Source: an uncultured Gammaproteobacteria bacterium
Lineage (GTDB): Bacteria; Pseudomonadota; Gammaproteobacteria; JASBUN01
Direction: 5' to 3'
DNA: 64,000 nucleotides
NCBI GenBank assembly: GCA_963773585.1
Contig: CAVZBR010000001.1
Coordinates: forward strand, 703,882-767,881
Below, in pieces: positions 1 through 64,000 of the stretch. How positions within the stretch are numbered: position 1 is the first letter of the stretch; every line of letters starts with the position of its first letter. The notes beneath the pieces are model-generated. The model was not told the origin of the DNA and did not search any database. It saw nothing but the letters and a program-made list of their open reading frames with translations. The position numbers and the translations under genes were made by a program.

Positions 1-2507
1 CGGAAGTCACCGCGGATGTCGATCAGCGTCTGTACGCCCAACAGCTCGAAATCCGCACGGCTCATGCGCTCCACCTGTAGGCAACTTTTGTAGAGTTTTA
101 CTGCGCCGATGCTGCCTGCATTGCCCTTCAGGGCGTGGCTGGCATCGCGAAAGTCCGCATAGTCTTCCCGCGACAGGGACTCCTGCATCTTTTCGAGCAA
201 CCCGTTACCGTCCCGGATAAATCCCTGGATGAGCTCGTGGAAGAAATCGCTGCCGCGGCCGAGGCTTTCAACCTCCTGGAGACTCGCGAGGTTGAGAACC
301 GGTGCGCCGTCGAAGACTTCGTTTGTTGCCGGCCGTTCCCGTTGCCGTACTGGGTCGCGATCAGTGCGAAGCTCGGATGGATCGCCGCCGCTGTGGCGCT
401 CGAGAATGCGCTCGATGATTTCCAGCAGTCTGGATGCTTCGATGGGTTTAGTGAGAAAGGTCTCGATGCCGGCTGATTCACACTCCAATTTTGCTTCCGT
501 GGTGGCATTGGCAGTCAGCATCACGAACGGCAGGCTGTTGTTGGGGTAAATGAAGCGGTACAGCTTGGCGGTTTGCACGCCGTCCATGACAGGCATATGC
601 ATATCCAGCATGACCAGGTTGTAGTCGCCGCATTCCAATGCATCCAACGCTTCTTCGCCATTGTGTACCAGATCCACTTCATGGCCGGCCCGTTCCAGAA
701 CGCGGGCAATGAATTTCTGGCTGGTCGGATTGTCTTCCGCTACCAGTATCCGCGATCTGGCCGCGGTGCGGGCCCGATCGATGCGTGGGCGCAGCGGCAC
801 GATGCGTTCACCCCCGTGCCGCTCGACGACAGGTGCCGAATGCAAGGCATTGAAAAGCAGTTTTTGGTCCACGGGGGAGGAAAGCAGGCAAGAATACCCT
901 GCCTCGAGCAGCGAGCCATGCTCCAAATCGTTGTCTTCCCTGGTAATGAGCACCAAAGCCGTGTCGGTACTACTGGTTACCTTGCGCAGCGCCCGGGCAA
1001 ACTGTCTGGCGTCGATGTCGATCAGCAATTTGTCGACGATGATCACGTGGTAGGCGTGGCCGCGCCGCAGTTCGGATTCAGCTCGCACGAACGCGCCGCT
1101 GGCGCTGTCGTTGGTTTCGAATTGCACGCCCCATTCCCGAAGACGCCCCGTCACGACACCGATGTTCGGGCTTCGTGCATCGGAGATCAGCAGGACCCGC
1201 GTGTGCTGTAACGAAGTGGCCGAAAGACCCTCGGCAGGGCTGGGTCCGAACGGCAGTTCGAACCACACCGTGGACCGATCGGCCTCTTGGTTCTCGACAC
1301 CGATCGTGCCGCCCATGAGTTTGACCAATTCGACTGCGACGACTGCCCGCAGCGCGGTGCCGTCGTAGGAGATTGTCGTCGCCTCCCGCTTGGTCCGGTC
1401 GGTCAGCCGGGCAAGGAGGCGGGCTGCCTCGCCGTTTCCATGTTGTTCGACCTCGAAACGAAGCATTGTGCCGCTGTCGTTTGCATACAAAGGTCGAACG
1501 CGCACATTCAGTTGTCCATAGCGGGCAAAGGCCAGCGCGTTGGTGATCAGGTTGGAGAGGACTTGGCGCAGCTGTGCGGGAGCCCCCGTGAGTTGATAGG
1601 GGGTCTGCGGATCGATCTGCAGACCGAGTCTCACGCTGCGCTTGTCCGCCTGGTCCCGTAACAGGCGGACGGCGCCATTGAGTACGTTATGCAAATCGAA
1701 TTCCGTGGTGCGGAGGCCGAACTTTCCCCCTGCGATGGCGGCGTAGTCGACGATGTTGTGCAGCACGGCTATGGCCGAATTTGCCGATTCGCAGATGGTG
1801 TCAGCGAACTCGCGTTGCCCTCGACTCAGGGATGACTCCCGCAGCAAATCGGATGCGCCCAACAATTGATTGAGCGGCGGGCGCAGTTCGAGCCCTGCTT
1901 CGAGCAGGAACCGGGCCTGTTCTCTGGTTGCGCGTCCGCTGCGCCTGATCACGCCGTGCAGCCGCTTGAGCATGATTGCGACATACACAGGCAGGGCGGC
2001 CAGCCCGACCCAGAAGCCGACGGCCAGGGCCATGTGGCCGAGCCAGAAAGGCGAATTCATGACTACCAGCGGGTAACCGATCAAGCTGAGGGAAGTACTG
2101 ACATATAGAAACGGTAGGCCGAAGCGAAAGCCGTTGCCGAATGCCGATACAAAGTAAAGCAGATACAGTGGCGCGCCCGCCTCGCCGCCGAGCTGCATAC
2201 CCCCGGTGATGGCGACCGTGTCGAACAGGATCGTAAACATGCGCCGATGGATTGACTGCTGCGGCAGGAACATTCCGAAGGCGAGTAGAACCAGCGCACC
2301 GAGTATGGCCGCTGCGGCGGTGAGGGTGAGCGCCACGGATCGGGCATGGTCGGGGACGGAAAAAAGCAGATAGGCGCTCGCGGCACTGACCAGCAGTACG
2401 CGCAAGATGTCCTGCTCCCGCGCGCCGCCGAGCGTCGGACCAGCTTCCTCGTCCCCGGCCGGTATCGATGCTCCGTCGCGCTGGTTTTCGTCCGTGGTGC
2501 CGCGCAT
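1..2507 (-). CDS. Hybrid sensor histidine-kinase-like protein, 3' end off the window. Multi-TM N-terminus, HisKA with His->Leu, degenerate HATPase_c, pseudo-receiver, canonical receiver, HPt.
   Basis: Minus frame is open from ATG 2507..2505 to the window edge, so it is absent from the ORF track. Manual translation gives hydrophobic helices, an H-box-like FLLEAGLELRPPLNQLLG, N-box NLITNALAF, REC ILVAEDNPTSQ..VMLDMHMPVMDG..LTKP and HPt SHALKGNAGSIGA. The start lies 2 nt after the stop of the upstream HD-GYP gene. Confidence 0.75.
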   Translation of the reverse strand, partial: MRGTTDENQRDGASIPAGDEEAGPTLGGAREQDILRVLLVSAASAYLLFSVPDHARSVALTLTAAAAILGALVLLAFGMFLPQQSIHRRMFTILFDTVAITGGMQLGGEAGAPLYLLYFVSAFGNGFRFGLPFLYVSTSLSLIGYPLVVMNSPFWLGHMALAVGFWVGLAALPVYVAIMLKRLHGVIRRSGRATREQARFLLEAGLELRPPLNQLLGASDLLRESSLSRGQREFADTICESANSAIAVLHNIVDYAAIAGGKFGLRTTEFDLHNVLNGAVRLLRDQADKRSVRLGLQIDPQTPYQLTGAPAQLRQVLSNLITNALAFARYGQLNVRVRPLYANDSGTMLRFEVEQHGNGEAARLLARLTDRTKREATTISYDGTALRAVVAVELVKLMGGTIGVENQEADRSTVWFELPFGPSPAEGLSATSLQHTRVLLISDARSPNIGVVTGRLREWGVQFETNDSASGAFVRAESELRRGHAYHVIIVDKLLIDIDARQFARALRKVTSSTDTALVLITREDNDLEHGSLLEAGYSCLLSSPVDQKLLFNALHSAPVVERHGGERIVPLRPRIDRARTAARSRILVAEDNPTSQKFIARVLERAGHEVDLVHNGEEALDALECGDYNLVMLDMHMPVMDGVQTAKLYRFIYPNNSLPFVMLTANATTEAKLECESAGIETFLTKPIEASRLLEIIERILERHSGGDPSELRTDRDPVRQRERPATNEVFDGAPVLNLASLQEVESLGRGSDFFHELIQGFIRDGNGLLEKMQESLSREDYADFRDASHALKGNAGSIGAVKLYKSCLQVERMSRADFELLGVQTLIDIRGDF

Positions 2508-2509
2508 GA

Positions 2510-3568
2510 TTATTGAGTTTGTTGAGCTGGCTCGTCCGATAGTTCTCGATAGATATCCATAACCCGGTTCAGACGCGCCAGAAATCGGTCCACGCACGCA
2601 GGATCGAAATGGCTTCCGCGTTGCTTGCGTAGATAGGCGACTGCATCTTGTACCGGCCAGGCGTGCTTGTACGGCCGCACTGAAGTCAATGCATCGAACA
2701 CGTCCGCTACGGCGACGATGCGCGCGCACAGCGGAATCTCCTCGGCCCGCAGCCCGTAAGGGTAGCCGCTGCCGTCGAATTTTTCATGGTGGCCGACAGC
2801 GATCGTGGCGCCCATCTGTAGATATTTGGACGGGCTTTCCTTGAGAATGTCGTAACCGATCAGCGTATGCCGTTTCATGATGGCGAATTGTTCCGGCGTA
2901 TGCTTGCCGGGCTTCAACAGTATTGCATCGGGGATGCCGATTTTTCCGATGTCGTGCATGGGCGCCGAAATGCCGATGGACTTACTTTCCTGCGCCGGTA
3001 GGCCCAGCTCCTCGGCGATCAATTGCGAATAGCGGGCCATGCGCAGCACGTGGTTGCCGGTTTCCTCGTCCCGGTATTCGCCGGCTTTCGCCAGGCGAAT
3101 CAAGGTCTCCCGTTCCCGGGTGCGGACCGCGTCAGTGGCCTCCGAGACCCGGCTTTCGAGCCAACGGTTGCGATCTTTGATAATGTGCTGTTGGCGGCGC
3201 ATGGTGAGCAGATTGCGGCACCTGGCGCGGCATTCCACTTGATCCACGGGTTTGGTCAGAAAGTCGGTTGCCCCAGCCTCGAGGGCCTGGTAACGGATTT
3301 CGCGATCCTCGATACAGGTAACCATGACCAGCGGTACGTCCAGGCAATGGGGAATCTGCCGGAACAGCCGGGTGAACGAAATCCCGTCAAGGTTGGGCAT
3401 TTTGTAATCCGTGAGTACGAGATCTGGCGTGTTTAGTTCGATCCAGGCCAGCGCCTCGACCGGATCCGAAAACGAACGGACCTCCGCGGATTGTTCAATG
3501 GTGCCGATCAGTTTGTCCAGCAGCTTTCGACTGATAGCTTGGTCGTCGATGATCACGATACGTGTCAT
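2510..3568 (-). CDS. Response regulator with HD-GYP domain (RpfG-family c-di-GMP phosphodiesterase)
   Basis: ORF 2510..3703. REC begins MTRIVIIDDQ at an internal ATG (3568), so the upstream 45 codons are probably not translated. HD (APMHDIGKIGIPD) and HHEKFDGSGYPYGL motifs present. Confidence 0.85.
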   Translation of the reverse strand: MTRIVIIDDQAISRKLLDKLIGTIEQSAEVRSFSDPVEALAWIELNTPDLVLTDYKMPNLDGISFTRLFRQIPHCLDVPLVMVTCIEDREIRYQALEAGATDFLTKPVDQVECRARCRNLLTMRRQQHIIKDRNRWLESRVSEATDAVRTRERETLIRLAKAGEYRDEETGNHVLRMARYSQLIAEELGLPAQESKSIGISAPMHDIGKIGIPDAILLKPGKHTPEQFAIMKRHTLIGYDILKESPSKYLQMGATIAVGHHEKFDGSGYPYGLRAEEIPLCARIVAVADVFDALTSVRPYKHAWPVQDAVAYLRKQRGSHFDPACVDRFLARLNRVMDIYRELSDEPAQQTQ

Positions 3569-3740
3569 GGCATTTCCGATCTGCTGGTGCCTGCCGACCG
3601 GCAAAGTCGGGTGAAAGGCACTGTAAGTATTGGATATTGCTGCAACAAAGTAAACTTCGGCGGGGCGGTCCACAGATCGCCGGCGCAGTCCGCCTAACGC
3701 CAATATCGACCCGTTCGCGTGAATTCTGAAGGTTTCAGAG

Positions 3741-6563
3741 TCAAAGTCGCCGAATACGGGCCAACTGTTCCTGCAACTGAGCCAGAGACGTACGCATTCC
3801 CAGCACCTTGCCGCGTTCCTTTTCGACCACGGCTTGCGGTGCCTTGGAAACGAATTCGGGGTTTTCCAGCTTGCGCTCGCCGCGCTCGATCTCCCGTTGC
3901 AAACGTTCGATATCTTTCCCCAGGCGCTGGCTTTCCGCCTCTTTGTCGATTAGACCTGCCATAGGAATCAACACCTTGAGTTCGCCCACCAGTGCTGTTG
4001 CGGACTCCGGCGCAGACTCGCCGGCCGCCAGTACCTTGATCGATTCGGTACGACCGACTGCCTCCAGGTAGTGACGGTTGGCTTGCAGACGTCGGCGGTC
4101 GGCGTCGTCGGCATTGTCCAACAGTACCGGCAGCGGTTTGCGCGGCTCGATGTTCATGCCGCTGCGGATTTTGCGGATGCCGAGAACGAACCCCATGACC
4201 CATCGCATCTCCGCTTCGGCGTCGGTATCCAGTTGCTGTTCACCTTCAGGCGGATAGGCAGCGCGCATGACCGTATCGCCGCTACGGCCGGCCAGCGGGG
4301 CGACCCGCTGCCAGATTTCCTCGGTGATGAACGGCACGATTGGATGTGCCAGGCGCAGCACGGTTTCCAATGCGCGCACGAGCGTGCGACGGGTGCCTCT
4401 TTGTGCTTGCGGTGTGCTGTGTGGATCCGTCAGTATGGGTTTGGACAGTTCGAGGTACCAATCGCAGTATTCTTCCCAAACGAAGGCATACAAGGCCTGG
4501 GCGGCCAGATCCAATCGATAGTGTGCGATCGACTCATGAACCTGGTTGACCGTGCGCTGCAGGCGTGACTCGATCCAGCGGTCGGCCACCGACAGCTCGA
4601 TTTCTCCTCCCTGCTGGCCGCAGTCGTGTTCTTCGGTATTCATGAGCACGTAGCGGGCGGCGTTCCAAAGCTTGTTGCAGAAGTTGCGGTAACCTTCGAT
4701 ACGGCCCAGATCGAAGTTGATGTCGCGGCCTGTCGTGGCCAGAGCCGCGAACGTGAAGCGCAAGGCGTCGGTGCCGAACGCAGGTATGCCGTCAGGAAAG
4801 TCGGTACGGGTCTGCTTCTCGATTTTCTTCGCCATCTGCGGCTGCATCAGACCGCTGGTGCGCTTGGCGATCAAAGCCTGGAGATCGATGCCGTCGATGA
4901 GGTCGATGGGGTCGAGTACGTTGCCCTTGGATTTGGACATTTTCTGGCCGTGGGCGTCTCGCACCAGGCCGTGGATGTACACCTCGCGGAACGGGACGTC
5001 ATCCATGAACTTCAAGCCCATCATGATCATGCGGGCCACCCAGAAGAAAATGATGTCAAAGCCCGTGACCAGAACGCTGGTCGGATAGAAGCGTTCCAGG
5101 GCAGGCGTGGTCTGGGGCCAGCCGAGGGTCGAAAAGGGCCACAGCGCGGACGAGAACCACGTGTCGAGCACGTCTTCGTCCTGAACCAGTGAAATCGAAT
5201 CAGCGAGTCCGTGCTTGGTGCGTACCTCTTGCTCGCTGCGACCGACATAAACGTCGCCTTTATCGTCGTACCAGGCCGGGATGCGATGGCCCCACCAGAT
5301 CTGACGCGATATACACCAGTCTTCGATATTGCGCATCCACTCGAAGTAGGTATTCTTCCAGTTATCGGGGACGAATCGGATCCGGCCGTCCTCGACCGCC
5401 TGCACGGCAGGTTGTGCCAACGGCGCCACCTTTACGTACCACTGGTCGGTGAGGAACGGTTCGATTACTGCGCCCGAGCGGTCGCCGCGCGGCACCATGA
5501 GCTTGTGGTCGCCGGTTTTTTCCAGTAGCCCGAGCAAGTCCAACTTCTGGACTATTTGTTTGCGGGCCTCGTAGCGATCCATTCCGCTGAATTCGGCGGG
5601 GACCAGGGCGCCGTTGTCGTCGTCGCTGGCGACGATACTCGCGCTCGCGGAAAAGATGTTGATCAGACCGCCGTTGGGAAGTGATGCAATCGCAGATTCG
5701 TCACGATGCCGCAGCCAGACCTGGTAATCGTTGAAGTCGTGCGCGGGGGTGATCTTGACGCAGCCGCTGCCGAACTCGGGATCGACATAGTCGTCGGCAA
5801 CCACGGGGATCCTGCGCTTGGTAAGGGGCAGTTCGATCAATTGCCCGACCAGGTGCCGGTAGCGTTCGTCATCGGGATGAACGGCGACTGCCGCGTCGCC
5901 GAGCATGGTTTCCGGGCGCGTGGTCGCGACCACCATATGCCCGCTGCCATTGGCGAGGGGATAGCGCATGTGCCACAGGAATCCCGGCTCTTCGTCAGAT
6001 ATGACTTCCAGGTCGGAGACTGCGGTGTGCAGCACCGGATCCCAGTTCACCAGCCGTTTGCCCCGGTAGATCAAGCCTTCCTCGTGCAGGCGCACGAATA
6101 CTTCTTTCACCGCTTCCGATAATCCCTCATCCATGGTGAAACGTTCGCGGGACCAGTCCAGGGAGGCGCCCAGGCGCCGCAGTTGCCGGGTGATGGTGCC
6201 ACCGGATTCGGATTTCCATTCCCACACCTGGTCGAGGAATGCTTCTCGCCCAAGGTCATGGCGCGTCTTGCCGGCGGCATTGAGTTGTCGCTCCACCACC
6301 ATCTGAGTCGCGATCCCGGCATGGTCCGAGCCTGCCTGCCAGAGCGTCTCGTCACCGCGCATGCGATGGTAGCGGGTCAGGGCGTCCATGATCGTATATT
6401 GGAACGCGTGGCCCATGTGCAGACTGCCGGTCACATTGGGTGGCGGAATCATAATGCAGTAAGCCGGCTTCGCCGGGTTTTCCTGCGGCGCGAAGTAGCC
6501 GCGGTCCTCCCAGATCTGATACCAGCGTTGCTCGATGGATTGCGGGTCGTAGGTTTTTTCCAT
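3741..6563 (-). CDS. valS: Valine--tRNA ligase
   Basis: 940-aa ORF with class I HIGH ([13 protein letters not shown]) and KMSKS motifs and a C-terminal coiled coil. Follows holC as in other gammaproteobacteria. Confidence 0.97.
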
Positions 6564-6632
6564 GGTGTGGACGTCGATCTCAAACGATGTGGCAATGGAT
6601 GATTGCCGTGCGCGCTCTGGCGCTACGGCCCT

Positions 6633-6923
6633 TCAGCTCTGGTCCGTATCGGTGGAATCCGGAATCTGGCTGAGTTCGACGGCAAGTTCGCGTAATACCA
6701 GCGCCCGGGCTTTCTCGCGGTATGACGTCAAAGCCTGGGTGACTGCTTCATTAACGGCAATCGTCACAATTTTCTCGAATTCGCACTGCAGTTCCTGGTC
6801 GATATGTGCCGCCATGCGTTCCAGTGCCGCCGCCGCGAACGATTGGCCATCGTCGCCGACCATTACGTCCAGCGTTGGGATCGCGTGCGGCTCTTCTTCA
6901 ACGCTTCGGTAATCGTCGGTCAT
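6633..6923 (-). CDS. Small acidic hypothetical protein between holC and valS
   Basis: 96-aa ORF, same strand and tightly packed between holC and valS. A hypothetical gene sits at this position in Pseudomonas-type pepA-holC-valS loci. No motif recognised. Confidence 0.5.
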   Translation of the reverse strand: MTDDYRSVEEEPHAIPTLDVMVGDDGQSFAAAALERMAAHIDQELQCEFEKIVTIAVNEAVTQALTSYREKARALVLRELAVELSQIPDSTDTDQS

Positions 6924-6932
6924 GAGTTGCCG

Positions 6933-7358
6933 TCAAAGATTGTGTGTTTGCAGTTCATATCCGCGGTCCCGGTAGAAGCGGAAGCGTTCGCGGGCCATGG
7001 CACGCTGCTCGGGTGCGCCGGCGACCAGTTCCGCCACGCGCTCGAAACGGCTGAAAAACCCCGGCACTTCCGTCGCTAGATTCACCAGGACATCGGTATG
7101 GGACGCCGGCTCGGTGCCGTACCCGATCAGTACCGGCATCTGCTCCGGCGATTCGTCACCGTGACGGCCATGGGGGACGAAACTTCCGGGGCGAAAAGTC
7201 CACAGCAGACTGTCGAGTCGCTGCGCCTGCGCGTCCGACTCCGTATGTACGTACACCTGATGGCCGAGCTTGTAGATTTTTTCAGCCAGTCGGCACGCCA
7301 ACAGTTCGGCGGCGGTGGCATCGGATTCGGACAGTACGTAGAAATCGACCCGGGTCAT
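6933..7358 (-). CDS. holC: DNA polymerase III subunit chi
   Basis: 141 aa starting MTRVDFYVL, with size, N-terminal pattern and pepA-holC-valS context typical of chi. Confidence 0.85.
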   Translation of the reverse strand: MTRVDFYVLSESDATAAELLACRLAEKIYKLGHQVYVHTESDAQAQRLDSLLWTFRPGSFVPHGRHGDESPEQMPVLIGYGTEPASHTDVLVNLATEVPGFFSRFERVAELVAGAPEQRAMARERFRFYRDRGYELQTHNL

Positions 7359-7386
7359 GTCAGTGTGCGATCGCCGGCCAACCGGA

Positions 7387-8886
7387 TCAGGCGGCGTCTC
7401 GCAGCCGGTCGAGCAAAAACTGGATCAACAACGGTACCGGACGGCCGGTCGCGCCTTTATCCTTGCCCGACAACCAGGCGGTACCGGCGATGTCTAAATG
7501 CGCCCACCGCATTTTCTTGGTGTAACGGGACAGGAAGCAGGCAGCGGTGATCGTGCCGGCTTCGCGGCCGCCGATATTGGCCATGTCGGCGAAGTTACTG
7601 TCGAGCTGTGACTGGTACTCGTCCCACAGCGGCAGTTCCCAGGCTCGATCGCCGACTTCTTTGCCGGCGCTGAGCAGATCGTGGATCAATGGTTTGTTGT
7701 TGCCTAAGAGTCCGTGAGCATGGGCGCCCAAGGCGATTACGCAAGCGCCGGTCAAGGTCGCCATGTCGACGATTACCGCGGGTTCGAAGCGTTCGCTGTA
7801 GGTAAGTGCGTCACAAAGAATGAGGCGCCCCTCGGCGTCGGTATTCAGCACTTCGATGGTCTGCCCGGACATGCTGGTGACAATGTCCCCCGGCTTGTTG
7901 GCGGCCCCGTCGGGGAGATTTTCCGAACTCGGTACCACGCCGACGACATTGATCGGCAATTGCAGTTCGGCGCATGCGCGTATAGCGCCGAACACACCGG
8001 CTGCGCCGCACATATCGTATTTCATCTCATCCATGGCCTGCGCAGGCTTGATGGAAATACCGCCGGCATCGAACGTAAGGCCTTTGCCGACGTAGACCAC
8101 CGGTTTCTGGTCCTTGGACCCGCCACGGTATTCCATGGTGATCAACTTGGCCGGTTGCCGGCTGCCTCGGGACACCGACAGCAGCGCGCCCATGCCGAGC
8201 TTCTCCATGTCGCTTTCTTCCAATACATTCACTTTCACGCGACGGAATTCCTTGCCCAGCGCCTTGGCTTGATCGGCAAGATAGGTCGGTGTACAAATGT
8301 TGCCCGGCAGGTTGCCCAGATCGCGCGCCAATTTCATGCCATTGGCGATGGCTTGGCCCTGGCTCAACGCGTGCTCGCATTCGGCCAGATCCCGCCGGCT
8401 CGGGACGCTGAAGGTGATTTTCCGCAATGGGCGGCGTTGCGTGTCCTTCTTGCTCTTGAGTTGGTCGAACCGATACAGTGCGGATTGCGCTTCGATGACG
8501 GCTTGGCGGACTTTCCAGATACTATCGCGGCTTTTGATCGGTACGTCGGTGAGATAGCACACCGCTTCCATGGCGCCGCCATCGTTCAACAGGCGAACCG
8601 TGGTGGCAATGGAATTGCGGAATTGGCGATCATCAAACTCGCGTTCCTTTCCGCACCCCACCAGCAGCACACGATCGCAGAGCGTATTGGGTACGTTATA
8701 CAACATCAGTGTCTGGCCGGCCTTTCCTTCCATGTCGCCGCGTCGCACCAGCGAGGACAGCATCCCGTCGGCAGCACGGTCGAGTTCTTCGGCTGCGGCC
8801 GACAGTTTCCGCGGCTCGAACACGCCTACGACCACGCAGGCGCTGCGTTGTTTTTCGGGATTACCGCTTTTGACGTTGTATTCCAT
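7387..8886 (-). CDS. pepA: Leucyl aminopeptidase (M17)
   Basis: ORF 7387..8919. The likely start is the internal ATG giving [13 protein letters not shown]17 signature NTDAEGRL and [15 protein letters not shown] present. Confidence 0.95.
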
Positions 8887-9032
8887 ACAATATGCTCCGG
8901 AGCGTTGCCTGATCGCCACCGTTGTTGACGGTGAACCGGGATTGCGGCGACCACTAAACTTGAAATTTGGCCAAGTTTACCCGAACACATGCTGATTTTC
9001 AGTCCAAAACGCAATTTTCACAGAGTCGCCGC

Positions 9033-10133
9033 GTGTTCACGCTGATCGATCGCTACGTCGCGCGCGAAGTGTTGCAAACTCTGTTTGGCGTGCTCGTGGT
9101 CCTGTTGTTGATCTTTCTGAGCAACCGGCTGGTGCGCTACTTGGCGGACGCCGCGGCGGGCCAATTGCCAGGCGATGTGATTTTCACGCTGGTGGCCCTC
9201 AAGGCGGCGAAATATCTCATTCTTTTAGTGCCACTGGGGTTGTATCTGTCGGTACTGTTGGTGCTCGGGCGCCTTTACCGGGACTCGGAAATGGCGGCCA
9301 TGTCGGCATGTGGCGTCGGCGAGCCGCGCTTGTACCGGGCAATCCTGATGTTGGCATTGCCGCTGGCGGCGGTGCAGGGATGGATGGCGCTGCAAGTGGT
9401 GCCGTGGACCGACGCCGAAGAAGTACGCCTGATCGACGCTGCCCAACGCGACATGGAAGTCAACGCCGTGCGTGCCGGGCGATTCCAGGAAGGCATGGGC
9501 GGTACGCGTATCCTGTATGCCCAGGAGGTGACGGATGAACCGCGTATGCACAACGTGTTTATTCACGTACAGCGGGCGGACGGACGCAGCGTCATGCTCA
9601 CCGCGGCCGAAGGTCACTTGGAGACGAAACCAGGTGGCCGCTACTTGGTCCTGACGGACGGCTATCGGTATGAGGGCAAGCCGGGAGATGCGGATTTTCG
9701 GATTGTGAAGTTTCAACATCACGGCGTTTTGTTGAGACGCAGCGAAGTGGTTGCCGAATCCGGCAAACTCGGTACGCGACCGACCTCCGAACTGTGGCGT
9801 TCAAAGGATCCGGCCGAGGCGGCCGAGCTGCAATGGCGGTTGTCGATGCCTTTGGGCGCGCTGGTGCTGGCCTTGCTGGCGCTGCCGATCGGTCGCGTAA
9901 GTCCGCGCAGCGGCCGCTTCGGCCGCTTGTTCGTCGCGATTCTGCTGTACGTCAGTTATGTCAACTTGCTGGCGTTTGCGCAGTCCTGGACCGAGCGCGG
10001 CGCCATTCCCGCTGCGTTGGGGCTCTGGTGGGTGCATGGTTTGTTTTTGCTGTTGACAGCCGTGCTGTTGGTTCGTCAACTCGGCGCGCGCTGGGTATTT
10101 GCCGGGCCGCGTAAGCGGGGAGACCCGGCGTGA
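9033..10133 (+). CDS. lptF: LPS export ABC permease LptF
   Basis: ORF opens at 8967 (TTG). A GTG at 9033 gives the typical VFTLIDRYVAREVL N-terminus. Divergent from pepA and overlaps lptG by 4 nt. Confidence 0.85.
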   Translation: MFTLIDRYVAREVLQTLFGVLVVLLLIFLSNRLVRYLADAAAGQLPGDVIFTLVALKAAKYLILLVPLGLYLSVLLVLGRLYRDSEMAAMSACGVGEPRLYRAILMLALPLAAVQGWMALQVVPWTDAEEVRLIDAAQRDMEVNAVRAGRFQEGMGGTRILYAQEVTDEPRMHNVFIHVQRADGRSVMLTAAEGHLETKPGGRYLVLTDGYRYEGKPGDADFRIVKFQHHGVLLRRSEVVAESGKLGTRPTSELWRSKDPAEAAELQWRLSMPLGALVLALLALPIGRVSPRSGRFGRLFVAILLYVSYVNLLAFAQSWTERGAIPAALGLWWVHGLFLLLTAVLLVRQLGARWVFAGPRKRGDPA

Positions 10134-11194
10134 TCACCATACTGGACCGCTACCTCGGCGGCACGGTGATCCGAGGCGCCTTGCTGGCGCTTCTGGTATT
10201 GGCCTCACTGTCGGCGTTCTTCACCTTGCTCGGCGAGCTCGGTGACCTGCACAAGGACTACGATCTCGCCAAGGCTTCTCTATATGTCCTGCTGACCCTG
10301 CCGCGACGGGTGTACGAAATGTTTCCGACCGCGGTTCTGCTGGGTGGACTGATGAGTCTCGGCGGTTTGGCTGCCAACAGCGAGCTTATGGTCATGCGGG
10401 CGGCCGGTGTTTCTGTCACACGCATTACCCTGGCGGTGCTTCAGGCGGGTCTCGTGCTGGCGCTCATTGCCGGGGTGCTTGGCGAAGTCGTCGCGCCCCC
10501 GGGGGAAAAATATGCCCAGTCGATGCGCAGCGCGGCGCAGACCGGCTATATCACTTTGCGCAGCGACAACGGTTTCTGGGCGCGCGACGGAAATAATTTT
10601 GTGCAGATTCGCCGGGTTCTGCCCGGCGCCGAGTTGCGAGATATCACCATCTATGAGCTCGATGATCAGTTGCGGTTGAAAAGTTTGATACATGCGCAGT
10701 CGGCTTCTTACGTCAACGGCGAATGGCAGTTGGAACGCGTGGAGCAAAGCCGGGTCGATCCTAAAGGCGTGACTACGCGGGCGCTGGACAGTGCCGGCTG
10801 GCGGTCATTGCTGAAGCCCGATCTCCTGGAAGTGCTGTCGGTCAAGCCCGAAGATCTTGCTGCGGCTGCGCTGGCGCGCTACGTCCGTTACCTGGACGAG
10901 AACAACTTGAGCAGCGATCGTTACCGGTTGGCGTTTTGGGTCAAGATCGTGACGCCGTTTTCGACGTTGGTGATGTTGTTGATCGCGATTCCGTTCGTAT
11001 TCGGGTCGCTACGTTCTGCGCACGCCGGCACCCGGATTCTGGTGGGCGTGCTGCTTGGGATGGGATTTTATCTGCTCAACCAGGCGCTCAATCATGTCGG
11101 ATTGGTCTACGGACTGCCACCGTTGCTTAGCGCGCTTGTGCCGACGTTGATTTTCGCAGCGGGCGGTTTATATGCGGTGTCGCGTATTCATTGA
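10130..11194 (+). CDS. lptG: LPS export ABC permease LptG
   Basis: 354 aa starting ITILDRYLGG, YjgP/YjgQ-type permease directly coupled to lptF. Confidence 0.9.
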   Translation: MITILDRYLGGTVIRGALLALLVLASLSAFFTLLGELGDLHKDYDLAKASLYVLLTLPRRVYEMFPTAVLLGGLMSLGGLAANSELMVMRAAGVSVTRITLAVLQAGLVLALIAGVLGEVVAPPGEKYAQSMRSAAQTGYITLRSDNGFWARDGNNFVQIRRVLPGAELRDITIYELDDQLRLKSLIHAQSASYVNGEWQLERVEQSRVDPKGVTTRALDSAGWRSLLKPDLLEVLSVKPEDLAAAALARYVRYLDENNLSSDRYRLAFWVKIVTPFSTLVMLLIAIPFVFGSLRSAHAGTRILVGVLLGMGFYLLNQALNHVGLVYGLPPLLSALVPTLIFAAGGLYAVSRIH

Positions 11195-11195
11195 A

Positions 11196-11633
11196 TCATC
11201 CGGTGCGAATCACCCGCGTGCGCGCGATGCGATCATAAAGCGCCCGTCGGTCCCGGTCCCAAAGTGTCCATAGCAGCCCGATGCCTAATGTCGCCATTGC
11301 CACCGCCAGACGCACCAATGCCTGCCACCATCGAATCGTAGTCCCGTCCAGGCGCTCGACCCGGATGCGCCAGGTCTGCATGCCCAACGTCTGTCCGCCA
11401 TGGGTCCAGAACCAGCCGTAGAATGCGGAGATGATTGCCAGTAAGTAGACCCGGTATCCCCAGCCGTGGTTGTCAAGTTGGCCTTTGGTGACCGCCAATG
11501 CGAGTGCTGTCGCCAACAGCAAAATCGCGATCAGCAACATGCCATCGTAAAACAAAGCGCCGACGCGGCGCGGTAGGCCGACCGGCTCGTGGGTTGCCGA
11601 AATCTTTGCGACATTCATTTTATCAAACAGCAC
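11196..11633 (-). CDS. RDD family membrane protein
   Basis: 145 aa with PRRVGALFYDGMLLIAILL plus further TM helices and a WRIRVERLDG segment typical of RDD domains. Confidence 0.7.
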   Translation of the reverse strand: MLFDKMNVAKISATHEPVGLPRRVGALFYDGMLLIAILLLATALALAVTKGQLDNHGWGYRVYLLAIISAFYGWFWTHGGQTLGMQTWRIRVERLDGTTIRWWQALVRLAVAMATLGIGLLWTLWDRDRRALYDRIARTRVIRTG

Positions 11634-11755
11634 TCAATGGATCGCTGAAACATTTGCCGTTATCGTAATGTGTTGTTGTCACTTCCGCCGCGCATGTGAT
11701 AAACACTGTGCTATAAAAAGCAACATAAACAAGAACGAAAGCCAAGTGAGGAGAC

Positions 11756-12112
11756 ATGGCCATTCTAGCAGAGCTGGCTGCACTTCCGGGAGTGACCGCG
11801 GTGGGCGAATATTCCTACCGCGGAGATCGATTTACATACAAAGGCAACCTCGATGAAGAACAGGCGCGCATGGCCTCGATCATGTGTCGCGCGACGACCA
11901 TGAGCGTGCACATGCAGACGGAGATACTGCATGCGTTCTGCGATGATTGCGGCATCGTGCCGGGCAGAGGGTGGGTTGTACGCGGCCCGAAATTCAGCGT
12001 CTGCGTGTATGCCAACGTATTCTGTTTCCTCGATAACGCCGCGGCATCGCTCAACGAAGTCATACATGCACTGCGTGAGAAATTGGCGGACGCTTCGGAC
12101 GACCTGGTTTAG
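11756..12112 (+). CDS. DUF2173-like small protein (Roadblock/LC7-like fold suspected), paralog 1
   Basis: 118 aa, strong SD (gaggag) upstream. LPGVTAVGEYSYRGD..YKGNL and GWVVRGPKFSVCVYANVFCFLDN motifs, as I recall them for DUF2173. Confidence 0.6.
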   Translation: MAILAELAALPGVTAVGEYSYRGDRFTYKGNLDEEQARMASIMCRATTMSVHMQTEILHAFCDDCGIVPGRGWVVRGPKFSVCVYANVFCFLDNAAASLNEVIHALREKLADASDDLV

Positions 12113-12171
12113 GCAACCTGCGAACCTTGACCGTACCAAGCGGAATTTCAGCAAGTAGGAGATGAAGGACG

Positions 12172-12510
12172 ATGGCCGATCTTGATAATTTAATGGCATT
12201 GCCCGGAGCGATTGCCGCGTTCAATTTTTCCGATCGCGGCGAACTGTTGTCGAGCAAAGTGTCGGACGGCGGAGATTTGAATGACACGGTACTGGATCTG
12301 CTCAGTCACGTGTGCGTCGCCAATATTTCCATCGCTACGATGCAAGCGCGGGGGTGGGAAAGCATGACCGGCAGCGAAGGATTTTACCCGATCGGTGGCT
12401 TCACCATGGTCGGCCTGGACTGGTCCGCTGTCACCTATGGCAATCGCGGTGTGGTGCTTGCCAACGATCGTGCCGACTACCAGGCAGCGTACGACGCGCT
12501 GGCGCGGTAG
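12172..12510 (+). CDS. DUF2173-like small protein, divergent paralog 2
   Basis: 112 aa with LPGAIAAFNFSDRGELLS N-terminus matching paralogs 1 and 3. The C-terminal half is divergent. Confidence 0.55.
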   Translation: MADLDNLMALPGAIAAFNFSDRGELLSSKVSDGGDLNDTVLDLLSHVCVANISIATMQARGWESMTGSEGFYPIGGFTMVGLDWSAVTYGNRGVVLANDRADYQAAYDALAR

Positions 12511-12518
12511 GGGGCTCC

Positions 12519-12851
12519 ATGATCAAACGCTTGATGGCACTGGATGGTGTCGCCGCGATTTGCCAGTTTCGCGACGACGGGGCCTTCGTCGAAGGCTATG
12601 GCGTCATGCCGGCTCAGCATTTGGAGGCGCTTGCCAAGTTCGCCCACGACTACAAGCGCATCGTTCAAGGTAACGCCGACCAGTTGTCGATGTTTACGCA
12701 GTTGCGAGGGTGGACCCCTCCCGGCGGTTGGATCGTGCGCAGCGACGAAATGTCGGTGTGCAGCGTCGGCAATTTGGTATGCCTGCTGCAGAACGACAGT
12801 GCGTCACTTTCGGAGGTGATGCGCGCCTTGCAGGAAGCGTCCCACTGGTGA
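12519..12851 (+). CDS. DUF2173-like small protein, paralog 3
   Basis: Internal ATG of ORF 12312..12851 gives MIKRLMALDGVAAICQFRDDG..GWIVRSDEMSVCSVGNLVCLLQNDSASLSEVMRAL, collinear with paralog 1. Starts 8 nt after the paralog 2 stop. Confidence 0.6.
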   Translation: MIKRLMALDGVAAICQFRDDGAFVEGYGVMPAQHLEALAKFAHDYKRIVQGNADQLSMFTQLRGWTPPGGWIVRSDEMSVCSVGNLVCLLQNDSASLSEVMRALQEASHW

Positions 12852-12995
12852 CCGGCATAGGGCGAAAGTCATATTTTTGCCGGTATGCAGGCGCAGAAAT
12901 GCTTGACCCCGGAACATCCACACAGTAAAAAATGCCCCTGGGGTGATTGCTGGCTCTTGTTGCCGCGATCAATAAAAAAATAAGAGGGCTTTGTC

Positions 12996-13919
12996 ATGAT
13001 CGGGGGAACCTTGGCTCGGGGAGCCGTTTGTGCGTGTTTTATTTTGGGGGCCATCGCCGCAGGGCCCGTTCAGGCCACACCAATCTCATTGTCGACCGCC
13101 TCCGGATCATTCGGCGGCGAATTTCTGCAAGGCGCCGGGTCGCCCAACGTCGGCATAATTCTGTTGCACGGCCGGGGGTTGACGCCCGATTCGGCGGTAA
13201 CGCGGCAGCTGCGCAATAGCCTGAACAACGCCGGCTACAGCACACTGGCGATCGAAAATCCCGTTCCAGCGGACTCGAATGGCAATGGCAGCAACACCGA
13301 TTTCAGCGATTATGCGGCCGACGTCAGCGCAGGCGGCGCGAATTATGTATTTCCGGAAACCTATGCGCGCGTCCGTGCAGCATCTTCCTACATGCAATCC
13401 CTTGGCGTCGATCAGATCGTGCTTTCCGGCTTCAGTCTCGGTTCGCGCCTTGCCGCCGCTGTTGTCGCTCGCGGTCAACATGCTGGGGATGTGCCTATTG
13501 TGGGTCTGCTAAATGTCGGCATGTACGGCAATAGCATCGATCCGTTGAACGTTGTCGACACCTTGGACGAAATCACAATTCCGGTATTGGACATCTACGG
13601 CGACGGGGACACTAACGCGGTCACCACGGCGGCGGCGCGAGTGGCAGCTTACGGCGGAGCGCCGACGGATTATCTGCAGATCGCGCTCGACTGCCCGGCG
13701 ATCTCGCTTACTTATTCGGTAAACGATTGCCACAAGTTGCGCGGCAACAATCTCAAGGGCGCGGACGATCGACCGTTGGAAACGACTGCGCGCAATTGGA
13801 TGCAATCCGTTGCGCCTCTGGCCAGTGCCAGCGTGCCGGAACCCGGAACCGGCCTGCTCCTGGCGCTCGGGTTCGGCGCCATGGGTTGGCATCGCCGCCG
13901 TCGTCGCAATACACGCTGA
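12996..13919 (+). CDS. Secreted alpha/beta-hydrolase-like protein with C-terminal PEP-CTERM sorting signal
   Basis: Signal peptide, LLHGRG, nucleophile elbow GFSLGS, and C-terminus VPEPGTGLLLALGFGAMGWHRRRRR (PEP motif, TM helix, Arg cluster). Confidence 0.7.
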   Translation: MIGGTLARGAVCACFILGAIAAGPVQATPISLSTASGSFGGEFLQGAGSPNVGIILLHGRGLTPDSAVTRQLRNSLNNAGYSTLAIENPVPADSNGNGSNTDFSDYAADVSAGGANYVFPETYARVRAASSYMQSLGVDQIVLSGFSLGSRLAAAVVARGQHAGDVPIVGLLNVGMYGNSIDPLNVVDTLDEITIPVLDIYGDGDTNAVTTAAARVAAYGGAPTDYLQIALDCPAISLTYSVNDCHKLRGNNLKGADDRPLETTARNWMQSVAPLASASVPEPGTGLLLALGFGAMGWHRRRRRNTR

Positions 13920-13934
13920 TTCCCTCCCGCAGAG

Positions 13935-13967
13935 AATGCAATCCGCGCGAAGCGCGCGGATTGCATT
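13935..13967. terminator. Perfect 15-bp stem / 3-nt loop hairpin between convergent genes (likely bidirectional terminator)
   Basis: aatgcaatccgcgcg-aag-cgcgcggattgcatt, located between the PEP-CTERM gene stop (13919) and the HlyD-family gene stop (13968). Confidence 0.6.
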
Positions 13968-15176
13968 TCAGGGTGCGATACGTTGTGCCGTGACCCGGAC
14001 GCCATCCTCGATGCGTTCGTCAGGGTGGGCTATCACCAGGTCGCCCTCACGCAATCCAGCCAGAATTTGTGCGTTGAGGCCGTTGCGGCGCCCGACGTCA
14101 ACCGTGCGTTGCGCGGCTCTGCCATTGGCGATGACGAAGACCGCCCATTGATGCCGATCGCGAAATAGCGCGCTGGTTGGCACCTGAAGCACGTCTTCGT
14201 CGTGCCAGAGTATGAATGCGGCTTCAACCCGATACCCGTCTCCCAGCTTTTGCCATTCATCGTGCGGTGAAGTGAGATCGGCGATTACCGTTACCCGCTG
14301 CTCTTCAACACCCAGGGCCGAAATTTTCGTAAATCCCACGGGCTCTACCACGCGAACGACGCCCCGCAATGCAGGCTCTCCGCCCCAGCGCAAAAAACGA
14401 ACCGGCGTCCCAGCCTTGATGCGTACAGCGTCTTCGGATAGCACATCGATTTCGACTTCCAGGGCCCTCGGGTCACCCACCTCGACCAATTGGTCGCCAA
14501 TCTGCACCGGACCTTCGCTTTCTCGATAGAGCTTCAGCACTTTGCCACTGACCGGTGAAGTCAGCTGCACGGTTTCGGCGGCGTCTGCTGATCCTGCGGC
14601 GGAAAATTGCAGCGCGGTGCGCGCTGCCTGCAGTTGGAACTTGGCTACGTCGACTGCGAATTGGCTCGAACGAAGGTTGGCATTCGCTTGGCGCAATTGG
14701 GTTTCGGCACGATCCAGTTCTTCTTGGGAAACACGCCCACCCTCGTGTAGTTTTGTCTTTCGCTCATAGTCGAGCTGGGCGTATTGGGCTTGCGCACTGG
14801 CAGCGGCAACCGCTTGTTGGGCTCGGCTCAGCGCTGCTTGTGCCGCGGAGATGCCAGCCTCGGCTTGCGCCTTGGCGCGCGGATCGAGCACGGCTGGGCG
14901 CAGCGGCTCCAGACGAGCGATCACCGCGTTGCGGGATACGGAATCGCCCACGTGTAGTTCCGAGCGGCGCAGATAACCGGCTACAGGCGCCGAGATCACG
15001 AACCGGTCTTTGACCCGCGTACGGCCTTCTTCCTCGATGGTGACTTCGAATGCTGCTCGCAAAGCCTTCGTCGCGCTGACGGCTATTGGGCGGGGCCACA
15101 GGCCCCACGCCAATGCCGCGACGGCCGTGACTGCCACCAGTGCGGTGCCTGCGCTTCTTCGCCAGCGAGCTGCCAT
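13968..15176 (-). CDS. HlyD-family periplasmic adaptor (membrane fusion protein)
   Basis: 402 aa with an N-terminal TM helix, a long Ala/Gln-rich coiled coil and barrel-sandwich motifs. Last gene of the ABC operon. Confidence 0.85.
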   Translation of the reverse strand: MAARWRRSAGTALVAVTAVAALAWGLWPRPIAVSATKALRAAFEVTIEEEGRTRVKDRFVISAPVAGYLRRSELHVGDSVSRNAVIARLEPLRPAVLDPRAKAQAEAGISAAQAALSRAQQAVAAASAQAQYAQLDYERKTKLHEGGRVSQEELDRAETQLRQANANLRSSQFAVDVAKFQLQAARTALQFSAAGSADAAETVQLTSPVSGKVLKLYRESEGPVQIGDQLVEVGDPRALEVEIDVLSEDAVRIKAGTPVRFLRWGGEPALRGVVRVVEPVGFTKISALGVEEQRVTVIADLTSPHDEWQKLGDGYRVEAAFILWHDEDVLQVPTSALFRDRHQWAVFVIANGRAAQRTVDVGRRNGLNAQILAGLREGDLVIAHPDERIEDGVRVTAQRIAP

Positions 15177-15177
15177 G

Positions 15178-17541
15178 TCACTCCCGAGTCTTGAGAACGC
15201 CGATCAAATCCAGACGTGCCAGTTTTCGCCAAATCAAGATACCGGATAGTACCGTCGACGCCAGTACCACGAGGGCGGCGAACGCATAGGTGCCGCTTTG
15301 CAATACCAGTGGTATGCGGTAGAGATCGGAGCGGAACTCGAATGCGATATACGCGCAGAGCGCGTGGCCGATCAAGAAGCCGATCGGAATCGCAGCCAGG
15401 GTCAACAGTGCCAGTTCTCCGAGCAGAATGTAGGCGATCTCCCCACGCCGGAAACCCAGCACACGCAGGCTGGCCAGCTCGCGATCCCGTTCTGACAACG
15501 CGATGCGCGCGCTATTGTAGACCACGCCGAAGGCGATCACGCTGCCGAGCATCGCCGTAACGAAGGTAAATACCAGAATATTTTCTTCCATCGCCTGGTC
15601 GAAGTTGTGAATCGCCGCGCTGCGCAGAGTGGTCCCTGCTATGCGTGGAATTTGTTCTAATTCTCGATACACCTGCTTCCGGTAGCGCGGTTCAACGGCC
15701 AGCTGTGCGCCACTGATCGCGGGGCCTTCCCGCAGCAATCGGTTGAGCGTGCGCAGCGGCATATATGCGTTCACACCCAGATATTGCTTTTCCAGCGCCG
15801 CCACCGGAATTTCGAGTGTAGGTCGGGCGCCCTCCAGTATTTCCACCAGCACGGTATCGCCGGGTTCCAGGTGCAGCAGTTGGGCCAGGTAATCAGTCAA
15901 CACCATGCCGTGCTCGGACAGCGCCACGGGAGCCAGATTCGCGTCGAGAAGCTCCGAAAGACGTGCGTCGGGATCGCGCCCCTCGAGCGTGGTGCGGAAG
16001 CTGTATTGAGCATGGCGCAATCGAACCGGCACGGCGCGAAAGCCTTCGGCATGACGCACACCTTCCAGCCTGGAGAGCGAATATAGCGCGCGCTGGGAAG
16101 TGGGATCGGTGAATGCGACGGTCAAGTCCTGATGCTGACTCATGCTGTACTGCACATCCACCATGTATCGAACCGCGTCCTTCTGGAAGTTGGAGACAAC
16201 CACGATCGCGCATGCACTGGCGATTCCCGCCACGGTCAACAGCGCACGTGCCGGTCGGCGCTCCAGGTGGCGGACGATCATGCGGCTCGGCTGCGAAAGA
16301 CCACTTTGCAGTCCCAGACGCTCGATTAAGGTTCTGCGATAGACGGCGGGTGACTCGGACCGCATTCCCTGCGCCGGCGGCAGGCGCGCGGCGCGGATTA
16401 CCGCGACGGCAGTCGCGCTCAATCCGGATATGACGCTGATTGCCGCCGCCGACATCCATATCCAGAGCGGTATCCGATAGTACAACTCCGGAAATCGATA
16501 GAACTCCATGTACACGCCGCTCAATCCGTGCCCCAGCCAGGCACCAAGTGCAATTCCAGAGGCCAAGCCGATCGCGACGATGCCAAGTACTTGTTTGACG
16601 AAGTGCAGCATGATCGCGCCATTGCCATAGCCGAAGGCTTTCAGAACCGCGATCTGTTCCCGCTGCGTGCTGATCAGGCGTCCGATCACAACGTTGAACA
16701 AGAATGCGGCGACGCCCATGAAAATCGCTGGAAACACGATCGCCATGATTCGCAAACCGTGCAGTTCCTGAGTCAGGAACCGGTGGGAGATCTGGTCGCT
16801 GCGGCCGATCGCACCGGATCCGCCATATGCAGCGAGCAGCGAGTCGAGACGTGTGATCACGTCGTTCTCGTCGGTGCGGGGCGCCAAGTTCAGCGCAACG
16901 TCATTGAAGGCGCCATCCATGTCGTAGGCGGCGGCGAGCTGGCTACGGCTCAACCACAAAATGCCATAGCGCTGGTAGTCTGGGAAGGCGCCGCCGGGAG
17001 GAAACTGATACAGATATTCCGGCGACATCGCAATCCCGACGATGCGCAGGCTTTTGCGTTTACCGTTGATGATGGCGCCAAGCCGGTCCCCGGGTTGCAA
17101 ATGGTGGGCCTCGGCGAAGGTATCGCTCACCAGCGCTTCGTCGGCGTACTGCGCTTGTATCATCCTGCCTTGGCGCAGGTGCAGGGCATTGAGCATCGGT
17201 TGACCCATGTCGGGCACCGACACCAGTCTGCCGACCACCGGTTCCGTGAAGCCGGGCACCTCGAGACTGGCGCTTGCGATCACGCGGGTCTGGACCTTGT
17301 CGACACCGGGTATTTCGCTGATGCGCGTGCGCAGACTTTCCGGCGCCCGTTTCAGACCGGCGAAAATCTGCGCGAAGCGGTAATCCCGATAATAGATCCG
17401 TTGGCTGATCACCAACGAGCCATAGGTGGAAAGCGACATGACGTAGGTGGCGACACCCGCGCACAGTACCATTGCGATCGCCAGCACCATTGCCCGCAGC
17501 CGCCAGAGGTCGCGCAATGCTTTTCGATCCAGCGCCGCCAT
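15178..17541 (-). CDS. ABC transporter permease with two FtsX-like domains
   Basis: 787 aa with two repeated 4-TM FtsX-type modules (AVLKAFGY.. and LRVLGF..), flanked by the ATPase and adaptor genes. Confidence 0.85.
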   Translation of the reverse strand: MAALDRKALRDLWRLRAMVLAIAMVLCAGVATYVMSLSTYGSLVISQRIYYRDYRFAQIFAGLKRAPESLRTRISEIPGVDKVQTRVIASASLEVPGFTEPVVGRLVSVPDMGQPMLNALHLRQGRMIQAQYADEALVSDTFAEAHHLQPGDRLGAIINGKRKSLRIVGIAMSPEYLYQFPPGGAFPDYQRYGILWLSRSQLAAAYDMDGAFNDVALNLAPRTDENDVITRLDSLLAAYGGSGAIGRSDQISHRFLTQELHGLRIMAIVFPAIFMGVAAFLFNVVIGRLISTQREQIAVLKAFGYGNGAIMLHFVKQVLGIVAIGLASGIALGAWLGHGLSGVYMEFYRFPELYYRIPLWIWMSAAAISVISGLSATAVAVIRAARLPPAQGMRSESPAVYRRTLIERLGLQSGLSQPSRMIVRHLERRPARALLTVAGIASACAIVVVSNFQKDAVRYMVDVQYSMSQHQDLTVAFTDPTSQRALYSLSRLEGVRHAEGFRAVPVRLRHAQYSFRTTLEGRDPDARLSELLDANLAPVALSEHGMVLTDYLAQLLHLEPGDTVLVEILEGARPTLEIPVAALEKQYLGVNAYMPLRTLNRLLREGPAISGAQLAVEPRYRKQVYRELEQIPRIAGTTLRSAAIHNFDQAMEENILVFTFVTAMLGSVIAFGVVYNSARIALSERDRELASLRVLGFRRGEIAYILLGELALLTLAAIPIGFLIGHALCAYIAFEFRSDLYRIPLVLQSGTYAFAALVVLASTVLSGILIWRKLARLDLIGVLKTRE

Positions 17542-17546
17542 GCCCG

Positions 17547-18281
17547 CTACCAGGTCAGGTCCCGCGCCGGCCGTCGATCCGGATTGCGGCGATCCTCGAC
17601 GATCATGCCGTCGGCCATGCGCACCACGCGGTCCGCCATTTGCGCAATAGCGGCGTTGTGGGTTATCAGCACGGCGCTGGTTCCCAGACTGCGATTGACC
17701 CGTTCGATCGCTTCCAGCACCAGCACCCCGGTGGCGGAGTCGAGCGCGCCGGTGGGCTCATCGCACAACAGCACGGCGGGATTTTTCGCGATTGCCCTGG
17801 CGATTGCCACTCTTTGTTGTTCGCCACCGGATAGTTGCGCCGGGAAATGATCCATGCGCGCGCCGAGTTCAACGCGCGCAAGGGCATCTTCCGGCCGCAT
17901 TGGATTGCGTGCAATTTCGGTGACCGCGGCGACATTTTCGCGCGCCGTCAAACTGGGAATCAGGTTGTAGAATTGAAACACAAAGCCCACGTGAAAGCGC
18001 CGAAACTCCGTGAGCTGCTTATCGTCGGCGCCGCTCAATTCCCGGCCTCGATAGCGCACCGAACCGGATGTGGCACGATCCAATCCCCCCAGGATGTTGA
18101 GCAATGTTGATTTCCCGCTACCGGAGGGCCCCAACAACACCACCAGCTCGCCGTTGTACAGGTCCAGGTCGACGCCCCGTAAGGCCTGTACGCGAACTTC
18201 GCCCATGGCGTATGTCTTGGTGACCGCACGCATTTCAAACACCGGCTCGTTGTGATTCGTGGACGGGTCCAAGGTCTGCAC
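17547..18281 (-). CDS. ABC transporter ATP-binding protein (MacB/LolD-like)
   Basis: Walker [10 protein letters not shown], signature [14 protein letters not shown], Walker [12 protein letters not shown]. Confidence 0.92.
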
Positions 18282-18521
18282 GCTATGCCGGCCCCCGTGA
18301 TGACTGGCCCGATCTTGAGGCTTTGCTCCGCGATCGGCATTGATCGAGCGCAGCCTTGTTGTAGATGAGTGCTGATGTCGCGGGCGACAGGGGGAGTGTG
18401 ATGGAGATCACAATACGTCGGCCGCGGCCTGGGTATAAATCAACCATCGAGGCCGGTGGTTGGATCGCAAGCCTCGAAACCACGCAGGTCGGATCGCCAT
18501 CGCTTGGCTAGGAGCGTGAAC

Positions 18522-18698
18522 ATGGATATGCGGCGTGAAACAGTCGAACGCACAATCGCCGAGATGCAGCGTCAGGCTGCGCGATTGGCCAGTTCGGAAG
18601 AGCGGATCGATCAGTGCGAGCAAGCCCTTTTGGCAACCGCCATTCTGTTGCATCGTAATATGCTCGCGGATGCGCCCCCGAACCAACCTGCTGTCTGA
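18522..18698 (+). CDS. Possible small (58-aa) helical protein
   Basis: Internal ATG of ORF 18456..18698 preceded by taggagcgtgaac. Sits in an otherwise empty 440-bp gap. No homology recognised. Confidence 0.25.
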   Translation: MDMRRETVERTIAEMQRQAARLASSEERIDQCEQALLATAILLHRNMLADAPPNQPAV

Positions 18699-18720
18699 AG
18701 CGCCAATTTCCATCTGTCCT

Positions 18721-20589
18721 TCAAGCCGGCGCCTGCGATTCCGGTCCTGAGCGCCGTCCCTCGCCATCCTGTTCGGGTCCCCGAGAGCTTTCATCCGCGT
18801 CACTCGCCTGTACCAAGGCGACGATCGTCCACCCAGCACCTGGTTTGGGACTGTCTTCGGCCGTGAACGGTCTTAGCCGACCCCGAGCGTCGATGGCGAA
18901 CAGCGGGATGGCTTTTTTCTGATATTGGCGGTTGTAGTCATCGAAGCCGAAATCGTCAGTCAACTGCGTGTCGTGTATCTCGGCGCCCTGGGACACCAGG
19001 CTGGCGAGTTTGGAATAGGTGATATCATCGCCAAACGCGAGCCGTCCGCAACGTGGCGTACCGATTCGTTCCTCTTCCTTGTCCTTTTCTGCAGTTGCAG
19101 GCAGCGCAAAAACGCTTTCGTTGCCCAGTTCACTGCGATAGCGCACACACGCCAGCGCATTGAGTTCTTTTTGCGGCGATAGCGCCAGTACCCGGCCAAT
19201 TCCGACCAGGTCCAGATTGCGGTCTGCATGTTCCGAGACCGCGTTGCCGTAATAGGTTGCCAAGCCCGCCATGCGGGCGGCGCGAATGTTGTCCCAATAG
19301 GTATCGGCCAACAGCGTACGGAAACCTTTTTCGCACAGTGCGATCGCGATGGCGCGCGCCACCGGGTTGGCGCCGATGATCAGGAAACCCTTTGGTTCCG
19401 GTTCGGCGACTTTGAGCAATCGGGCGATGGGTCGCGCTGTTGCGCTTTGGAGTACCACGGTGCCGATGATTACCAGGAATGTCAGCGGCACAAGCTGCGG
19501 AGCTTGTTCGTAACCCTGAGTTTCCAGCCGGATGGCGAATAGTGCGGCGATGGCGGCGGCGACGATGCCCCGGGGTGCGATCCAGCCGAGCAGGGCTCGC
19601 TCGCGCCAGGACAGCGAAGAGCCCCAGGTGGAGATCAGGACCTTGAGAGGGCGGGCGATGAATTGCATCGCCAGCAAGACCCCGGCGGCGGCCCAGCCCA
19701 GTTCCCGCACGTCCGCCAGATTCAGTCGCGCGGCCAGAATGATGAACAGGCCCGATATCAACAGCACGCTCAGACTTTCCTTGAAGTCCAGGATGTTGTC
19801 GACCGAGACATTGCGCATGTTGGCCAGCCAGACGCCCATCACGGTGACCGTGAGTAGGCCTGACTCCGGTTGTATGGAATCGGAGACAGCGAAGGCGACG
19901 AACACCAGGGACAACGTGCCGACGTTGTGCAGGTATTCCGGTAGCCAGTGGCGCCGCAATATGGTGCCGAGCAAATATCCGCAGCCCACGCCCACGATGA
20001 TGCCGATGGATAGGATTTGGGCGAACGTGAGCAAGGTGTGCCCGAACGCGCCTCCGCGTTGACCGGAGGCGATGAATTCGAATACCAGTACCGCCAGCAG
20101 CGCCCCGATGGGGTCGATGACGATGCCTTCCCAGCGCAAGATGTTGGAGATGCGCGCGGTGGGACGCACGGTGCGCAGCATGGGTACGATCACGGTAGGT
20201 CCGGTGACGACTGTTACGGCTCCGAACAAAAAGGACAATTCCCACGGCAGATGCAGCAACAGATGGGTGGCGACCGATGTCACCGCCCATGTGGCCGCCA
20301 GGCCGGTCGTTACCATGCGCCGGACGACCCGTTCCAAGCCCTTGATTTCATGAACACGAAGCGTCAGAGCGCCTTCGAATAGAATTACCGCGACGGCGAG
20401 CGATACGAATGGGAACAGCAAATGGCCGAACAGCGCTTCCGGATTCAGCCAACCGGTCAACGGCCCGGCTACAATGCCGGCGATCAGCAAGAACAGAATC
20501 GCCGGCAATTTCACCCACCAAGCAAACCACTGGCAGGCAATGGCGAGGAATCCGATCCCAGCTAGCGAAATGATCAGGCTTGTTTGCAT
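18721..20589 (-). CDS. CPA1-family Na+(K+)/H+ antiporter with C-terminal RCK/TrkA-N-like domain
   Basis: ORF 18721..20658, with a likely start at the internal ATG giving MQTSLIISLAGIGF. About 12 TM helices, then FLIIGANPVARAIAIAL, a Rossmann-like segment. Confidence 0.85.
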   Translation of the reverse strand: MQTSLIISLAGIGFLAIACQWFAWWVKLPAILFLLIAGIVAGPLTGWLNPEALFGHLLFPFVSLAVAVILFEGALTLRVHEIKGLERVVRRMVTTGLAATWAVTSVATHLLLHLPWELSFLFGAVTVVTGPTVIVPMLRTVRPTARISNILRWEGIVIDPIGALLAVLVFEFIASGQRGGAFGHTLLTFAQILSIGIIVGVGCGYLLGTILRRHWLPEYLHNVGTLSLVFVAFAVSDSIQPESGLLTVTVMGVWLANMRNVSVDNILDFKESLSVLLISGLFIILAARLNLADVRELGWAAAGVLLAMQFIARPLKVLISTWGSSLSWRERALLGWIAPRGIVAAAIAALFAIRLETQGYEQAPQLVPLTFLVIIGTVVLQSATARPIARLLKVAEPEPKGFLIIGANPVARAIAIALCEKGFRTLLADTYWDNIRAARMAGLATYYGNAVSEHADRNLDLVGIGRVLALSPQKELNALACVRYRSELGNESVFALPATAEKDKEEERIGTPRCGRLAFGDDITYSKLASLVSQGAEIHDTQLTDDFGFDDYNRQYQKKAIPLFAIDARGRLRPFTAEDSPKPGAGWTIVALVQASDADESSRGPEQDGEGRRSGPESQAPA

Positions 20590-20977
20590 GGAACTGCTTT
20601 GCGCGGTGCAACGCGACCGATGGTAGCGGCTTCGATGCAGCGCGTCACGTGGCACCATTTTAGAGCTGGATGCAGGAAACCGACGGAATTGATTGAAAAA
20701 ACGCCGGTTGCAACTAAAGTGGCGTGGCTGGTCATCAAAAAAATTCGTTTTACGCCGCCGGTTAGAGAAATATGGAACTCTTTTGGGCAGTTCGACGTGT
20801 AAACTGCTGAACCTTTCCAGGTCACCGTCCTGTCACGCACCTGCGTTACTGTAAAGCGGTGGCCACGGTTCAGTAGCGTACGTCTTGAGCCAGATTGGCA
20901 GAACTCTTTGACAGTCGGCAATTTCGCTGCTTAAGTTACTATCCCCGCACGGGGTCACCAGAGGGAGGGTAAGACAA

Positions 20978-21319
20978 ATGGCTTGGTCGCCTGAGTATGC
21001 GTCCGCCGGTAGCGCGTTCACCGCAGACGGCAACAGGACCCTCGGCGAAGCGGCGCGGGCATTCGTACACGCAATGATACGCGCCGACGCAGCCGCTCTG
21101 GATCTTGTCAGTCGCGGTGCGGCAACCGGGTTTCCGTCCCGTTATCTAATCAATACCTTAGGTGGGAACTACGCCAATCGGAGCGTTTCCGATCTGAGCT
21201 TTCAAGTGTTCGAAGAGGAGAATCGAGTCCACGTTCGCAGCCAGGACGGCAGGTTGGATGAGGATCTCAAGTTCAAGCAAGTGCGCGATCGGTTCTTCTT
21301 CCTCTATTACAACCGTTGA
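20978..21319 (+). CDS. Hypothetical protein
   Basis: 113 aa with a strong SD (gagggagggtaagacaa ATG) and coding-like codon usage. No motif recognised. Confidence 0.5.
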   Translation: MAWSPEYASAGSAFTADGNRTLGEAARAFVHAMIRADAAALDLVSRGAATGFPSRYLINTLGGNYANRSVSDLSFQVFEEENRVHVRSQDGRLDEDLKFKQVRDRFFFLYYNR

Positions 21320-21377
21320 TGCAGTCACTTTCGATTCGAGCGCCGGCCTCACTTCCGGCCCGGTGCTCAGTCTTGTC

Positions 21378-21683
21378 TCACGCCCGCCGCCGTTCCTGTT
21401 GTCCGCGTCGCTGCCCGCGTCGTCGATCCTGCTCTACGTTGCGGCCTTCGCTGTCGGTCAGCGGAAAACGGACGATACTCTCAGGGCTCCGACGGTCAGC
21501 TCGCCGGCGATCGACGCCCGAGCGCAGACGAAAGGTTTTGCCCGCCGCTCCGTTCAGTCCGCTTTGTTCGAATTCCAGTTCTGCGTCCGAGACGTTACGC
21601 CGCGCGGCCGATAGAAATACGGCCATCGCCAGGACGATAAACGCCAGTCCCAGCGCCGCCAATATCAGCAAAACCGTATTCAT
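21378..21683 (-). CDS. Small membrane-anchored protein with Arg-rich (DRR-repeat) tail
   Basis: 101 aa with an N-terminal TM helix MNTVLLILAALGLAFIVLAMAVFL, then RSGVDRRRADRR...EQDRRRGQRRGQQERRRA. Confidence 0.45.
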   Translation of the reverse strand: MNTVLLILAALGLAFIVLAMAVFLSAARRNVSDAELEFEQSGLNGAAGKTFRLRSGVDRRRADRRSPESIVRFPLTDSEGRNVEQDRRRGQRRGQQERRRA

Positions 21684-21976
21684 GTATTACCTTTTTCAAT
21701 AATCAAATGGTTTGAGTCGCTGATTAAAAGTCCGAGCAATATCAGTGCCACTAGCATTTATACATTGCTTTCATGAGCTTGCAAACAGCTGCGCGAAAAT
21801 AGCGCAGGCCCATGTAAAAAATGTCGACGCCGGTCACAGGCCGAATGTGATCTGATAGACCGTACCCGGGCGGCTCGCGGCTGTGTGCTCGCTTGGGCAT
21901 CTCTGCCGGCGCATAATTCCCCAACCACAGTAATGCTGGGTGCAGCCGGCTTTCTCTCGCTACGTGTACATTCGCC

Positions 21977-23056
21977 ATGGCCTATTTCATCAAGCGTTAT
22001 CACCCTCCCGGCACGGCGCCGGGCACGTTGGAACGTCCCGCGCACGAACGCCAGCTTCCGGTGACGTTGTCGCTGCTGGATTATGGCAGTGACAATCTCG
22101 ACGAACGGCATTTGCTAAATGTCCAGGATTGCCGGGAGTTTGCGCATCGCGATTCCAATACCTGGATCCACGTTCAAGGACACCCGGAAGCCGAGACTCT
22201 GCGCCAGTTGGGCGCGATCTTCGGGCTGCACCCCCTGGCGCTCGAAGACATCGCCAACACCGGTCAGCGGCCGAAATTCGAAACCTACGGCAAGCACGTA
22301 TTTGCAGTCCTGAGCCTCGCGCGATTCGACCCGGCAACTCGCACGGCCAGCACGGAGCAGGTCAGCCTGTTCATGGGCGAGCGTTTCCTGATCAGCTTTC
22401 ATCAGGGCGCGCAGGATCCGTTCGAGCCGGTGCGTAAGCGGCTCCGGGAGCAAGGCGGTAAAATCCGCGGCCGGACCATCGATCATCTGCTATACGCGTT
22501 GGTGGATTTGGTGATTGATGAGAGCTTTCCGCCTTTGGAGCAATTGGGCGACGATGTCGAAAGGCTCGAAGACGATTTGCTGGAAAATCCGGATCGCGAC
22601 ACCCTTTATCGACTTCAGCGTCTGAAGCGTAATTTGTTGCAGCTGCGGCGCATGCTCTGGCCGCAACGGGAAGTGGTCAACGCGCTGATTCGCGACGACA
22701 GCGCCTTGATCAGCGACGAAAGCAAGATCTATTTCCGCGATTGTTACGACCATACCATCCAGATCATGGACCTGCTGGAAACGTATCGCGACATGACAAC
22801 GTCGATGCTGGATATTTATCTGTCCAGTGTCAGCAATCGGCTCAATGACATCATGCGCGTGCTGACCATGATCGCGACGATTTTTATACCGCTGACGTTC
22901 GTTGTCGGCGTGTATGGAATGAACTTCCGGAACGACGCAAGTCCGTGGGCGATGCCGGAATTGCATTGGTACTATGGCTACCCGCTGGTGTGGCTGCTCA
23001 TGATCGTGTTGGTCGTTGCCATGTTGATGTACTTCAAACGCAAAGGTTGGTTCTAG
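21977..23056 (+). CDS. corA: Magnesium/cobalt transporter CorA
   Basis: 359 aa with a C-terminal two-TM region carrying GVYGMNF (GMN motif). Confidence 0.92.
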   Translation: MAYFIKRYHPPGTAPGTLERPAHERQLPVTLSLLDYGSDNLDERHLLNVQDCREFAHRDSNTWIHVQGHPEAETLRQLGAIFGLHPLALEDIANTGQRPKFETYGKHVFAVLSLARFDPATRTASTEQVSLFMGERFLISFHQGAQDPFEPVRKRLREQGGKIRGRTIDHLLYALVDLVIDESFPPLEQLGDDVERLEDDLLENPDRDTLYRLQRLKRNLLQLRRMLWPQREVVNALIRDDSALISDESKIYFRDCYDHTIQIMDLLETYRDMTTSMLDIYLSSVSNRLNDIMRVLTMIATIFIPLTFVVGVYGMNFRNDASPWAMPELHWYYGYPLVWLLMIVLVVAMLMYFKRKGWF

Positions 23057-23140
23057 CCGCGCAGGGTAGACGCAGCGTCGGAATGCTCCCTTTTCTGCAT
23101 CCGCTTGGTTTCCCGACTCGTTTGTGATCGGCGGCGCAGT

Positions 23141-23761
23141 TCAATCGCCGGCAATTTCTTTGGACGAAGTACACTTCCGCCATTGCTCGAGATCGGTCAT
23201 GACCAATTCTTCGATGTGCTGCCAGTTCTCGGCGCGTGGGCCGGCCAAGTGGCGATTGGTGGAATTGAGTACCACAATGGTGCGGTGTCCGTCGGCACGC
23301 AACGATTCGATGTTGGCAGGATTGTCTTCGAGATAAAGGTTTGCGCCGACAGCCGCCTTGTCGCGCATGAAGCACAGATCCCAGTAGGGAATGCCGTGTT
23401 GTTCCAGCCATTCCACGGTTTGTTGGACCGCCTCGCGATGAAACCATGGGATATACAGGCGATGGGTAATGATGCGGATGCGGATGTCACGGGTCGCAAG
23501 GCGCCTCAGAACCGCGGGCGCACCGTCAATGGTCGGCAGTGTCCGGAAAAGATCGCGTTCCTTGACGGCAAAACGATGCAGCGCTTCATAGCCGCCGCAA
23601 GAAGACAGATTCCATTCGCCGAATCCGTAGCTCAGCTCTTGCGTCAAGCTTGATTCCGGCACGCCGAGCCATTCCGCGGCAATCGGTCTCAATCCGCGGA
23701 TGAAGTCCGCCACCACGCCGTCAAGGTCGACGCCCAAAACGAATTGCTGTTCAGTTGCCAT
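23141..23761 (-). CDS. HAD-superfamily 5'(3')-deoxyribonucleotidase-like protein (NT5C family)
   Basis: ORF 23141..23836. An internal ATG gives MATEQQFVLGVDLDGVVADF (DxDxV HAD motif I). Confidence 0.65.
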   Translation of the reverse strand: MATEQQFVLGVDLDGVVADFIRGLRPIAAEWLGVPESSLTQELSYGFGEWNLSSCGGYEALHRFAVKERDLFRTLPTIDGAPAVLRRLATRDIRIRIITHRLYIPWFHREAVQQTVEWLEQHGIPYWDLCFMRDKAAVGANLYLEDNPANIESLRADGHRTIVVLNSTNRHLAGPRAENWQHIEELVMTDLEQWRKCTSSKEIAGD

Positions 23762-23991
23762 CGCTTCCTCGATATGAACGCCGCTGCGCACATTGTTCGT
23801 TTCAGCGCGCGACTGCCGAAACGCGGCCGATATCAAAGGCGCGGCCTACAGGATCGGGGCCGCGGCCCGGGCCATTGGCCAGGCAGTGTATAGGATCCGG
23901 CGGCGCTGCCCCAGCGCCAGGGCAGGTTATGCAAGGGACGGGATCTGAGCTACCCTCTTCAACAGCCATATTGATCGTGTTCGGGTGACCC

Positions 23992-24528
23992 ATGTATCGC
24001 GACAAAGCATTATTTTGCGCTCGTAAAGCAGCACTCATCGGCGTTTGTACAGTGCTGACGTCGTTCAATGTCGCGGCTGCGGCGGCGCCCGATTTCGAGC
24101 ATACCCGGTACCGATTGGTGCTGAACGGATTGTCCTTCCATTACGACACCAAAACGCCGCGCCAGAAACTGCGCGAGACCAATGGCGGCCTCGGTTTGGA
24201 AGCTCGCTGGCCGGCTGGAATGTTCGCCGTCGCATCCAGCTATATCGACAGCTACGATGGCGACGCCTGGTTGGCCGGTGTGGGCAAGCGCTGGCCATGG
24301 TGGCACAGTGCCAACGGCGGGGTCTATGTGGCAGCAGGCCTTGTGGCCGGCGTTACCTACCGGCGATTGCAGTTTGGAAATAGCGACCGCGACCTGACAG
24401 GTGGCGTATTGCCGCTGTTGACCGTCGGTGCGGGACCTTTCGAGGCCAACGTCTCGGTACTGCCGAAGATTCCCGATTTGATCGATGATCCGGCTGTGGC
24501 ATTGAACTTTTCCGTACAACTCAATTGA
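23992..24528 (+). CDS. Putative small outer-membrane beta-barrel protein (PagL/OmpX-like size)
   Basis: 178 aa with a signal-like N-terminus and alternating hydrophobic beta-strand pattern. Family not established. Confidence 0.45.
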   Translation: MYRDKALFCARKAALIGVCTVLTSFNVAAAAAPDFEHTRYRLVLNGLSFHYDTKTPRQKLRETNGGLGLEARWPAGMFAVASSYIDSYDGDAWLAGVGKRWPWWHSANGGVYVAAGLVAGVTYRRLQFGNSDRDLTGGVLPLLTVGAGPFEANVSVLPKIPDLIDDPAVALNFSVQLN

Positions 24529-24582
24529 GATCGACCAGGTGGTCGATTCATACGCAAAAGCAAAGCAACGTGAAAGGACCCC

Positions 24583-25158
24583 ATGAATCGCAAACATTTT
24601 CACCTCGGCTTGGTCATAGGTTTAGCCGTGCTGGCGCTGCAGATCGGCGCGTGCACCAACGTCAAGGAAATGATCGGCAAAGTCGAAAGCAGCGGTACCA
24701 TTCGTGCCAGCGAATTGAATGGCGTCGCAGTTCTGCCTTTTGATGGCCCGCACGGCGCGGTAATGGCCGATCGAGTGAGCTACGAATTGTTGGATCGTGG
24801 CGCAGCCGTGGTGACGCGTAAAAAGATCGATTCGGTACTCAAGGCGCACGACCTGTCGCAGCAAGCTTTCGATCCGATGCGCGACCGCGCGAAACTGGCG
24901 GAACTGGCCAAGGCCATGGGCGCCGAGGTGCTGGTTACCGGTTCGGTCGCGTTGTTGGACGAGGGCGAGACCCTGGTCGATCAGGCCCGCGGCGTACCCG
25001 GTTTCAAGGTGAAACGTGCCGCACTGCAATTCACCCGCTTTCCAGATGGAGTCGCATTGGCCGAGGCGCGTTACGGTTCCGAGCGTGAGATGCCGGTGCT
25101 GGCGGCAACCTACCATGACGTCGCGCGCCAGTTGGTTCAAGCGGTGGTCGCACCCTGA
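24583..25158 (+). CDS. Lipoprotein with CsgG/LpoB-like domain
   Basis: Lipobox LQIGAC, then VAVLPFDGP...VVTRKKIDSVLKAHDLS...MGAEVLVTGSV, a pattern typical of CsgG/TolB-N-like lipoproteins. Confidence 0.55.
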   Translation: MNRKHFHLGLVIGLAVLALQIGACTNVKEMIGKVESSGTIRASELNGVAVLPFDGPHGAVMADRVSYELLDRGAAVVTRKKIDSVLKAHDLSQQAFDPMRDRAKLAELAKAMGAEVLVTGSVALLDEGETLVDQARGVPGFKVKRAALQFTRFPDGVALAEARYGSEREMPVLAATYHDVARQLVQAVVAP

Positions 25159-25209
25159 CGGCTGGGTGACCAACGAGTTCTGAGGGATCCCGGTGCAAAC
25201 CGACGAGGC

Positions 25210-26367
25210 CTATTGCAGGGTGGCCCGAAGCGTTTTCGGCGCACGGTCCCCGGCATCGCCCGAGGCTCGGCGCACGGTCACGGTGATTTGGTCGCCCGGC
25301 ATTTTTTCCCACATGGCGGTTCGAACATCGGCCAGATCCGCAACCGGTTCGCCATCGATGGCGAGTAAGCGGTCTCCGTCCCGGGCTCCCGCCCGGGCAG
25401 CGGCGCTGCTTTTGCCCACATCGCGTAGGCGGACGCCGCCGCCACGCATGACTTCTATGGTCACCCCAAGCATCCCGGCGGGCGGCAGCTGCCGCGGCTG
25501 CGGCAGCAACAAGAAGTCTGCAGCGTCGGGGCTCAATTGCGCCTGCCATTGGCTGAGTACGATGGCTGATGTCGCGCCTGTCTCCCGTTGCACACGCGCG
25601 GGAATGCCGTCCCCGTAGGCAAGATGGCCGCTACCGGTCAAAATCACCATCCGGCGTCCGGGGTGCGCGCGAAGGTATTCTGCGGCCCGCTGTGCCATAC
25701 CTTCGTCCCAGAGCAGCTGAACACTGTAAAAGCGCGCGAAGTCTCCGCTTTCGGATTGCGGGTGAGCGGCATACATTTCCCGTAGTCGCGCTTCATAGCG
25801 CACGTTGGATCGATCCAAAGTGTCCGGCAGCCATTGTCGGAGCTCTGGTGACAGAGCGTTCAAGCCTCGTTCACCCACGGCGCGGGTGACCTCGGTGGGA
25901 AGGTTCAAGGCGATGACCGGGATCCGATGCGCTCGGGCATAGCGCAGGATTGGAGCGTAGAGACGGAAGTCATACTTCCAGCGATTGAAGTATTCGCTTT
26001 GCCGCAGCAGTTCCTGCTCGTCGATATCGCCGGCAATGTATTGGTCGACAATATTCTGGAACGGTTGCTGGAACCACTCGACACCTATCGCCAGCGGTCC
26101 GCCGCGCGCGGCCAGCGCCCGGATGATGTGCAGTTGGATCAGATGGTGGTCGTAGCGGGTATGGATTTCGCCCACGTACACGACGCGTTTTTCAGCCAAC
26201 TGTCCGATGATACTGTCGACTGAGCGAGTGTCGTCGAGATTCAGCGCCGGGGTGTCGCCGATCGCAGCTGCCGTCTCCGCGTCTGTCGGGGCAGCAGTCG
26301 AGATCCGACTGAAGCCGAGCAACACGGCGAAGACCAGTCGTGCGCAGGTTGGATTCGGCAGCTTCAT
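25210..26367 (-). CDS. ChaN-family (Tiki/TraB-like haem-binding) protein with C-terminal PDZ domain
   Basis: Real start taken at ATG 26367 (MKLPNPTCARLVFAVLLG, signal peptide). VYVGEIHTRYDHH and GSGHLAYGDGIP motifs, then PDZ-like GVTIEV..GDRLLAIDGEPV. Confidence 0.7.
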   Translation of the reverse strand: MKLPNPTCARLVFAVLLGFSRISTAAPTDAETAAAIGDTPALNLDDTRSVDSIIGQLAEKRVVYVGEIHTRYDHHLIQLHIIRALAARGGPLAIGVEWFQQPFQNIVDQYIAGDIDEQELLRQSEYFNRWKYDFRLYAPILRYARAHRIPVIALNLPTEVTRAVGERGLNALSPELRQWLPDTLDRSNVRYEARLREMYAAHPQSESGDFARFYSVQLLWDEGMAQRAAEYLRAHPGRRMVILTGSGHLAYGDGIPARVQRETGATSAIVLSQWQAQLSPDAADFLLLPQPRQLPPAGMLGVTIEVMRGGGVRLRDVGKSSAAARAGARDGDRLLAIDGEPVADLADVRTAMWEKMPGDQITVTVRRASGDAGDRAPKTLRATLQ

Positions 26368-26427
26368 GACCTCAAGGTTAGTCGATGGCGGGCAGCGGAA
26401 TCGAGACTGACAGGGGAGTGCAACGAT

Positions 26428-28515
26428 ATGGATTTGATGCGGATTGCTTTGCTCGCCGCGCTTTGCGCATTGGCAAACGTTGCCACCGCGCAAGCCGTTT
26501 ACCATGATCTGACGATGGAGCTCGATTCCGCTGCGGGCACACTGTCGGTGCAGGACCGTGTGACACTGCCTGCCGGCAGCGCCCCGCAGTTCACGCTCGA
26601 TGCCGGCTTGCAGGCGCGGGTTGCGGAATATGAGGTGCGCGAAACCGCCGGCAGCGATCCGGCAAGCGGCGTGCGGACCTATCGCGTGGCATTGCCCGAT
26701 GGGGTGCGAAGCTTCACTTTGTCCTATCGTGGCCGGCTGTCCCAGGGCCGGGAAGCCAACGTGTCGGCCGACAACGTCGTTTTGGGACCGGAATCCGCGT
26801 GGTACGCCGATTTCGCCGGGATGCCAGTGCGTTTCTCGCTCCATGTGCGGCTTCCCGAGCGCTGGCACTGTGTCAGCCAGGGGCGGGCCGGCGATCGGCC
26901 GAGCCCAGGCGAGGAGACGTGGACCGCCGATACGCCGCAACAGGGCATTTATCTGATCGCCGCGGCTTTCGTGCGCTACGAGGGGGATACCCCCTGGGGC
27001 CGCAGCGAAGTGTTTCTGCGGACTGCGGACGATGCCATGGCGCAGCGCTATCTCGACGCCACGGCGCGCTATGTCGCCATGTACAGCGACTTGATCGGTG
27101 CCTATCCGTATTCGAAATTTGCGCTGGTCGAGAATGCGCAACAGACCGGCTACGGTATGCCGTCGTTTACGTTGCTCGGGTCACGGGTAATACGCTTGCC
27201 GTTTATCGTGCATACCTCTTATCCCCATGAGATTTTGCATAATTGGTGGGGCAATGGCGTCTGGGTGGCTTATGACGGCGGTAATTGGGCGGAAGCGTTG
27301 ACCACCTATTTGTCCGATTATCTGCTTGCCGAGCAGGACGGTCACGGCGCGGCGCAGCGTCGCGCTGCGTTGCAGAAATACGCGGATTTCGTGGCCACCA
27401 ACAACGATTTTCCGCTGCGGCGATTCCGCGCCAGGCACGGTGAAGCCAGTCAGGCCATCGGGTACAGCAAAGGCATGATGTTCTTCCATATGTTGCGGCG
27501 CCGGCTTGGCGATGCGCAATTCGTCGCCGCATTGCGGGACTTCTATCGGCAGTATCGGTTTCAGCCGGCCGGCTTCGACGATCTGGAAACCGTATTCGAG
27601 CGCACCAGCAACGAGAAACTGGGTGCATTCTTCGGGCAGTGGCTGCAACGCAGCGGCGCTCCGGCGTTGACGCTGGGAAAGGTCGCAGTCCAGCGCCGCG
27701 ACGCCGGCTATGAACTGCGCCTGACATTGCGACAGCGCCAATCAGGCGCCGTATATGACTTGCAGATCCCGGTGGCAGTGCAAGTGGAAGGGCGCCAGGT
27801 GGCGCAGTTGCGCACGGTTTCCATGGATCGTCGCGAGCAAACATTCGAGCTGCGCTTCAATGACAGACCGCTGCAAATGGCGGTAGATCCAGCGTTCGAC
27901 GTATTCCGGCGGCTGGACCGAGGTGAATTGCCGCCGTCCCTGGGGCGTCTACTCGGCGCGGCACGGGCAGTATTCGTGATCCCCAGCGCAGCACCGGCGC
28001 AGATGCGCGCGGCTTACCGTCGCCTGGCGCAGACCTGGGCGGGGCCCCAGGACCGCATCGTCGACGACGATCGAGTCGGCGCAGTGGACGGCGCTGACGC
28101 GATCTGGGTGCTGGGACATGGAAACCGGCTGCGGTCGCGGGTGCTTGCGAGCGCGGGCAATTTGCCGTTGCAGGTGGATGGCGACACTGTGCGCATCGAC
28201 GGGCGGATGCTTAACCCTGACGATCGCAGCATCGTTTTGGCTACGCCGGCGGCGGGTCCGGCGACCTTCGGTTGGATCGATGCCACTTCAGCGGATGCGG
28301 TCGCGGCGTTGGCCCGCAAGCTGCCGCACTACAGCCGTTTCGGCTACCTGGCCTTTGCCGGACCGGACACAGCCAATGTCAGCAAGGGCGAATGGCCGGT
28401 AACCGATTCGCCCTTGCAGCGGAGGCTTGTGACCGGGGACGCCGCTGCGCTGAAATTGCCTGAGCGCCCGCCGCTGATGTCCACGGTGGATTTTTCCTCG
28501 CAAGCGCCGCACTGA
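26428..28515 (+). CDS. Secreted M1-family zinc metallopeptidase (aminopeptidase N-like)
   Basis: Signal peptide, then HEILHNWWGN followed by a downstream Glu (NWAEALT), consistent with the gluzincin HExxH-x18-E motif. Confidence 0.8.
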   Translation: MDLMRIALLAALCALANVATAQAVYHDLTMELDSAAGTLSVQDRVTLPAGSAPQFTLDAGLQARVAEYEVRETAGSDPASGVRTYRVALPDGVRSFTLSYRGRLSQGREANVSADNVVLGPESAWYADFAGMPVRFSLHVRLPERWHCVSQGRAGDRPSPGEETWTADTPQQGIYLIAAAFVRYEGDTPWGRSEVFLRTADDAMAQRYLDATARYVAMYSDLIGAYPYSKFALVENAQQTGYGMPSFTLLGSRVIRLPFIVHTSYPHEILHNWWGNGVWVAYDGGNWAEALTTYLSDYLLAEQDGHGAAQRRAALQKYADFVATNNDFPLRRFRARHGEASQAIGYSKGMMFFHMLRRRLGDAQFVAALRDFYRQYRFQPAGFDDLETVFERTSNEKLGAFFGQWLQRSGAPALTLGKVAVQRRDAGYELRLTLRQRQSGAVYDLQIPVAVQVEGRQVAQLRTVSMDRREQTFELRFNDRPLQMAVDPAFDVFRRLDRGELPPSLGRLLGAARAVFVIPSAAPAQMRAAYRRLAQTWAGPQDRIVDDDRVGAVDGADAIWVLGHGNRLRSRVLASAGNLPLQVDGDTVRIDGRMLNPDDRSIVLATPAAGPATFGWIDATSADAVAALARKLPHYSRFGYLAFAGPDTANVSKGEWPVTDSPLQRRLVTGDAAALKLPERPPLMSTVDFSSQAPH

Positions 28516-28617
28516 CATTCCAGCAAATCGTTGGCTCGCGCCCATGGTGCGACTGGCGGCGCGTTCGCCGTTTACTAGGCTGGGCTTAATCTTTGGTAAC
28601 GGTAACCGGAGCGGCAA

Positions 28618-28839
28618 ATGAACAGGCAGAGTTGGAGCGGCGATGCGTTCCGCAGAAGTCGATTTTTCTGGGTTGGCGGGCCGGGCGTGAGCCAGGCGGG
28701 TTGGTATGTGGAGTGCCGCGAAGGTGTGCGCGGTCCGTACTCGTCCCGGGATCATGCGCGGCGCGAATTGGCGGCAATGGTGCGCCCGCGGATTGTGAGC
28801 GGGAAGCGCACAGGCCATGCCGCGAATCAATGGATGTAG
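28618..28839 (+). CDS. Small protein resembling the DUF6316 pattern
   Basis: 73 aa with an SD (ggag) 7 nt upstream. RSRFFWVG..GWYVECREGVRGPYSSRDHARREL matches my recollection of DUF6316. The 3' end overlaps the FHA gene 3' end by 13 nt (convergent). Confidence 0.35.
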   Translation: MNRQSWSGDAFRRSRFFWVGGPGVSQAGWYVECREGVRGPYSSRDHARRELAAMVRPRIVSGKRTGHAANQWM

Positions 28840-29498
28840 AAGAATTCCATCTGAAACCCGGCGACTTCGATAATATCGTGTTCCTGTAACTGGCGCGCGT
28901 CCTGATCCAGCGGCTTGCCGTTCACCAACGGCACGTCGCTGGCGCGCTTTCCCTTTCTGCTTTTCACCGTGATGATCACGTAGCCCATGTTGCTGCGGGT
29001 GATCATGGCCATCTTGATGCCTTTGTAGCCCAAGGTGTTGAACGGCTTGCGCAGCTCGAGCACTTTTTTCGCCAGGGGGCCGTTCAAGATGCGCATCCCT
29101 GCCAGCGGCATCCCTTTGACGTCCGCGCCGAAGTCGCCGTCGGCGGCAATGACCTGGGTTTCCGCCACCTCGGCCCGCAGAAACATGGTCGGTTCATAGG
29201 CCGCCTTTTCCTCGAGGAAGTAGGTCAACTGATGGGTGCCCACCTGAATCACGTCACCGTGGTTCAGCAGCAGCTTGCGTACCTTGCGGCCGTTGACCAG
29301 AGTCCCGTTGGTGCTGCCCAGATCCTCGACGTAGGTATTGCCGACCAGGGTGGTTACCAGCGCGTGACGGCCACTGACCGTCATATCGTTGATTTGGACA
29401 TCATTGCCATGCTTGCGCCCGAAACTGATGCTGTTTGCGGCCACCGGAACCTCGCGCACGATCGCGCCGTCCAACGTCATAATCAATTTTGCCGCCAT
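28827..29498 (-). CDS. FHA-domain protein (canonical N-terminal FHA plus FHA-like C-terminal half)
   Basis: ISFGRKHGNDVQINDMTVSGRHALV..VEDLGSTNGTLVNGRKV shows the canonical FHA Gly-Arg / Ser-x-x-His / Asn-Gly motifs. The C-terminal half repeats the topology with degenerate motifs. Confidence 0.85.
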   Translation of the reverse strand: MAAKLIMTLDGAIVREVPVAANSISFGRKHGNDVQINDMTVSGRHALVTTLVGNTYVEDLGSTNGTLVNGRKVRKLLLNHGDVIQVGTHQLTYFLEEKAAYEPTMFLRAEVAETQVIAADGDFGADVKGMPLAGMRILNGPLAKKVLELRKPFNTLGYKGIKMAMITRSNMGYVIITVKSRKGKRASDVPLVNGKPLDQDARQLQEHDIIEVAGFQMEFFYIH

Positions 29499-29621
29499 CG
29501 GCTCCCCCGTTTACGCCGCCGCGGGATCGTGGGTCTGCCCGCGTAAAAAAGCCATACGAAATACGTATCTTATACCGCGCCGCGACCGTCTTGTCACGGT
29601 CGCCAAGCTGACGCCGGTTGC

Positions 29622-30698
29622 TCAGCCGGGGTCCGGACTGCCATGCTCGCGGAATTGTTCGAAATGCGATTTTTGCCGGGCCAATCGGAACGCATCGATC
29701 CCGTTGATCAGCTTATTGTCCAGCAGTCGCCGCAGCGCCGTATCGAGGCTCTGCATTCCCTGCATGGCGCCGCTCTGGATCACGTTCTCCAGCTGATCCG
29801 GCGTGCCTTCCCTGATAATATTCGCCACCGCTGCGTTATTGATCAGGATTTCCACGGCGGCCACCCGGGACTTGCCGTCCGCGGTGCGCAGCAGTTGTTG
29901 CGAAACGATCCCGCACAGGGACGTGGACAGCGCCGAGCGGATGTACGGCGCTTCTCCGGGCGGGAATGCGTTGATGATTCGATCGACGGTACTCACCGCG
30001 TTGTTGGTGTGCAGGGTGCCCAGCACCAGGATGCCCATTTCCGCCGCGGTAACGGCCAGATGAATGGTTTCGAGATCGCGCATTTCGCCCACCAGAATGA
30101 CATCCGGGTCCTCGCGTAGTGCCGAACGCAGGGCATCCGCGAAGCTTTCCGTATGTGCGCCCACTTCGCGCTGACTCACAAGGCATCCCTGGTTGAGGTG
30201 GACGTACTCGATCGGGTCCTCGATGGTCAGAATATGGCCCTTGCGCTCCCGGTTGATTCGATCGATGAGCGCGGCCAGGGTGGTCGTCTTACCGGAACCG
30301 GTGGGGCCCGTTACCAACAGCAGCCCTTTGCGTTGGCGTGCCAGGTTGGCCAGTACCGCCGGCAACCCGAGTTGTTCGAGCGTGCGCACGTCGCCCTGGA
30401 TGACGCGGAAAACGGCGCCGATGCCATCGATATGGTGGAATACGTTGACGCGGAACCGGGCCAAGTCCGGCACCATATAGGCGAAATCGATATTGCCGTC
30501 GGCTTCGAGCAGTTCCCGGGCCCGCGGCGGCATGATTTCATACAGCAGATCCTTGGTGTCTTCGGCGCTCAGCGTGCGGAAGCGAACCGGGTAGATATCA
30601 CCGTACAAGCGCATGCGCGGCGGATTGCCGGAAACCAGGTGCAGGTCCGAGCCCCCTTGCTTGACTACCAGTTCCAGGAAAGTGTCGATTCGGCTCAT
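29622..30698 (-). CDS. pilT: PilT-family hexameric ATPase (type IV pilus retraction ATPase-like)
   Basis: 358 aa with Walker A GPTGSGKTTT, ILTIEDPIEY, REDPDVILVGEMRD, GTLHTNNA and AVANIIREG motifs. Confidence 0.88.
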   Translation of the reverse strand: MSRIDTFLELVVKQGGSDLHLVSGNPPRMRLYGDIYPVRFRTLSAEDTKDLLYEIMPPRARELLEADGNIDFAYMVPDLARFRVNVFHHIDGIGAVFRVIQGDVRTLEQLGLPAVLANLARQRKGLLLVTGPTGSGKTTTLAALIDRINRERKGHILTIEDPIEYVHLNQGCLVSQREVGAHTESFADALRSALREDPDVILVGEMRDLETIHLAVTAAEMGILVLGTLHTNNAVSTVDRIINAFPPGEAPYIRSALSTSLCGIVSQQLLRTADGKSRVAAVEILINNAAVANIIREGTPDQLENVIQSGAMQGMQSLDTALRRLLDNKLINGIDAFRLARQKSHFEQFREHGSPDPG

Positions 30699-30718
30699 GA
30701 TGCGCGCACGGTCAGGAC

Positions 30719-31837
30719 TCAGCCGACCGTGAGGTCCACCGGCGGCAACAGCTCGGGGTTGGTGACGAAGCGCTGAAATTGTTTCTTGTCCGTGGAATGC
30801 AGATAGGCGTCATCCGGGTCCAGTTCGCGTTTGCGCAACGCCTCCAGCAAGGCCTGATCCATGAGCTGCATACCCGCTTGACGCCCCGTCTGGATTACCG
30901 ATGGGATCTGATGCACTTTGCCGCTGTGGATCAGATTGGCGATTGCAGGCGTGTTGAACATGAGTTCAACCATGGCTTTGCGGCCTTTTCCGTCCGCGGT
31001 GCGCACCAGTTTCTGACTCAGGACCATTTGCAGATGTTGCCCGAGAAACACGGCGGCCTGGGATTTCTGTTCGGTCGGCATGGCATCGATGATGCGGTCC
31101 AGGGTCTTTGCAGCGGAGGAGGTGTGGAGTGTGCCGAGCACCAGGTGGCCCGTTTCCGCCGCCGTCATGGCCATGGAAATGGTTTCCGGATCCCGCAATT
31201 CCCCCACCAGGATGACGTCGGGATCCTCGCGCAGCGCGGCACGAAGGCCGTCGGCAAAACTCTTCACATGGGTGCCCACTTCCCGTTGCACGACCAGAGA
31301 CAGGTTGCTCTTGTGCACGAATTCGATCGGATCTTCCAGGGTGATGATGTTGAGGCGGCGGAAATGGTTGAGCAGGTCGATCATCGATGCAAGGGTCGTG
31401 GATTTGCCTGTGCCCGTGGCCCCCGTGACCAGAATCAGTCCCTGGTGCGCCTGGTGCAGGCGGCTGGTCACCGCGCTTGGCAGCCCGAGTTGGTCCAAGC
31501 CGGGAATCGTCGCCGGCACGGCCCGCAGGGTCGCGCCCAGGCCACTCACTTTTCGGTAAACATTGACCCGAAAGCGGCCGATTTCGTCGTCCTGATAGGA
31601 AAAATCGAGGTCGTGACCCGCGGCCAGCATCCGCTCGAGCGCCGGCGTGAGAAGCTCCTTGATCAGCGACTCGAGTTCGTCGGCGGACAAGTTGCGGTAG
31701 CGAATGGGCGCCAATTCGCCCATCAGTCGCAGCATCGGCGGCATGCCGACGGCGAAATGGATGTCCGAGCAGCCCTGCTCGCGTCCGAGTTTCAGGAAGG
31801 CGTTGATGCGACTCAAACCTGCAGCTCCCGCCGGCAC
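30719..31837 (-). CDS. PilT/PilU-family hexameric ATPase, second paralog
   Basis: 372 aa with Walker A GATGTGKST (PilU-like), ITLEDPIEF, REDPDVILVGELRD and GTLHTSSA. Start is GTG 31837 or TTG 31816; both overlap the kinase gene stop. Confidence 0.88.
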   Translation of the reverse strand: MPAGAAGLSRINAFLKLGREQGCSDIHFAVGMPPMLRLMGELAPIRYRNLSADELESLIKELLTPALERMLAAGHDLDFSYQDDEIGRFRVNVYRKVSGLGATLRAVPATIPGLDQLGLPSAVTSRLHQAHQGLILVTGATGTGKSTTLASMIDLLNHFRRLNIITLEDPIEFVHKSNLSLVVQREVGTHVKSFADGLRAALREDPDVILVGELRDPETISMAMTAAETGHLVLGTLHTSSAAKTLDRIIDAMPTEQKSQAAVFLGQHLQMVLSQKLVRTADGKGRKAMVELMFNTPAIANLIHSGKVHQIPSVIQTGRQAGMQLMDQALLEALRKRELDPDDAYLHSTDKKQFQRFVTNPELLPPVDLTVG

Positions 31838-34179
31838 ATCGCCAATTCTGCCGCCAGCTCGTCGAAATCCTGATAGCGGCGTTCGGGGTCTGCAGCCATG
31901 GCTTTGGCGATTACGCGCGCGAGCCGATCTGGAACATCGGGATTTCGTTCCTGCAGCGGCGTTGCGTTGCCCTCCACGTGTTGGAACAAAATCGCCATCG
32001 GATCGTCGCCGGTGTACGGCGGGCGGCCGGAAAACATTTCGTACATCATCACACCGAGACTGTAAACGTCGGTGCGGGAGTCGATGCCATGACCGCGCGC
32101 CTGTTCCGGCGCCATGTAAGTGGGCGTACCGACCAGCAGTCCCGTGCGCGTGAGACGCGCGTCGTTCTGGCTGGTGGCCGACGCCAGGCCGAAGTCCACC
32201 ACTTTGACCAGGTCGCGGTCGTCGATCAGAATGTTGGCGGGCTTCAGATCGCGATGTACGACTCCTGCGTGCTGCGCGGCCGCCATACCGTTGGCTACGG
32301 CGGCCGCCACGGTCAGCCCGCGTCGCAAGTCCATCGCTTTCTTCGGTGCCATTTCGTCAGCCAGGGAATGGCTCGGAAAGTATTCCATGGAAATGGCATA
32401 CGACTGTCCAACTGTGATCAGATCATAGATGCGGATCACGTTCGGATGGGTGATCTTGCGGGCGTAGCGCAGCTCCTGGGTGAAGCGGCGGATCACGTTG
32501 GCGTCGGAATAAACGTGGGGATGCAGGAATTTGAGAATGAACTGGTCGCTGACCACCGTGTCTTCGACCAGGACTACGACCCCGAAGCCGCCGCTTCCCA
32601 CTTGGCGCACCACCCGGTAACGATCGGCGAGCAGATCGCCGTCCCGCAACGAGGGCGCGTCGATGTACAGTTCGCGCTTAGCGTCGCTCGAGGCAAGGTC
32701 GAGCATGGGCCCCGACGCTGCCTGGGTAATGCCGCTGTGGCTGGTGGCACCGCTGTCCAAGCGCATTGCGATGGTCGCCATGGTTTCGTCCGCGAGCTGC
32801 TGCATGCGCGGGTCCGAGGCATCGATGACCTGCGTCAGTGCTTCGCGCACGGTGTGGGCTTGTTTGGCGTCGGTCAGTTGTCCCAGCGCGCGTATTGCTT
32901 CCTTGCGCACGTCGGGGTCGGCGTTGTTCTTCAATTCCGTCAGCAATGGCGCTACCGCATGATGATCGCCCAGACTCGCGAGGGCACGAATCGCAACCCG
33001 CGCCGTGCGGGGATCGCCGGACAGCAGACGTTCCAGGTGTGGCACGGCGCGTTCCTTGCCCAAGGCCGCCAAGGCGTCGGCGGCCCGTTCACGTACCCAC
33101 CAATCCTCGTCCTGGAGCGCTTCAACCAGGTAATCGAACGCCTTTTCGTGCCGAGAAGAATTCAGGATCTCCACAGCGGTGCGGCGCAGGAACTCGTCTT
33201 CATCGCGGATCAATTGCAGTACAGCGTCCAGTACCTTGGGACCGCCGATACTGCCCAGTGCATCCGCGGCCCGGACTTTCACCCACCAGTCCTTGTCCCG
33301 CAAAGCGTTGAGTAAATCCTTTACGGCGCGCTGATCGCCGACTTCGTTGAGGACTTCGACCGCGGCGCGGCGGATGTATTCGGATTCGTCCTGGAGGCTT
33401 TCGATCAAGTATTGCACGGTCTTGGCGTCGCGAATCTTGATCAGCGCCTCGATTGCTTTGGTTTGCACGGTCAAATCGGAATCCCGTAGGAGCGCGAAAA
33501 CCGGTTTCGCAGACACCGGCAATTGCAACGCCATCAGCGACTCCAGTGCCGTCAGCCGGACCTGTTTCGCCGGGTCCTGCAACATCTCGAACAAGGCGTC
33601 GCGGCTGGCCTCGGTACTGAAACGGCCGAGTATCTTCGCCATTCGCGCTCGAATCCCCGGGTCGTCGCTTTTCGCCCTGAGCGCTACATCCGCAATGTCC
33701 TGCAGCGATACGGTCTGGTCCAGCAGCTGATACAGGAACGGGCGCAAATTCGCAGGCACCGTGTTCAGCAGTGCCAGGATGGGGCGCGGGTGCAGATGCT
33801 TGCGGTGCGCCAGCAAGATGCTGGTAAGCGCTTTTTTCGAAACGTCGGGATCGTCATACAACGGGATCAACGCCGCGGGGTTCAGGCGCTCCGCGTGGCT
33901 GAGTACACCGACGACGCTGTCCACGAGGCGCGGGTCGTCACTTCGCAGTGCGTTTACGAAATGCGACAGGCTGCGGTCGTCGACGAAACCGATCAACAGG
34001 TTTTCGATCGTCGGGCTGGGGGCGGAAACGGCCATTGCGTCCAATAGGCGGGGTACCACGGAAGGTCCCACTTGGCGAAGCTTCAGCAACGCCTGACGCG
34101 CCTCGGGCGAATTCGGGCTGGCCGCACCGAGGATCGCCGCGATCGCCTTGTTGGCTTTATAGCTGTCCAGTAGACCCAT
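31813..34179 (-). CDS. Soluble Ser/Thr protein kinase with N-terminal HEAT (PBS-lyase type) repeats
   Basis: 788 aa with repeated ..VR..A..ALG.. HEAT units in roughly residues 150-470. C-terminal Hanks domain shows GSGGFGVV, ILKF, HRDLKPANILI, DFGLA and GTPTYMAPEQ. No TM helix. Confidence 0.9.
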   Translation of the reverse strand: MGLLDSYKANKAIAAILGAASPNSPEARQALLKLRQVGPSVVPRLLDAMAVSAPSPTIENLLIGFVDDRSLSHFVNALRSDDPRLVDSVVGVLSHAERLNPAALIPLYDDPDVSKKALTSILLAHRKHLHPRPILALLNTVPANLRPFLYQLLDQTVSLQDIADVALRAKSDDPGIRARMAKILGRFSTEASRDALFEMLQDPAKQVRLTALESLMALQLPVSAKPVFALLRDSDLTVQTKAIEALIKIRDAKTVQYLIESLQDESEYIRRAAVEVLNEVGDQRAVKDLLNALRDKDWWVKVRAADALGSIGGPKVLDAVLQLIRDEDEFLRRTAVEILNSSRHEKAFDYLVEALQDEDWWVRERAADALAALGKERAVPHLERLLSGDPRTARVAIRALASLGDHHAVAPLLTELKNNADPDVRKEAIRALGQLTDAKQAHTVREALTQVIDASDPRMQQLADETMATIAMRLDSGATSHSGITQAASGPMLDLASSDAKRELYIDAPSLRDGDLLADRYRVVRQVGSGGFGVVVLVEDTVVSDQFILKFLHPHVYSDANVIRRFTQELRYARKITHPNVIRIYDLITVGQSYAISMEYFPSHSLADEMAPKKAMDLRRGLTVAAAVANGMAAAQHAGVVHRDLKPANILIDDRDLVKVVDFGLASATSQNDARLTRTGLLVGTPTYMAPEQARGHGIDSRTDVYSLGVMMYEMFSGRPPYTGDDPMAILFQHVEGNATPLQERNPDVPDRLARVIAKAMAADPERRYQDFDELAAELAMCRRELQV

Positions 34180-34215
34180 GGCGCGCTGCTCGACGATCCG
34201 ATTATGGTGAGCGGA

Positions 34216-34698
34216 TCACTCGACCCCTTCGGATCCGAGATCGGTGGCGTGGATGATGTATGCCTTATTGACCAAGCATACTCTCTCGTCTTCCAGCCAC
34301 AGACGCACGAACCGCGTTTCAGGTAGATTGAGATAATCGATCAATCGCGAATGGTCGGGTGCCAGCGATTCGTTCACCCAGCCGGAGATCACCGAACCAT
34401 CCATCAGATACAGTCGGCACTCGAACGGATGAACGTCCCCTATCGGGGTTCCCGCCGGCTCGTCGTATTCCGCCCGGACGATCGCGGAGCGCTGATAGAA
34501 GCGCAATTCGTCGGGATCGTGGCGCTGCACGATCAGAAACGGCGCCACTTCGTTCAGTAATTCCGCAGGATCCTGCTCACCGGCGTGGGTGCGGCTCTGG
34601 GTATGGACAAACAGGGAGCCGCGTACCTGGCCTTCCGGGTGCACCCACAGCACCACGGGCCGGGTTTTCTTAGGTACTTTGAGGAATTCGCTGCTCAT
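34216..34698 (-). CDS. Hypothetical 160-aa protein with internal duplication, first gene of the kinase/ATPase string
   Basis: Coding-like ORF 36 nt upstream of the kinase gene. It has two similar halves (see findings). No family recognised. Confidence 0.6.
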   Translation of the reverse strand: MSSEFLKVPKKTRPVVLWVHPEGQVRGSLFVHTQSRTHAGEQDPAELLNEVAPFLIVQRHDPDELRFYQRSAIVRAEYDEPAGTPIGDVHPFECRLYLMDGSVISGWVNESLAPDHSRLIDYLNLPETRFVRLWLEDERVCLVNKAYIIHATDLGSEGVE

Positions 34699-34932
34699 AG
34701 GATGGCGCCCCTTGCCGTGAACCGTGCCCCAACGGCTCCTGCTGCCGCCGTCTGGACCTGTATATTTATCATAATTAGACTGCCCGCTTTATGGAAACCG
34801 AACCTCAAGCTTCGCCGCAACAGTTCGCTAACTTGATCTGAGCGATACAGAATTGGGCGCCACTGCACGCCGCCATCTGGCGTTTGCGGCACAATTCCTC
34901 GCTATACTTGTGAGAATCGAACCATTGAATGG

Positions 34933-35754
34933 ATGCAGGGAATGACGGAGCAGGCAGACGGTCATGGCGAAGCCACGCACAAAGGCCGAGTTCGCGACCT
35001 GAACGAAGACAGTTATGTCGCCGACCCGCAGCTGGGCCTGTGGATCGTCGCCGACGGCATGGGCGGCCACGAAAGTGGGGAGGTCGCCAGCCGCATTGCC
35101 GCGGATTTCATCCACGAACAGCTCAGTCATGGCGCGGGACTCCAGGAGGCCGCGGCGCGTGCCCACGACGTGGTCACGCTGGCGGCGCAGGAGGGTCTGG
35201 GCCAGCCGGGAATGGGATCGACCCTGGTGGCGTTACAGCTTCGCGACGCCCGGTACGAGGTGGTCTGGGTGGGCGACAGTCGGGCTTATTTGTGGCAGGA
35301 CGGTGGCTTGCGCCAATTGACCCGCGATCACTCGTTCGTACAAAAAATGCTCGACGAAGGACAGATCAGCAGCGCCGAAGCGGTCAATCATCCCTACCGC
35401 AACGTCATCACCCAGGCATTGGGTGTGGCAGACCTGGATCGGGTCGAGGTCGGGGCGGTGTCGGGGACACTATGTCAGGGCGAAGTAGTACTATTATGCA
35501 GCGACGGGCTGACCGGAGAAGTCTCTGAAGAAGAGATCGGCACCGTGCTGCATGGCGCGGACAATCTTCAGGTTGCGGCCCAAGCGCTGGTGGACTCGGC
35601 GCTTGAACACGGCGGGTCCGACAATATCACCGTCTTACTGGTGCCCGCTCCTGCCGATGCGCCGGCACAAGACCAGGGTGCGGCACAGGCACTGGCTGAG
35701 CCTACCTTGACCTTTGACCTTGAGGATCCGTCAGCGACAAATTCCAATCGCTGA
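34933..35754 (+). CDS. PP2C-family Ser/Thr protein phosphatase
   Basis: RDLNEDSY, ADGMGGHESGEVAS, CSDGLT and GGSDNITV motifs. Divergent from the kinase operon. Confidence 0.9.
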   Translation: MQGMTEQADGHGEATHKGRVRDLNEDSYVADPQLGLWIVADGMGGHESGEVASRIAADFIHEQLSHGAGLQEAAARAHDVVTLAAQEGLGQPGMGSTLVALQLRDARYEVVWVGDSRAYLWQDGGLRQLTRDHSFVQKMLDEGQISSAEAVNHPYRNVITQALGVADLDRVEVGAVSGTLCQGEVVLLCSDGLTGEVSEEEIGTVLHGADNLQVAAQALVDSALEHGGSDNITVLLVPAPADAPAQDQGAAQALAEPTLTFDLEDPSATNSNR

Positions 35755-35961
35755 TTTTTTTCGTTCCCCGCACGGCAGTGAGTTTTAACCGGGATTGCCG
35801 TCCTGGCGGGTATTTTTCCGGACTCCAGCCGCGGGTCGACCAAAGAACCCGGCCGTGTCTGTGGTTGGGACTCCCGCTCCAGCGTCTTATGCTGTAGCAA
35901 TGACGTACGCTCGAAATCGCTTTCGGTGCGCGCGTTCTTGTTATCGCCACGTATATAAATC

Positions 35962-37722
35962 ATGGGTTTAACCAAAATCTGCGACCCCGGCACTTGGCGC
36001 GTCGCTTGCTGTTGGGTCGTATTGCTGCTGTTCGTCGTTCCGACGGCGTGGGCGGCGACCGCATTGCAAGTGCAGATCGAGGGCGTCAAAGACGAGACGC
36101 TCGAAAACGTGCGTCAGCTGCTCAGCGTTGAGCAACACAAAAATGACGCCGATCTCACCCCCGCGCGCATCCGGCGCTTGCATGGGCAGGCCGAAAAGGA
36201 GATCAAACAGGCCCTGGAGCCGTTCGGCTACTACCAGGTGCAGGTCAATGATCAGCTGCAACAGACCGAAAAGGGCTGGCTCGCGCGTTATGTCATCAAG
36301 CCCGGGCCGCAGGTACGCATCGGCAAGTTGGACTTGGCGATCGAGGGCGATGCCCACGACGACCCGGCGTTCAAGAAGTTACTGCAGGATTTTCCCATCC
36401 GCAAAGGGGCGCCGCTGCTCCATCAACAGTACGAAAAGGCCAAGACCGCATTGTTGACCCTGGCCGCGGAACGCGGTTACTTCGACGCCAATTTGTCCAA
36501 GCATAACGTCGAGGTCGACATGCAAGCCTATACGGCGCGGGTCGAACTCGAGCTCGCCAGCGGATCGCGCTACCACTTCGGCCCGGTCAAGTTCGAACCC
36601 ACGGTGGTCGATGAGAAATTGCTCCGTCGCTTCGTTTCATTTCAGGAAGGCGAACCTTACCTGTCGCAAAAATTACTCGAGCTGCAGAGCGCGCTGATCG
36701 ACAGCGATTACTTTGAACGCGTGGAAGTCAGCCCTCAGCCGGGCGAGAGTTCCGGGTTGGCGGTGCCGGTGCATGTGACGCTGAAAGCGCGCCCGCGCAG
36801 CCGTTACAGCTTCGGCGTGGGTTATGGCACCGATACCGGCCCGCGCGGCAGCGTGGGTTTCGACCGCCGCTATGTCAATCGAAAAGGGCACCGTTTCAAA
36901 AGTCAGCTGCAGATTTCCCAGATCCGCAGCCAGGTAGGGGCGCGCTATGAGGTACCCGTGGGCGACCCTCGAACCGACCAGGTCTTCTTCCGTACCCAAT
37001 ACACGGATGAGGACACCAAGACCAGCACCAGCAAATCGTTTGAACTAGGGACCGGACTCGAGCAGCAGCTAGGGCTATGGCGGCAGGTATTTTCGCTGAC
37101 CTATCTCGACAGTGATTTCACGGTCGGCACGCAGCAAGGGCATACATCGTTGTTGATGCCCGGTGCCAGTTGGACGCGGTTGAAGACCAACGACCCACTA
37201 TATACCCGCAACGGTTCCCGGGTGGGCCTGGATCTCCGCGGCGCTTACGAAGGGGTCTTGTCGGACACCTCATTCGTCCAGGCACGTGTACACGGTAAGT
37301 GGATTCGTTCCATCGGTGACGATCGCATCATTGCGCGGGCCGAGGCGGGTACTACATGGGTCCAGGATTTCGATCTTTTACCGCCTTCAGTGCGTTTCTT
37401 CGCCGGCGGTGACCAGAGCGTGCGCGGGTTCGCCTATCAAGCCCTTGGTCCTAAGGACAGCGCGGGAAACGTGATCGGCGGCCGCCACCTGCTGGTAGGC
37501 AGCATCGAGTACGAGCATCGGATCAAAGAGAAATGGGCGGCCGCAGTATTCTACGATGCCGGAAATGCCATCAATCACTTCGGCGACGAATTGGAACACA
37601 GCGTAGGTGTCGGCGTGCACTGGCGCTCGCCCGTCGGGTGGGTGCGGGTCGATCTAGCCAAGCCACTGAGTGAGCCGGGCGCCGGCATCCGCTTGCACCT
37701 GACCATCGGACCCGACTTATGA
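35962..37722 (+). CDS. tamA: Translocation and assembly module outer-membrane subunit TamA (Omp85 family)
   Basis: 586 aa with a signal peptide, POTRA-like repeats and an Omp85 barrel (FFAGGDQSVRGF). ATGA overlap with tamB. Confidence 0.85.
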   Translation: MGLTKICDPGTWRVACCWVVLLLFVVPTAWAATALQVQIEGVKDETLENVRQLLSVEQHKNDADLTPARIRRLHGQAEKEIKQALEPFGYYQVQVNDQLQQTEKGWLARYVIKPGPQVRIGKLDLAIEGDAHDDPAFKKLLQDFPIRKGAPLLHQQYEKAKTALLTLAAERGYFDANLSKHNVEVDMQAYTARVELELASGSRYHFGPVKFEPTVVDEKLLRRFVSFQEGEPYLSQKLLELQSALIDSDYFERVEVSPQPGESSGLAVPVHVTLKARPRSRYSFGVGYGTDTGPRGSVGFDRRYVNRKGHRFKSQLQISQIRSQVGARYEVPVGDPRTDQVFFRTQYTDEDTKTSTSKSFELGTGLEQQLGLWRQVFSLTYLDSDFTVGTQQGHTSLLMPGASWTRLKTNDPLYTRNGSRVGLDLRGAYEGVLSDTSFVQARVHGKWIRSIGDDRIIARAEAGTTWVQDFDLLPPSVRFFAGGDQSVRGFAYQALGPKDSAGNVIGGRHLLVGSIEYEHRIKEKWAAAVFYDAGNAINHFGDELEHSVGVGVHWRSPVGWVRVDLAKPLSEPGAGIRLHLTIGPDL

Positions 37723-40700
37723 AGCGGGCATTGCGCGGGCTCGGATGGCTGTTCGCAGCATTGCTGTTGTTGCTGCTGGTCGCCATTGGCTACGTCGCCG
37801 GTACCCCTTCCGGGCTGCGTTGGGCGCTGGGCCAGGCCGAAAGCCGCATGGGTGATGCTCTGCAGATCGGCCAGGTCGACGGCTCCCTGTTGCGGGGCGT
37901 GCAATTGCAGGATCTGCGGTTTCACAGCGCCAATCTGACCTTGCAAATCGATCGATTCCAAGCCCGGTGGCAAGCGTTGTCCATGTTGCGCGGACTGCTC
38001 AAAGTGCAGTCGCTCCATGCCCAAGGCGTCCAGGTGCATACCGAGCCCGGCGATCAACAGCAAGCCAGTAAATTTCCGCCGCGATTCAGCACGCCGATCG
38101 GCGTTTCCTTGGCCAACGCCGTGATTGAAGATCTGAGTATCAGCCAGGCCGACCAGGACCCCCTCAAGCTCGAACGCATTGAGCTCGGCGCTACGTTTCA
38201 GGGTAATCGTTTGCGCCTCAGCCATCTCGCCGTGCAGGGTCCGACCGTGCAGCTGTCCGGCACGGGCGCGGCGCAACTCGGTGACGACTACACCGTGGAC
38301 CTGTCCGTGAAATGGGGATTGCAGGCTGATGGAGAACATTGGCGCGGCGCGGGCACCATAAAAGGCGATCGCGCCGACCTGCGTATACACCATCAACTGG
38401 ATGCTCCGCTGCAAGCGCAATTGCAGGCGCAACTGAAAGATGTGTTCGACAAGACCCGCTGGCAGGCGAAATTGGATATACGCCCGTTCGATGCCGATGC
38501 CTTGCTGCGCCAATTGCAGGCGCCGGCCGGGAATCAAGCGCCGCCAGCGGAGCCGCTCGGATTGGGTCAAGTGGAAATGCATGCGAACCTGCACGGCGAC
38601 CGGATCAAGGCGGTGCTCGACCCGTTGCTGGTCCACTTGCCCGAGGGCGATCGGGATGTACGGCTCGAAGGGAGCGTCAACGAGTGGCTGGACGCCAGCC
38701 GTACCGCGGACTTGACGTTGCGGTGGCGCAATTTGCAGTGGCCGTTGCAGCAGAGCCCGCAGGTGGCCAGCGCCACGGGTAGCGCCCGCTTGCGCGGTGG
38801 AATGGACGATTTTCTGCTGCGCCTGGACGCTGCGCTGTCCGTGCCGGGCATGCCCAATGCTCCGGCAAAGCTGCAACTCGACGGCGCACTGCGAAATAAC
38901 GGTCCGGACCTGCGCCTGGAGCAAGTCGCGGTACGCGAGGTCGGGGGCAGTGCCCGCATCCAGATACAGGGCCAGATCGATCAGTGGCGCAGTGCGTCTC
39001 CGCAGCTGGATGTCGCCGGAGCCTGGCAGCAATTGCAATGGCCGTTGCAAGGAACGCCACAGGCATCCAGTAACGAAGGCACTTTCAGTGTGCAGGGTGG
39101 GCTGGACGACTACCGTTTCCAAACCAAGCTTGAGCTGGCTGCACCGCAACTGCCGTCCAGCCACTGGCAGATCGACGGTGACGGCAAGCTCGGGCGGGTG
39201 CAGTTCCAGTCGATCGATGCCCAGCTTTTGGATGGTTCCATGACGGGGAGCGGCTCCGTTGCGTGGAAAGAGTCGTTGCAGTGGCAGTTTGCACTGCAGT
39301 TGCAGAACCTCAATCCCGGCACCATTGATCCGGCTTGGCCCGGGAAGCTCGGTGGCAGGGTGCAGGTCTCGGGGGCCGCGCCCCAGACCGGTCCTTCGCT
39401 GCAGTTGGCGCTGCAGCAAGTCCGGGGCACTTTGCGCCAGCGCAGTTTCGAAGCCGAGGCAAAAGTGGCGTTGGCTGAGCAGCGCTGGCGCGTCGAGCAG
39501 TTGCAGATCCGCTCCGGTGATGCGCGCCTCGATGTCCACGGCGACTACGGCGAACGGCTCGATCTGGCTTGGAATCTCGATGCCAATCAGCTGGCGGACC
39601 TGCTGCCGGGCGCCTCCGGTTCGCTGCATGCATCGGGCGCCGTGCAGGGCACCAGCCAAGCGCCGCGCATGGAGGCCAAGCTCAACGGCGAGGCGCTGCG
39701 ATACCAGGACTACAGTACGGCGTCGGTCAAAGGCACGGTGGCTGCCGGAATCGGTCCGCAGCAACCGCTTCGAATCGACCTGCAGGCGACGCAACTCAGT
39801 GCCGCCGGACAGGATGCCGAACGCTTGACGCTCACCGGTTCCGGCACCACAGCGCAGCACCAATTGGAATTGCAGATCCAACAGGCGGATGGTGCGGTGA
39901 AGCTGGTGCTCGCCGGGGGTTTGCAACCGCAATCGGTCTGGCGCGGCGAGCTGCGCACGCTGCGGTTGTCGACCGACAGGCTGGGCACTTGGCAGCTGCA
40001 GCAGGCCGCAGCTTTGACCTTGGCGGCCGATCACGCCGCGCTCGGTCGCACCTGCCTCCAACGCCAAGAGGGTGGCGTCTGCGTGGCAGGGCAATGGCAG
40101 GGCGCCGGCCCCTGGTCCGGCAAGTTCGAACTGCAGCAGTTGCCACTGGCGGCGTTGGCGCAGTTGATGCCGCAGGACATTCACATCACCGGCACAGTCG
40201 ACGGCAATGCCGAAGTAGCTTCCACCAACGGGTCGCTCTCGAAGGTGGACGGGCAGCTGCGCTTGAGTTCCGGCGCGGTGCGCTACAAGGCGGATGCCGA
40301 GCACGTGGTGGATGAATCCTTCGGCGGCGGTGTGCTGAACATCGGCCAGAAGGGTGAACAGTTGGTAGGAAATCTGCAGATCGATCTAGCCGGTAAGGAT
40401 CGCGTGGCAGGCGAGATGCGAGTTGGCATGCCCGGCGGGGGGGGCTGGAGCGCGAGCCGGATCGATGGTCACCTGAGTCTGCAGATGGCTCGCTGGGACA
40501 TCGTGGAAGTCTTCGTGCCCCAGGTCAGCGGCGTCGACGGCACCCTGCAAGGCCGGCTGACGCTTGCCGGTACAGTGGGCGAACCGCAAATTTCAGGCGA
40601 AGCCCGTTTGCGCGCCAATCAGGTCGAGTTGCCGCAGGCCGGCACAGTGCTAAAGGACGTGGATCTGCGGGTCGCGGACGCCGGTCGCGGTGCTTTGCAA

Positions 40701-41723
40701 TTGCAAGGCAGTGCCCATTCCGGCGGCGGCGTCGTGCGCATCCAAGGCGATTTCAAAATGCCGAGTGCAGATCCCTGGCGCACGCAATTGCACATCAGCG
40801 GCGATCGTTTCCTGGTCGTGAACACCACCGAGGCCAAGGCCTATATTTCTCCGGATCTCGATATCAAAGCACAACCGAAGCGAATCGATGTCAGCGGCGA
40901 ACTGACTGTGCCGGAAGCCAAACTCACGCCCAGCGATGGAGGCTCGGCAGTCAAGCCTTCCAGTGACGTCGAAGTCATCCGCAATGACAAAGAGCAAGTC
41001 AAGCAACAGAGCGGTTGGACGGTCTATGCCAAGGTTCGCTTGAACCTCGGCGAGAAGGTGCATTTCACTGGTTACGGGTTTGACGGCCGCATCACCGGCA
41101 CGCTCGCGCTCGATGATGTGCCCAACAAAATTACGACCGCGACCGGTACCCTCGACATTCACGACGCCAGCTACACGGCGTACGGCAAGACATTGACGGT
41201 GGACAGCGGCAGTCTGAGCTACGCCGGTAATCCGGTCACGAATCCGGGATTGAACTTTACCGCCACGCGTACTATTCAGGAAATCAAGGTCGGCGTTCAG
41301 GTGAGCGGTACGGCGTCGAATCCGCGACTGGATCTGTTCTCCGATCCAACCATGAGCGATGGCGACATCCTGTCGTATCTGGTTACCGGTAAGCCGCTCA
41401 GCGGCGCGGGCCAGGGAGACAGCAAAGCTTTGATGGCGGCGGCAACGAGCGCCGGCCTGGCGAAAGGCGCCGCGTTGGCGGAAAAAATCGGCCACCAGCT
41501 CGGATTCCAGGATGTGAGCGTGGGCCAGGAAGGCGACTCCGACAAACCTTGGTTGACTGTGGGGCGCTACTTGTCGCCAAAGCTGTATGTCAGCTACGGC
41601 GTCGGACTGTTCGAACCGGGCAATGTGGTGCGCTTGCGCTATGAATTGACCAAACACTGGAAGGTACAGGGTGAAACCGGCTCGACCAGCGGCGCCGATA
41701 TACTCTACACCATCGAACGTTGA
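37719..41723 (+). CDS. tamB: Translocation and assembly module inner-membrane subunit TamB (DUF490)
   Basis: 1334 aa with an N-terminal anchor, a long repetitive beta-rich body and a conserved C-terminus (LSYLVTGKPL..GRYLSPKLYVSYG). Confidence 0.85.
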   Translation: MKRALRGLGWLFAALLLLLLVAIGYVAGTPSGLRWALGQAESRMGDALQIGQVDGSLLRGVQLQDLRFHSANLTLQIDRFQARWQALSMLRGLLKVQSLHAQGVQVHTEPGDQQQASKFPPRFSTPIGVSLANAVIEDLSISQADQDPLKLERIELGATFQGNRLRLSHLAVQGPTVQLSGTGAAQLGDDYTVDLSVKWGLQADGEHWRGAGTIKGDRADLRIHHQLDAPLQAQLQAQLKDVFDKTRWQAKLDIRPFDADALLRQLQAPAGNQAPPAEPLGLGQVEMHANLHGDRIKAVLDPLLVHLPEGDRDVRLEGSVNEWLDASRTADLTLRWRNLQWPLQQSPQVASATGSARLRGGMDDFLLRLDAALSVPGMPNAPAKLQLDGALRNNGPDLRLEQVAVREVGGSARIQIQGQIDQWRSASPQLDVAGAWQQLQWPLQGTPQASSNEGTFSVQGGLDDYRFQTKLELAAPQLPSSHWQIDGDGKLGRVQFQSIDAQLLDGSMTGSGSVAWKESLQWQFALQLQNLNPGTIDPAWPGKLGGRVQVSGAAPQTGPSLQLALQQVRGTLRQRSFEAEAKVALAEQRWRVEQLQIRSGDARLDVHGDYGERLDLAWNLDANQLADLLPGASGSLHASGAVQGTSQAPRMEAKLNGEALRYQDYSTASVKGTVAAGIGPQQPLRIDLQATQLSAAGQDAERLTLTGSGTTAQHQLELQIQQADGAVKLVLAGGLQPQSVWRGELRTLRLSTDRLGTWQLQQAAALTLAADHAALGRTCLQRQEGGVCVAGQWQGAGPWSGKFELQQLPLAALAQLMPQDIHITGTVDGNAEVASTNGSLSKVDGQLRLSSGAVRYKADAEHVVDESFGGGVLNIGQKGEQLVGNLQIDLAGKDRVAGEMRVGMPGGGGWSASRIDGHLSLQMARWDIVEVFVPQVSGVDGTLQGRLTLAGTVGEPQISGEARLRANQVELPQAGTVLKDVDLRVADAGRGALQLQGSAHSGGGVVRIQGDFKMPSADPWRTQLHISGDRFLVVNTTEAKAYISPDLDIKAQPKRIDVSGELTVPEAKLTPSDGGSAVKPSSDVEVIRNDKEQVKQQSGWTVYAKVRLNLGEKVHFTGYGFDGRITGTLALDDVPNKITTATGTLDIHDASYTAYGKTLTVDSGSLSYAGNPVTNPGLNFTATRTIQEIKVGVQVSGTASNPRLDLFSDPTMSDGDILSYLVTGKPLSGAGQGDSKALMAAATSAGLAKGAALAEKIGHQLGFQDVSVGQEGDSDKPWLTVGRYLSPKLYVSYGVGLFEPGNVVRLRYELTKHWKVQGETGSTSGADILYTIER

Positions 41724-41735
41724 CCCGTGCTGTGC

Positions 41736-43201
41736 TCACTCACGGCCAGTAAGAACATCTTCGCCAGTCCGCGCGCGCACCTCCTCGTCATGGCGTTCCT
41801 GCGCGTGCTGTTGCTGGCGCGATGATGTGCCGCCGATCCAGCGATCCATCAGTCTTGCCGCAACCAGGTCACCGCTGACGTTGATGGCTGTCCGACTCAT
41901 GTCGAGGATGCGATCGACGCCCATGATGAGCGCAATGCCGGACGCCGGTATGCCGACGGTGGTCAGGATCATGGCCAGGACCACGATCCCGACTCCCGGC
42001 GTGGCCGGCGCACCGACTGAAGCGCCAACGGCTGTTATGACAATCAAAAGCATGCCGCCGAGGCCAAGCTCGATGCCGAACACTTGGGCCAGGAAGATCG
42101 CCGCCACGCCTTGATAGAGTGCTGTGCCGTTCATGTTGATGGTGGCGCCCAAAGGGTCACGAACTGCGAAATGGACGGCCTGACGCCGAGCTTTTCCTCT
42201 GCCGTCCTGATCGAGAGCGGCATGACTGCGGCCGAACTGGAGGTTGAAAATGCCAACAACAGTACGTCTCCCACAGCCCGTAGAAATCTCTTCGGCGTCA
42301 TGCCGGCGGCGAAATACATCAGTGTCAAATACAGCCCGAACAAGCTCAGCAACGCCAGCAACACGGTGGCGACGTACACTGCCATGCCGAGCAGTGCGTT
42401 CAGTCCGAGGCGAGCGGAGAGGGCAGCCAGCAGCCCGAATACGGCCACCGGTGCCAGCCACATCGCCCAGCGCACGACCGTCATGCATACTTCCTGCAGC
42501 GAGCCGAGCAAGTCCAACAGGGGCTTGGATTGCTTGGGCGCCATGATCACCAGCGCGATGCCGACGATGACGGCGAAGATCACCACTTCGAGCATGTTGC
42601 TTTCGGTCATGGACATGAGCGGGTTGGTGGGCACCAAGGTCACGATGCGCTCGGGAAAGTCATCGAGGGTTGGCGGCACGGTGCTGGCGGGCGCTGCTGC
42701 CGGCGCCGATTCCGACATATGCAACAGCTGCGGTTCGATGAACTGTCCGGGCCGGATCCACAATGCGAACGCAATACCGATCACGATCGCGATCGCCGTG
42801 GTCGCGACAAAATACAGGGCGACGCGTAAACCGACCCGACGAAGCTGATCAAGGTCTTCGCTTGCGGCCAGCCCGCGGATGATCGATGCAAATACCAGGG
42901 GTATCACGATCATCTGAATCAACGCCAGGAACAATCGGCCCGGCAACGCCAGCCAGTCGCTGAGCAGACCCGCCGTATGCGGTGCAACCCAACCCACCGA
43001 AGGCCCGATCAGGAAGCCCGTTGCGAGACCGGCGAACATGCCGATCAGGACCTGTAGCCACAGCCGGCCACGGACCAACGCTTGCAGCGTATTGGAAAGA
43101 TATTTCAGGGAGCGGGGTCGAAGCTCGCTCAACGCCGCTGCATTCGGGTTGCTGTCGCTCATATTGGCGCCGTCGCTCGGGTTTGCCTTCTGGTCGGCCA
43201 A
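41736..43201 (-). pseudogene. Dicarboxylate/amino acid:cation symporter (DAACS, GltP-like) interrupted by a 1-nt frameshift
   Basis: Two overlapping ORFs (42131..43201 and 41736..42488) are collinear halves of one DAACS protein. Frame 1 ends ..SISQFVTLWAPPST*. The adjacent frame continues PLGATINMNGTALYQGVAAIF. The junction is at about 42153..42160 in a C-run. Confidence 0.7.
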
Positions 43202-43211
43202 TGGGCGCGCG

Positions 43212-45713
43212 TCACCGTAGCCGCAGCTCGGCGCGCGGTCGCCCCGTGCCAGTGGTCGCGTTCCGCGTGCAGGATTGCAAGCGCTCCTGGTCGATGCCGT
43301 AGCTTCCGGTCAAAACGCTCATCACCCCCGTAGTACGATTCTGCGGTAGGCTCGATGAGTCGTTCGCAGCCGCGCGGTCGTCTTCGGTCGTTAGGGCGCA
43401 TATTTGCAAACGCACCGCAGGTCGCTGCTGCAGCAGCGCCGCCAGACGCCTCAGATAGGTGTCGGCCACCGAATTGAGTTCCGCCGAACCGGCGCGAAAC
43501 AGGAGCGGTTCCAGGAGCAGTCCTTTGCCGTGCAGAACGCTATTGTCGGCTTCGGCGATACCGAATGGTTGCAGCGTATTCCGCACGGTACTCAGCGCGG
43601 CGTCACGCAGGCTGCTGCTGAGCGCTTGGTCGAAGGCCAGGCCGAGATCGAAATCCGCTGCCTCGAGGTCGCCGCGCAAGGGCATCTCGACCCGCTGTAC
43701 CTGATCGCGGTCCCGTAGCAGTGTGAGTGCCACCGGCACTGGCATAGGCAGCTGCTCACGCACCGCGGGCGACGGTTCGCCCGACCGCCGCAATCGCGTT
43801 CCGCGCGCAACGAGTTGGTTGTCACTGCGTAGTGCGCCGTCGATTACATGAATGGTAGATTCGACGTCCAACTTTCCGGCTTTGAGCTCGATTCCTAGAT
43901 GTTCCCTGCTGTAGGGACTCAGGGGCGCCAATGGCAGCCTGTAGATTTTGGTCTTCAGCGAAAGATTCAGGTGCTCGGCGAACGGACGCAGTTTGCCGAC
44001 TGCGACGATGCGCGTGCCGTCGGCGATGGCACCCTCCAGTATCATCGGACTCAAGCGCAGTGGTTCGGCGCTGTCGAGTTCCGCCAGCGAGAAATGCTGT
44101 AGCTTTATGGTCCTCGCAAAGGCCGGCTTTACGCTCTGATCTTCGAATCGCAAGGTATTGTTGCCGTTTTCGATCGCGACGCGGTCGATTCGCCAATAGA
44201 CATCGGAATCGGCGGTTTCGGCGCTCGCCGGCGCGGGCGCAGCCAAGCCCAGCCAGTGCCCGTCGGCTTGTTTACGTAGCAGAAGATGAACATCACTGAG
44301 TTCGAGGCGCTCGGCAGAGAAGCGCTGGCGAGCGGTGAGTGCGAGTTGTTCGAATAACGCCGACTCACCGCGTGCGAGTGGCTCGCGGGTATCAGGCGCC
44401 GGAGCGTCGATGCGATAATGCAACAGCTCGAGGGAATTTGCGGTGACGCGGTACGTGCCTTTCATGTCCAGGTCGCGCAACGATGCTTGCGTGGCGTCCA
44501 GCAACTCGATGTTCCGCTCTGGGCGTTGCACATGGAGATCGAACAGCTGTAGCTGCCCGGCCGCAGAAACGCCGCCCGGCACGTCGAGCGCGCCTTCGCT
44601 GAGTACGCCTTGCCAGTGGGCGCGTCGGGCCTGTACCGACAGATCCGTTCGTGTGCGTTGCAAGGCGACGGCCTGCATTTCCAGTGCGCCGTCGGCAGAA
44701 ACGGTCGGCGGCCGCCGCAGATGCACGTTGGCGTTCAAGCGCCCGTGCCATTCCGTCGAGTCGGTCTGCACAGTCCCTCCAGGAGTGGTCAGCCGAAGTT
44801 GCGTCGATTTCCATTGTCCCTGCTGGTGGAAGCCGGCGCCGCCACCGGTCAGTTGCACTTCCCCTTCTCCGGCCCAGACGGATTCGCCGATCTGCAGTTT
44901 TGTGTCTGGGCCGGCAACGCGCAGATCATGCACGCGGACCGTGCCCTCATTGGCCAACTGCAGGTGGTTTTCGACATCGCGCAGTAGCCGCAAGCGCAGT
45001 CTGGCATCGGCAAAGCCCTGGAGCTCGCGCAGCGCCGGTGCTAACGGCGCGGTGCGAGCCAAGTCGAGATTGTCGAGCTCGATTTCTCCTTCGCCTTCGG
45101 GAACGTCGGCGGCCAGCTTGAAGGTGCCCCTCACCCGTAGCGGAGCGCCTGCGAGATCCCCCTCCAGCAAGACGCTGCTGCGGTCTTGTGCATTGCTCGA
45201 CCAGGGCGAGAGCGTACCTTCGCGAACGCGCCATGGGATACGCGTCGCGCCGACGGGCAACAATAGTTCGACGTCGGAGAGTCGCAAATTGCGGATTTGG
45301 ATCGGCCAGTCTCGATCGCCGCTGCGACCCAGCGACGCGATCGCGGTCCTGTCAAAACGCAGGTTGGCGTCATGCACCGTAACGGTGTCGAAACCCAGGC
45401 GATGGTGCCACAAGCTTTGCCAGAGAAATCGCACCCTAAGATCGCCAGCGCTCAGGGTGTCGCCATCGCCATACTCGACCAACAGCTGACGGATTTGGAC
45501 CGTGCCCTTGATCGGATTGCTTTCCAACTCGCCGATGGTGACATTTTTGGCGTTGTGCGCATAAAACCACTGTTCGATCCCGTAGCGCAGGGCATATGGC
45601 ATGCCCACCAGCGCTGCGGCTACCAGTAGCAAAAGGAAGATAAACGACCATAGCCACGCGCTGCGGAACATCGAGCGAGAGTCTATGGTCTGTGAAGACG
45701 CTGGCTCGCGCAT
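43212..45713 (-). CDS. DUF748/AsmA-like large envelope protein
   Basis: 833 aa with an N-terminal anchor (SAWLWSFIFLLLLVAAALV), a repetitive beta-rich body and an OmpA-like-looking C-terminal segment. Family call is from memory. Confidence 0.55.
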   Translation of the reverse strand: MREPASSQTIDSRSMFRSAWLWSFIFLLLLVAAALVGMPYALRYGIEQWFYAHNAKNVTIGELESNPIKGTVQIRQLLVEYGDGDTLSAGDLRVRFLWQSLWHHRLGFDTVTVHDANLRFDRTAIASLGRSGDRDWPIQIRNLRLSDVELLLPVGATRIPWRVREGTLSPWSSNAQDRSSVLLEGDLAGAPLRVRGTFKLAADVPEGEGEIELDNLDLARTAPLAPALRELQGFADARLRLRLLRDVENHLQLANEGTVRVHDLRVAGPDTKLQIGESVWAGEGEVQLTGGGAGFHQQGQWKSTQLRLTTPGGTVQTDSTEWHGRLNANVHLRRPPTVSADGALEMQAVALQRTRTDLSVQARRAHWQGVLSEGALDVPGGVSAAGQLQLFDLHVQRPERNIELLDATQASLRDLDMKGTYRVTANSLELLHYRIDAPAPDTREPLARGESALFEQLALTARQRFSAERLELSDVHLLLRKQADGHWLGLAAPAPASAETADSDVYWRIDRVAIENGNNTLRFEDQSVKPAFARTIKLQHFSLAELDSAEPLRLSPMILEGAIADGTRIVAVGKLRPFAEHLNLSLKTKIYRLPLAPLSPYSREHLGIELKAGKLDVESTIHVIDGALRSDNQLVARGTRLRRSGEPSPAVREQLPMPVPVALTLLRDRDQVQRVEMPLRGDLEAADFDLGLAFDQALSSSLRDAALSTVRNTLQPFGIAEADNSVLHGKGLLLEPLLFRAGSAELNSVADTYLRRLAALLQQRPAVRLQICALTTEDDRAAANDSSSLPQNRTTGVMSVLTGSYGIDQERLQSCTRNATTGTGRPRAELRLR

Positions 45714-45834
45714 GGATACTTAGCTTTTGGCAATGAACCGCGGATGAGTGGCATCCCCCGTCGGAGCACCGCGTGCGGTGCTCCGTCCCGTGCAGAACTC
45801 CGGCCGATATAGCAGCTCGCGAGCGATCGATCCC

Positions 45835-46863
45835 CTACCAATTGTAGCCGACGGTAAGCAGGTAAGTCAGATCCGTCTGCTCGGTGCCGGGGGGTGGACT
45901 GCGATCCCAATCCACGTTCACCTGTACTGATGTGTCGAGGTTGTCCATCAACGGGACGCGCAATCCCGTCTCGCTGCGTATGATCAGGTCTTCGGAATTC
46001 TCGAGGCTTTGAAGGCCTTCATGCTTATGGAAAAACTGCAGGCGGTTGTTGAAGAAATACTGGTCGTAGTTCAGCGCCCACCGTGCGGCGATGAATGATT
46101 CATCCGCGGCCGATATAAAATCCTGGTTGACGTAGGTCAGGCCTCCTTCAAGTGACAGATTCTTGCGCTTCGATTCGACAAACTGATGTCCCAGGCCGCC
46201 GCCGAGCACACTGCGCAAATTGAGGTCCTTGAAGCGATCACGGATGAAGGACGCGTTGGTATAGAGATAGCGTTTTTCGGTGAGAAAGTGATCGTATTTG
46301 CTGTAAACCGTGGTCCGGTCGGCGCTCTTGTTGCCGTCTTCGCTGCTGCGTTGCGCGGTGGCGCCGACGGTGTAACGATTCTCCTTGGTCCTCGCCACCA
46401 TTTCGGTATCCAGATACAGATTCTTGGTTTCGCTGTTGCCGGACGTGGCATTCACACCGAGTTTGACGTGTCCGGTAAACTCTACGCCTTTGCCGCTTAC
46501 CGCCGGTGACGGATTGATGTAGGCGATTTTGTCCAGGGCGATCGGCGCGGTCTCGATGATCTCACCGGCTTTCAATGTCACCTTTCCCGGCTCATCCGCG
46601 TTTCGAAAAGTGGCATTGAGGCTGGTATCGTCTTTGAGCATGACTTGCACCGGCTTGTCGGTCGTAATGCCGCTGACGTCGATCCAGTGGATTTTGATTT
46701 CACCGGCATACGGCGTTTTGAACACCAGATTTTGGTCTTCTTTGCGTACCACCTTGCCGGAAATGTGATCGCCATTGCGAAGCGTTACCGTGTCGGCAAG
46801 TACGGAGCAGGACATGGTGCCGGCCAGCATCGTAGCCAGCGCTCTTGATGTAACACTCGACAT
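45835..46863 (-). CDS. DUF481-family outer-membrane beta-barrel protein (YdiY-like)
   Basis: 342 aa with a signal peptide, DTVTLRNGDHISGKVV repeats, an alternating beta pattern and a C-terminal aromatic residue (..VGYNW). Confidence 0.6.
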   Translation of the reverse strand: MSSVTSRALATMLAGTMSCSVLADTVTLRNGDHISGKVVRKEDQNLVFKTPYAGEIKIHWIDVSGITTDKPVQVMLKDDTSLNATFRNADEPGKVTLKAGEIIETAPIALDKIAYINPSPAVSGKGVEFTGHVKLGVNATSGNSETKNLYLDTEMVARTKENRYTVGATAQRSSEDGNKSADRTTVYSKYDHFLTEKRYLYTNASFIRDRFKDLNLRSVLGGGLGHQFVESKRKNLSLEGGLTYVNQDFISAADESFIAARWALNYDQYFFNNRLQFFHKHEGLQSLENSEDLIIRSETGLRVPLMDNLDTSVQVNVDWDRSPPPGTEQTDLTYLLTVGYNW

Positions 46864-46999
46864 GAAATCCCTCAGAAATATGGGTTGGATATTGGCATCA
46901 TAATGCCTAAGGGCTCTCAGGCCAAAAACACGGATTAAAATTGCGTTAACTCATGCGGCAAGCTTTGTTTTGCCCCGATCCGCCACTAACGGAGCTTAT

Positions 47000-47974
47000 A
47001 TGTTCACAAATGACGGACTGATCGCTGCCTATTTGTTGGACGGCCAGGGGGGCGCCGAGGCCTGCGACTGGCCGCAGATCAAGGCATGGCAACCTGAGCG
47101 GGGCGTGTTGTGGGTGCACCTGGACTACACCAGCGACAATGCCCGCCGTTGGGTGCGCGAACACAGTGGTCTCGACCCCTTGGTGGCAGACAATCTACTG
47201 CAGGAAGAAACCCGTCCGCGCAGCGTGCCGGTGGGCGATGGTCTCCTGGTGCTGCTGCGCGGAGTGAACCTCAATCCCAACGCGGAGCCTGAAGACATGG
47301 TGTCGATCCGCATCTGGGCGAACCGTCATCGGATCGTGACGGCGCGGCATCGGCATCTGTTGTCGGTTGAAGACCTGCGCGTGGCGCTCACAGCTGGCCG
47401 CGGGCCGCGCGGCGCAGGCGAGTTTCTGGTGCAGATCGCGGATCGGATGGTGGCGCGCATGGCCGATGTCATCGACGGTATCGACGAGCGCGTGGGCGAA
47501 CTGGAAGACCAGATTCTGGTCTCGGAAAGTTATCGCCTGCGGCCGCTGCTGGCCGACGTGCGGCGCCAAATCATCAGCCTCCGCCGCTACCTGGCGCCGC
47601 AGCGCGAGGCCATGGCGCGCCTGATCCAGGAGCAGGCGGAATGGCTGCACGCGCAGGAGCGCATGCGGCTGCGGGAAGTGGGTGATCGGGTCACCCGATA
47701 CGTCGAGGACTTGGACGCCGCGCGCGAGCGTGCCGCGGTAACCCAGGAGGAACTCAACAGCCGTTTGTCGGAACAAATGGATCGGCGTATGTACGTGCTC
47801 TCGATCGTTGCCGCCGTGTTCTTGCCGCTGGGATTCGTGACCGGCCTGCTGGGGATCAATGTCGGGGGTATCCCGGGGGCCGAATACCATTACGGTTTTT
47901 TTGCGGTGTGTTTCTTGCTCGGAGGATTGGCGGCGATGCAATTCTGGCTGTTGCGCCGCAAACGTTGGGTGTAG
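47000..47974 (+). CDS. zntB: CorA-superfamily zinc transporter ZntB-like
   Basis: ORF 46970..47974 with a likely ATG at 47000 (MFTNDGLIAAYLLDG). The C-terminal TM pair carries GLLGINVGGIPG, a ZntB-type GxN motif. Confidence 0.75.
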   Translation: MFTNDGLIAAYLLDGQGGAEACDWPQIKAWQPERGVLWVHLDYTSDNARRWVREHSGLDPLVADNLLQEETRPRSVPVGDGLLVLLRGVNLNPNAEPEDMVSIRIWANRHRIVTARHRHLLSVEDLRVALTAGRGPRGAGEFLVQIADRMVARMADVIDGIDERVGELEDQILVSESYRLRPLLADVRRQIISLRRYLAPQREAMARLIQEQAEWLHAQERMRLREVGDRVTRYVEDLDAARERAAVTQEELNSRLSEQMDRRMYVLSIVAAVFLPLGFVTGLLGINVGGIPGAEYHYGFFAVCFLLGGLAAMQFWLLRRKRWV

Positions 47975-47988
47975 CGAAAGGGATTCGG

Positions 47989-48807
47989 TCAACGCCGCAG
48001 CCAGCGAATCCAACTGCTGCGGCCGCGGCGCAGGTTGCGCAAATAGCCTGTAAAGTCGAGCTGCAGCCTTTGTTCATAGCCGCGAGCGCGGGCGTCGAGT
48101 CGCTCCGGCTTGCAGCTCCCGGGATTCCGGCTGACTAGGGCAATCATGTTGCCTCGTTTCGGCACCGGCAGCTGGAAGGGGGTTTTTGCAAACGCCCGCG
48201 CCATTGCCGCCAGCGTGTCGCGATAGCCGGTGGCGCGTCCGCGCCACAGATTGATCGCCAATACTCCGTGCTCGTTAAGGGCGGTTTTGCATTGGTCTAT
48301 GAAGGCTTGCTGGCCCATGCAGTGCGCTGCACCGGCGGCGTCGAAGGTATCCACCAACAATGTGTCGTACTGCCCGGCAATTGCGCGGAGGGCAACAAAA
48401 TCCTCGGCGCAGGCAGTATGGACTTGCAGTCGCTCGGAGTCCGGCAGGGCGAAATAGCGCCGCGCGACGGCGATTACTTCGCTGCTGCGTTCCACGGCGT
48501 GGACCTCGCATTGCGGAAACCGATGCAACAAAAATTTGGCTATGGAGCCGCCGCCAAGACCGAGCATGAGCACCCGCCGGGGCACGTCGGGCAGCAGCAG
48601 CAAGAAACTCATCATGGCCCGCGTGTAGGGCAATTGCAGTTGCAGTGGGTCGTGCAGCCACATGCAGCTCTGTCGCGCGGGCGTCCCGAAATGCATCGCT
48701 CGGGTGGTGTCCGTCTCGACGACTTCGACGATGGTTTCTGAGGTCTCGCTGCGGTACACCAAGCGGCCGCGATAGTCGTCAGTCCGCGCCGTCGTGGTTT
48801 CATTCAT
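47989..48807 (-). CDS. Spermidine-synthase-like SAM-dependent transferase
   Basis: 272 aa with VLMLGLGGGSIAKFL (SAM motif I) and DTLLVDTFD, the general spermine/spermidine synthase layout. Confidence 0.6.
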   Translation of the reverse strand: MNETTTARTDDYRGRLVYRSETSETIVEVVETDTTRAMHFGTPARQSCMWLHDPLQLQLPYTRAMMSFLLLLPDVPRRVLMLGLGGGSIAKFLLHRFPQCEVHAVERSSEVIAVARRYFALPDSERLQVHTACAEDFVALRAIAGQYDTLLVDTFDAAGAAHCMGQQAFIDQCKTALNEHGVLAINLWRGRATGYRDTLAAMARAFAKTPFQLPVPKRGNMIALVSRNPGSCKPERLDARARGYEQRLQLDFTGYLRNLRRGRSSWIRWLRR

Positions 48808-50779
48808 TCTGCGCCTGCGGCGTTACCGGTGGCATGCGTTGGGTCAATGGCGTGGCTTTCCGCCCCATTCGCCTTTCGTAGATCGCGGTATACGCCAGGA
48901 CATTGCGAAGATACTCGCGGGTTTCGTTGTACGGGACGGTTTCTACCCAGATATCCGCGGGTACAGTGTCGTGGGCGGGCAGCCAGGTCTCGACGCGGTA
49001 CGGTCCCGCATTATAGGCGGCCGTGGCCAGGACGGGGTGATCGCCGAAGCGTTGCAGGATCATGCGCAGGTATTCGGTCCCGTAGCGGATGTTGACATCG
49101 GCTTTATACAAATCCGCTACCGCGCGCAGCCGATGGTTGACGGCGCGTGCAACGTGCCGTGCCGTGCTGGGCAACAACTGCATCAGCCCGACGGCGCCTC
49201 GATGGGAATGTGCGTCCGTATTGAACGCACTCTCGCGGCGGATCACAGCGTAAGTCCAGGCATCGTTGATACCCACCGCCTGCGAGCGCGTTTTCACCGT
49301 CTGCAAGTAGGGCAACGGAAAACGCAGGTCGAGGTCGTCCCAGTAGCCGGCGCGGCTGACGGTCAATATTGCCCGGTCATGCCAGCCCCAGTCGTGCGCC
49401 AAGGTCGCGGCCAACTCCAATTCACGGTCGTTGAAGTGCTGCATCGCCGCGTACCATTCGCGGCGAGCGTCCAGCTTGCGATCCAGTACCAACAGCTCGT
49501 GCGCGCGCTGCATCGCCGGGCGCGTCGCGAAGCGACGCAGATCGGTCTGCGAGAATTGCAGCGGTTTGTTATCGAGAGAGTAGGGGATCTGCATGCGATC
49601 GGCGGCAAGAAAGCCTTCGTAGCTCCGCGACTGGGCGATCTCCTTATACAAGCGGTCGGCTGCCGGTTCTTTGCCGCTCGCTTCCAGGGCGCGTGCTCGC
49701 CAATACTTCCATCGGTCCTCGATTTGCTCGGCCGGCGTGAGCTGATCGATCCAATGCAACACGGCGCTCCAATCCTGTTGCGCCAAGGCTGCGCGTACAC
49801 GCCAATAGCGCACATACCGATCGCTGCTGTCGGCCGGAATTTTGGCGAACCAGTCCAGAGCCGCGGCGTCGCCGGCATAGGCGTACGACAGCGCAATCCT
49901 TCGCTGCAAGTGATGCCGTTGATCGGCGTCGAAGGCGAATCGTTGCACTAGCTGTGACCACAATGCCGCAGCTTTTTCCGGGTCCCGGCGCGCCAGTCGG
50001 GCCGTAACGTTGAAGGCGATTTCGCGCGTCCGTCCAGCGGCATCGTGCAAATCGGCATCGGCAATATTTTCCGGATTGCGGTACAGCTCGTACCATGTTT
50101 CCAGCAGCGGTCGTTGCGCCTGAGGGAGGTAGCGGCGCAGATAGCGGGCAAGGCCGACATTGCCTTCGGCCATCGCCAGGCTGATTCGCTGCCAGGCCAA
50201 GTCGGTGCTGATTCCGCCGCTGCCTGCCCATGCGTTCAGGGCATGGTCGCAACTGTCGGGAAGGGAAAACCCGTGCAACCACAGATCCTCGATTCCCTGC
50301 AATGCTTGTTTCCGGCGATGGAGTTCGAGCAACGCATGACGACGCTTGCAGTTGTCGTCGAGCGAATCGTTGGCCCGTGCATGATCGACGTACGCTTGCC
50401 ACTTTCTGTTTTGATACAGGTAAGACAACCAGGCCTGCTTCAGCCGCGGGGCTAGGGGCGTGTTCGCATAATCGTGCAGGAAACTTTTGATTTCGGTGGA
50501 GGGGTTTGTGGCGAGCCGCTTGCGCAGATCGTCGTAAACCAAATAAGGGTAGAGCGGGTAGTTTCGAAGCGAGCGTAGCAAGGATTCATAGACCGCGCGG
50601 TCGCCGCGATCCAGTGCCTGTTCCGCGGCGACGAATTGGTAGCGCGCGCCGGCGAGATGGTCGTCGGCTTGGGCCGGCAACACCGGCAGCACCAACCACA
50701 AGGCGATCAGACGAGGGATCCACTTGCGGCAAAGTTCGAAGGACTCGAGGACCGCAGGCATATGAGAGTTCACATCCAA
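48800..50779 (-). CDS. slt: Soluble lytic murein transglycosylase (Slt70-like)
   Basis: 659 aa with a signal peptide, a superhelical U-domain and a catalytic region ESAFNTDAHSHRGAVGLMQLLPSTA..AAYNAGP. Confidence 0.88.
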   Translation of the reverse strand: MDVNSHMPAVLESFELCRKWIPRLIALWLVLPVLPAQADDHLAGARYQFVAAEQALDRGDRAVYESLLRSLRNYPLYPYLVYDDLRKRLATNPSTEIKSFLHDYANTPLAPRLKQAWLSYLYQNRKWQAYVDHARANDSLDDNCKRRHALLELHRRKQALQGIEDLWLHGFSLPDSCDHALNAWAGSGGISTDLAWQRISLAMAEGNVGLARYLRRYLPQAQRPLLETWYELYRNPENIADADLHDAAGRTREIAFNVTARLARRDPEKAAALWSQLVQRFAFDADQRHHLQRRIALSYAYAGDAAALDWFAKIPADSSDRYVRYWRVRAALAQQDWSAVLHWIDQLTPAEQIEDRWKYWRARALEASGKEPAADRLYKEIAQSRSYEGFLAADRMQIPYSLDNKPLQFSQTDLRRFATRPAMQRAHELLVLDRKLDARREWYAAMQHFNDRELELAATLAHDWGWHDRAILTVSRAGYWDDLDLRFPLPYLQTVKTRSQAVGINDAWTYAVIRRESAFNTDAHSHRGAVGLMQLLPSTARHVARAVNHRLRAVADLYKADVNIRYGTEYLRMILQRFGDHPVLATAAYNAGPYRVETWLPAHDTVPADIWVETVPYNETREYLRNVLAYTAIYERRMGRKATPLTQRMPPVTPQAQNE

Positions 50780-50903
50780 TGATTGTTGGTGTATGCGCCA
50801 GTATGCGCACTTGGCGGAAGGGGTTCAACCGGCACTTTGTCCGGGTGTTTGCTTCCGTTATGATTGCCCGCTGCCGAGTCAATATCCAGGCCGACCATCG
50901 TTC

Positions 50904-51539
50904 ATGGAATCGATCGCTCGAATCCCGCAAATGTTGCTTACCTCGTTGCATGACATGCCATGGCTCTGGGCATCGGGCGGCGTGCTGGCGCTCGTATTGC
51001 TAGCAGTCGTATTGCGCTACCGGCGAACTCGGCAAGCCCGCAGGTTGCGACGCGCGATACGGGCTTTGGGCACCAAGATGATGGCCGAAGTATTGGTGCC
51101 GGATTCGGTTGAAGGTCGCATCCACGCGGACTTTCTGGTGCTCAGCGGCACGCGCATCCTGGTCATCGACGTCAAGGACTACCGTGGCATGCTGTTCGGC
51201 GGCCAGAAAACGGACATCTGGACGCAGGTCGTCGACGGGCGTAGTTATAAGTTTGATAATCCGCTTTATCGCAATCGAGCCCGCGAAGCGGCGGTGCGCG
51301 CTTTGGTGCCTGAGGCGGATGTGCAGGGCGTGGTGGTGTTCACGGACGCCGGCCGATTTCCGAGGCAGCGTCCTGCAGGGGTGTTCATGTTGGCAGGATT
51401 GGCGGCGGAACTGGCGGCGAGCGATGTCCCGGTACCGCCCAATTTGCAGGCCAGTTGGGAGCGCCTCGAGCAACGCGTTACGCGGTCGGCCGAGTACTCG
51501 ACCCGGCGCGCGCGAACTCGGATCGGAAGCGAGGCGTAG
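50904..51539 (+). CDS. NERD-domain protein with N-terminal TM helix
   Basis: Internal ATG of ORF 50793..51539 (MESIARIP..). ADFLVLSGTRILVIDVKDYRG..NPLYRNR matches the NERD pattern. Confidence 0.65.
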   Translation: MESIARIPQMLLTSLHDMPWLWASGGVLALVLLAVVLRYRRTRQARRLRRAIRALGTKMMAEVLVPDSVEGRIHADFLVLSGTRILVIDVKDYRGMLFGGQKTDIWTQVVDGRSYKFDNPLYRNRAREAAVRALVPEADVQGVVVFTDAGRFPRQRPAGVFMLAGLAAELAASDVPVPPNLQASWERLEQRVTRSAEYSTRRARTRIGSEA

Positions 51540-51543
51540 CCGG

Positions 51544-51888
51544 TCAGCCGAACTCCATCCGACCGCGTCGAAGGCGCTTGTATTTGCGCAGCATAATTAT
51601 GGTTTTGCAGATGGTCGGAGGGTCGATCCGTGCGACACGCAAGCCGACCTTCACGGTTACAACGCCTTCTGCACTCGCGCCCTGGGAATTGACTTCAATG
51701 AAGGGGCGCTTTTGCTCCGATGCCGCGCCGCTGCGTTCATCGACCAGGCTCACGATGGTCGCCAGCCAGCGCACCGGCCGCTGTTCGAATATACCTTCGA
51801 ACTCTACCGTCGCCTGGCAGGTATTCGATTGCGGGTGCAGCCGGTAACTGAAGTCTCGGCAGCGTTGTTGGCTAGGCGGGTCCGGCAT
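51544..51888 (-). CDS. Hypothetical basic protein (114 aa)
   Basis: C-terminal part of ORF 51544..52269 from an internal ATG (MPDPPSQQ..). The upstream part collides with a better + strand gene. No family recognised. Confidence 0.4.
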   Translation of the reverse strand: MPDPPSQQRCRDFSYRLHPQSNTCQATVEFEGIFEQRPVRWLATIVSLVDERSGAASEQKRPFIEVNSQGASAEGVVTVKVGLRVARIDPPTICKTIIMLRKYKRLRRGRMEFG

Positions 51889-51995
51889 GTGGTTCGCTAT
51901 GCGCGGTCGGTTGCGGACCCACGCCCGGCAACAGTAATGTAGGAAGCGGTGAATGCACGCTTGCAGTATAAACGACGCTCCGGGCTCCGAGCAGC

Positions 51996-52229
51996 ATGAA
52001 TCAGTCCTACACTGAGCTGTGCTTCCGGCTCGACTTGTCCAGTCAGCAATATGTGGCGTACTACGCCGGGCAGGCGCGTTCGATTCAGGCGCTGAGCACG
52101 AATGGTCGGCGCGTGCGCTTTCCGGCCAGCATTTTACGTCCTTACGTGCGGCCGGACGGAGTGCACGGGCTGTTTGCGCTGCGAATCGATGCCAATCGAA
52201 TATTGGACGTGCGGCGCCTCGATGCCTGA
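51996..52229 (+). CDS. DUF2835-like small protein
   Basis: 77 aa; FRLDLSSQQYVAYYAGQARSIQA..RVRFPASILRPYVRPDGVHGLF resembles my recollection of DUF2835. Confidence 0.5.
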   Translation: MNQSYTELCFRLDLSSQQYVAYYAGQARSIQALSTNGRRVRFPASILRPYVRPDGVHGLFALRIDANRILDVRRLDA

Positions 52230-52259
52230 TGGAGGCGCAGGCGCGGAGGAAACGGAATC

Positions 52260-52613
52260 GTGAAGGCACCCAATATCACGACTGCGATACCCAAGCGGCG
52301 TTATGTGATCGGTGAGTTCAACAGCGTGCTATTGGCGGAGATTGAATCAACCGACCCAAACCGCTATCAGTACGTGTTCGCGGCTGTGCGGGAAGGCGAC
52401 AAAGCCCCGCTGATGTACGTGATCTGTGAGCGTGCATCGCGAGCGCAGCGCGACCAGGGCTCCCACAGGCTGCGGGTATTGACCGGTAACGCGGAGAAGG
52501 ATTTGGGCGTCTCCGATCGCTGGCGTGACGAAGAGGCATTTGCCGACGAGGCGCTCGATATTGTACGCAAAACCCTGATGCTCACCGATGAGCCCGTCGC
52601 GCGAGTGATGTGA
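52260..52613 (+). CDS. Hypothetical protein (117 aa)
   Basis: GTG-start ORF with coding-like composition. Its stop overlaps the start of the next gene (GTGA). Confidence 0.45.
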   Translation: MKAPNITTAIPKRRYVIGEFNSVLLAEIESTDPNRYQYVFAAVREGDKAPLMYVICERASRAQRDQGSHRLRVLTGNAEKDLGVSDRWRDEEAFADEALDIVRKTLMLTDEPVARVM

Positions 52614-53689
52614 CAATGATGCAGGCAATGCGGAGCCGGGAGCCGCGCCGGTTGAAAGCGTTCGCGGTAATTCTCGATTTGCTTCTGCTGTCCGCACTGT
52701 TGCTTCCGCTGTCCGGGCACGGCGCGGACGATATTCTGCAACCGGGTTTCGATGACAGTCCCTTGAAGAAACCGGTAAAGATCCCGGCGTGGTTCAAGGT
52801 GAGTTTTCTCGATGTGCGCGACGACGTCAAAGATGTCGCCGACGAAGGCAAGCGTGGCCTCATCATTTATTTCGGCCAAGAGTACTGCCCGTATTGCAAG
52901 GCACTGCTGGAACGGGATTTCGGCCAGGCAGACATCAAAACCTACACGCAGCGTCATTTCGACATCATTGCCATCGACACCCGCGGCAGTCGTTTGGTCA
53001 CTGGCCTGGACGGCAAGGTGCTGCCGGAACGCGATTATGCAGCCAAATACGAAGCCCAGCTGACGCCGACTCTGGTGTTCTTCGATCCCGAGGGCAAACA
53101 GGTATTGCGCTTGGTTGGCTACCATCCGCCGTACGAGTTGAGAGCCGCTTTGGAGTTCGTAGCCGACGCCCATTACCGGCAAGAGAGTTTTCCACACTAT
53201 CTCGCCCGCGGCGAACCGGCGCTGCACGGCGAGGGTGAACTCAACCACGAGTCTTTTTTTTCCCCACCTCCCTACGCTTTGGACCGTTCCGAAATTGCTG
53301 CCCAGCAGCCATTGCTGGTGGTTTTCGAGCAGCCGGAATGTCATGCCTGCGATGTATTGCACGCCGGGCCGTTCAACAACGACCAAACCCGCGAATTGCT
53401 GCGCAAGTTCGACGTGATACAACTCAACCGGCTCGCACCGACGCCGGTGATTACCCCAGGAGGGCAGCGCACTACGGCACAGAAATGGGCCAAAGCGCTG
53501 GGTCTCTACTACGCGCCGACCCTGGTCTTCTACGATCTGCGCGGCAAGGAGATCATTCGCGTGTCATCGGTGGTGCACTTCAACCGCCTGCGTGGCGTAC
53601 TCCGCTATGTCCTCGAAAAGGGGTATCTGAAGTACAAAAACTATCAGGATTGGCGGGAACACAGCCCCTTGGGTGCCGCTGCTTCGTGA
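52610..53689 (+). CDS. Periplasmic thioredoxin-fold protein with two CxxC motifs
   Basis: 359 aa with a signal/anchor. Two thioredoxin-like halves carry CPYC and CHAC, each followed by YAPTLVF / LTPTLVFFD segments. Confidence 0.65.
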   Translation: MTMMQAMRSREPRRLKAFAVILDLLLLSALLLPLSGHGADDILQPGFDDSPLKKPVKIPAWFKVSFLDVRDDVKDVADEGKRGLIIYFGQEYCPYCKALLERDFGQADIKTYTQRHFDIIAIDTRGSRLVTGLDGKVLPERDYAAKYEAQLTPTLVFFDPEGKQVLRLVGYHPPYELRAALEFVADAHYRQESFPHYLARGEPALHGEGELNHESFFSPPPYALDRSEIAAQQPLLVVFEQPECHACDVLHAGPFNNDQTRELLRKFDVIQLNRLAPTPVITPGGQRTTAQKWAKALGLYYAPTLVFYDLRGKEIIRVSSVVHFNRLRGVLRYVLEKGYLKYKNYQDWREHSPLGAAAS

Positions 53690-53787
53690 GACCGCTTGCA
53701 AACCCTCGGCAGTTACATCATATATAACGTGTGGGGTGCCGCGCTGGGACTAGGCGATGCGCCTCGGGTCCAAGCGGTTGCTCAACC

Positions 53788-55986
53788 ATGGTGCGCGTGA
53801 AGGAAAAGGACGCCGGTCAGCTCGGCGTCAACCAATTCGATACCGAAGCCTGGCTGCGGGACATTTGCGCGGGGCGAGCTGAGACCGAGTGCGCGTTGAT
53901 TCGGGAAGCGGCTCGGGTGGCCTCCGAAGCGCACCAAGGACAGACCCGCGCCTCCGGCGAACCTTACGTCCGGCACGTATATTCGGTCGCGGAAATCCTC
54001 GCAGACCTCGCCCTCGACCACGAAACCATTGCCGCTGCGTTGCTTCACGATGTCGTCGAAGACACCAACGTAACCCTGGAACAGTTGCAGAGTCTGTTCG
54101 GGGATTCGGTAACGCGGTTGGTGGACGGCGTGACCAAAATGGCGCTCATCCAACAATATCCCGAGCAGAGCACCGCTTCGCGCCGGGAGTGGTCGAACGC
54201 CGAAAGCTTGCGCAAGATGCTGCTGGCGATGGTCGACGACGTGCGGGTGGTGCTGATCAAGCTGGCCGATCGCCTGCACAACATGCGCACGCTTTCCCAC
54301 CTGAGCGAGGAACGTCAGCGCCGCATTGCACGGGAGACGCTGGACATATTCGCGCCGCTGGCCAATCGGCTCGGCATCTGGCAATTGAAGTGGGAATTGG
54401 AGGACCTCGCGCTGCGTTACCTGGAGCCGGCGTCCTACAAGCGCATTGCGCTGTTATTGGACGAACGGCGCGTCGATCGTGCCCGTTATATCGAGCACGT
54501 GGTAGCGGTACTGCAGCAGGAACTTGCTGAGGCGGGTATCCGCGCCGAAGTTACCGGCCGACCCAAGCACATCTACAGCATCTGGAAAAAAATGCAGCGT
54601 AAGGGCGTCGACTTCGAAGACATTTTCGATGTTCGCGCAGTGCGCGTATTCGTCTACAGCCTTGCCGACTGCTACGGCGCTCTCGGCGTAGTACACACCT
54701 TGTGGCAGCATATTCCCAAGGAGTTCGACGATTACATTGCCACGCCTAAAGAAAACCAGTACCAGTCTCTGCACACCGCCGTGGTGGGGCCCGAAGGGCG
54801 CAACCTGGAGGTGCAGATCCGCACCCACGAGATGCATGCACATGCGGAACTCGGCGTCGCGGCCCATTGGCGCTACAAGGAAGGCGCGCGTTTCGATGCC
54901 GGTTTTGAGCAGAAGATCGCCTGGCTGCGCCAGATTCTGGAGTGGAAGGAAGAGGAGGCCAGTGCGGGCGAGTTTCTCGATCGTTTCAAAGGCGAAGTGT
55001 TCGAAGAACGGGTCTACGTGCTCACCCCCATGGGCAACGTCGTAGACCTGCCCGCCGGGGCGACGCCGTTGGATTTTGCCTACCACATCCACACGGATGT
55101 CGGTCATCGCTGCCGGGGTGCAAAAGTCAACGGCAGTATCGTGCCTTTGACCTATGAACTGAAAAGCGGCGAGCAGGTGGAGATTCTCACCACCCGCACC
55201 GGCACCCCCAGCCGCGACTGGCTCAATCCGCATCTGGGTTATCTGAAAAGTTCCCGAGCCCGCGCCAAGGCCCGTAGCTGGTTCAAACAGCAGGATCTGG
55301 ACAAGAACACCGCAGCCGGCCGCACTACCCTGGAGCGCGAGTTGCACCGTTTGGGCGTGGTCGACTTGAATTTCGAACGCTTGGCGCGGCGTTTCCGCTT
55401 CGAACGTCTGGATGATTTCCTCGCCGCCATTGGCCGCGGCGAAATCACATCCAATCAGATCGCCGCCGAAGCCCAGGAACAAGCTCCGGCGCCGGCCAAG
55501 GACAAGGTGCGGCCCGCCCGGGTACGGCGTGAGGGACTGCCGGGCGACGTCAAGATCCAGGGCGTCGGCAATCTACTGACCCACATTGCCCGCTGCTGTA
55601 AGCCCGTGCCGCAGGATTCGATCCTGGGCTACATCACCCGTGGCCATGGCGTCACCATTCACCGCAGCGACTGTCCAAACATTCTGCGCATGCAAAATCA
55701 CGCGCGTGAGCGGTTGATCGAGGTGTCGTGGGGCGGCACGCCGGAGTCGGTCTACACCGTTGATGTGCAGGTCGTCGCCTACGATCGGCAGGGGCTGCTG
55801 CGCGACGTGACCTCGATATTGTCGAACGAAAAGATCAATGTCATCGCGTTCAACACGGTCACTGACAAGGCCAATTTGGCGCATATGCGCTTGTCGATGG
55901 AGATCAGCGATCTGCGCCAACTGAGTCGGTTGCTCGACAAGATCGGACAGTTGCCCAACGTGATCGAGGCGCGCCGCAACGGTTGA
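53788..55986 (+). CDS. relA: RelA/SpoT-family (p)ppGpp synthetase, RelA-like
   Basis: ORF 53731..55986 with a likely start MVRVKEKDAG. HD-region LLHDVVEDT, synthetase region YIATPKENQYQSLHT, TGS and ACT domains. N-terminus and MLLAMVDDVRVVLIKLADRL resemble RelA. Confidence 0.8.
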   Translation: MVRVKEKDAGQLGVNQFDTEAWLRDICAGRAETECALIREAARVASEAHQGQTRASGEPYVRHVYSVAEILADLALDHETIAAALLHDVVEDTNVTLEQLQSLFGDSVTRLVDGVTKMALIQQYPEQSTASRREWSNAESLRKMLLAMVDDVRVVLIKLADRLHNMRTLSHLSEERQRRIARETLDIFAPLANRLGIWQLKWELEDLALRYLEPASYKRIALLLDERRVDRARYIEHVVAVLQQELAEAGIRAEVTGRPKHIYSIWKKMQRKGVDFEDIFDVRAVRVFVYSLADCYGALGVVHTLWQHIPKEFDDYIATPKENQYQSLHTAVVGPEGRNLEVQIRTHEMHAHAELGVAAHWRYKEGARFDAGFEQKIAWLRQILEWKEEEASAGEFLDRFKGEVFEERVYVLTPMGNVVDLPAGATPLDFAYHIHTDVGHRCRGAKVNGSIVPLTYELKSGEQVEILTTRTGTPSRDWLNPHLGYLKSSRARAKARSWFKQQDLDKNTAAGRTTLERELHRLGVVDLNFERLARRFRFERLDDFLAAIGRGEITSNQIAAEAQEQAPAPAKDKVRPARVRREGLPGDVKIQGVGNLLTHIARCCKPVPQDSILGYITRGHGVTIHRSDCPNILRMQNHARERLIEVSWGGTPESVYTVDVQVVAYDRQGLLRDVTSILSNEKINVIAFNTVTDKANLAHMRLSMEISDLRQLSRLLDKIGQLPNVIEARRNG

Positions 55987-55996
55987 CCCGAAGACG

Positions 55997-56073
55997 TGGT
56001 GCCCTTGGCAGGATTCGAACCTGCGACCTACCGCTTAGGAGGCGATTGCTCTATCCAGCTGAGCTACAAGGGC
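55997..56073 (-). tRNA. tRNA-Arg (anticodon CCU)
   Basis: Manual cloverleaf: acceptor gcccttg/caagggc, anticodon stem atcgc/gcggt, loop cuCCUaa, T-loop ttcgaat, encoded CCA. Confidence 0.9.
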
Positions 56074-56126
56074 CGGGTGATCGATTATCAAAGAAAAGCG
56101 GGCGCGGACGCCCGCGGCGGGGAATT

Positions 56127-56202
<76 letters not shown>

Positions 56203-56273
56203 GTAAGTCTGCCGAATCCGTCAGCAGCGCTCTATTCTAACACCCCGATCCCGGGCGTCGCCATCCGCTGCCG

Positions 56274-56975
56274 CTAATCGCGCGGCTGTTTGCGGATCAA
56301 TTCCCTTTGCAAGTCGGCGACCAGACGCGACAACGCCTTGCGCCGCTGCGGCTGCAGTTCCACGAACCGGCCGCCGATGCGTACACGCGCTTGATCCTGG
56401 GTGGCACTGCAGTGGCGCACTTCGAGTTTGCAGCCTACCTGGCGGCCGTCCGGCAGCCGCATTTGGCAGGGTACGATCTCGCCGGGGCGCAAGCTGACGG
56501 ATTGGCTGAATTCGACGCCGATGCCACCCTCGGACAAATCGAGAATGCGGCCCCGCAGCGAACGACCTTCGCCGCGCTCGAAGATCGCGGCAATGGGGGC
56601 GGTCATGCTGACTTTGACCCGGAAGCTGGTGCGCCGTTGCACGTACAGCACTTCTTTGGGGAAAGGCAGTCGATAATAGGCAATGCCGGACGAGTCGCCG
56701 ATTTCCTCCAGATCACTGCTGAAGCGGGTTTCGATACCTTGGACCGCGGCACTGGCGTTCAGGCGTCGTACCTCGATCAAACGTTCGTGGCCCCGGCGCG
56801 GATTGAGCTCATCCAGGATCAAGAAATCCTGTGCCAGGTCCAGGCGCAATATGGCGCTGTTGTAGCTACTGCGAAATCCCGGCAGGGTCACGCGCAGCAG
56901 CGCGCGCTGGTCCGCGATCCGGCGCAGCAGGCTGGCAATAATTTGCGGGTCGCGGATGGTGTCGCCTTGGGCCAA
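56274..56975 (-). CDS. ycgR: YcgR/FlgZ-like c-di-GMP-binding flagellar brake protein (PilZN + PilZ)
   Basis: 233 aa with PilZ motifs QRRTSFRV and DLSEGGIGV. Located next to flgN-flgM-flgA as flgZ is in Pseudomonas. Confidence 0.8.
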   Translation of the reverse strand: MAQGDTIRDPQIIASLLRRIADQRALLRVTLPGFRSSYNSAILRLDLAQDFLILDELNPRRGHERLIEVRRLNASAAVQGIETRFSSDLEEIGDSSGIAYYRLPFPKEVLYVQRRTSFRVKVSMTAPIAAIFERGEGRSLRGRILDLSEGGIGVEFSQSVSLRPGEIVPCQMRLPDGRQVGCKLEVRHCSATQDQARVRIGGRFVELQPQRRKALSRLVADLQRELIRKQPRD

Positions 56976-57207
56976 CGGGATTTACCTCACTAACGAACGG
57001 CTCGCGGCCGGTCCTAACCAATACGCATTCGGGCGCGGTCAGCTCCTGATGGTGGTTGTCGGCAGCAGCAGGTAAATGGTTGAGCGAATATGGCACGCTG
57101 ACGCAGCGCAGGGCGCCTTATCGAAGAAGGGGATTGGAGATTGATCCGTATTCGGTCGGGTGCTGGCCGGCGTTGCGACCGGTCGCCCGCATTGCGCGAT
57201 AGCCTGA

Positions 57208-57684
57208 TCAGGCCTTTGCCAATACGCGGCTGAATGCGGCGGCCTGGCTTTCACCGCTGGCACCATAGGTGACGGTTTGCGACGATTGTCCGTGGAGCGC
57301 CGCCAGTGCCTGGCGCAAATGTTGTCGGCTCAACTCCACCACTGCGCCGTTGCTCAGGTTGGCGTCGCGACATTGCCCGGTGATTTCCAGCAGACTCGCC
57401 CAGCGTTTGCGCAACCGGCCGCCGTGGTCGAAGCGGCTGATGAACGTTTCCAAACCGCCGCGGGATGCGGGGCAGCCACTGCTCTGCAACAACGCACAGC
57501 GCTGGTTGTGCAGGCTTTCCATGCGACTGACCAAGCCTTGCTTACGTTGCGCCGCCTGTTCCAGTGCGTCCGGATCCCGCCCCAGCGCTTGGGTCTCGTC
57601 CCGCAGCGTCTCGAACAGCGTTCGCGCCGTTTCGATCTCCTGGTCCATCAATTTCGCCAACTGCGGTCCCGGGTGCGTGCTCAT
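57208..57684 (-). CDS. flgN: Flagellar export chaperone FlgN
   Basis: 158 aa, helical, with a FlgN-like N-terminus (LMDQEIETARTLFETLRDETQAL). Directly downstream of flgM. Confidence 0.8.
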   Translation of the reverse strand: MSTHPGPQLAKLMDQEIETARTLFETLRDETQALGRDPDALEQAAQRKQGLVSRMESLHNQRCALLQSSGCPASRGGLETFISRFDHGGRLRKRWASLLEITGQCRDANLSNGAVVELSRQHLRQALAALHGQSSQTVTYGASGESQAAAFSRVLAKA

Positions 57685-57698
57685 GAGCGTTGCCGTTC

Positions 57699-58016
57699 TC
57701 AGTTGTTGGGTAGATAGGCTTCGAATTGCGTCAATTTGTGGGCCACCGCCCGGTTGTCGACGGTATAGGTCCCGTCATTGACGCTCTCACGCACCGAATC
57801 CACCCGTTTCGTGTCGACCACCGGAACGTCGCGGATCTCGCTTTCCAAGCGGGACAACTGGCGCCCGGTATCCGTCAGGTTGACCGAATCGACTCGCGCC
57901 GGGTTCTGGGAAGGCTCGGGTTGAGAATGATTGGTACTGTTGCTCGCCGACGAAACCTGTCCGGTTTCCGTCCCCTGGCTGCAGGGCCCGTTTAACCTAT
58001 TGATTTCTATAGCCAT
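57699..58016 (-). CDS. flgM: Anti-sigma-28 factor FlgM
   Basis: 105 aa with C-terminal VDTKRVDSVRESVNDGTYTVDNRAVAHKL, typical of FlgM. Confidence 0.85.
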   Translation of the reverse strand: MAIEINRLNGPCSQGTETGQVSSASNSTNHSQPEPSQNPARVDSVNLTDTGRQLSRLESEIRDVPVVDTKRVDSVRESVNDGTYTVDNRAVAHKLTQFEAYLPNN

Positions 58017-58057
58017 TGAAAATGCTCCTCGGTAACTAATGTACCTTTCCGCACTCT

Positions 58058-58084
58058 GTAACGGCTATTCGCATTAGAACTTTA
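58058..58084 (-). promoter_or_regulatory. Sigma-28 (FliA)-type promoter upstream of flgM
   Basis: The minus strand reads TAAAGTTC-N11-GCCGTTAC against consensus TAAAGTTT-N11-GCCGATAA. It ends about 41 nt upstream of the flgM ATG. Confidence 0.55.
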
Positions 58085-58159
58085 ACGTATGGATGTGGAG
58101 TAGTTCACTCAAGTTTAACACCGCCGCCACGGGCTGTCCCGGCGGCACGCGGCTGGCGC

Positions 58160-58891
58160 TCAAATCCGAATTTTAACCACGCCCTCCGCCACGACTTCGC
58201 CTTCAACGACGCGATTGGAGCGGCTGTTGCGCACCTGGATCCGGTCCCCGGCCGCACCGTCGCTCAAGGCCGTGCCGGCCATCCGCACTTCGATGCCGCC
58301 GGCTTCGGCGTGCAGGGTAACCTGCTGCCCGCGTTTGACCAGTTTCGGGGCCTGCAGTTGATCGGGTTGCACGACTGCGCCGTTGACGTAGCTCCGCTTC
58401 AACACTTTTCCGGTCGCCGACTGCACCTGGGTCAGATAGCCATAGGCTAGTTTGGATAAGTCCTTGCGTTGCAGGCGCAGATCGGCCGGGCGGAGTTGGT
58501 CGCCGCGGTTGACGGCGCGGGCTGCAACCACCACGTCGCCGAATACCACTACTTGAGCGGTGACATATAACGTCCACGGTTTGCGGTCGTCGCAGCGGAT
58601 GCCGACGCTGGTCGCTCCGACGCGCGGCCGACCACCGACGGCAAAGGCCTGCAGGGGGGCGTCGCATTGCCGCAGGCGCAAGCGCGGATCGAGCCTTCCG
58701 ATCTCGATTCGCGCATCTTTCTGCTGCAACGGGTCGAGCCGCGCCGTCAGGAACTGCTTGGCGCGGGCGCGGATGCTATCCGTCGACTGTATCGCCGCAC
58801 GTTCGCCGTGCGCCCCGAAGCTGCAGAACGCGGCTGCCAGAAGCGGAGCCGCCAACCACATGTTTTGGTAGATCAACAATTTAATACCCAA
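58160..58891 (-). CDS. flgA: Flagellar basal-body P-ring formation chaperone FlgA
   Basis: 243 aa with a signal peptide, a SAF-like segment (AARAVNRGDQLRPADL) and C-terminal GDRIQVRNSRSNRVVEGEV. Confidence 0.85.
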   Translation of the reverse strand: MGIKLLIYQNMWLAAPLLAAAFCSFGAHGERAAIQSTDSIRARAKQFLTARLDPLQQKDARIEIGRLDPRLRLRQCDAPLQAFAVGGRPRVGATSVGIRCDDRKPWTLYVTAQVVVFGDVVVAARAVNRGDQLRPADLRLQRKDLSKLAYGYLTQVQSATGKVLKRSYVNGAVVQPDQLQAPKLVKRGQQVTLHAEAGGIEVRMAGTALSDGAAGDRIQVRNSRSNRVVEGEVVAEGVVKIRI

Positions 58892-58980
58892 CTCCCGATC
58901 CGGTTCCCCAGCGTCAGAGATCCGACATCTCGGTCACATTCGGGACTTTACCAGCAAGTCTCGTGCCGACGAGGGCGGCC

Positions 58981-59008
58981 TCAAGCTTCCGCGGGCTGCG
59001 GCCGATAA
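58981..59008 (+). promoter_or_regulatory. Possible sigma-28-type promoter upstream of cheV
   Basis: TCAAGCTT-N12-GCCGATAA has a perfect -10, a weaker -35 and a spacer 1 nt longer than consensus. It ends 27 nt before the cheV ATG. Confidence 0.4.
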
Positions 59009-59035
59009 GCCACCAAAGCAACGATAAATCTGGAG

Positions 59036-59983
59036 ATGAAGATGGCAGGGCTCTTGGACAGCGTCGACCAACGGACTCGACTGGCAGGGCACAATCGCCT
59101 GGAATTGCTTTTGTTTCGCGTCGGGGGTTCGCAATTATTCGGTATCAATGTGTTCAAGGTGCAGGAGGTCGTCCAGTGTCCGCCGCTCACGCGCCTCCCC
59201 AATGCCAACCCGGTGGTGCGCGGCGTCGCCCATATGCGCGGCAAGACCATTCCAGTTATCGATTTGGCCATGGCGATCGGTCGGGCGCCGGTCACGGATT
59301 TCAAGACCTGCTATGTCATCGTGACCGAGTACAACCGCCGCATCCAGGGTTTTCTGGTCGGGGCAGTGGATCGCATCGTCAACATGAATTGGGAAGAAAT
59401 CCTGCCGCCGCCGAAAGGCTCCGCCATGCGCAGCTATCTCACGGCAGTCACTCGCGTGGATAACAAACTGGTCGAGATAATCGACGTGGAGAAAGTGCTG
59501 TCCGAGGTGATCGGCACCCAAGGCGACATTTCCGAAGATGTGCGTGCAGGCCTCGGCAACCGCGAAAACGTGCGTCGCATTCTGGTGGTCGACGATTCCA
59601 GCGTCGCGCGCAATCAGGTCAAGCGCACGTTGGAGCAATTGGGCTTTGAAAGCGTGTTGGCACGCAATGGTCGTGAAGCTTTGCGGATGCTCCAGGCTTG
59701 GGCCGACGAAGGCGCAATTTACGAGAACGTCTCGATGGTGATTTCCGACGTGGAAATGCCGGAGATGGATGGTTATACCCTGACCACCGAGTTGCGTAAG
59801 GATCCCCGCTTGAATCGCCTTTATGTGCTGCTGCACACGTCGCTCAGCGGTGTGTTCAACAATGCGATGGTGGAAAAGGTGGGCGCCAACAAGTTCATTG
59901 CCAAGTTCGATCCCGACGAGCTGGCGACCGGCGTCACCGCGGCGTTGGACGAGTTGAGCGGCGCGGCGGCGGTCGCTGTCTGA
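59036..59983 (+). CDS. cheV: Chemotaxis coupling protein CheV (CheW-like + receiver)
   Basis: 315 aa with an N-terminal CheW-like domain (LLLFRVGGSQLFGINVFKVQEV) and a C-terminal REC (ILVVDDSSVARN..VISDVEMPEMDG). Confidence 0.9.
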   Translation: MKMAGLLDSVDQRTRLAGHNRLELLLFRVGGSQLFGINVFKVQEVVQCPPLTRLPNANPVVRGVAHMRGKTIPVIDLAMAIGRAPVTDFKTCYVIVTEYNRRIQGFLVGAVDRIVNMNWEEILPPPKGSAMRSYLTAVTRVDNKLVEIIDVEKVLSEVIGTQGDISEDVRAGLGNRENVRRILVVDDSSVARNQVKRTLEQLGFESVLARNGREALRMLQAWADEGAIYENVSMVISDVEMPEMDGYTLTTELRKDPRLNRLYVLLHTSLSGVFNNAMVEKVGANKFIAKFDPDELATGVTAALDELSGAAAVAV

Positions 59984-60133
59984 TCACAACGCCAACACGA
60001 AATAACTCGCCTTCACCATGCTCCGACTTTTTCTTGCGGTCGCGCGCACGCGCGTGCTAAATGACTTTGCCGTGCAACGTACCGACGTGAATCGTTGGAC
60101 GTGCGCGTGATATCCAGCCTCCAGCAACGGAAC

Positions 60134-60973
60134 ATGACTTTGTCCGCGACCGTGATCAGCCCGGAAGAGTATCGGGATTTCCGCAGTTTTCTTGAGAAAG
60201 CGTGCGGAATCGTCCTGGGCGAAAACAAGCAATATCTCGTGTCCAGCCGTCTCAGCCGCGTCATGCACGAGTTCGATCTGAAGTCGTTCGGTGAGTTGGT
60301 CGCCGCAATCAAGCGCGAAGCGCAAACGCCGTTGCGTAGTCGTATCGTCGAAGCGATGACCACCAATGAAACATCCTGGTTCCGCGACAACCATCCGTTT
60401 GCGACCTTGAAGGAGCGGATTTTTCCCGAACTCGGCAAGTTGCGGCGAAATCCGATTCGGGTCTGGTCTGCGGCCTGTTCTTCGGGGCAGGAACCCTATT
60501 CGATCAGTATGACCGTGCATGAATTTCAGATGTCCAATCCGGGGGTGATGAGCGGCGAGGTCGCGATCGTTGCCACGGATATTTCCCCGGCGATCGTGAA
60601 TCAGGCGCGCTCCGGGCGCTACGACTCACTTTCCATGGCGCGCGGTCTATCCCTTGAGCGCAAACAGCGTTATTTCCGGCTCGAAGGCGATATGATGGAA
60701 ATCATTCCCGCAGTTCGCAAGCGGGTGCAGTTCCGCGAGTTGAACTTGCTGCAAAGCTATGCCTTGCTGGGGCGCTTCGACGTTATCTTTTGCCGCAATG
60801 TGTTGATCTACTTTTCAGGCGATTCCAAACGCGACATCCTCGAGCGGCTGGGCCGTGCGCTCAACCCGGGCGGTTACCTGTTCCTGGGCGGCTCCGAATC
60901 CATCACCGGGCTTAGCGACGCATTCGAGATGGTGCGTCACGGCGGCGGCGTGGTGTATCGCCTGAAAGCGTAG
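60134..60973 (+). CDS. cheR: Chemotaxis protein methyltransferase CheR
   Basis: ORF 60095..60973 with a likely ATG at 60134. RVWSAACSSGQEPYSISM and FDVIFCRNVLIYF motifs. Confidence 0.9.
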   Translation: MTLSATVISPEEYRDFRSFLEKACGIVLGENKQYLVSSRLSRVMHEFDLKSFGELVAAIKREAQTPLRSRIVEAMTTNETSWFRDNHPFATLKERIFPELGKLRRNPIRVWSAACSSGQEPYSISMTVHEFQMSNPGVMSGEVAIVATDISPAIVNQARSGRYDSLSMARGLSLERKQRYFRLEGDMMEIIPAVRKRVQFRELNLLQSYALLGRFDVIFCRNVLIYFSGDSKRDILERLGRALNPGGYLFLGGSESITGLSDAFEMVRHGGGVVYRLKA

Positions 60974-61556
60974 GTTGGGTCAAGCGCAGCGGAGATGGGT
61001 CCGCTGCGCTTGACCCAACCTACGGGTTCGACACAGTCACGGGGTAGGCCGCCGCGACGATGGGTCCGCTTCGCTTGACCCATCCTACGGTTCGACGCAG
61101 ATAGTGGCGTAGGTTGCGTCAAGGCCGCAGGCCGGACGCAACGTCGCTACGGTTCGACGCGTAACGGAGTAGGTTGCGTCACGGTCCGCAGCGACGGTGG
61201 GTCCGCTGTGCTTGACCCATCCTACGGGTTCGACGCAAGTAACGGCGTGGGTTGCGTCAAGGCCCGCAGGCGCCGATCGCGGGTATCGCGACTGCGCTTG
61301 ACCCATCCTACGGTTCAACGCAGCCGCGACGATGGGTCCGCTTCGCTTGACCCGTCCTACGGTTCGACGCAGATAGTGGCGTAGGTTGCGTCAAGGCCGC
61401 AGGCCGGACGCAACGTCGCTACGGTTCGACGCGTAACGGAGTAGGTTGCGTCACGGTCCGCAGACGATGGGTCCGCTGCGCTTGACCCATCCTACGGGTT
61501 CGACGCAGGTCACGGGGTAGGTTGCGTCAAGGCCGCAGGCCGGACGCAACGTCGGT
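60970..61556. repeat. REP/BIME-like array of palindromic units (~12 units of one family in both orientations)
   Basis: Recurrent GTAGG(A/T)TG(G/C)GTCAAG.. cores occur six times as ..CGCTTGACCCATCCTACGG.. and six times as GTAGGTTGCGTCA(A/C)GG... Each forms an 8-24 bp hairpin. The array fills the cheR-flgB gap. Confidence 0.85.
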
Positions 61557-61676
61557 GCTGCGACCCGTTCTCGTTTGCCGCAATTGCCGCCAGGGCGGCA
61601 AGCGTTCGCCGATTCGAGAGCGGCAATGCCGCTGAAGAAGCCAGCCAACCAACTGAAAAAGCAGTAAAAACAATTT

Positions 61677-61692
61677 TGGCACGGCAGTTGCT
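61677..61692 (+). promoter_or_regulatory. Sigma-54 (-24/-12) promoter upstream of flgB
   Basis: TGGCACGGCAGTTGCT matches TGGCAC-N5-TTGC exactly. It lies about 40 nt upstream of the flgB ATG (61731). Confidence 0.7.
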
Positions 61693-61730
61693 TCATTCGC
61701 TCGCAAAGGCAATCAGCTTTGGAGCGCAAG

Positions 61731-62123
61731 ATGGCAATTGATTTCGACAAGGTCCTGGGCAGTCACGAGCAAGCACTGTATCTGCAGTCGCGTCGCGCCG
61801 GTGTACTGGCTTCAAATCTGGCCAATGCCGATACCCCGAACTACAAGGCGCGGGACATCGACTTTCGCAGCGCCCTGCAGCAGGCCGGTCACAGCGTGCG
61901 TCTGGTCGCCACCAATCCCAATCACATTCAAGCCCGCGGCGCCAATCTTCCTGGCGGTGAATTACTGTATCGCGTTCCGAGCCAGCCCTCCCTCGACGGC
62001 AACACGGTCGACAACGATGCCGAACAAGCGGCGTTCGCGGAAAACGCGCTGCGCTATCAGGCGACGCTGAAATTTCTCAGCGGCCGCTTTCGCGGCATGA
62101 TCAACGCAATGAAGGATCAATAA
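61731..62123 (+). CDS. flgB: Flagellar basal-body rod protein FlgB
   Basis: MAIDFDKVLG..SNLANADTPNYKARDIDF (the ORF opens at 61719). Confidence 0.92.
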   Translation: MAIDFDKVLGSHEQALYLQSRRAGVLASNLANADTPNYKARDIDFRSALQQAGHSVRLVATNPNHIQARGANLPGGELLYRVPSQPSLDGNTVDNDAEQAAFAENALRYQATLKFLSGRFRGMINAMKDQ

Positions 62124-62126
62124 GCC

Positions 62127-62543
62127 ATGGCACTGTTTTCCGTATTCAACATCGCTGGGTCGGGCATGAGCGCCCAATCAGTGCGCCTCAATACCGTTGC
62201 CAGCAATATGGCCAACGTCAACAGCATGAGCGGCGATCCCAAAGACGTGTACCGTGCGCGCGAACCGGTCTTCGCCGCCGTCCTCGGCCGGGTTCGCAAT
62301 AGCGACGGATCAGATGTCGGCGTGCGCACGCTCGGTATCGTCGAGAAAACCGGCGAGCCCGAAAAAGTGCACGAACCCGGCAATCCGCTCGCCGATGCCG
62401 ACGGGTACGTGTACCACTCCAACGTCAATCCCGTGGAAGAAATGGCCAACATGATGTCGGCGTCGCGCAGTTTCCAGAACAACGTCCAGGTGCTGAACAC
62501 GACCAAGCAGTTGATGATGGCCACGATCAGGATGGGCGAATAA
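62127..62543 (+). CDS. flgC: Flagellar basal-body rod protein FlgC
   Basis: 138 aa: MALFSVFNIAGSGMSAQSVRLNTVASNMANVNS ... SNVNPVEEMANMMSASRSFQNN. Confidence 0.95.
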   Translation: MALFSVFNIAGSGMSAQSVRLNTVASNMANVNSMSGDPKDVYRAREPVFAAVLGRVRNSDGSDVGVRTLGIVEKTGEPEKVHEPGNPLADADGYVYHSNVNPVEEMANMMSASRSFQNNVQVLNTTKQLMMATIRMGE

Positions 62544-62551
62544 GCCCGAAG

Positions 62552-63226
62552 GTGAAAGTGATGACGACTCCAATCGATAGTTCGTATTTGAATGCAGGCT
62601 TGTCTGCTGCGCCGACCGCGAAAGCCAAGGATCAATTGGGACAGCAGGATTTCCTGAAGCTGATGACCACGCAGCTCGCCAATCAGGATCCGTTCAAACC
62701 CATGCAGAGCGGCGAGTTCATGACTCAGATCGCGCAGTTCAGTTCAGTGCAGGGTATTCAGGATTTGCAGAAGTCGTTCGACAGCTTCGCCAGCTCCATG
62801 GTTTCGAACCAGAGCCTGCAGAGTGCATCTCTGGTCGGCCGCAACGTGCTTGCGCCGACCCAGTACGGACTCCTGGACAGCAACGGCCTGTCCGGTGCGG
62901 TGGACGTGCCCGACAACGCGTCCAATGTCGTCGTCAGCATCCTAGACGGCGCCGGCCAGGTGGTCAAACACATGTCGCTGGGTGCCCAGGAGAAAGGTCT
63001 GAAAGATTATCGCTGGGACGGCACCGCGGACGACGGTTCCGCGCTGCAGCCCGGTCTTTACAAGGTGCAGGCTCAAGCCGTGATCGGGGGCGACAACGTC
63101 GATCTCGACCATTTCGCGCAAGCGCCTGTGGCAAGCGTGACCTTCGGCGGCGTCGGTCAGGAACCTCAGGTCAATCTCGCCGGCCTCGGGTCTTTAGCAC
63201 TCTCGAGTTTGCGCGAGATTCGTTAA
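62552..63226 (+). CDS. flgD: Flagellar hook capping/assembly protein FlgD
   Basis: 224 aa with QDFLKLMTTQLANQDPFKPM. The true start is possibly ATG 62561. Confidence 0.9.
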   Translation: MKVMTTPIDSSYLNAGLSAAPTAKAKDQLGQQDFLKLMTTQLANQDPFKPMQSGEFMTQIAQFSSVQGIQDLQKSFDSFASSMVSNQSLQSASLVGRNVLAPTQYGLLDSNGLSGAVDVPDNASNVVVSILDGAGQVVKHMSLGAQEKGLKDYRWDGTADDGSALQPGLYKVQAQAVIGGDNVDLDHFAQAPVASVTFGGVGQEPQVNLAGLGSLALSSLREIR

Positions 63227-63250
63227 GAATCGTTTTAGGAGAACACAGCC

Positions 63251-64000
63251 ATGCCATTTCGTATTGCACTGAGCGGTCTGAATGCAGCGTCATCGGAACT
63301 GCGGGTGATCGGCAACAACGTCGCCAATGCGAGCACCACCGGTTTCAAGAAGTCGCGTGCGGAATTCGCCGATATTTACGCCACCACGAACCTCGGCGTT
63401 ACCGCCAATGCCATCGGTAGTGGCGTTAAGGTGTCATCCGTCAGCCAGCAGTTCAACCAGGGTAACGTCAGCTTTACCGACAATAATCTCGATCTGGCCA
63501 TCAGCGGTTCGGGTTTCTTCCGCTTGAGCGACAACGGCGTCAACGTTTATAGCCGCGCCGGCGCCTTCGGCGTCGATCGCGACGGTTACATCGTCAACAG
63601 CCAGGCGCAGCGCCTGACCGGCTATGCCGCCGACGCAAGTGGCAATATCACCGGTGCGTTGGGCGATCTGCAATTGTCCACCGCCGACCTGCCGCCGAAT
63701 CAGACCACGGGCGTCGAAGTGTCGGCGAATCTCGACTCGCGGGTCACGGGGATCGATTCCACTGCCGTGCCCTTCGACATGACCGATCCGAGCACCTATC
63801 ACAACTCGACCACCTTCACTGCTTACGACAGCCTGGGCAATCCGCGCCTGACCACCATGTACTTCGTCAAGCAGCCCTCGGTTTCCGGCGGTGCGCCTGC
63901 GGGCAGCACCTCGGAGTGGAACATGTACATGTCGGTGGACGGTACTCAGGTCAATGCCACCGGCGGCAGCGCTGCGCGTACGGTCAACTTCGACGCTTCC
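63251..64000 (+). CDS. flgE: Flagellar hook protein FlgE (5' part, runs off the window)
   Basis: MPFRIALSGLNAASSELRVIGNNVANASTTGFKKSRAEF... The frame is open to the window end and is not in the ORF track because it is edge-truncated. Confidence 0.93.
   Translation, partial: MPFRIALSGLNAASSELRVIGNNVANASTTGFKKSRAEFADIYATTNLGVTANAIGSGVKVSSVSQQFNQGNVSFTDNNLDLAISGSGFFRLSDNGVNVYSRAGAFGVDRDGYIVNSQAQRLTGYAADASGNITGALGDLQLSTADLPPNQTTGVEVSANLDSRVTGIDSTAVPFDMTDPSTYHNSTTFTAYDSLGNPRLTTMYFVKQPSVSGGAPAGSTSEWNMYMSVDGTQVNATGGSAARTVNFDAS

Follow-up and report, generated by a model that had tools for sequence, protein, structure and literature searches.

The locus and its six proteins

The locus lies within a 64 kb stretch of DNA (the window) and comprises genes for a small protein termed unk160, a HEAT-repeat Ser/Thr kinase (HEAT-kinase), two PilT-family ATPases (PilT1 and PilT2), an FHA protein and a PP2C phosphatase (Table 1). 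All six open reading frames (ORFs) of a preliminary description were recovered exactly, including the gaps of 36, 20, 123 and 234 nt; its domain calls were borne out by Pfam/NCBIfam profile matches, and the Walker A motifs of PilT1 (GATGTGKST) and PilT2 (GPTGSGKTTT) are as described. The operon is tight, with two gaps of only 20 and 36 nt and a TTGA overlap of the kinase stop and the PilT1 start. For PilT1, TTG 31816 is the most likely start, since it forms this overlap, has GGGAG 8 nt upstream and yields the 365-aa form of the public gene call. A sigma-70-like site is found ~70 nt upstream of unk160 (34797-34768, minus strand), which is a candidate promoter only, because the count of such matches is not above shuffled expectation. 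TM segments are absent from all six proteins. A flagellar/chemotaxis cluster occupies 56-64 kb of the window.

Table 1. Genes and features of the locus (positions within the window).
Feature	Position	Strand	Description
FHA protein	28827-29498	-	ORF; FHA-FHA' protein with canonical N-terminal FHA, linker and degenerate C-terminal FHA-like half
PilT2	29622-30698	-	358-aa ORF
PilT1, longest ORF form	30719-31837	-	ORF
PilT1, from TTG 31816	30719-31816	-	365 aa; PilT-family ATPase paralogue
HEAT-kinase	31813-34179	-	788-aa ORF
Hanks-type Ser/Thr kinase domain and stop codon	31813-32637	-	kinase aa 515-788
HEAT-repeat solenoid	32746-34179	-	kinase aa 1-478, ~15 repeats
unk160	34216-34698	-	160-aa ORF, first operon gene
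Divergent intergenic region	34699-34932		234 bp, between unk160 and PP2C
PP2C	34933-35754	+	ORF, divergent from operon

The N-terminal part of the kinase matches HEAT_2 five times (E 5.5e-57), as well as HEAT and HEAT_PBS; in the AF2 model, residues 1-478 are predicted to form 30 helices followed by a disordered linker (477-503), and repeats 9-12 contain numerous residues that do not vary among homologues. The C-terminal domain (Pkinase, E 9.4e-49) has invariant catalytic motifs, i. e. the Gly loop, K550, H642-R-D644, D662-F-G and the APE motif, and its fold matches the kinase domains of PknB, PknA and Stk1 (E 5e-18), PknB being closest. The phosphatase is of the Stp1/IreP type (222 bits; cut-off 230), with the metal-binding motifs DGMGGH, GDSR, SDG and GSDN readable in its sequence. 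The catalytic motifs of both enzymes are thus intact.

In the FHA protein, the canonical domain (E 1.6e-20) retains the pThr-pocket residues G27, R28, S42, H45 and N64 in all 56 sequences compared. The linker motif YEPT104MF(I/L/V)..AE..T114 is near-invariant in the same set, including both Thr residues, which are followed by an aliphatic side chain at position +3; this makes YEPTMF(I/L/V) a candidate phospho-switch. The second, degenerate FHA-like half is suggested by a modest similarity of the N- and C-terminal halves (hhalign E 1.7e-4, probability 49%). An output domain is absent from this protein.

Judging from its predicted structure, unk160 is a soluble tandem Sm/Hfq-like two-barrel protein related to DUF6812, a weak match to which is its sole Pfam hit (E 0.007). 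The AF2 model (pLDDT 85, pTM 0.81) consists of two 5-stranded barrels. Foldseek returned nothing at E<0.001; the resemblance to Hfq (prob 0.97-0.99, TMt 0.55-0.65) is not statistically significant. The family comprises 769 clusters, every one annotated as hypothetical. Distant relatives have other PilT-like ATPases directly downstream, with no kinase there, and the family also adjoins PilT-like ATPases of another class, which carry an additional N-terminal domain, next to CorC/CNNM and TypA genes.

PilT1 and PilT2 as PilT-family paralogues

Both ATPases pass the TIGR01420 pilT_fam model (cut-off 319 bits) with 425 bits for PilT1 and 446 bits for PilT2. They share 47% identity with each other and 44% (PilT1) and 50% (PilT2) with P. 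aeruginosa PilT (PaPilT), and their closest structures are genuine PilT structures. In PilT1, the Walker B motif, the Asp box and a canonical His box are intact; its fixed signature consists of a GxTGTGKST Walker A and the conserved C-terminal tail Q-R-x-V-x-x-P-x-L-L-P. PilT2 combines a canonical Walker A with a His box in which the first His is replaced by Ile, and the resulting EMGIL is kept by all orthologues. The signatures of both proteins persist even in the most divergent branch. Since the Walker A Lys, the Walker B Glu, the Asp box and the second His are retained, both proteins should be enzymatically active. The AIRNLIRE motif, which PilT requires for retraction in vivo, is degenerate in both paralogues, its Arg being lost in PilT1. 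The H222A mutation of PaPilT, which affects the residue replaced by Ile in PilT2, slows retraction and increases falling off the T4P complex (PMC10187167), which would fit PilT2 as a tuned rather than a dead motor.

The preliminary description left undecided whether the two ATPases are the canonical pilT and pilU of the genome. In that case, kinase, FHA protein and PP2C would regulate ordinary twitching motility. Their tandem order does resemble pilT-pilU, both belong to the TIGR01420 family and the GATG Walker A of PilT1 recalls the PilU-like second genes of generic loci. Yet, this assignment is very unlikely, because identity to PaPilT is low, both proteins are nearer to PilT than to PilU, AIRNLIRE is degenerate and PilT2 lacks the first His of its His box. 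For comparison, PaPilT shares 67% identity with Neisseria PilT, while non-retracting Geobacter paralogues reach 45-52% (PMC5065972). Genuine pairs found in a metagenome scan combine a PilT of ~50% identity with a PilU-like gene of 33-40% in the opposite gene order, and have no kinase. PilT1 and PilT2 hence appear to be two PilT-like paralogues rather than a PilT/PilU pair.

Conservation and genomic linkage

Kinase homologues with 45-57% identity were collected from 80 species-level genomes, all of them MAGs. The gene order is collinear across this set and, therefore, far beyond chance: unk160 lies directly upstream of the kinase in 69 of 72 loci, PilT1 and PilT2 follow downstream in this order in all cases (70/70) and the FHA protein lies downstream in 58 of 61. 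The linkage is also evident in the reverse direction. In the ATPase-centred metagenome scan, PilT1-like hits (at least 56% identity) were separated by a clean gap from generic PilT (at most 50%), and the HEAT-kinase adjoined every PilT1-like ATPase for which upstream sequence was available (7/7), whereas it never occurred beside an ordinary pair of PilT and PilU-like genes. The kinase and the two ATPases are thus co-inherited as the dedicated unit that had been proposed, and the neighbourhood is clearly conserved beyond close relatives. The module is present across hundreds of uncultured sulfur-cycle Gammaproteobacteria; a literature search retrieved no paper describing it.

The other genes are more variable. 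PP2C is found within 6 kb in 18 of 39 fully flanked loci; at two loci (L067 and L069) it comes immediately after PilT2 and is read in the same direction. One branch carries a minimal trio of kinase, PilT1 and PilT2, with neither unk160 nor FHA or PP2C nearby. The invariant core hence comprises the kinase and both ATPases, to which unk160 and FHA are added in most lineages, and PP2C is an accessory member; the HEAT-kinase/PP2C/FHA triad emphasised initially is not the invariant part. Moreover, the six genes, real as they are, omit recurrent partners. FHA domains adjoining the core are independently fused to HD-GYP, EAL or class III cyclase domains; fusions with c-di-GMP/cNMP enzymes occur at 17 of 39 loci and FHA-HD-GYP at 29 of 80. 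In the lineage of the window, no FHA-cNMP enzyme adjoins the core.

An anti-phage or conflict system built on the kinase and the ATPases could be considered, as such systems do include FHA/STK/PP2C modules and the kinase domain matches the PADLOC models PD-T4-6, Mad6 and PglW. However, these matches are limited to the generic kinase domain, with nothing specific for the ATPases, FHA or unk160. The flanks show stable housekeeping synteny (PBP1b, NlpC/P60, DinG and TsaB, or apbC/metG), the composition agrees with the host genome (GC3 0.70-0.80) and sequence divergence follows lineage, not the patchy distribution of defence islands. A role in defence is thus extremely improbable.

As previously noted, pilus and T6SS genes are absent among the ~45 window ORFs scanned against NCBIfam/Pfam, small ORFs being partly covered, and the prepilin motif G-F-T-L-I-E does not occur in any frame of the window. 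Likewise, each of the 80 genome loci lacks pilus genes within 10 kb, as do the 12 inspected PilT1-like metagenome loci within 8 kb. In P. aeruginosa and Neisseria, pilT and pilU are usually unlinked to pilus structural genes, and the absence therefore carries little weight. One could nevertheless envisage that PilT1, PilT2 and the two-barrel protein constitute a cytoplasmic ATP-driven machine under phospho-Thr control that acts on RNA/RNP, a protein complex or another envelope machine (cf. DotB for T4SS). The lack of pilus genes in cis at any locus examined, the solubility of all proteins, the degenerate AIRNLIRE, the Hfq-like fold predicted for unk160 and the association of its family with the other ATPase class near CorC/CNNM and TypA would all be compatible with such a function. 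This is unlikely, though, in view of the scores of both ATPases well above the PilT/PilU subfamily cut-off, their proximity to genuine PilT structures and far weaker matches to DotB (128 and 161 bits); the similarity to Hfq is structural only and not significant.

A possible phospho-switch and its relation to known systems

Tentatively, we favour a conserved cytoplasmic signalling-motor module with an FHA-based phospho-switch acting on the PilT1/PilT2 pair. Of the switch originally suggested, the dedicated kinase-ATPase unit is thereby retained, while the triad is not invariant. Kinase, PilT1 and PilT2 are translated from one operon; as to complex formation, the substrate, which partner controls which and the pilus target, we infer the following scheme. 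The two paralogues, hexameric ATPases of the PilT family, could form a non-canonical motor pair, either within one mixed hexamer or as two hexamers that cooperate, and this pair would dock onto a type IV pilus-like platform whose genes lie elsewhere. Scaffolds or adaptors for the ATPases may be provided by the HEAT solenoid and unk160, with the conserved C-terminal tail of PilT1 as a candidate docking peptide. The FHA protein may then be phosphorylated by the kinase at Thr104 and/or Thr114 of its linker; its own FHA domain could bind the phospho-linker in a GarA/OdhI-like manner and thus alter engagement of the motor pair, before PP2C resets the switch. Conceivably, the same phospho-marks are recognised by FHA-HD-GYP, FHA-EAL and FHA-cyclase proteins, which couple them to second-messenger levels. 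Overall, the module probably connects the activity of the motors with both phospho-signalling and cyclic-nucleotide signalling. Since the minimal-trio branch has no FHA gene nearby, gating by FHA cannot apply in every lineage.

Control might also run in the opposite direction, with PilT1 and PilT2 as a sensor whose nucleotide or load state reports on pilus or platform activity, the HEAT-kinase as transmitter and the FHA proteins or FHA-cNMP enzymes as outputs, i. e. a surface- or mechano-sensing pathway rather than a motor switch. An invariant core without FHA or PP2C and the repeated fusion of core-adjoining FHA domains to output enzymes point in this direction; the HEAT solenoid could plausibly sense hexamer state, and PaPilT itself has been proposed to contribute to a surface-sensing process that increases cAMP (PMC10187167). 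On the other hand, there is no evidence of any PilT-like ATPase regulating a kinase, and the lineage of the window combines a stand-alone FHA-FHA' protein devoid of an output domain with the lack of an FHA-cNMP enzyme beside the core. We consider such a reversal rather doubtful.

The module has partial parallels in several known systems. As with PpkA/PppA/Fha1 of the P. aeruginosa H1-T6SS, a Hanks-type kinase, a PP2C phosphatase and an FHA reader are encoded beside the ATP-driven machine that they presumably gate. This comparison, drawn in the preliminary description, is an analogy only, as defining features of the T6SS pathway are missing: PpkA-type enzymes are membrane kinases with a periplasmic domain, whereas the module kinase is soluble with a HEAT solenoid, T6SS genes are absent, the TagH/Fha model (cut-off 120 bits) gives 38.6 bits for the FHA protein, and one branch can dispense with PP2C and FHA. 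In Sulfolobus, the ArnA/ArnB-ArnC/ArnD-PP2A network of Hanks kinases, phosphatase and FHA protein regulates the archaellum, a type IV pilus-related motility machine. It acts mainly on archaellum gene transcription, however, does not share an operon with the motor ATPase and has vWA and zinc ribbon domains as partners. The PP2A module of S. acidocaldarius is the subject of a related bioRxiv preprint.

With the PilT/PilU pair of P. aeruginosa, Vibrio and Neisseria, the module has in common two tandem genes for full-length TIGR01420 hexameric ATPases with intact Walker A, Walker B, Asp box and second His-box residue. In that pair, one paralogue depends on the other, PilU being PilT-dependent (PMC6762196). 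Unlike this pair, both module ATPases are PilT-like with the deviations outlined above, from AIRNLIRE and the PilT2 His box to the GxTGTGKST motif and extra tail of PilT1, and in all cases found they share their operon with a Hanks kinase, an arrangement never seen at generic pilT-pilU loci. In Synechocystis, the Sm protein Hfq binds the PilB1 motor at the type IV pilus base (PMC7690835). Similarly, unk160 is a small protein of predicted Sm fold, probably tied to a motor ATPase of the PilB/PilT superfamily, and in the model one of its barrels superposes on Hfq (TMt 0.62 for Synechocystis Hfq). It differs in having two barrels in tandem, in lacking any detectable similarity to Hfq at the sequence level and in its putative partner, which is PilT-like, not PilB-like. 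Finally, PknB/PknG-GarA (OdhI) also features a small FHA protein with its own conserved Thr motif, which once phosphorylated can occupy the FHA pocket in cis, and the best structural match of the kinase is the PknB-GarA complex. In GarA, the motif (ETTS) is N-terminal, whereas the candidate motif YEPTMF... of the module is C-terminal to the FHA domain and followed by a second, degenerate FHA-like domain; the presumed target would be a pair of motor ATPases rather than metabolic enzymes.

Gene layout and surroundings of the module

The preliminary description had reported six open reading frames (ORFs), a minus-strand string with a divergent PP2C phosphatase gene, and these were recovered at exactly the same coordinates (see table), with intergenic gaps of 36, 20 and 123 nt within the string and 234 bp towards the PP2C gene. 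Its domain assignments (HEAT repeats and kinase, two PilT-family ATPases, FHA and PP2C) were all reproduced with Pfam and NCBIfam. The kinase, said to lack transmembrane segments, indeed has none, and no hydrophobic segment was found in any of the six module proteins. For the first ATPase, PilT1, two starts had been considered, GTG 31837 and TTG 31816, of which the latter is best placed: it overlaps the TGA stop codon of the kinase gene as TTGA, is preceded by GGGAG 8 nt upstream, and corresponds to the public gene call of 365 aa. A scan for promoters and terminators gave nothing that exceeded the shuffled background.

Genes of the module in the window
Feature	Position	Strand	Remark
160-aa protein (unk160)	34216-34698	-	ORF
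788-aa kinase	31813-34179	-	ORF
PilT1	30719-31837	-	ORF
PilT2	29622-30698	-	ORF
FHA protein	28827-29498	-	ORF
PP2C	34933-35754	+	ORF, divergent across 234 bp

Outside the module, the window is of a housekeeping nature, encoding ValS, PepA, LptFG, efflux proteins, CorA, an M1 peptidase, TamAB, RelA, as well as two tRNAs. As described before, no pilus or type VI secretion system (T6SS) gene was found among the window ORFs scanned, and a prepilin signal motif is absent from every frame of the window. A plus-strand ORF of 73 aa (28618-28839) with a gene-like GC3 of 0.72 lies in the 311 nt that separate the M1 peptidase gene from the FHA gene, is convergent with the latter and overlaps its stop codon. 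Translating PP2C from ATG 34933 yields 273 aa, a protein missing from the public collection, in which the other five proteins are present; the public gene call probably uses a different start, an in-frame alternative being Met4 at 34942. At the 3′ end of the window (56-64 kb), a flagellar/chemotaxis cluster (56274-63226) comprises genes for a PilZ/YcgR-like protein (56274-56975), FlgA, CheV (CheW-REC), CheR, and FlgD. The organism is thus probably flagellated; the linkage of this cluster to the module is not kept in other loci. The only c-di-GMP enzyme identified in the window, 25 kb from the module, is a REC-HD-GYP-type response regulator on the minus strand (2510-3703), which matches a NosR-family c-di-GMP phosphodiesterase model below cut-off (E 2.8e-42). 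Finally, a plus-strand gene (12996-13919) encodes a DUF3530/alpha-beta hydrolase that bears a PEP-CTERM sorting motif at its C-terminus, so that an exosortase system is implied for the genome.

Conservation of the gene neighborhood

The kinase family comprises more than 120 clusters at ~50% full-length identity, all from uncultured Gammaproteobacteria, and the sequences behind all results described here come from MAGs and metagenomes. When one genome per GTDB species was scanned, 213 matching stretches were obtained, from which 80 loci were fetched, labelled as Chromatiales, Ectothiorhodospiraceae, Thiohalophilus, Thioalkalispiraceae, and Thiohalomonadales. Their hosts are uncultured sulfur-cycle bacteria of sediment and soil, and their kinases are 45-57% identical to that of the window, with the exception of two close relatives. 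Since the greedy ORF caller sometimes replaced real genes by shadow ORFs in high-GC loci, core statistics were drawn from mapping the window proteins by tblastn instead of the ORF-based cluster table, with loci of sufficient sequence as denominators. The gene for unk160 lies immediately 5′ of the kinase gene in 69 of 72 loci, PilT1 followed by PilT2 downstream of it in all 70, and an FHA-FHA′ gene after the ATPases in 58 of 61. The concern that the neighborhood might be limited to close relatives is therefore unfounded, as the genes remain collinear far beyond them. The flanking genes, in turn, vary by clade: TamAB and M1 peptidase genes in the window are replaced elsewhere by NlpC/P60, PBP1b, DinG, TsaB, ExoI or AcrB/OEP genes, and no pilus or T6SS gene recurs among the neighbors of the kinase loci.

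The linkage was also viewed from the ATPase side by scanning metagenome contigs with a PilT1 alignment, a sample in which the counts apply to the matches listed. Among these, two classes are separated by a clean identity gap. PilT1-like genes (56-65% identity) are each followed by a PilT2-like gene and, in seven of seven cases with upstream sequence, preceded by a full-length HEAT-kinase gene (38-45% identity). Downstream of generic pilT genes (≤50%) there is typically a PilU-like gene (33-40%), and no kinase gene adjoins any of those listed. Hence, no case of PilT1 and PilT2 lacking the kinase was seen, and the two do not constitute a PilT/PilU pair. In a divergent branch (L094, L097, L136, and L148), kinase, PilT1 and PilT2 genes are inserted in this order between dcd-apbC and metG, and no unk160, FHA or PP2C gene occurs within 8 kb. 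The trio of kinase, PilT1 and PilT2 is the invariant core of the module.

Accessory genes were counted in 39 loci with full flanks, using the ORF-based cluster table. PP2C is encoded within 6 kb in 18 of these, and an FHA domain is fused to a cyclic-nucleotide enzyme in 17. FHA-GAF-HD-GYP fusions are present in 29 of the 80 loci, an FHA-EAL fusion in L081, and FHA-GAF-class III cyclase fusions in L080 and L069. PP2C genes follow PilT2 on the same strand in L067 and L069, and in some loci the operon end also carries genes for GGDEF-EAL proteins and PAS-GAF-histidine kinases. The repeated fusion of FHA domains to c-di-GMP or other cyclic-nucleotide enzymes beside the core points to a possible connection of motor activity with second messengers, a central question in surface sensing.

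A few loci are peculiar. In a 2.5-Mb chromosome (CP070733.1; L083:10001-12048), a decayed copy of the module is made up of unk158 and, after it, a HEAT-only protein of 508 aa; it has neither a kinase domain nor PilT genes and shares the NlpC/P60-PBP1b-DinG-TsaB synteny of intact loci. Three different HEAT-kinases of gammaproteobacterial type (P0033, P0049, and P0059), ~52% identical to the window kinase, are deposited under Kaarinaea lacus, a Nostocales cyanobacterium, and are probably encoded on contaminant contigs from the assembly of a non-axenic culture. Similar oddities are the labels of L080 (Entotheonellaceae) and L081 (Candidatus Methylomirabilis).

The PilT paralogues and their accompanying proteins

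Both ATPases match the model of PilT/PilU family type 4a pilus ATPases (TIGR01420) over their full length, with 424.8 (PilT1) and 445.6 bits (PilT2) against a cut-off of 319.1, and their best sequence matches in the PDB are PilT of P. aeruginosa (PaPilT), Geobacter, Aquifex, and Thermus. The Walker A lysine, Asp box, Walker B glutamate and second His-box histidine are kept in 58 orthologue pairs. While membership in the PilT family is thus borne out, an assignment as the canonical pilT and pilU is rejected as unlikely on the basis of identities, motifs and the comparison with genuine pairs. PilT1 and PilT2 are 44% and 50% identical to PaPilT and 47% to each other, whereas PaPilT and Neisseria PilT share 67% and non-retracting Geobacter paralogues 45-52% with PaPilT (PMC5065972). 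Canonical PilT, which powers the retraction of pili and contacts the PilC platform, moreover has an intact AIRNLIRE motif, whose arginine is lost in both proteins (AIANLIHSGK in PilT1 and AVANIIREGT in PilT2). A genuine PilU would resemble PilU more closely than PilT and be encoded downstream of pilT. Yet, both ATPases find better-scoring structures in PilT (PaPilT, 327 and 300 bits) than in PilU (9n32, 274 and 252 bits) or DotB, and the PilU-like second genes of generic loci are only 33-40% identical to PilT1 and PilT2.

Each paralogue bears its own signature, which persists in the branch with the trio alone. That of PilT1 comprises G-x-T-G-T-G-K-S-T, a canonical His box and, unlike in PaPilT, a conserved tail at the C-terminus, F-x-R-F-V-T-x...L-L-P. 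In PilT2, EMG-I-L replaces ETG-H-L, i.e. the first His-box histidine is exchanged for isoleucine and the second is retained. In PaPilT, H222A slows retraction and increases falling off the machine, and H229A abolishes twitching (PMC10187167). The natural His-to-Ile variant of PilT2 at the H222 position and the PilT1 tail offer two testable handles.

The kinase harbors five HEAT_2 stretches and a complete Pkinase domain according to Pfam, and in the structural model residues 1-478 form ~15 HEAT repeats with 30 helices, which a disordered linker separates from the C-terminal Hanks domain, whose catalytic residues are all invariant among homologues. Its fold is closest to PknB, PknA, and Stk1, the top structural match being the PknB-GarA complex. 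Unlike the Stk1/PknB kinases with their PASTA sensor domain, it is devoid of PASTA and aligns to the respective model (NF033483) with the kinase domain only (281.5 bits, cut-off 450). The PP2C is Stp1-like, just under the cut-off of NF033484 (222.4 vs 230 bits). The FHA domain (PF00498, E 1.6e-20) possesses the Gly-Arg, Ser-x-x-His and Asn-Gly elements of a functional phosphothreonine reader, with the pocket residues G27, R28, S42, H45, and N64 invariant in 56 of 56 sequences. It is followed by a near-invariant linker, Y-E-P-T104-M-F-[ILV]-x-A-E...T114-x-x-[IVML], and a degenerate FHA-like C-terminal half without S-x-x-H (hhalign E 1.7e-4). FHA domains prefer an aliphatic residue at +3, as found for both T104 and T114. 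This anatomy suggests an intramolecular switch of the GarA/OdhI type, and the candidate YEPTMF phospho-switch provides a further testable handle. One sub-clade (L005, L007, L010, L014, L017, L019, L021, L024, L033, L046, L049, L052, L057, and L066) encodes a tandem of FHA-FHA′ paralogues behind PilT2 in place of the single gene, mostly with FHA-GAF-HD-GYP and PP2C genes upstream as well.

The operon's first gene product, unk160, is predicted to fold into two tandem five-stranded barrels (pLDDT 85). A profile search yielded 769 clusters of relatives, all hypothetical, of which the best 120 matches are close orthologues only and thus do not reveal remote contexts; an exhaustive profile search placed unk160 in a far broader family of stand-alone proteins of ~155 aa with at least 819 representatives at 50% clustering, 26 of them close. 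No Sm/Hfq match was obtained for the sequence in Pfam or NCBIfam. Single barrels superpose on Hfq over ~65 residues (probability 0.97-0.99, TMt 0.55-0.65), none significantly (Foldseek E≥0.2), and the complete protein shows a weak resemblance to tandem Tudor domains, likewise at a non-significant E. A PilZ identity was considered because of the c-di-GMP-related neighbors and a D-x-S-x-x-x-G stretch, and is rejected for now: the spacing differs from D-x-S-x-x-G of PilZ, RxxxR is missing, and no PilZ structure is among the top 50 Foldseek matches.

In three independent distant loci (L169, L087/L088, and L084), a relative of unk160 immediately precedes a different PilT-family ATPase and a kinase is absent, so that the two-barrel family recurs beside PilT-like ATPases independently of the kinase. 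Of seven loci fetched for distant relatives, five (L082, L084, L086, L089, and L090) are too short for a full neighborhood, L084 still showing the start of the downstream ATPase. The pairs of two-barrel protein and ATPase (L169:7029-9131; L087:3303-4310; L084:33-896), with relatives 23-35% identical to unk160, may represent a second, kinase-free system. Their ATPases belong to the PilT/T2SSE family (543 aa in L169) and have an extra N-terminal region of ~165 aa that resembles a duplicated PilT N-domain. Nearby genes encode CNNM/CorC in L169 and L087, cation efflux in L087 and L088, and TypA in L169; one distant relative adjoins a GGDEF-EAL gene.

Proposed function and comparison with known systems

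The best-supported reading of these genomic data is a cytoplasmic module in which the HEAT-repeat kinase would be functionally married to the specialized motor pair PilT1/PilT2, accompanied by unk160 as a putative Sm-like adaptor and by FHA readers, and frequently joined by a PP2C eraser and second-messenger enzymes. Judging from family membership, a plausible target of the pair is a type IV pilus-like platform encoded elsewhere. Among the alternatives, most weight falls on a reversed flow, with the motor as sensor. A pilus-independent machine comes second. In its elaborate form, which we regard as improbable, the ATPases and the DUF6812 two-barrel protein would build a phospho-regulated cytoplasmic machine, the two-barrel family would be an unrecognized class of cofactors of PilT-like ATPases, e.g. 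as a pseudo-hexameric, Sm-like ring that caps the motor, and the state of the motor would be coupled to c-di-GMP/cAMP turnover via FHA-fused enzymes. The canonical pilT/pilU reading, which is unlikely, ranks third. The widespread, uncharacterized DUF6812-type family (at least 819 clusters at 50% identity) gains a first functional context as partner of PilT-like ATPases.

A defence system is very unlikely and carries the least weight, since PADLOC-DB 2.0 gave only generic kinase-domain matches for the kinase. The ATPases match mad8 solely over the P-loop (E 1e-5 to 4e-8), and the FHA protein and unk160 have no match in this database.

A description of the module was not found in the searchable literature. 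All individual domains are already known; apparently undescribed there are the fixed association with two PilT paralogues that carry signatures, the HEAT-kinase architecture, the family of two-barrel partners and the fusions of FHA to cyclic-nucleotide enzymes. The gating of large machines by kinase, PP2C and FHA proteins is a known kind of system, for which the preliminary description had cited PpkA/PppA/Fha1. This T6SS pathway is at most an analogy here: it features a membrane-spanning kinase and T6SS core genes in its locus, whereas the kinase of the module lacks transmembrane segments and no T6SS gene was found among the scanned window ORFs or the recurrent neighbors, and the FHA protein reaches 38.6 bits against the TagH/Fha1 model TIGR03354 (cut-off 120.25), with its FHA domain only. 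Membership in the T6SS-type threonine-phosphorylation pathway is thus rejected. The control of PilT-family motors, in turn, is usually ascribed to response regulators, PilZ/c-di-GMP proteins or competition for the platform. A Hanks kinase genetically inseparable from a dedicated PilT pair would extend this list by Ser/Thr phosphorylation of the eukaryote-like kind, by which such motors would be directly controlled or read out.
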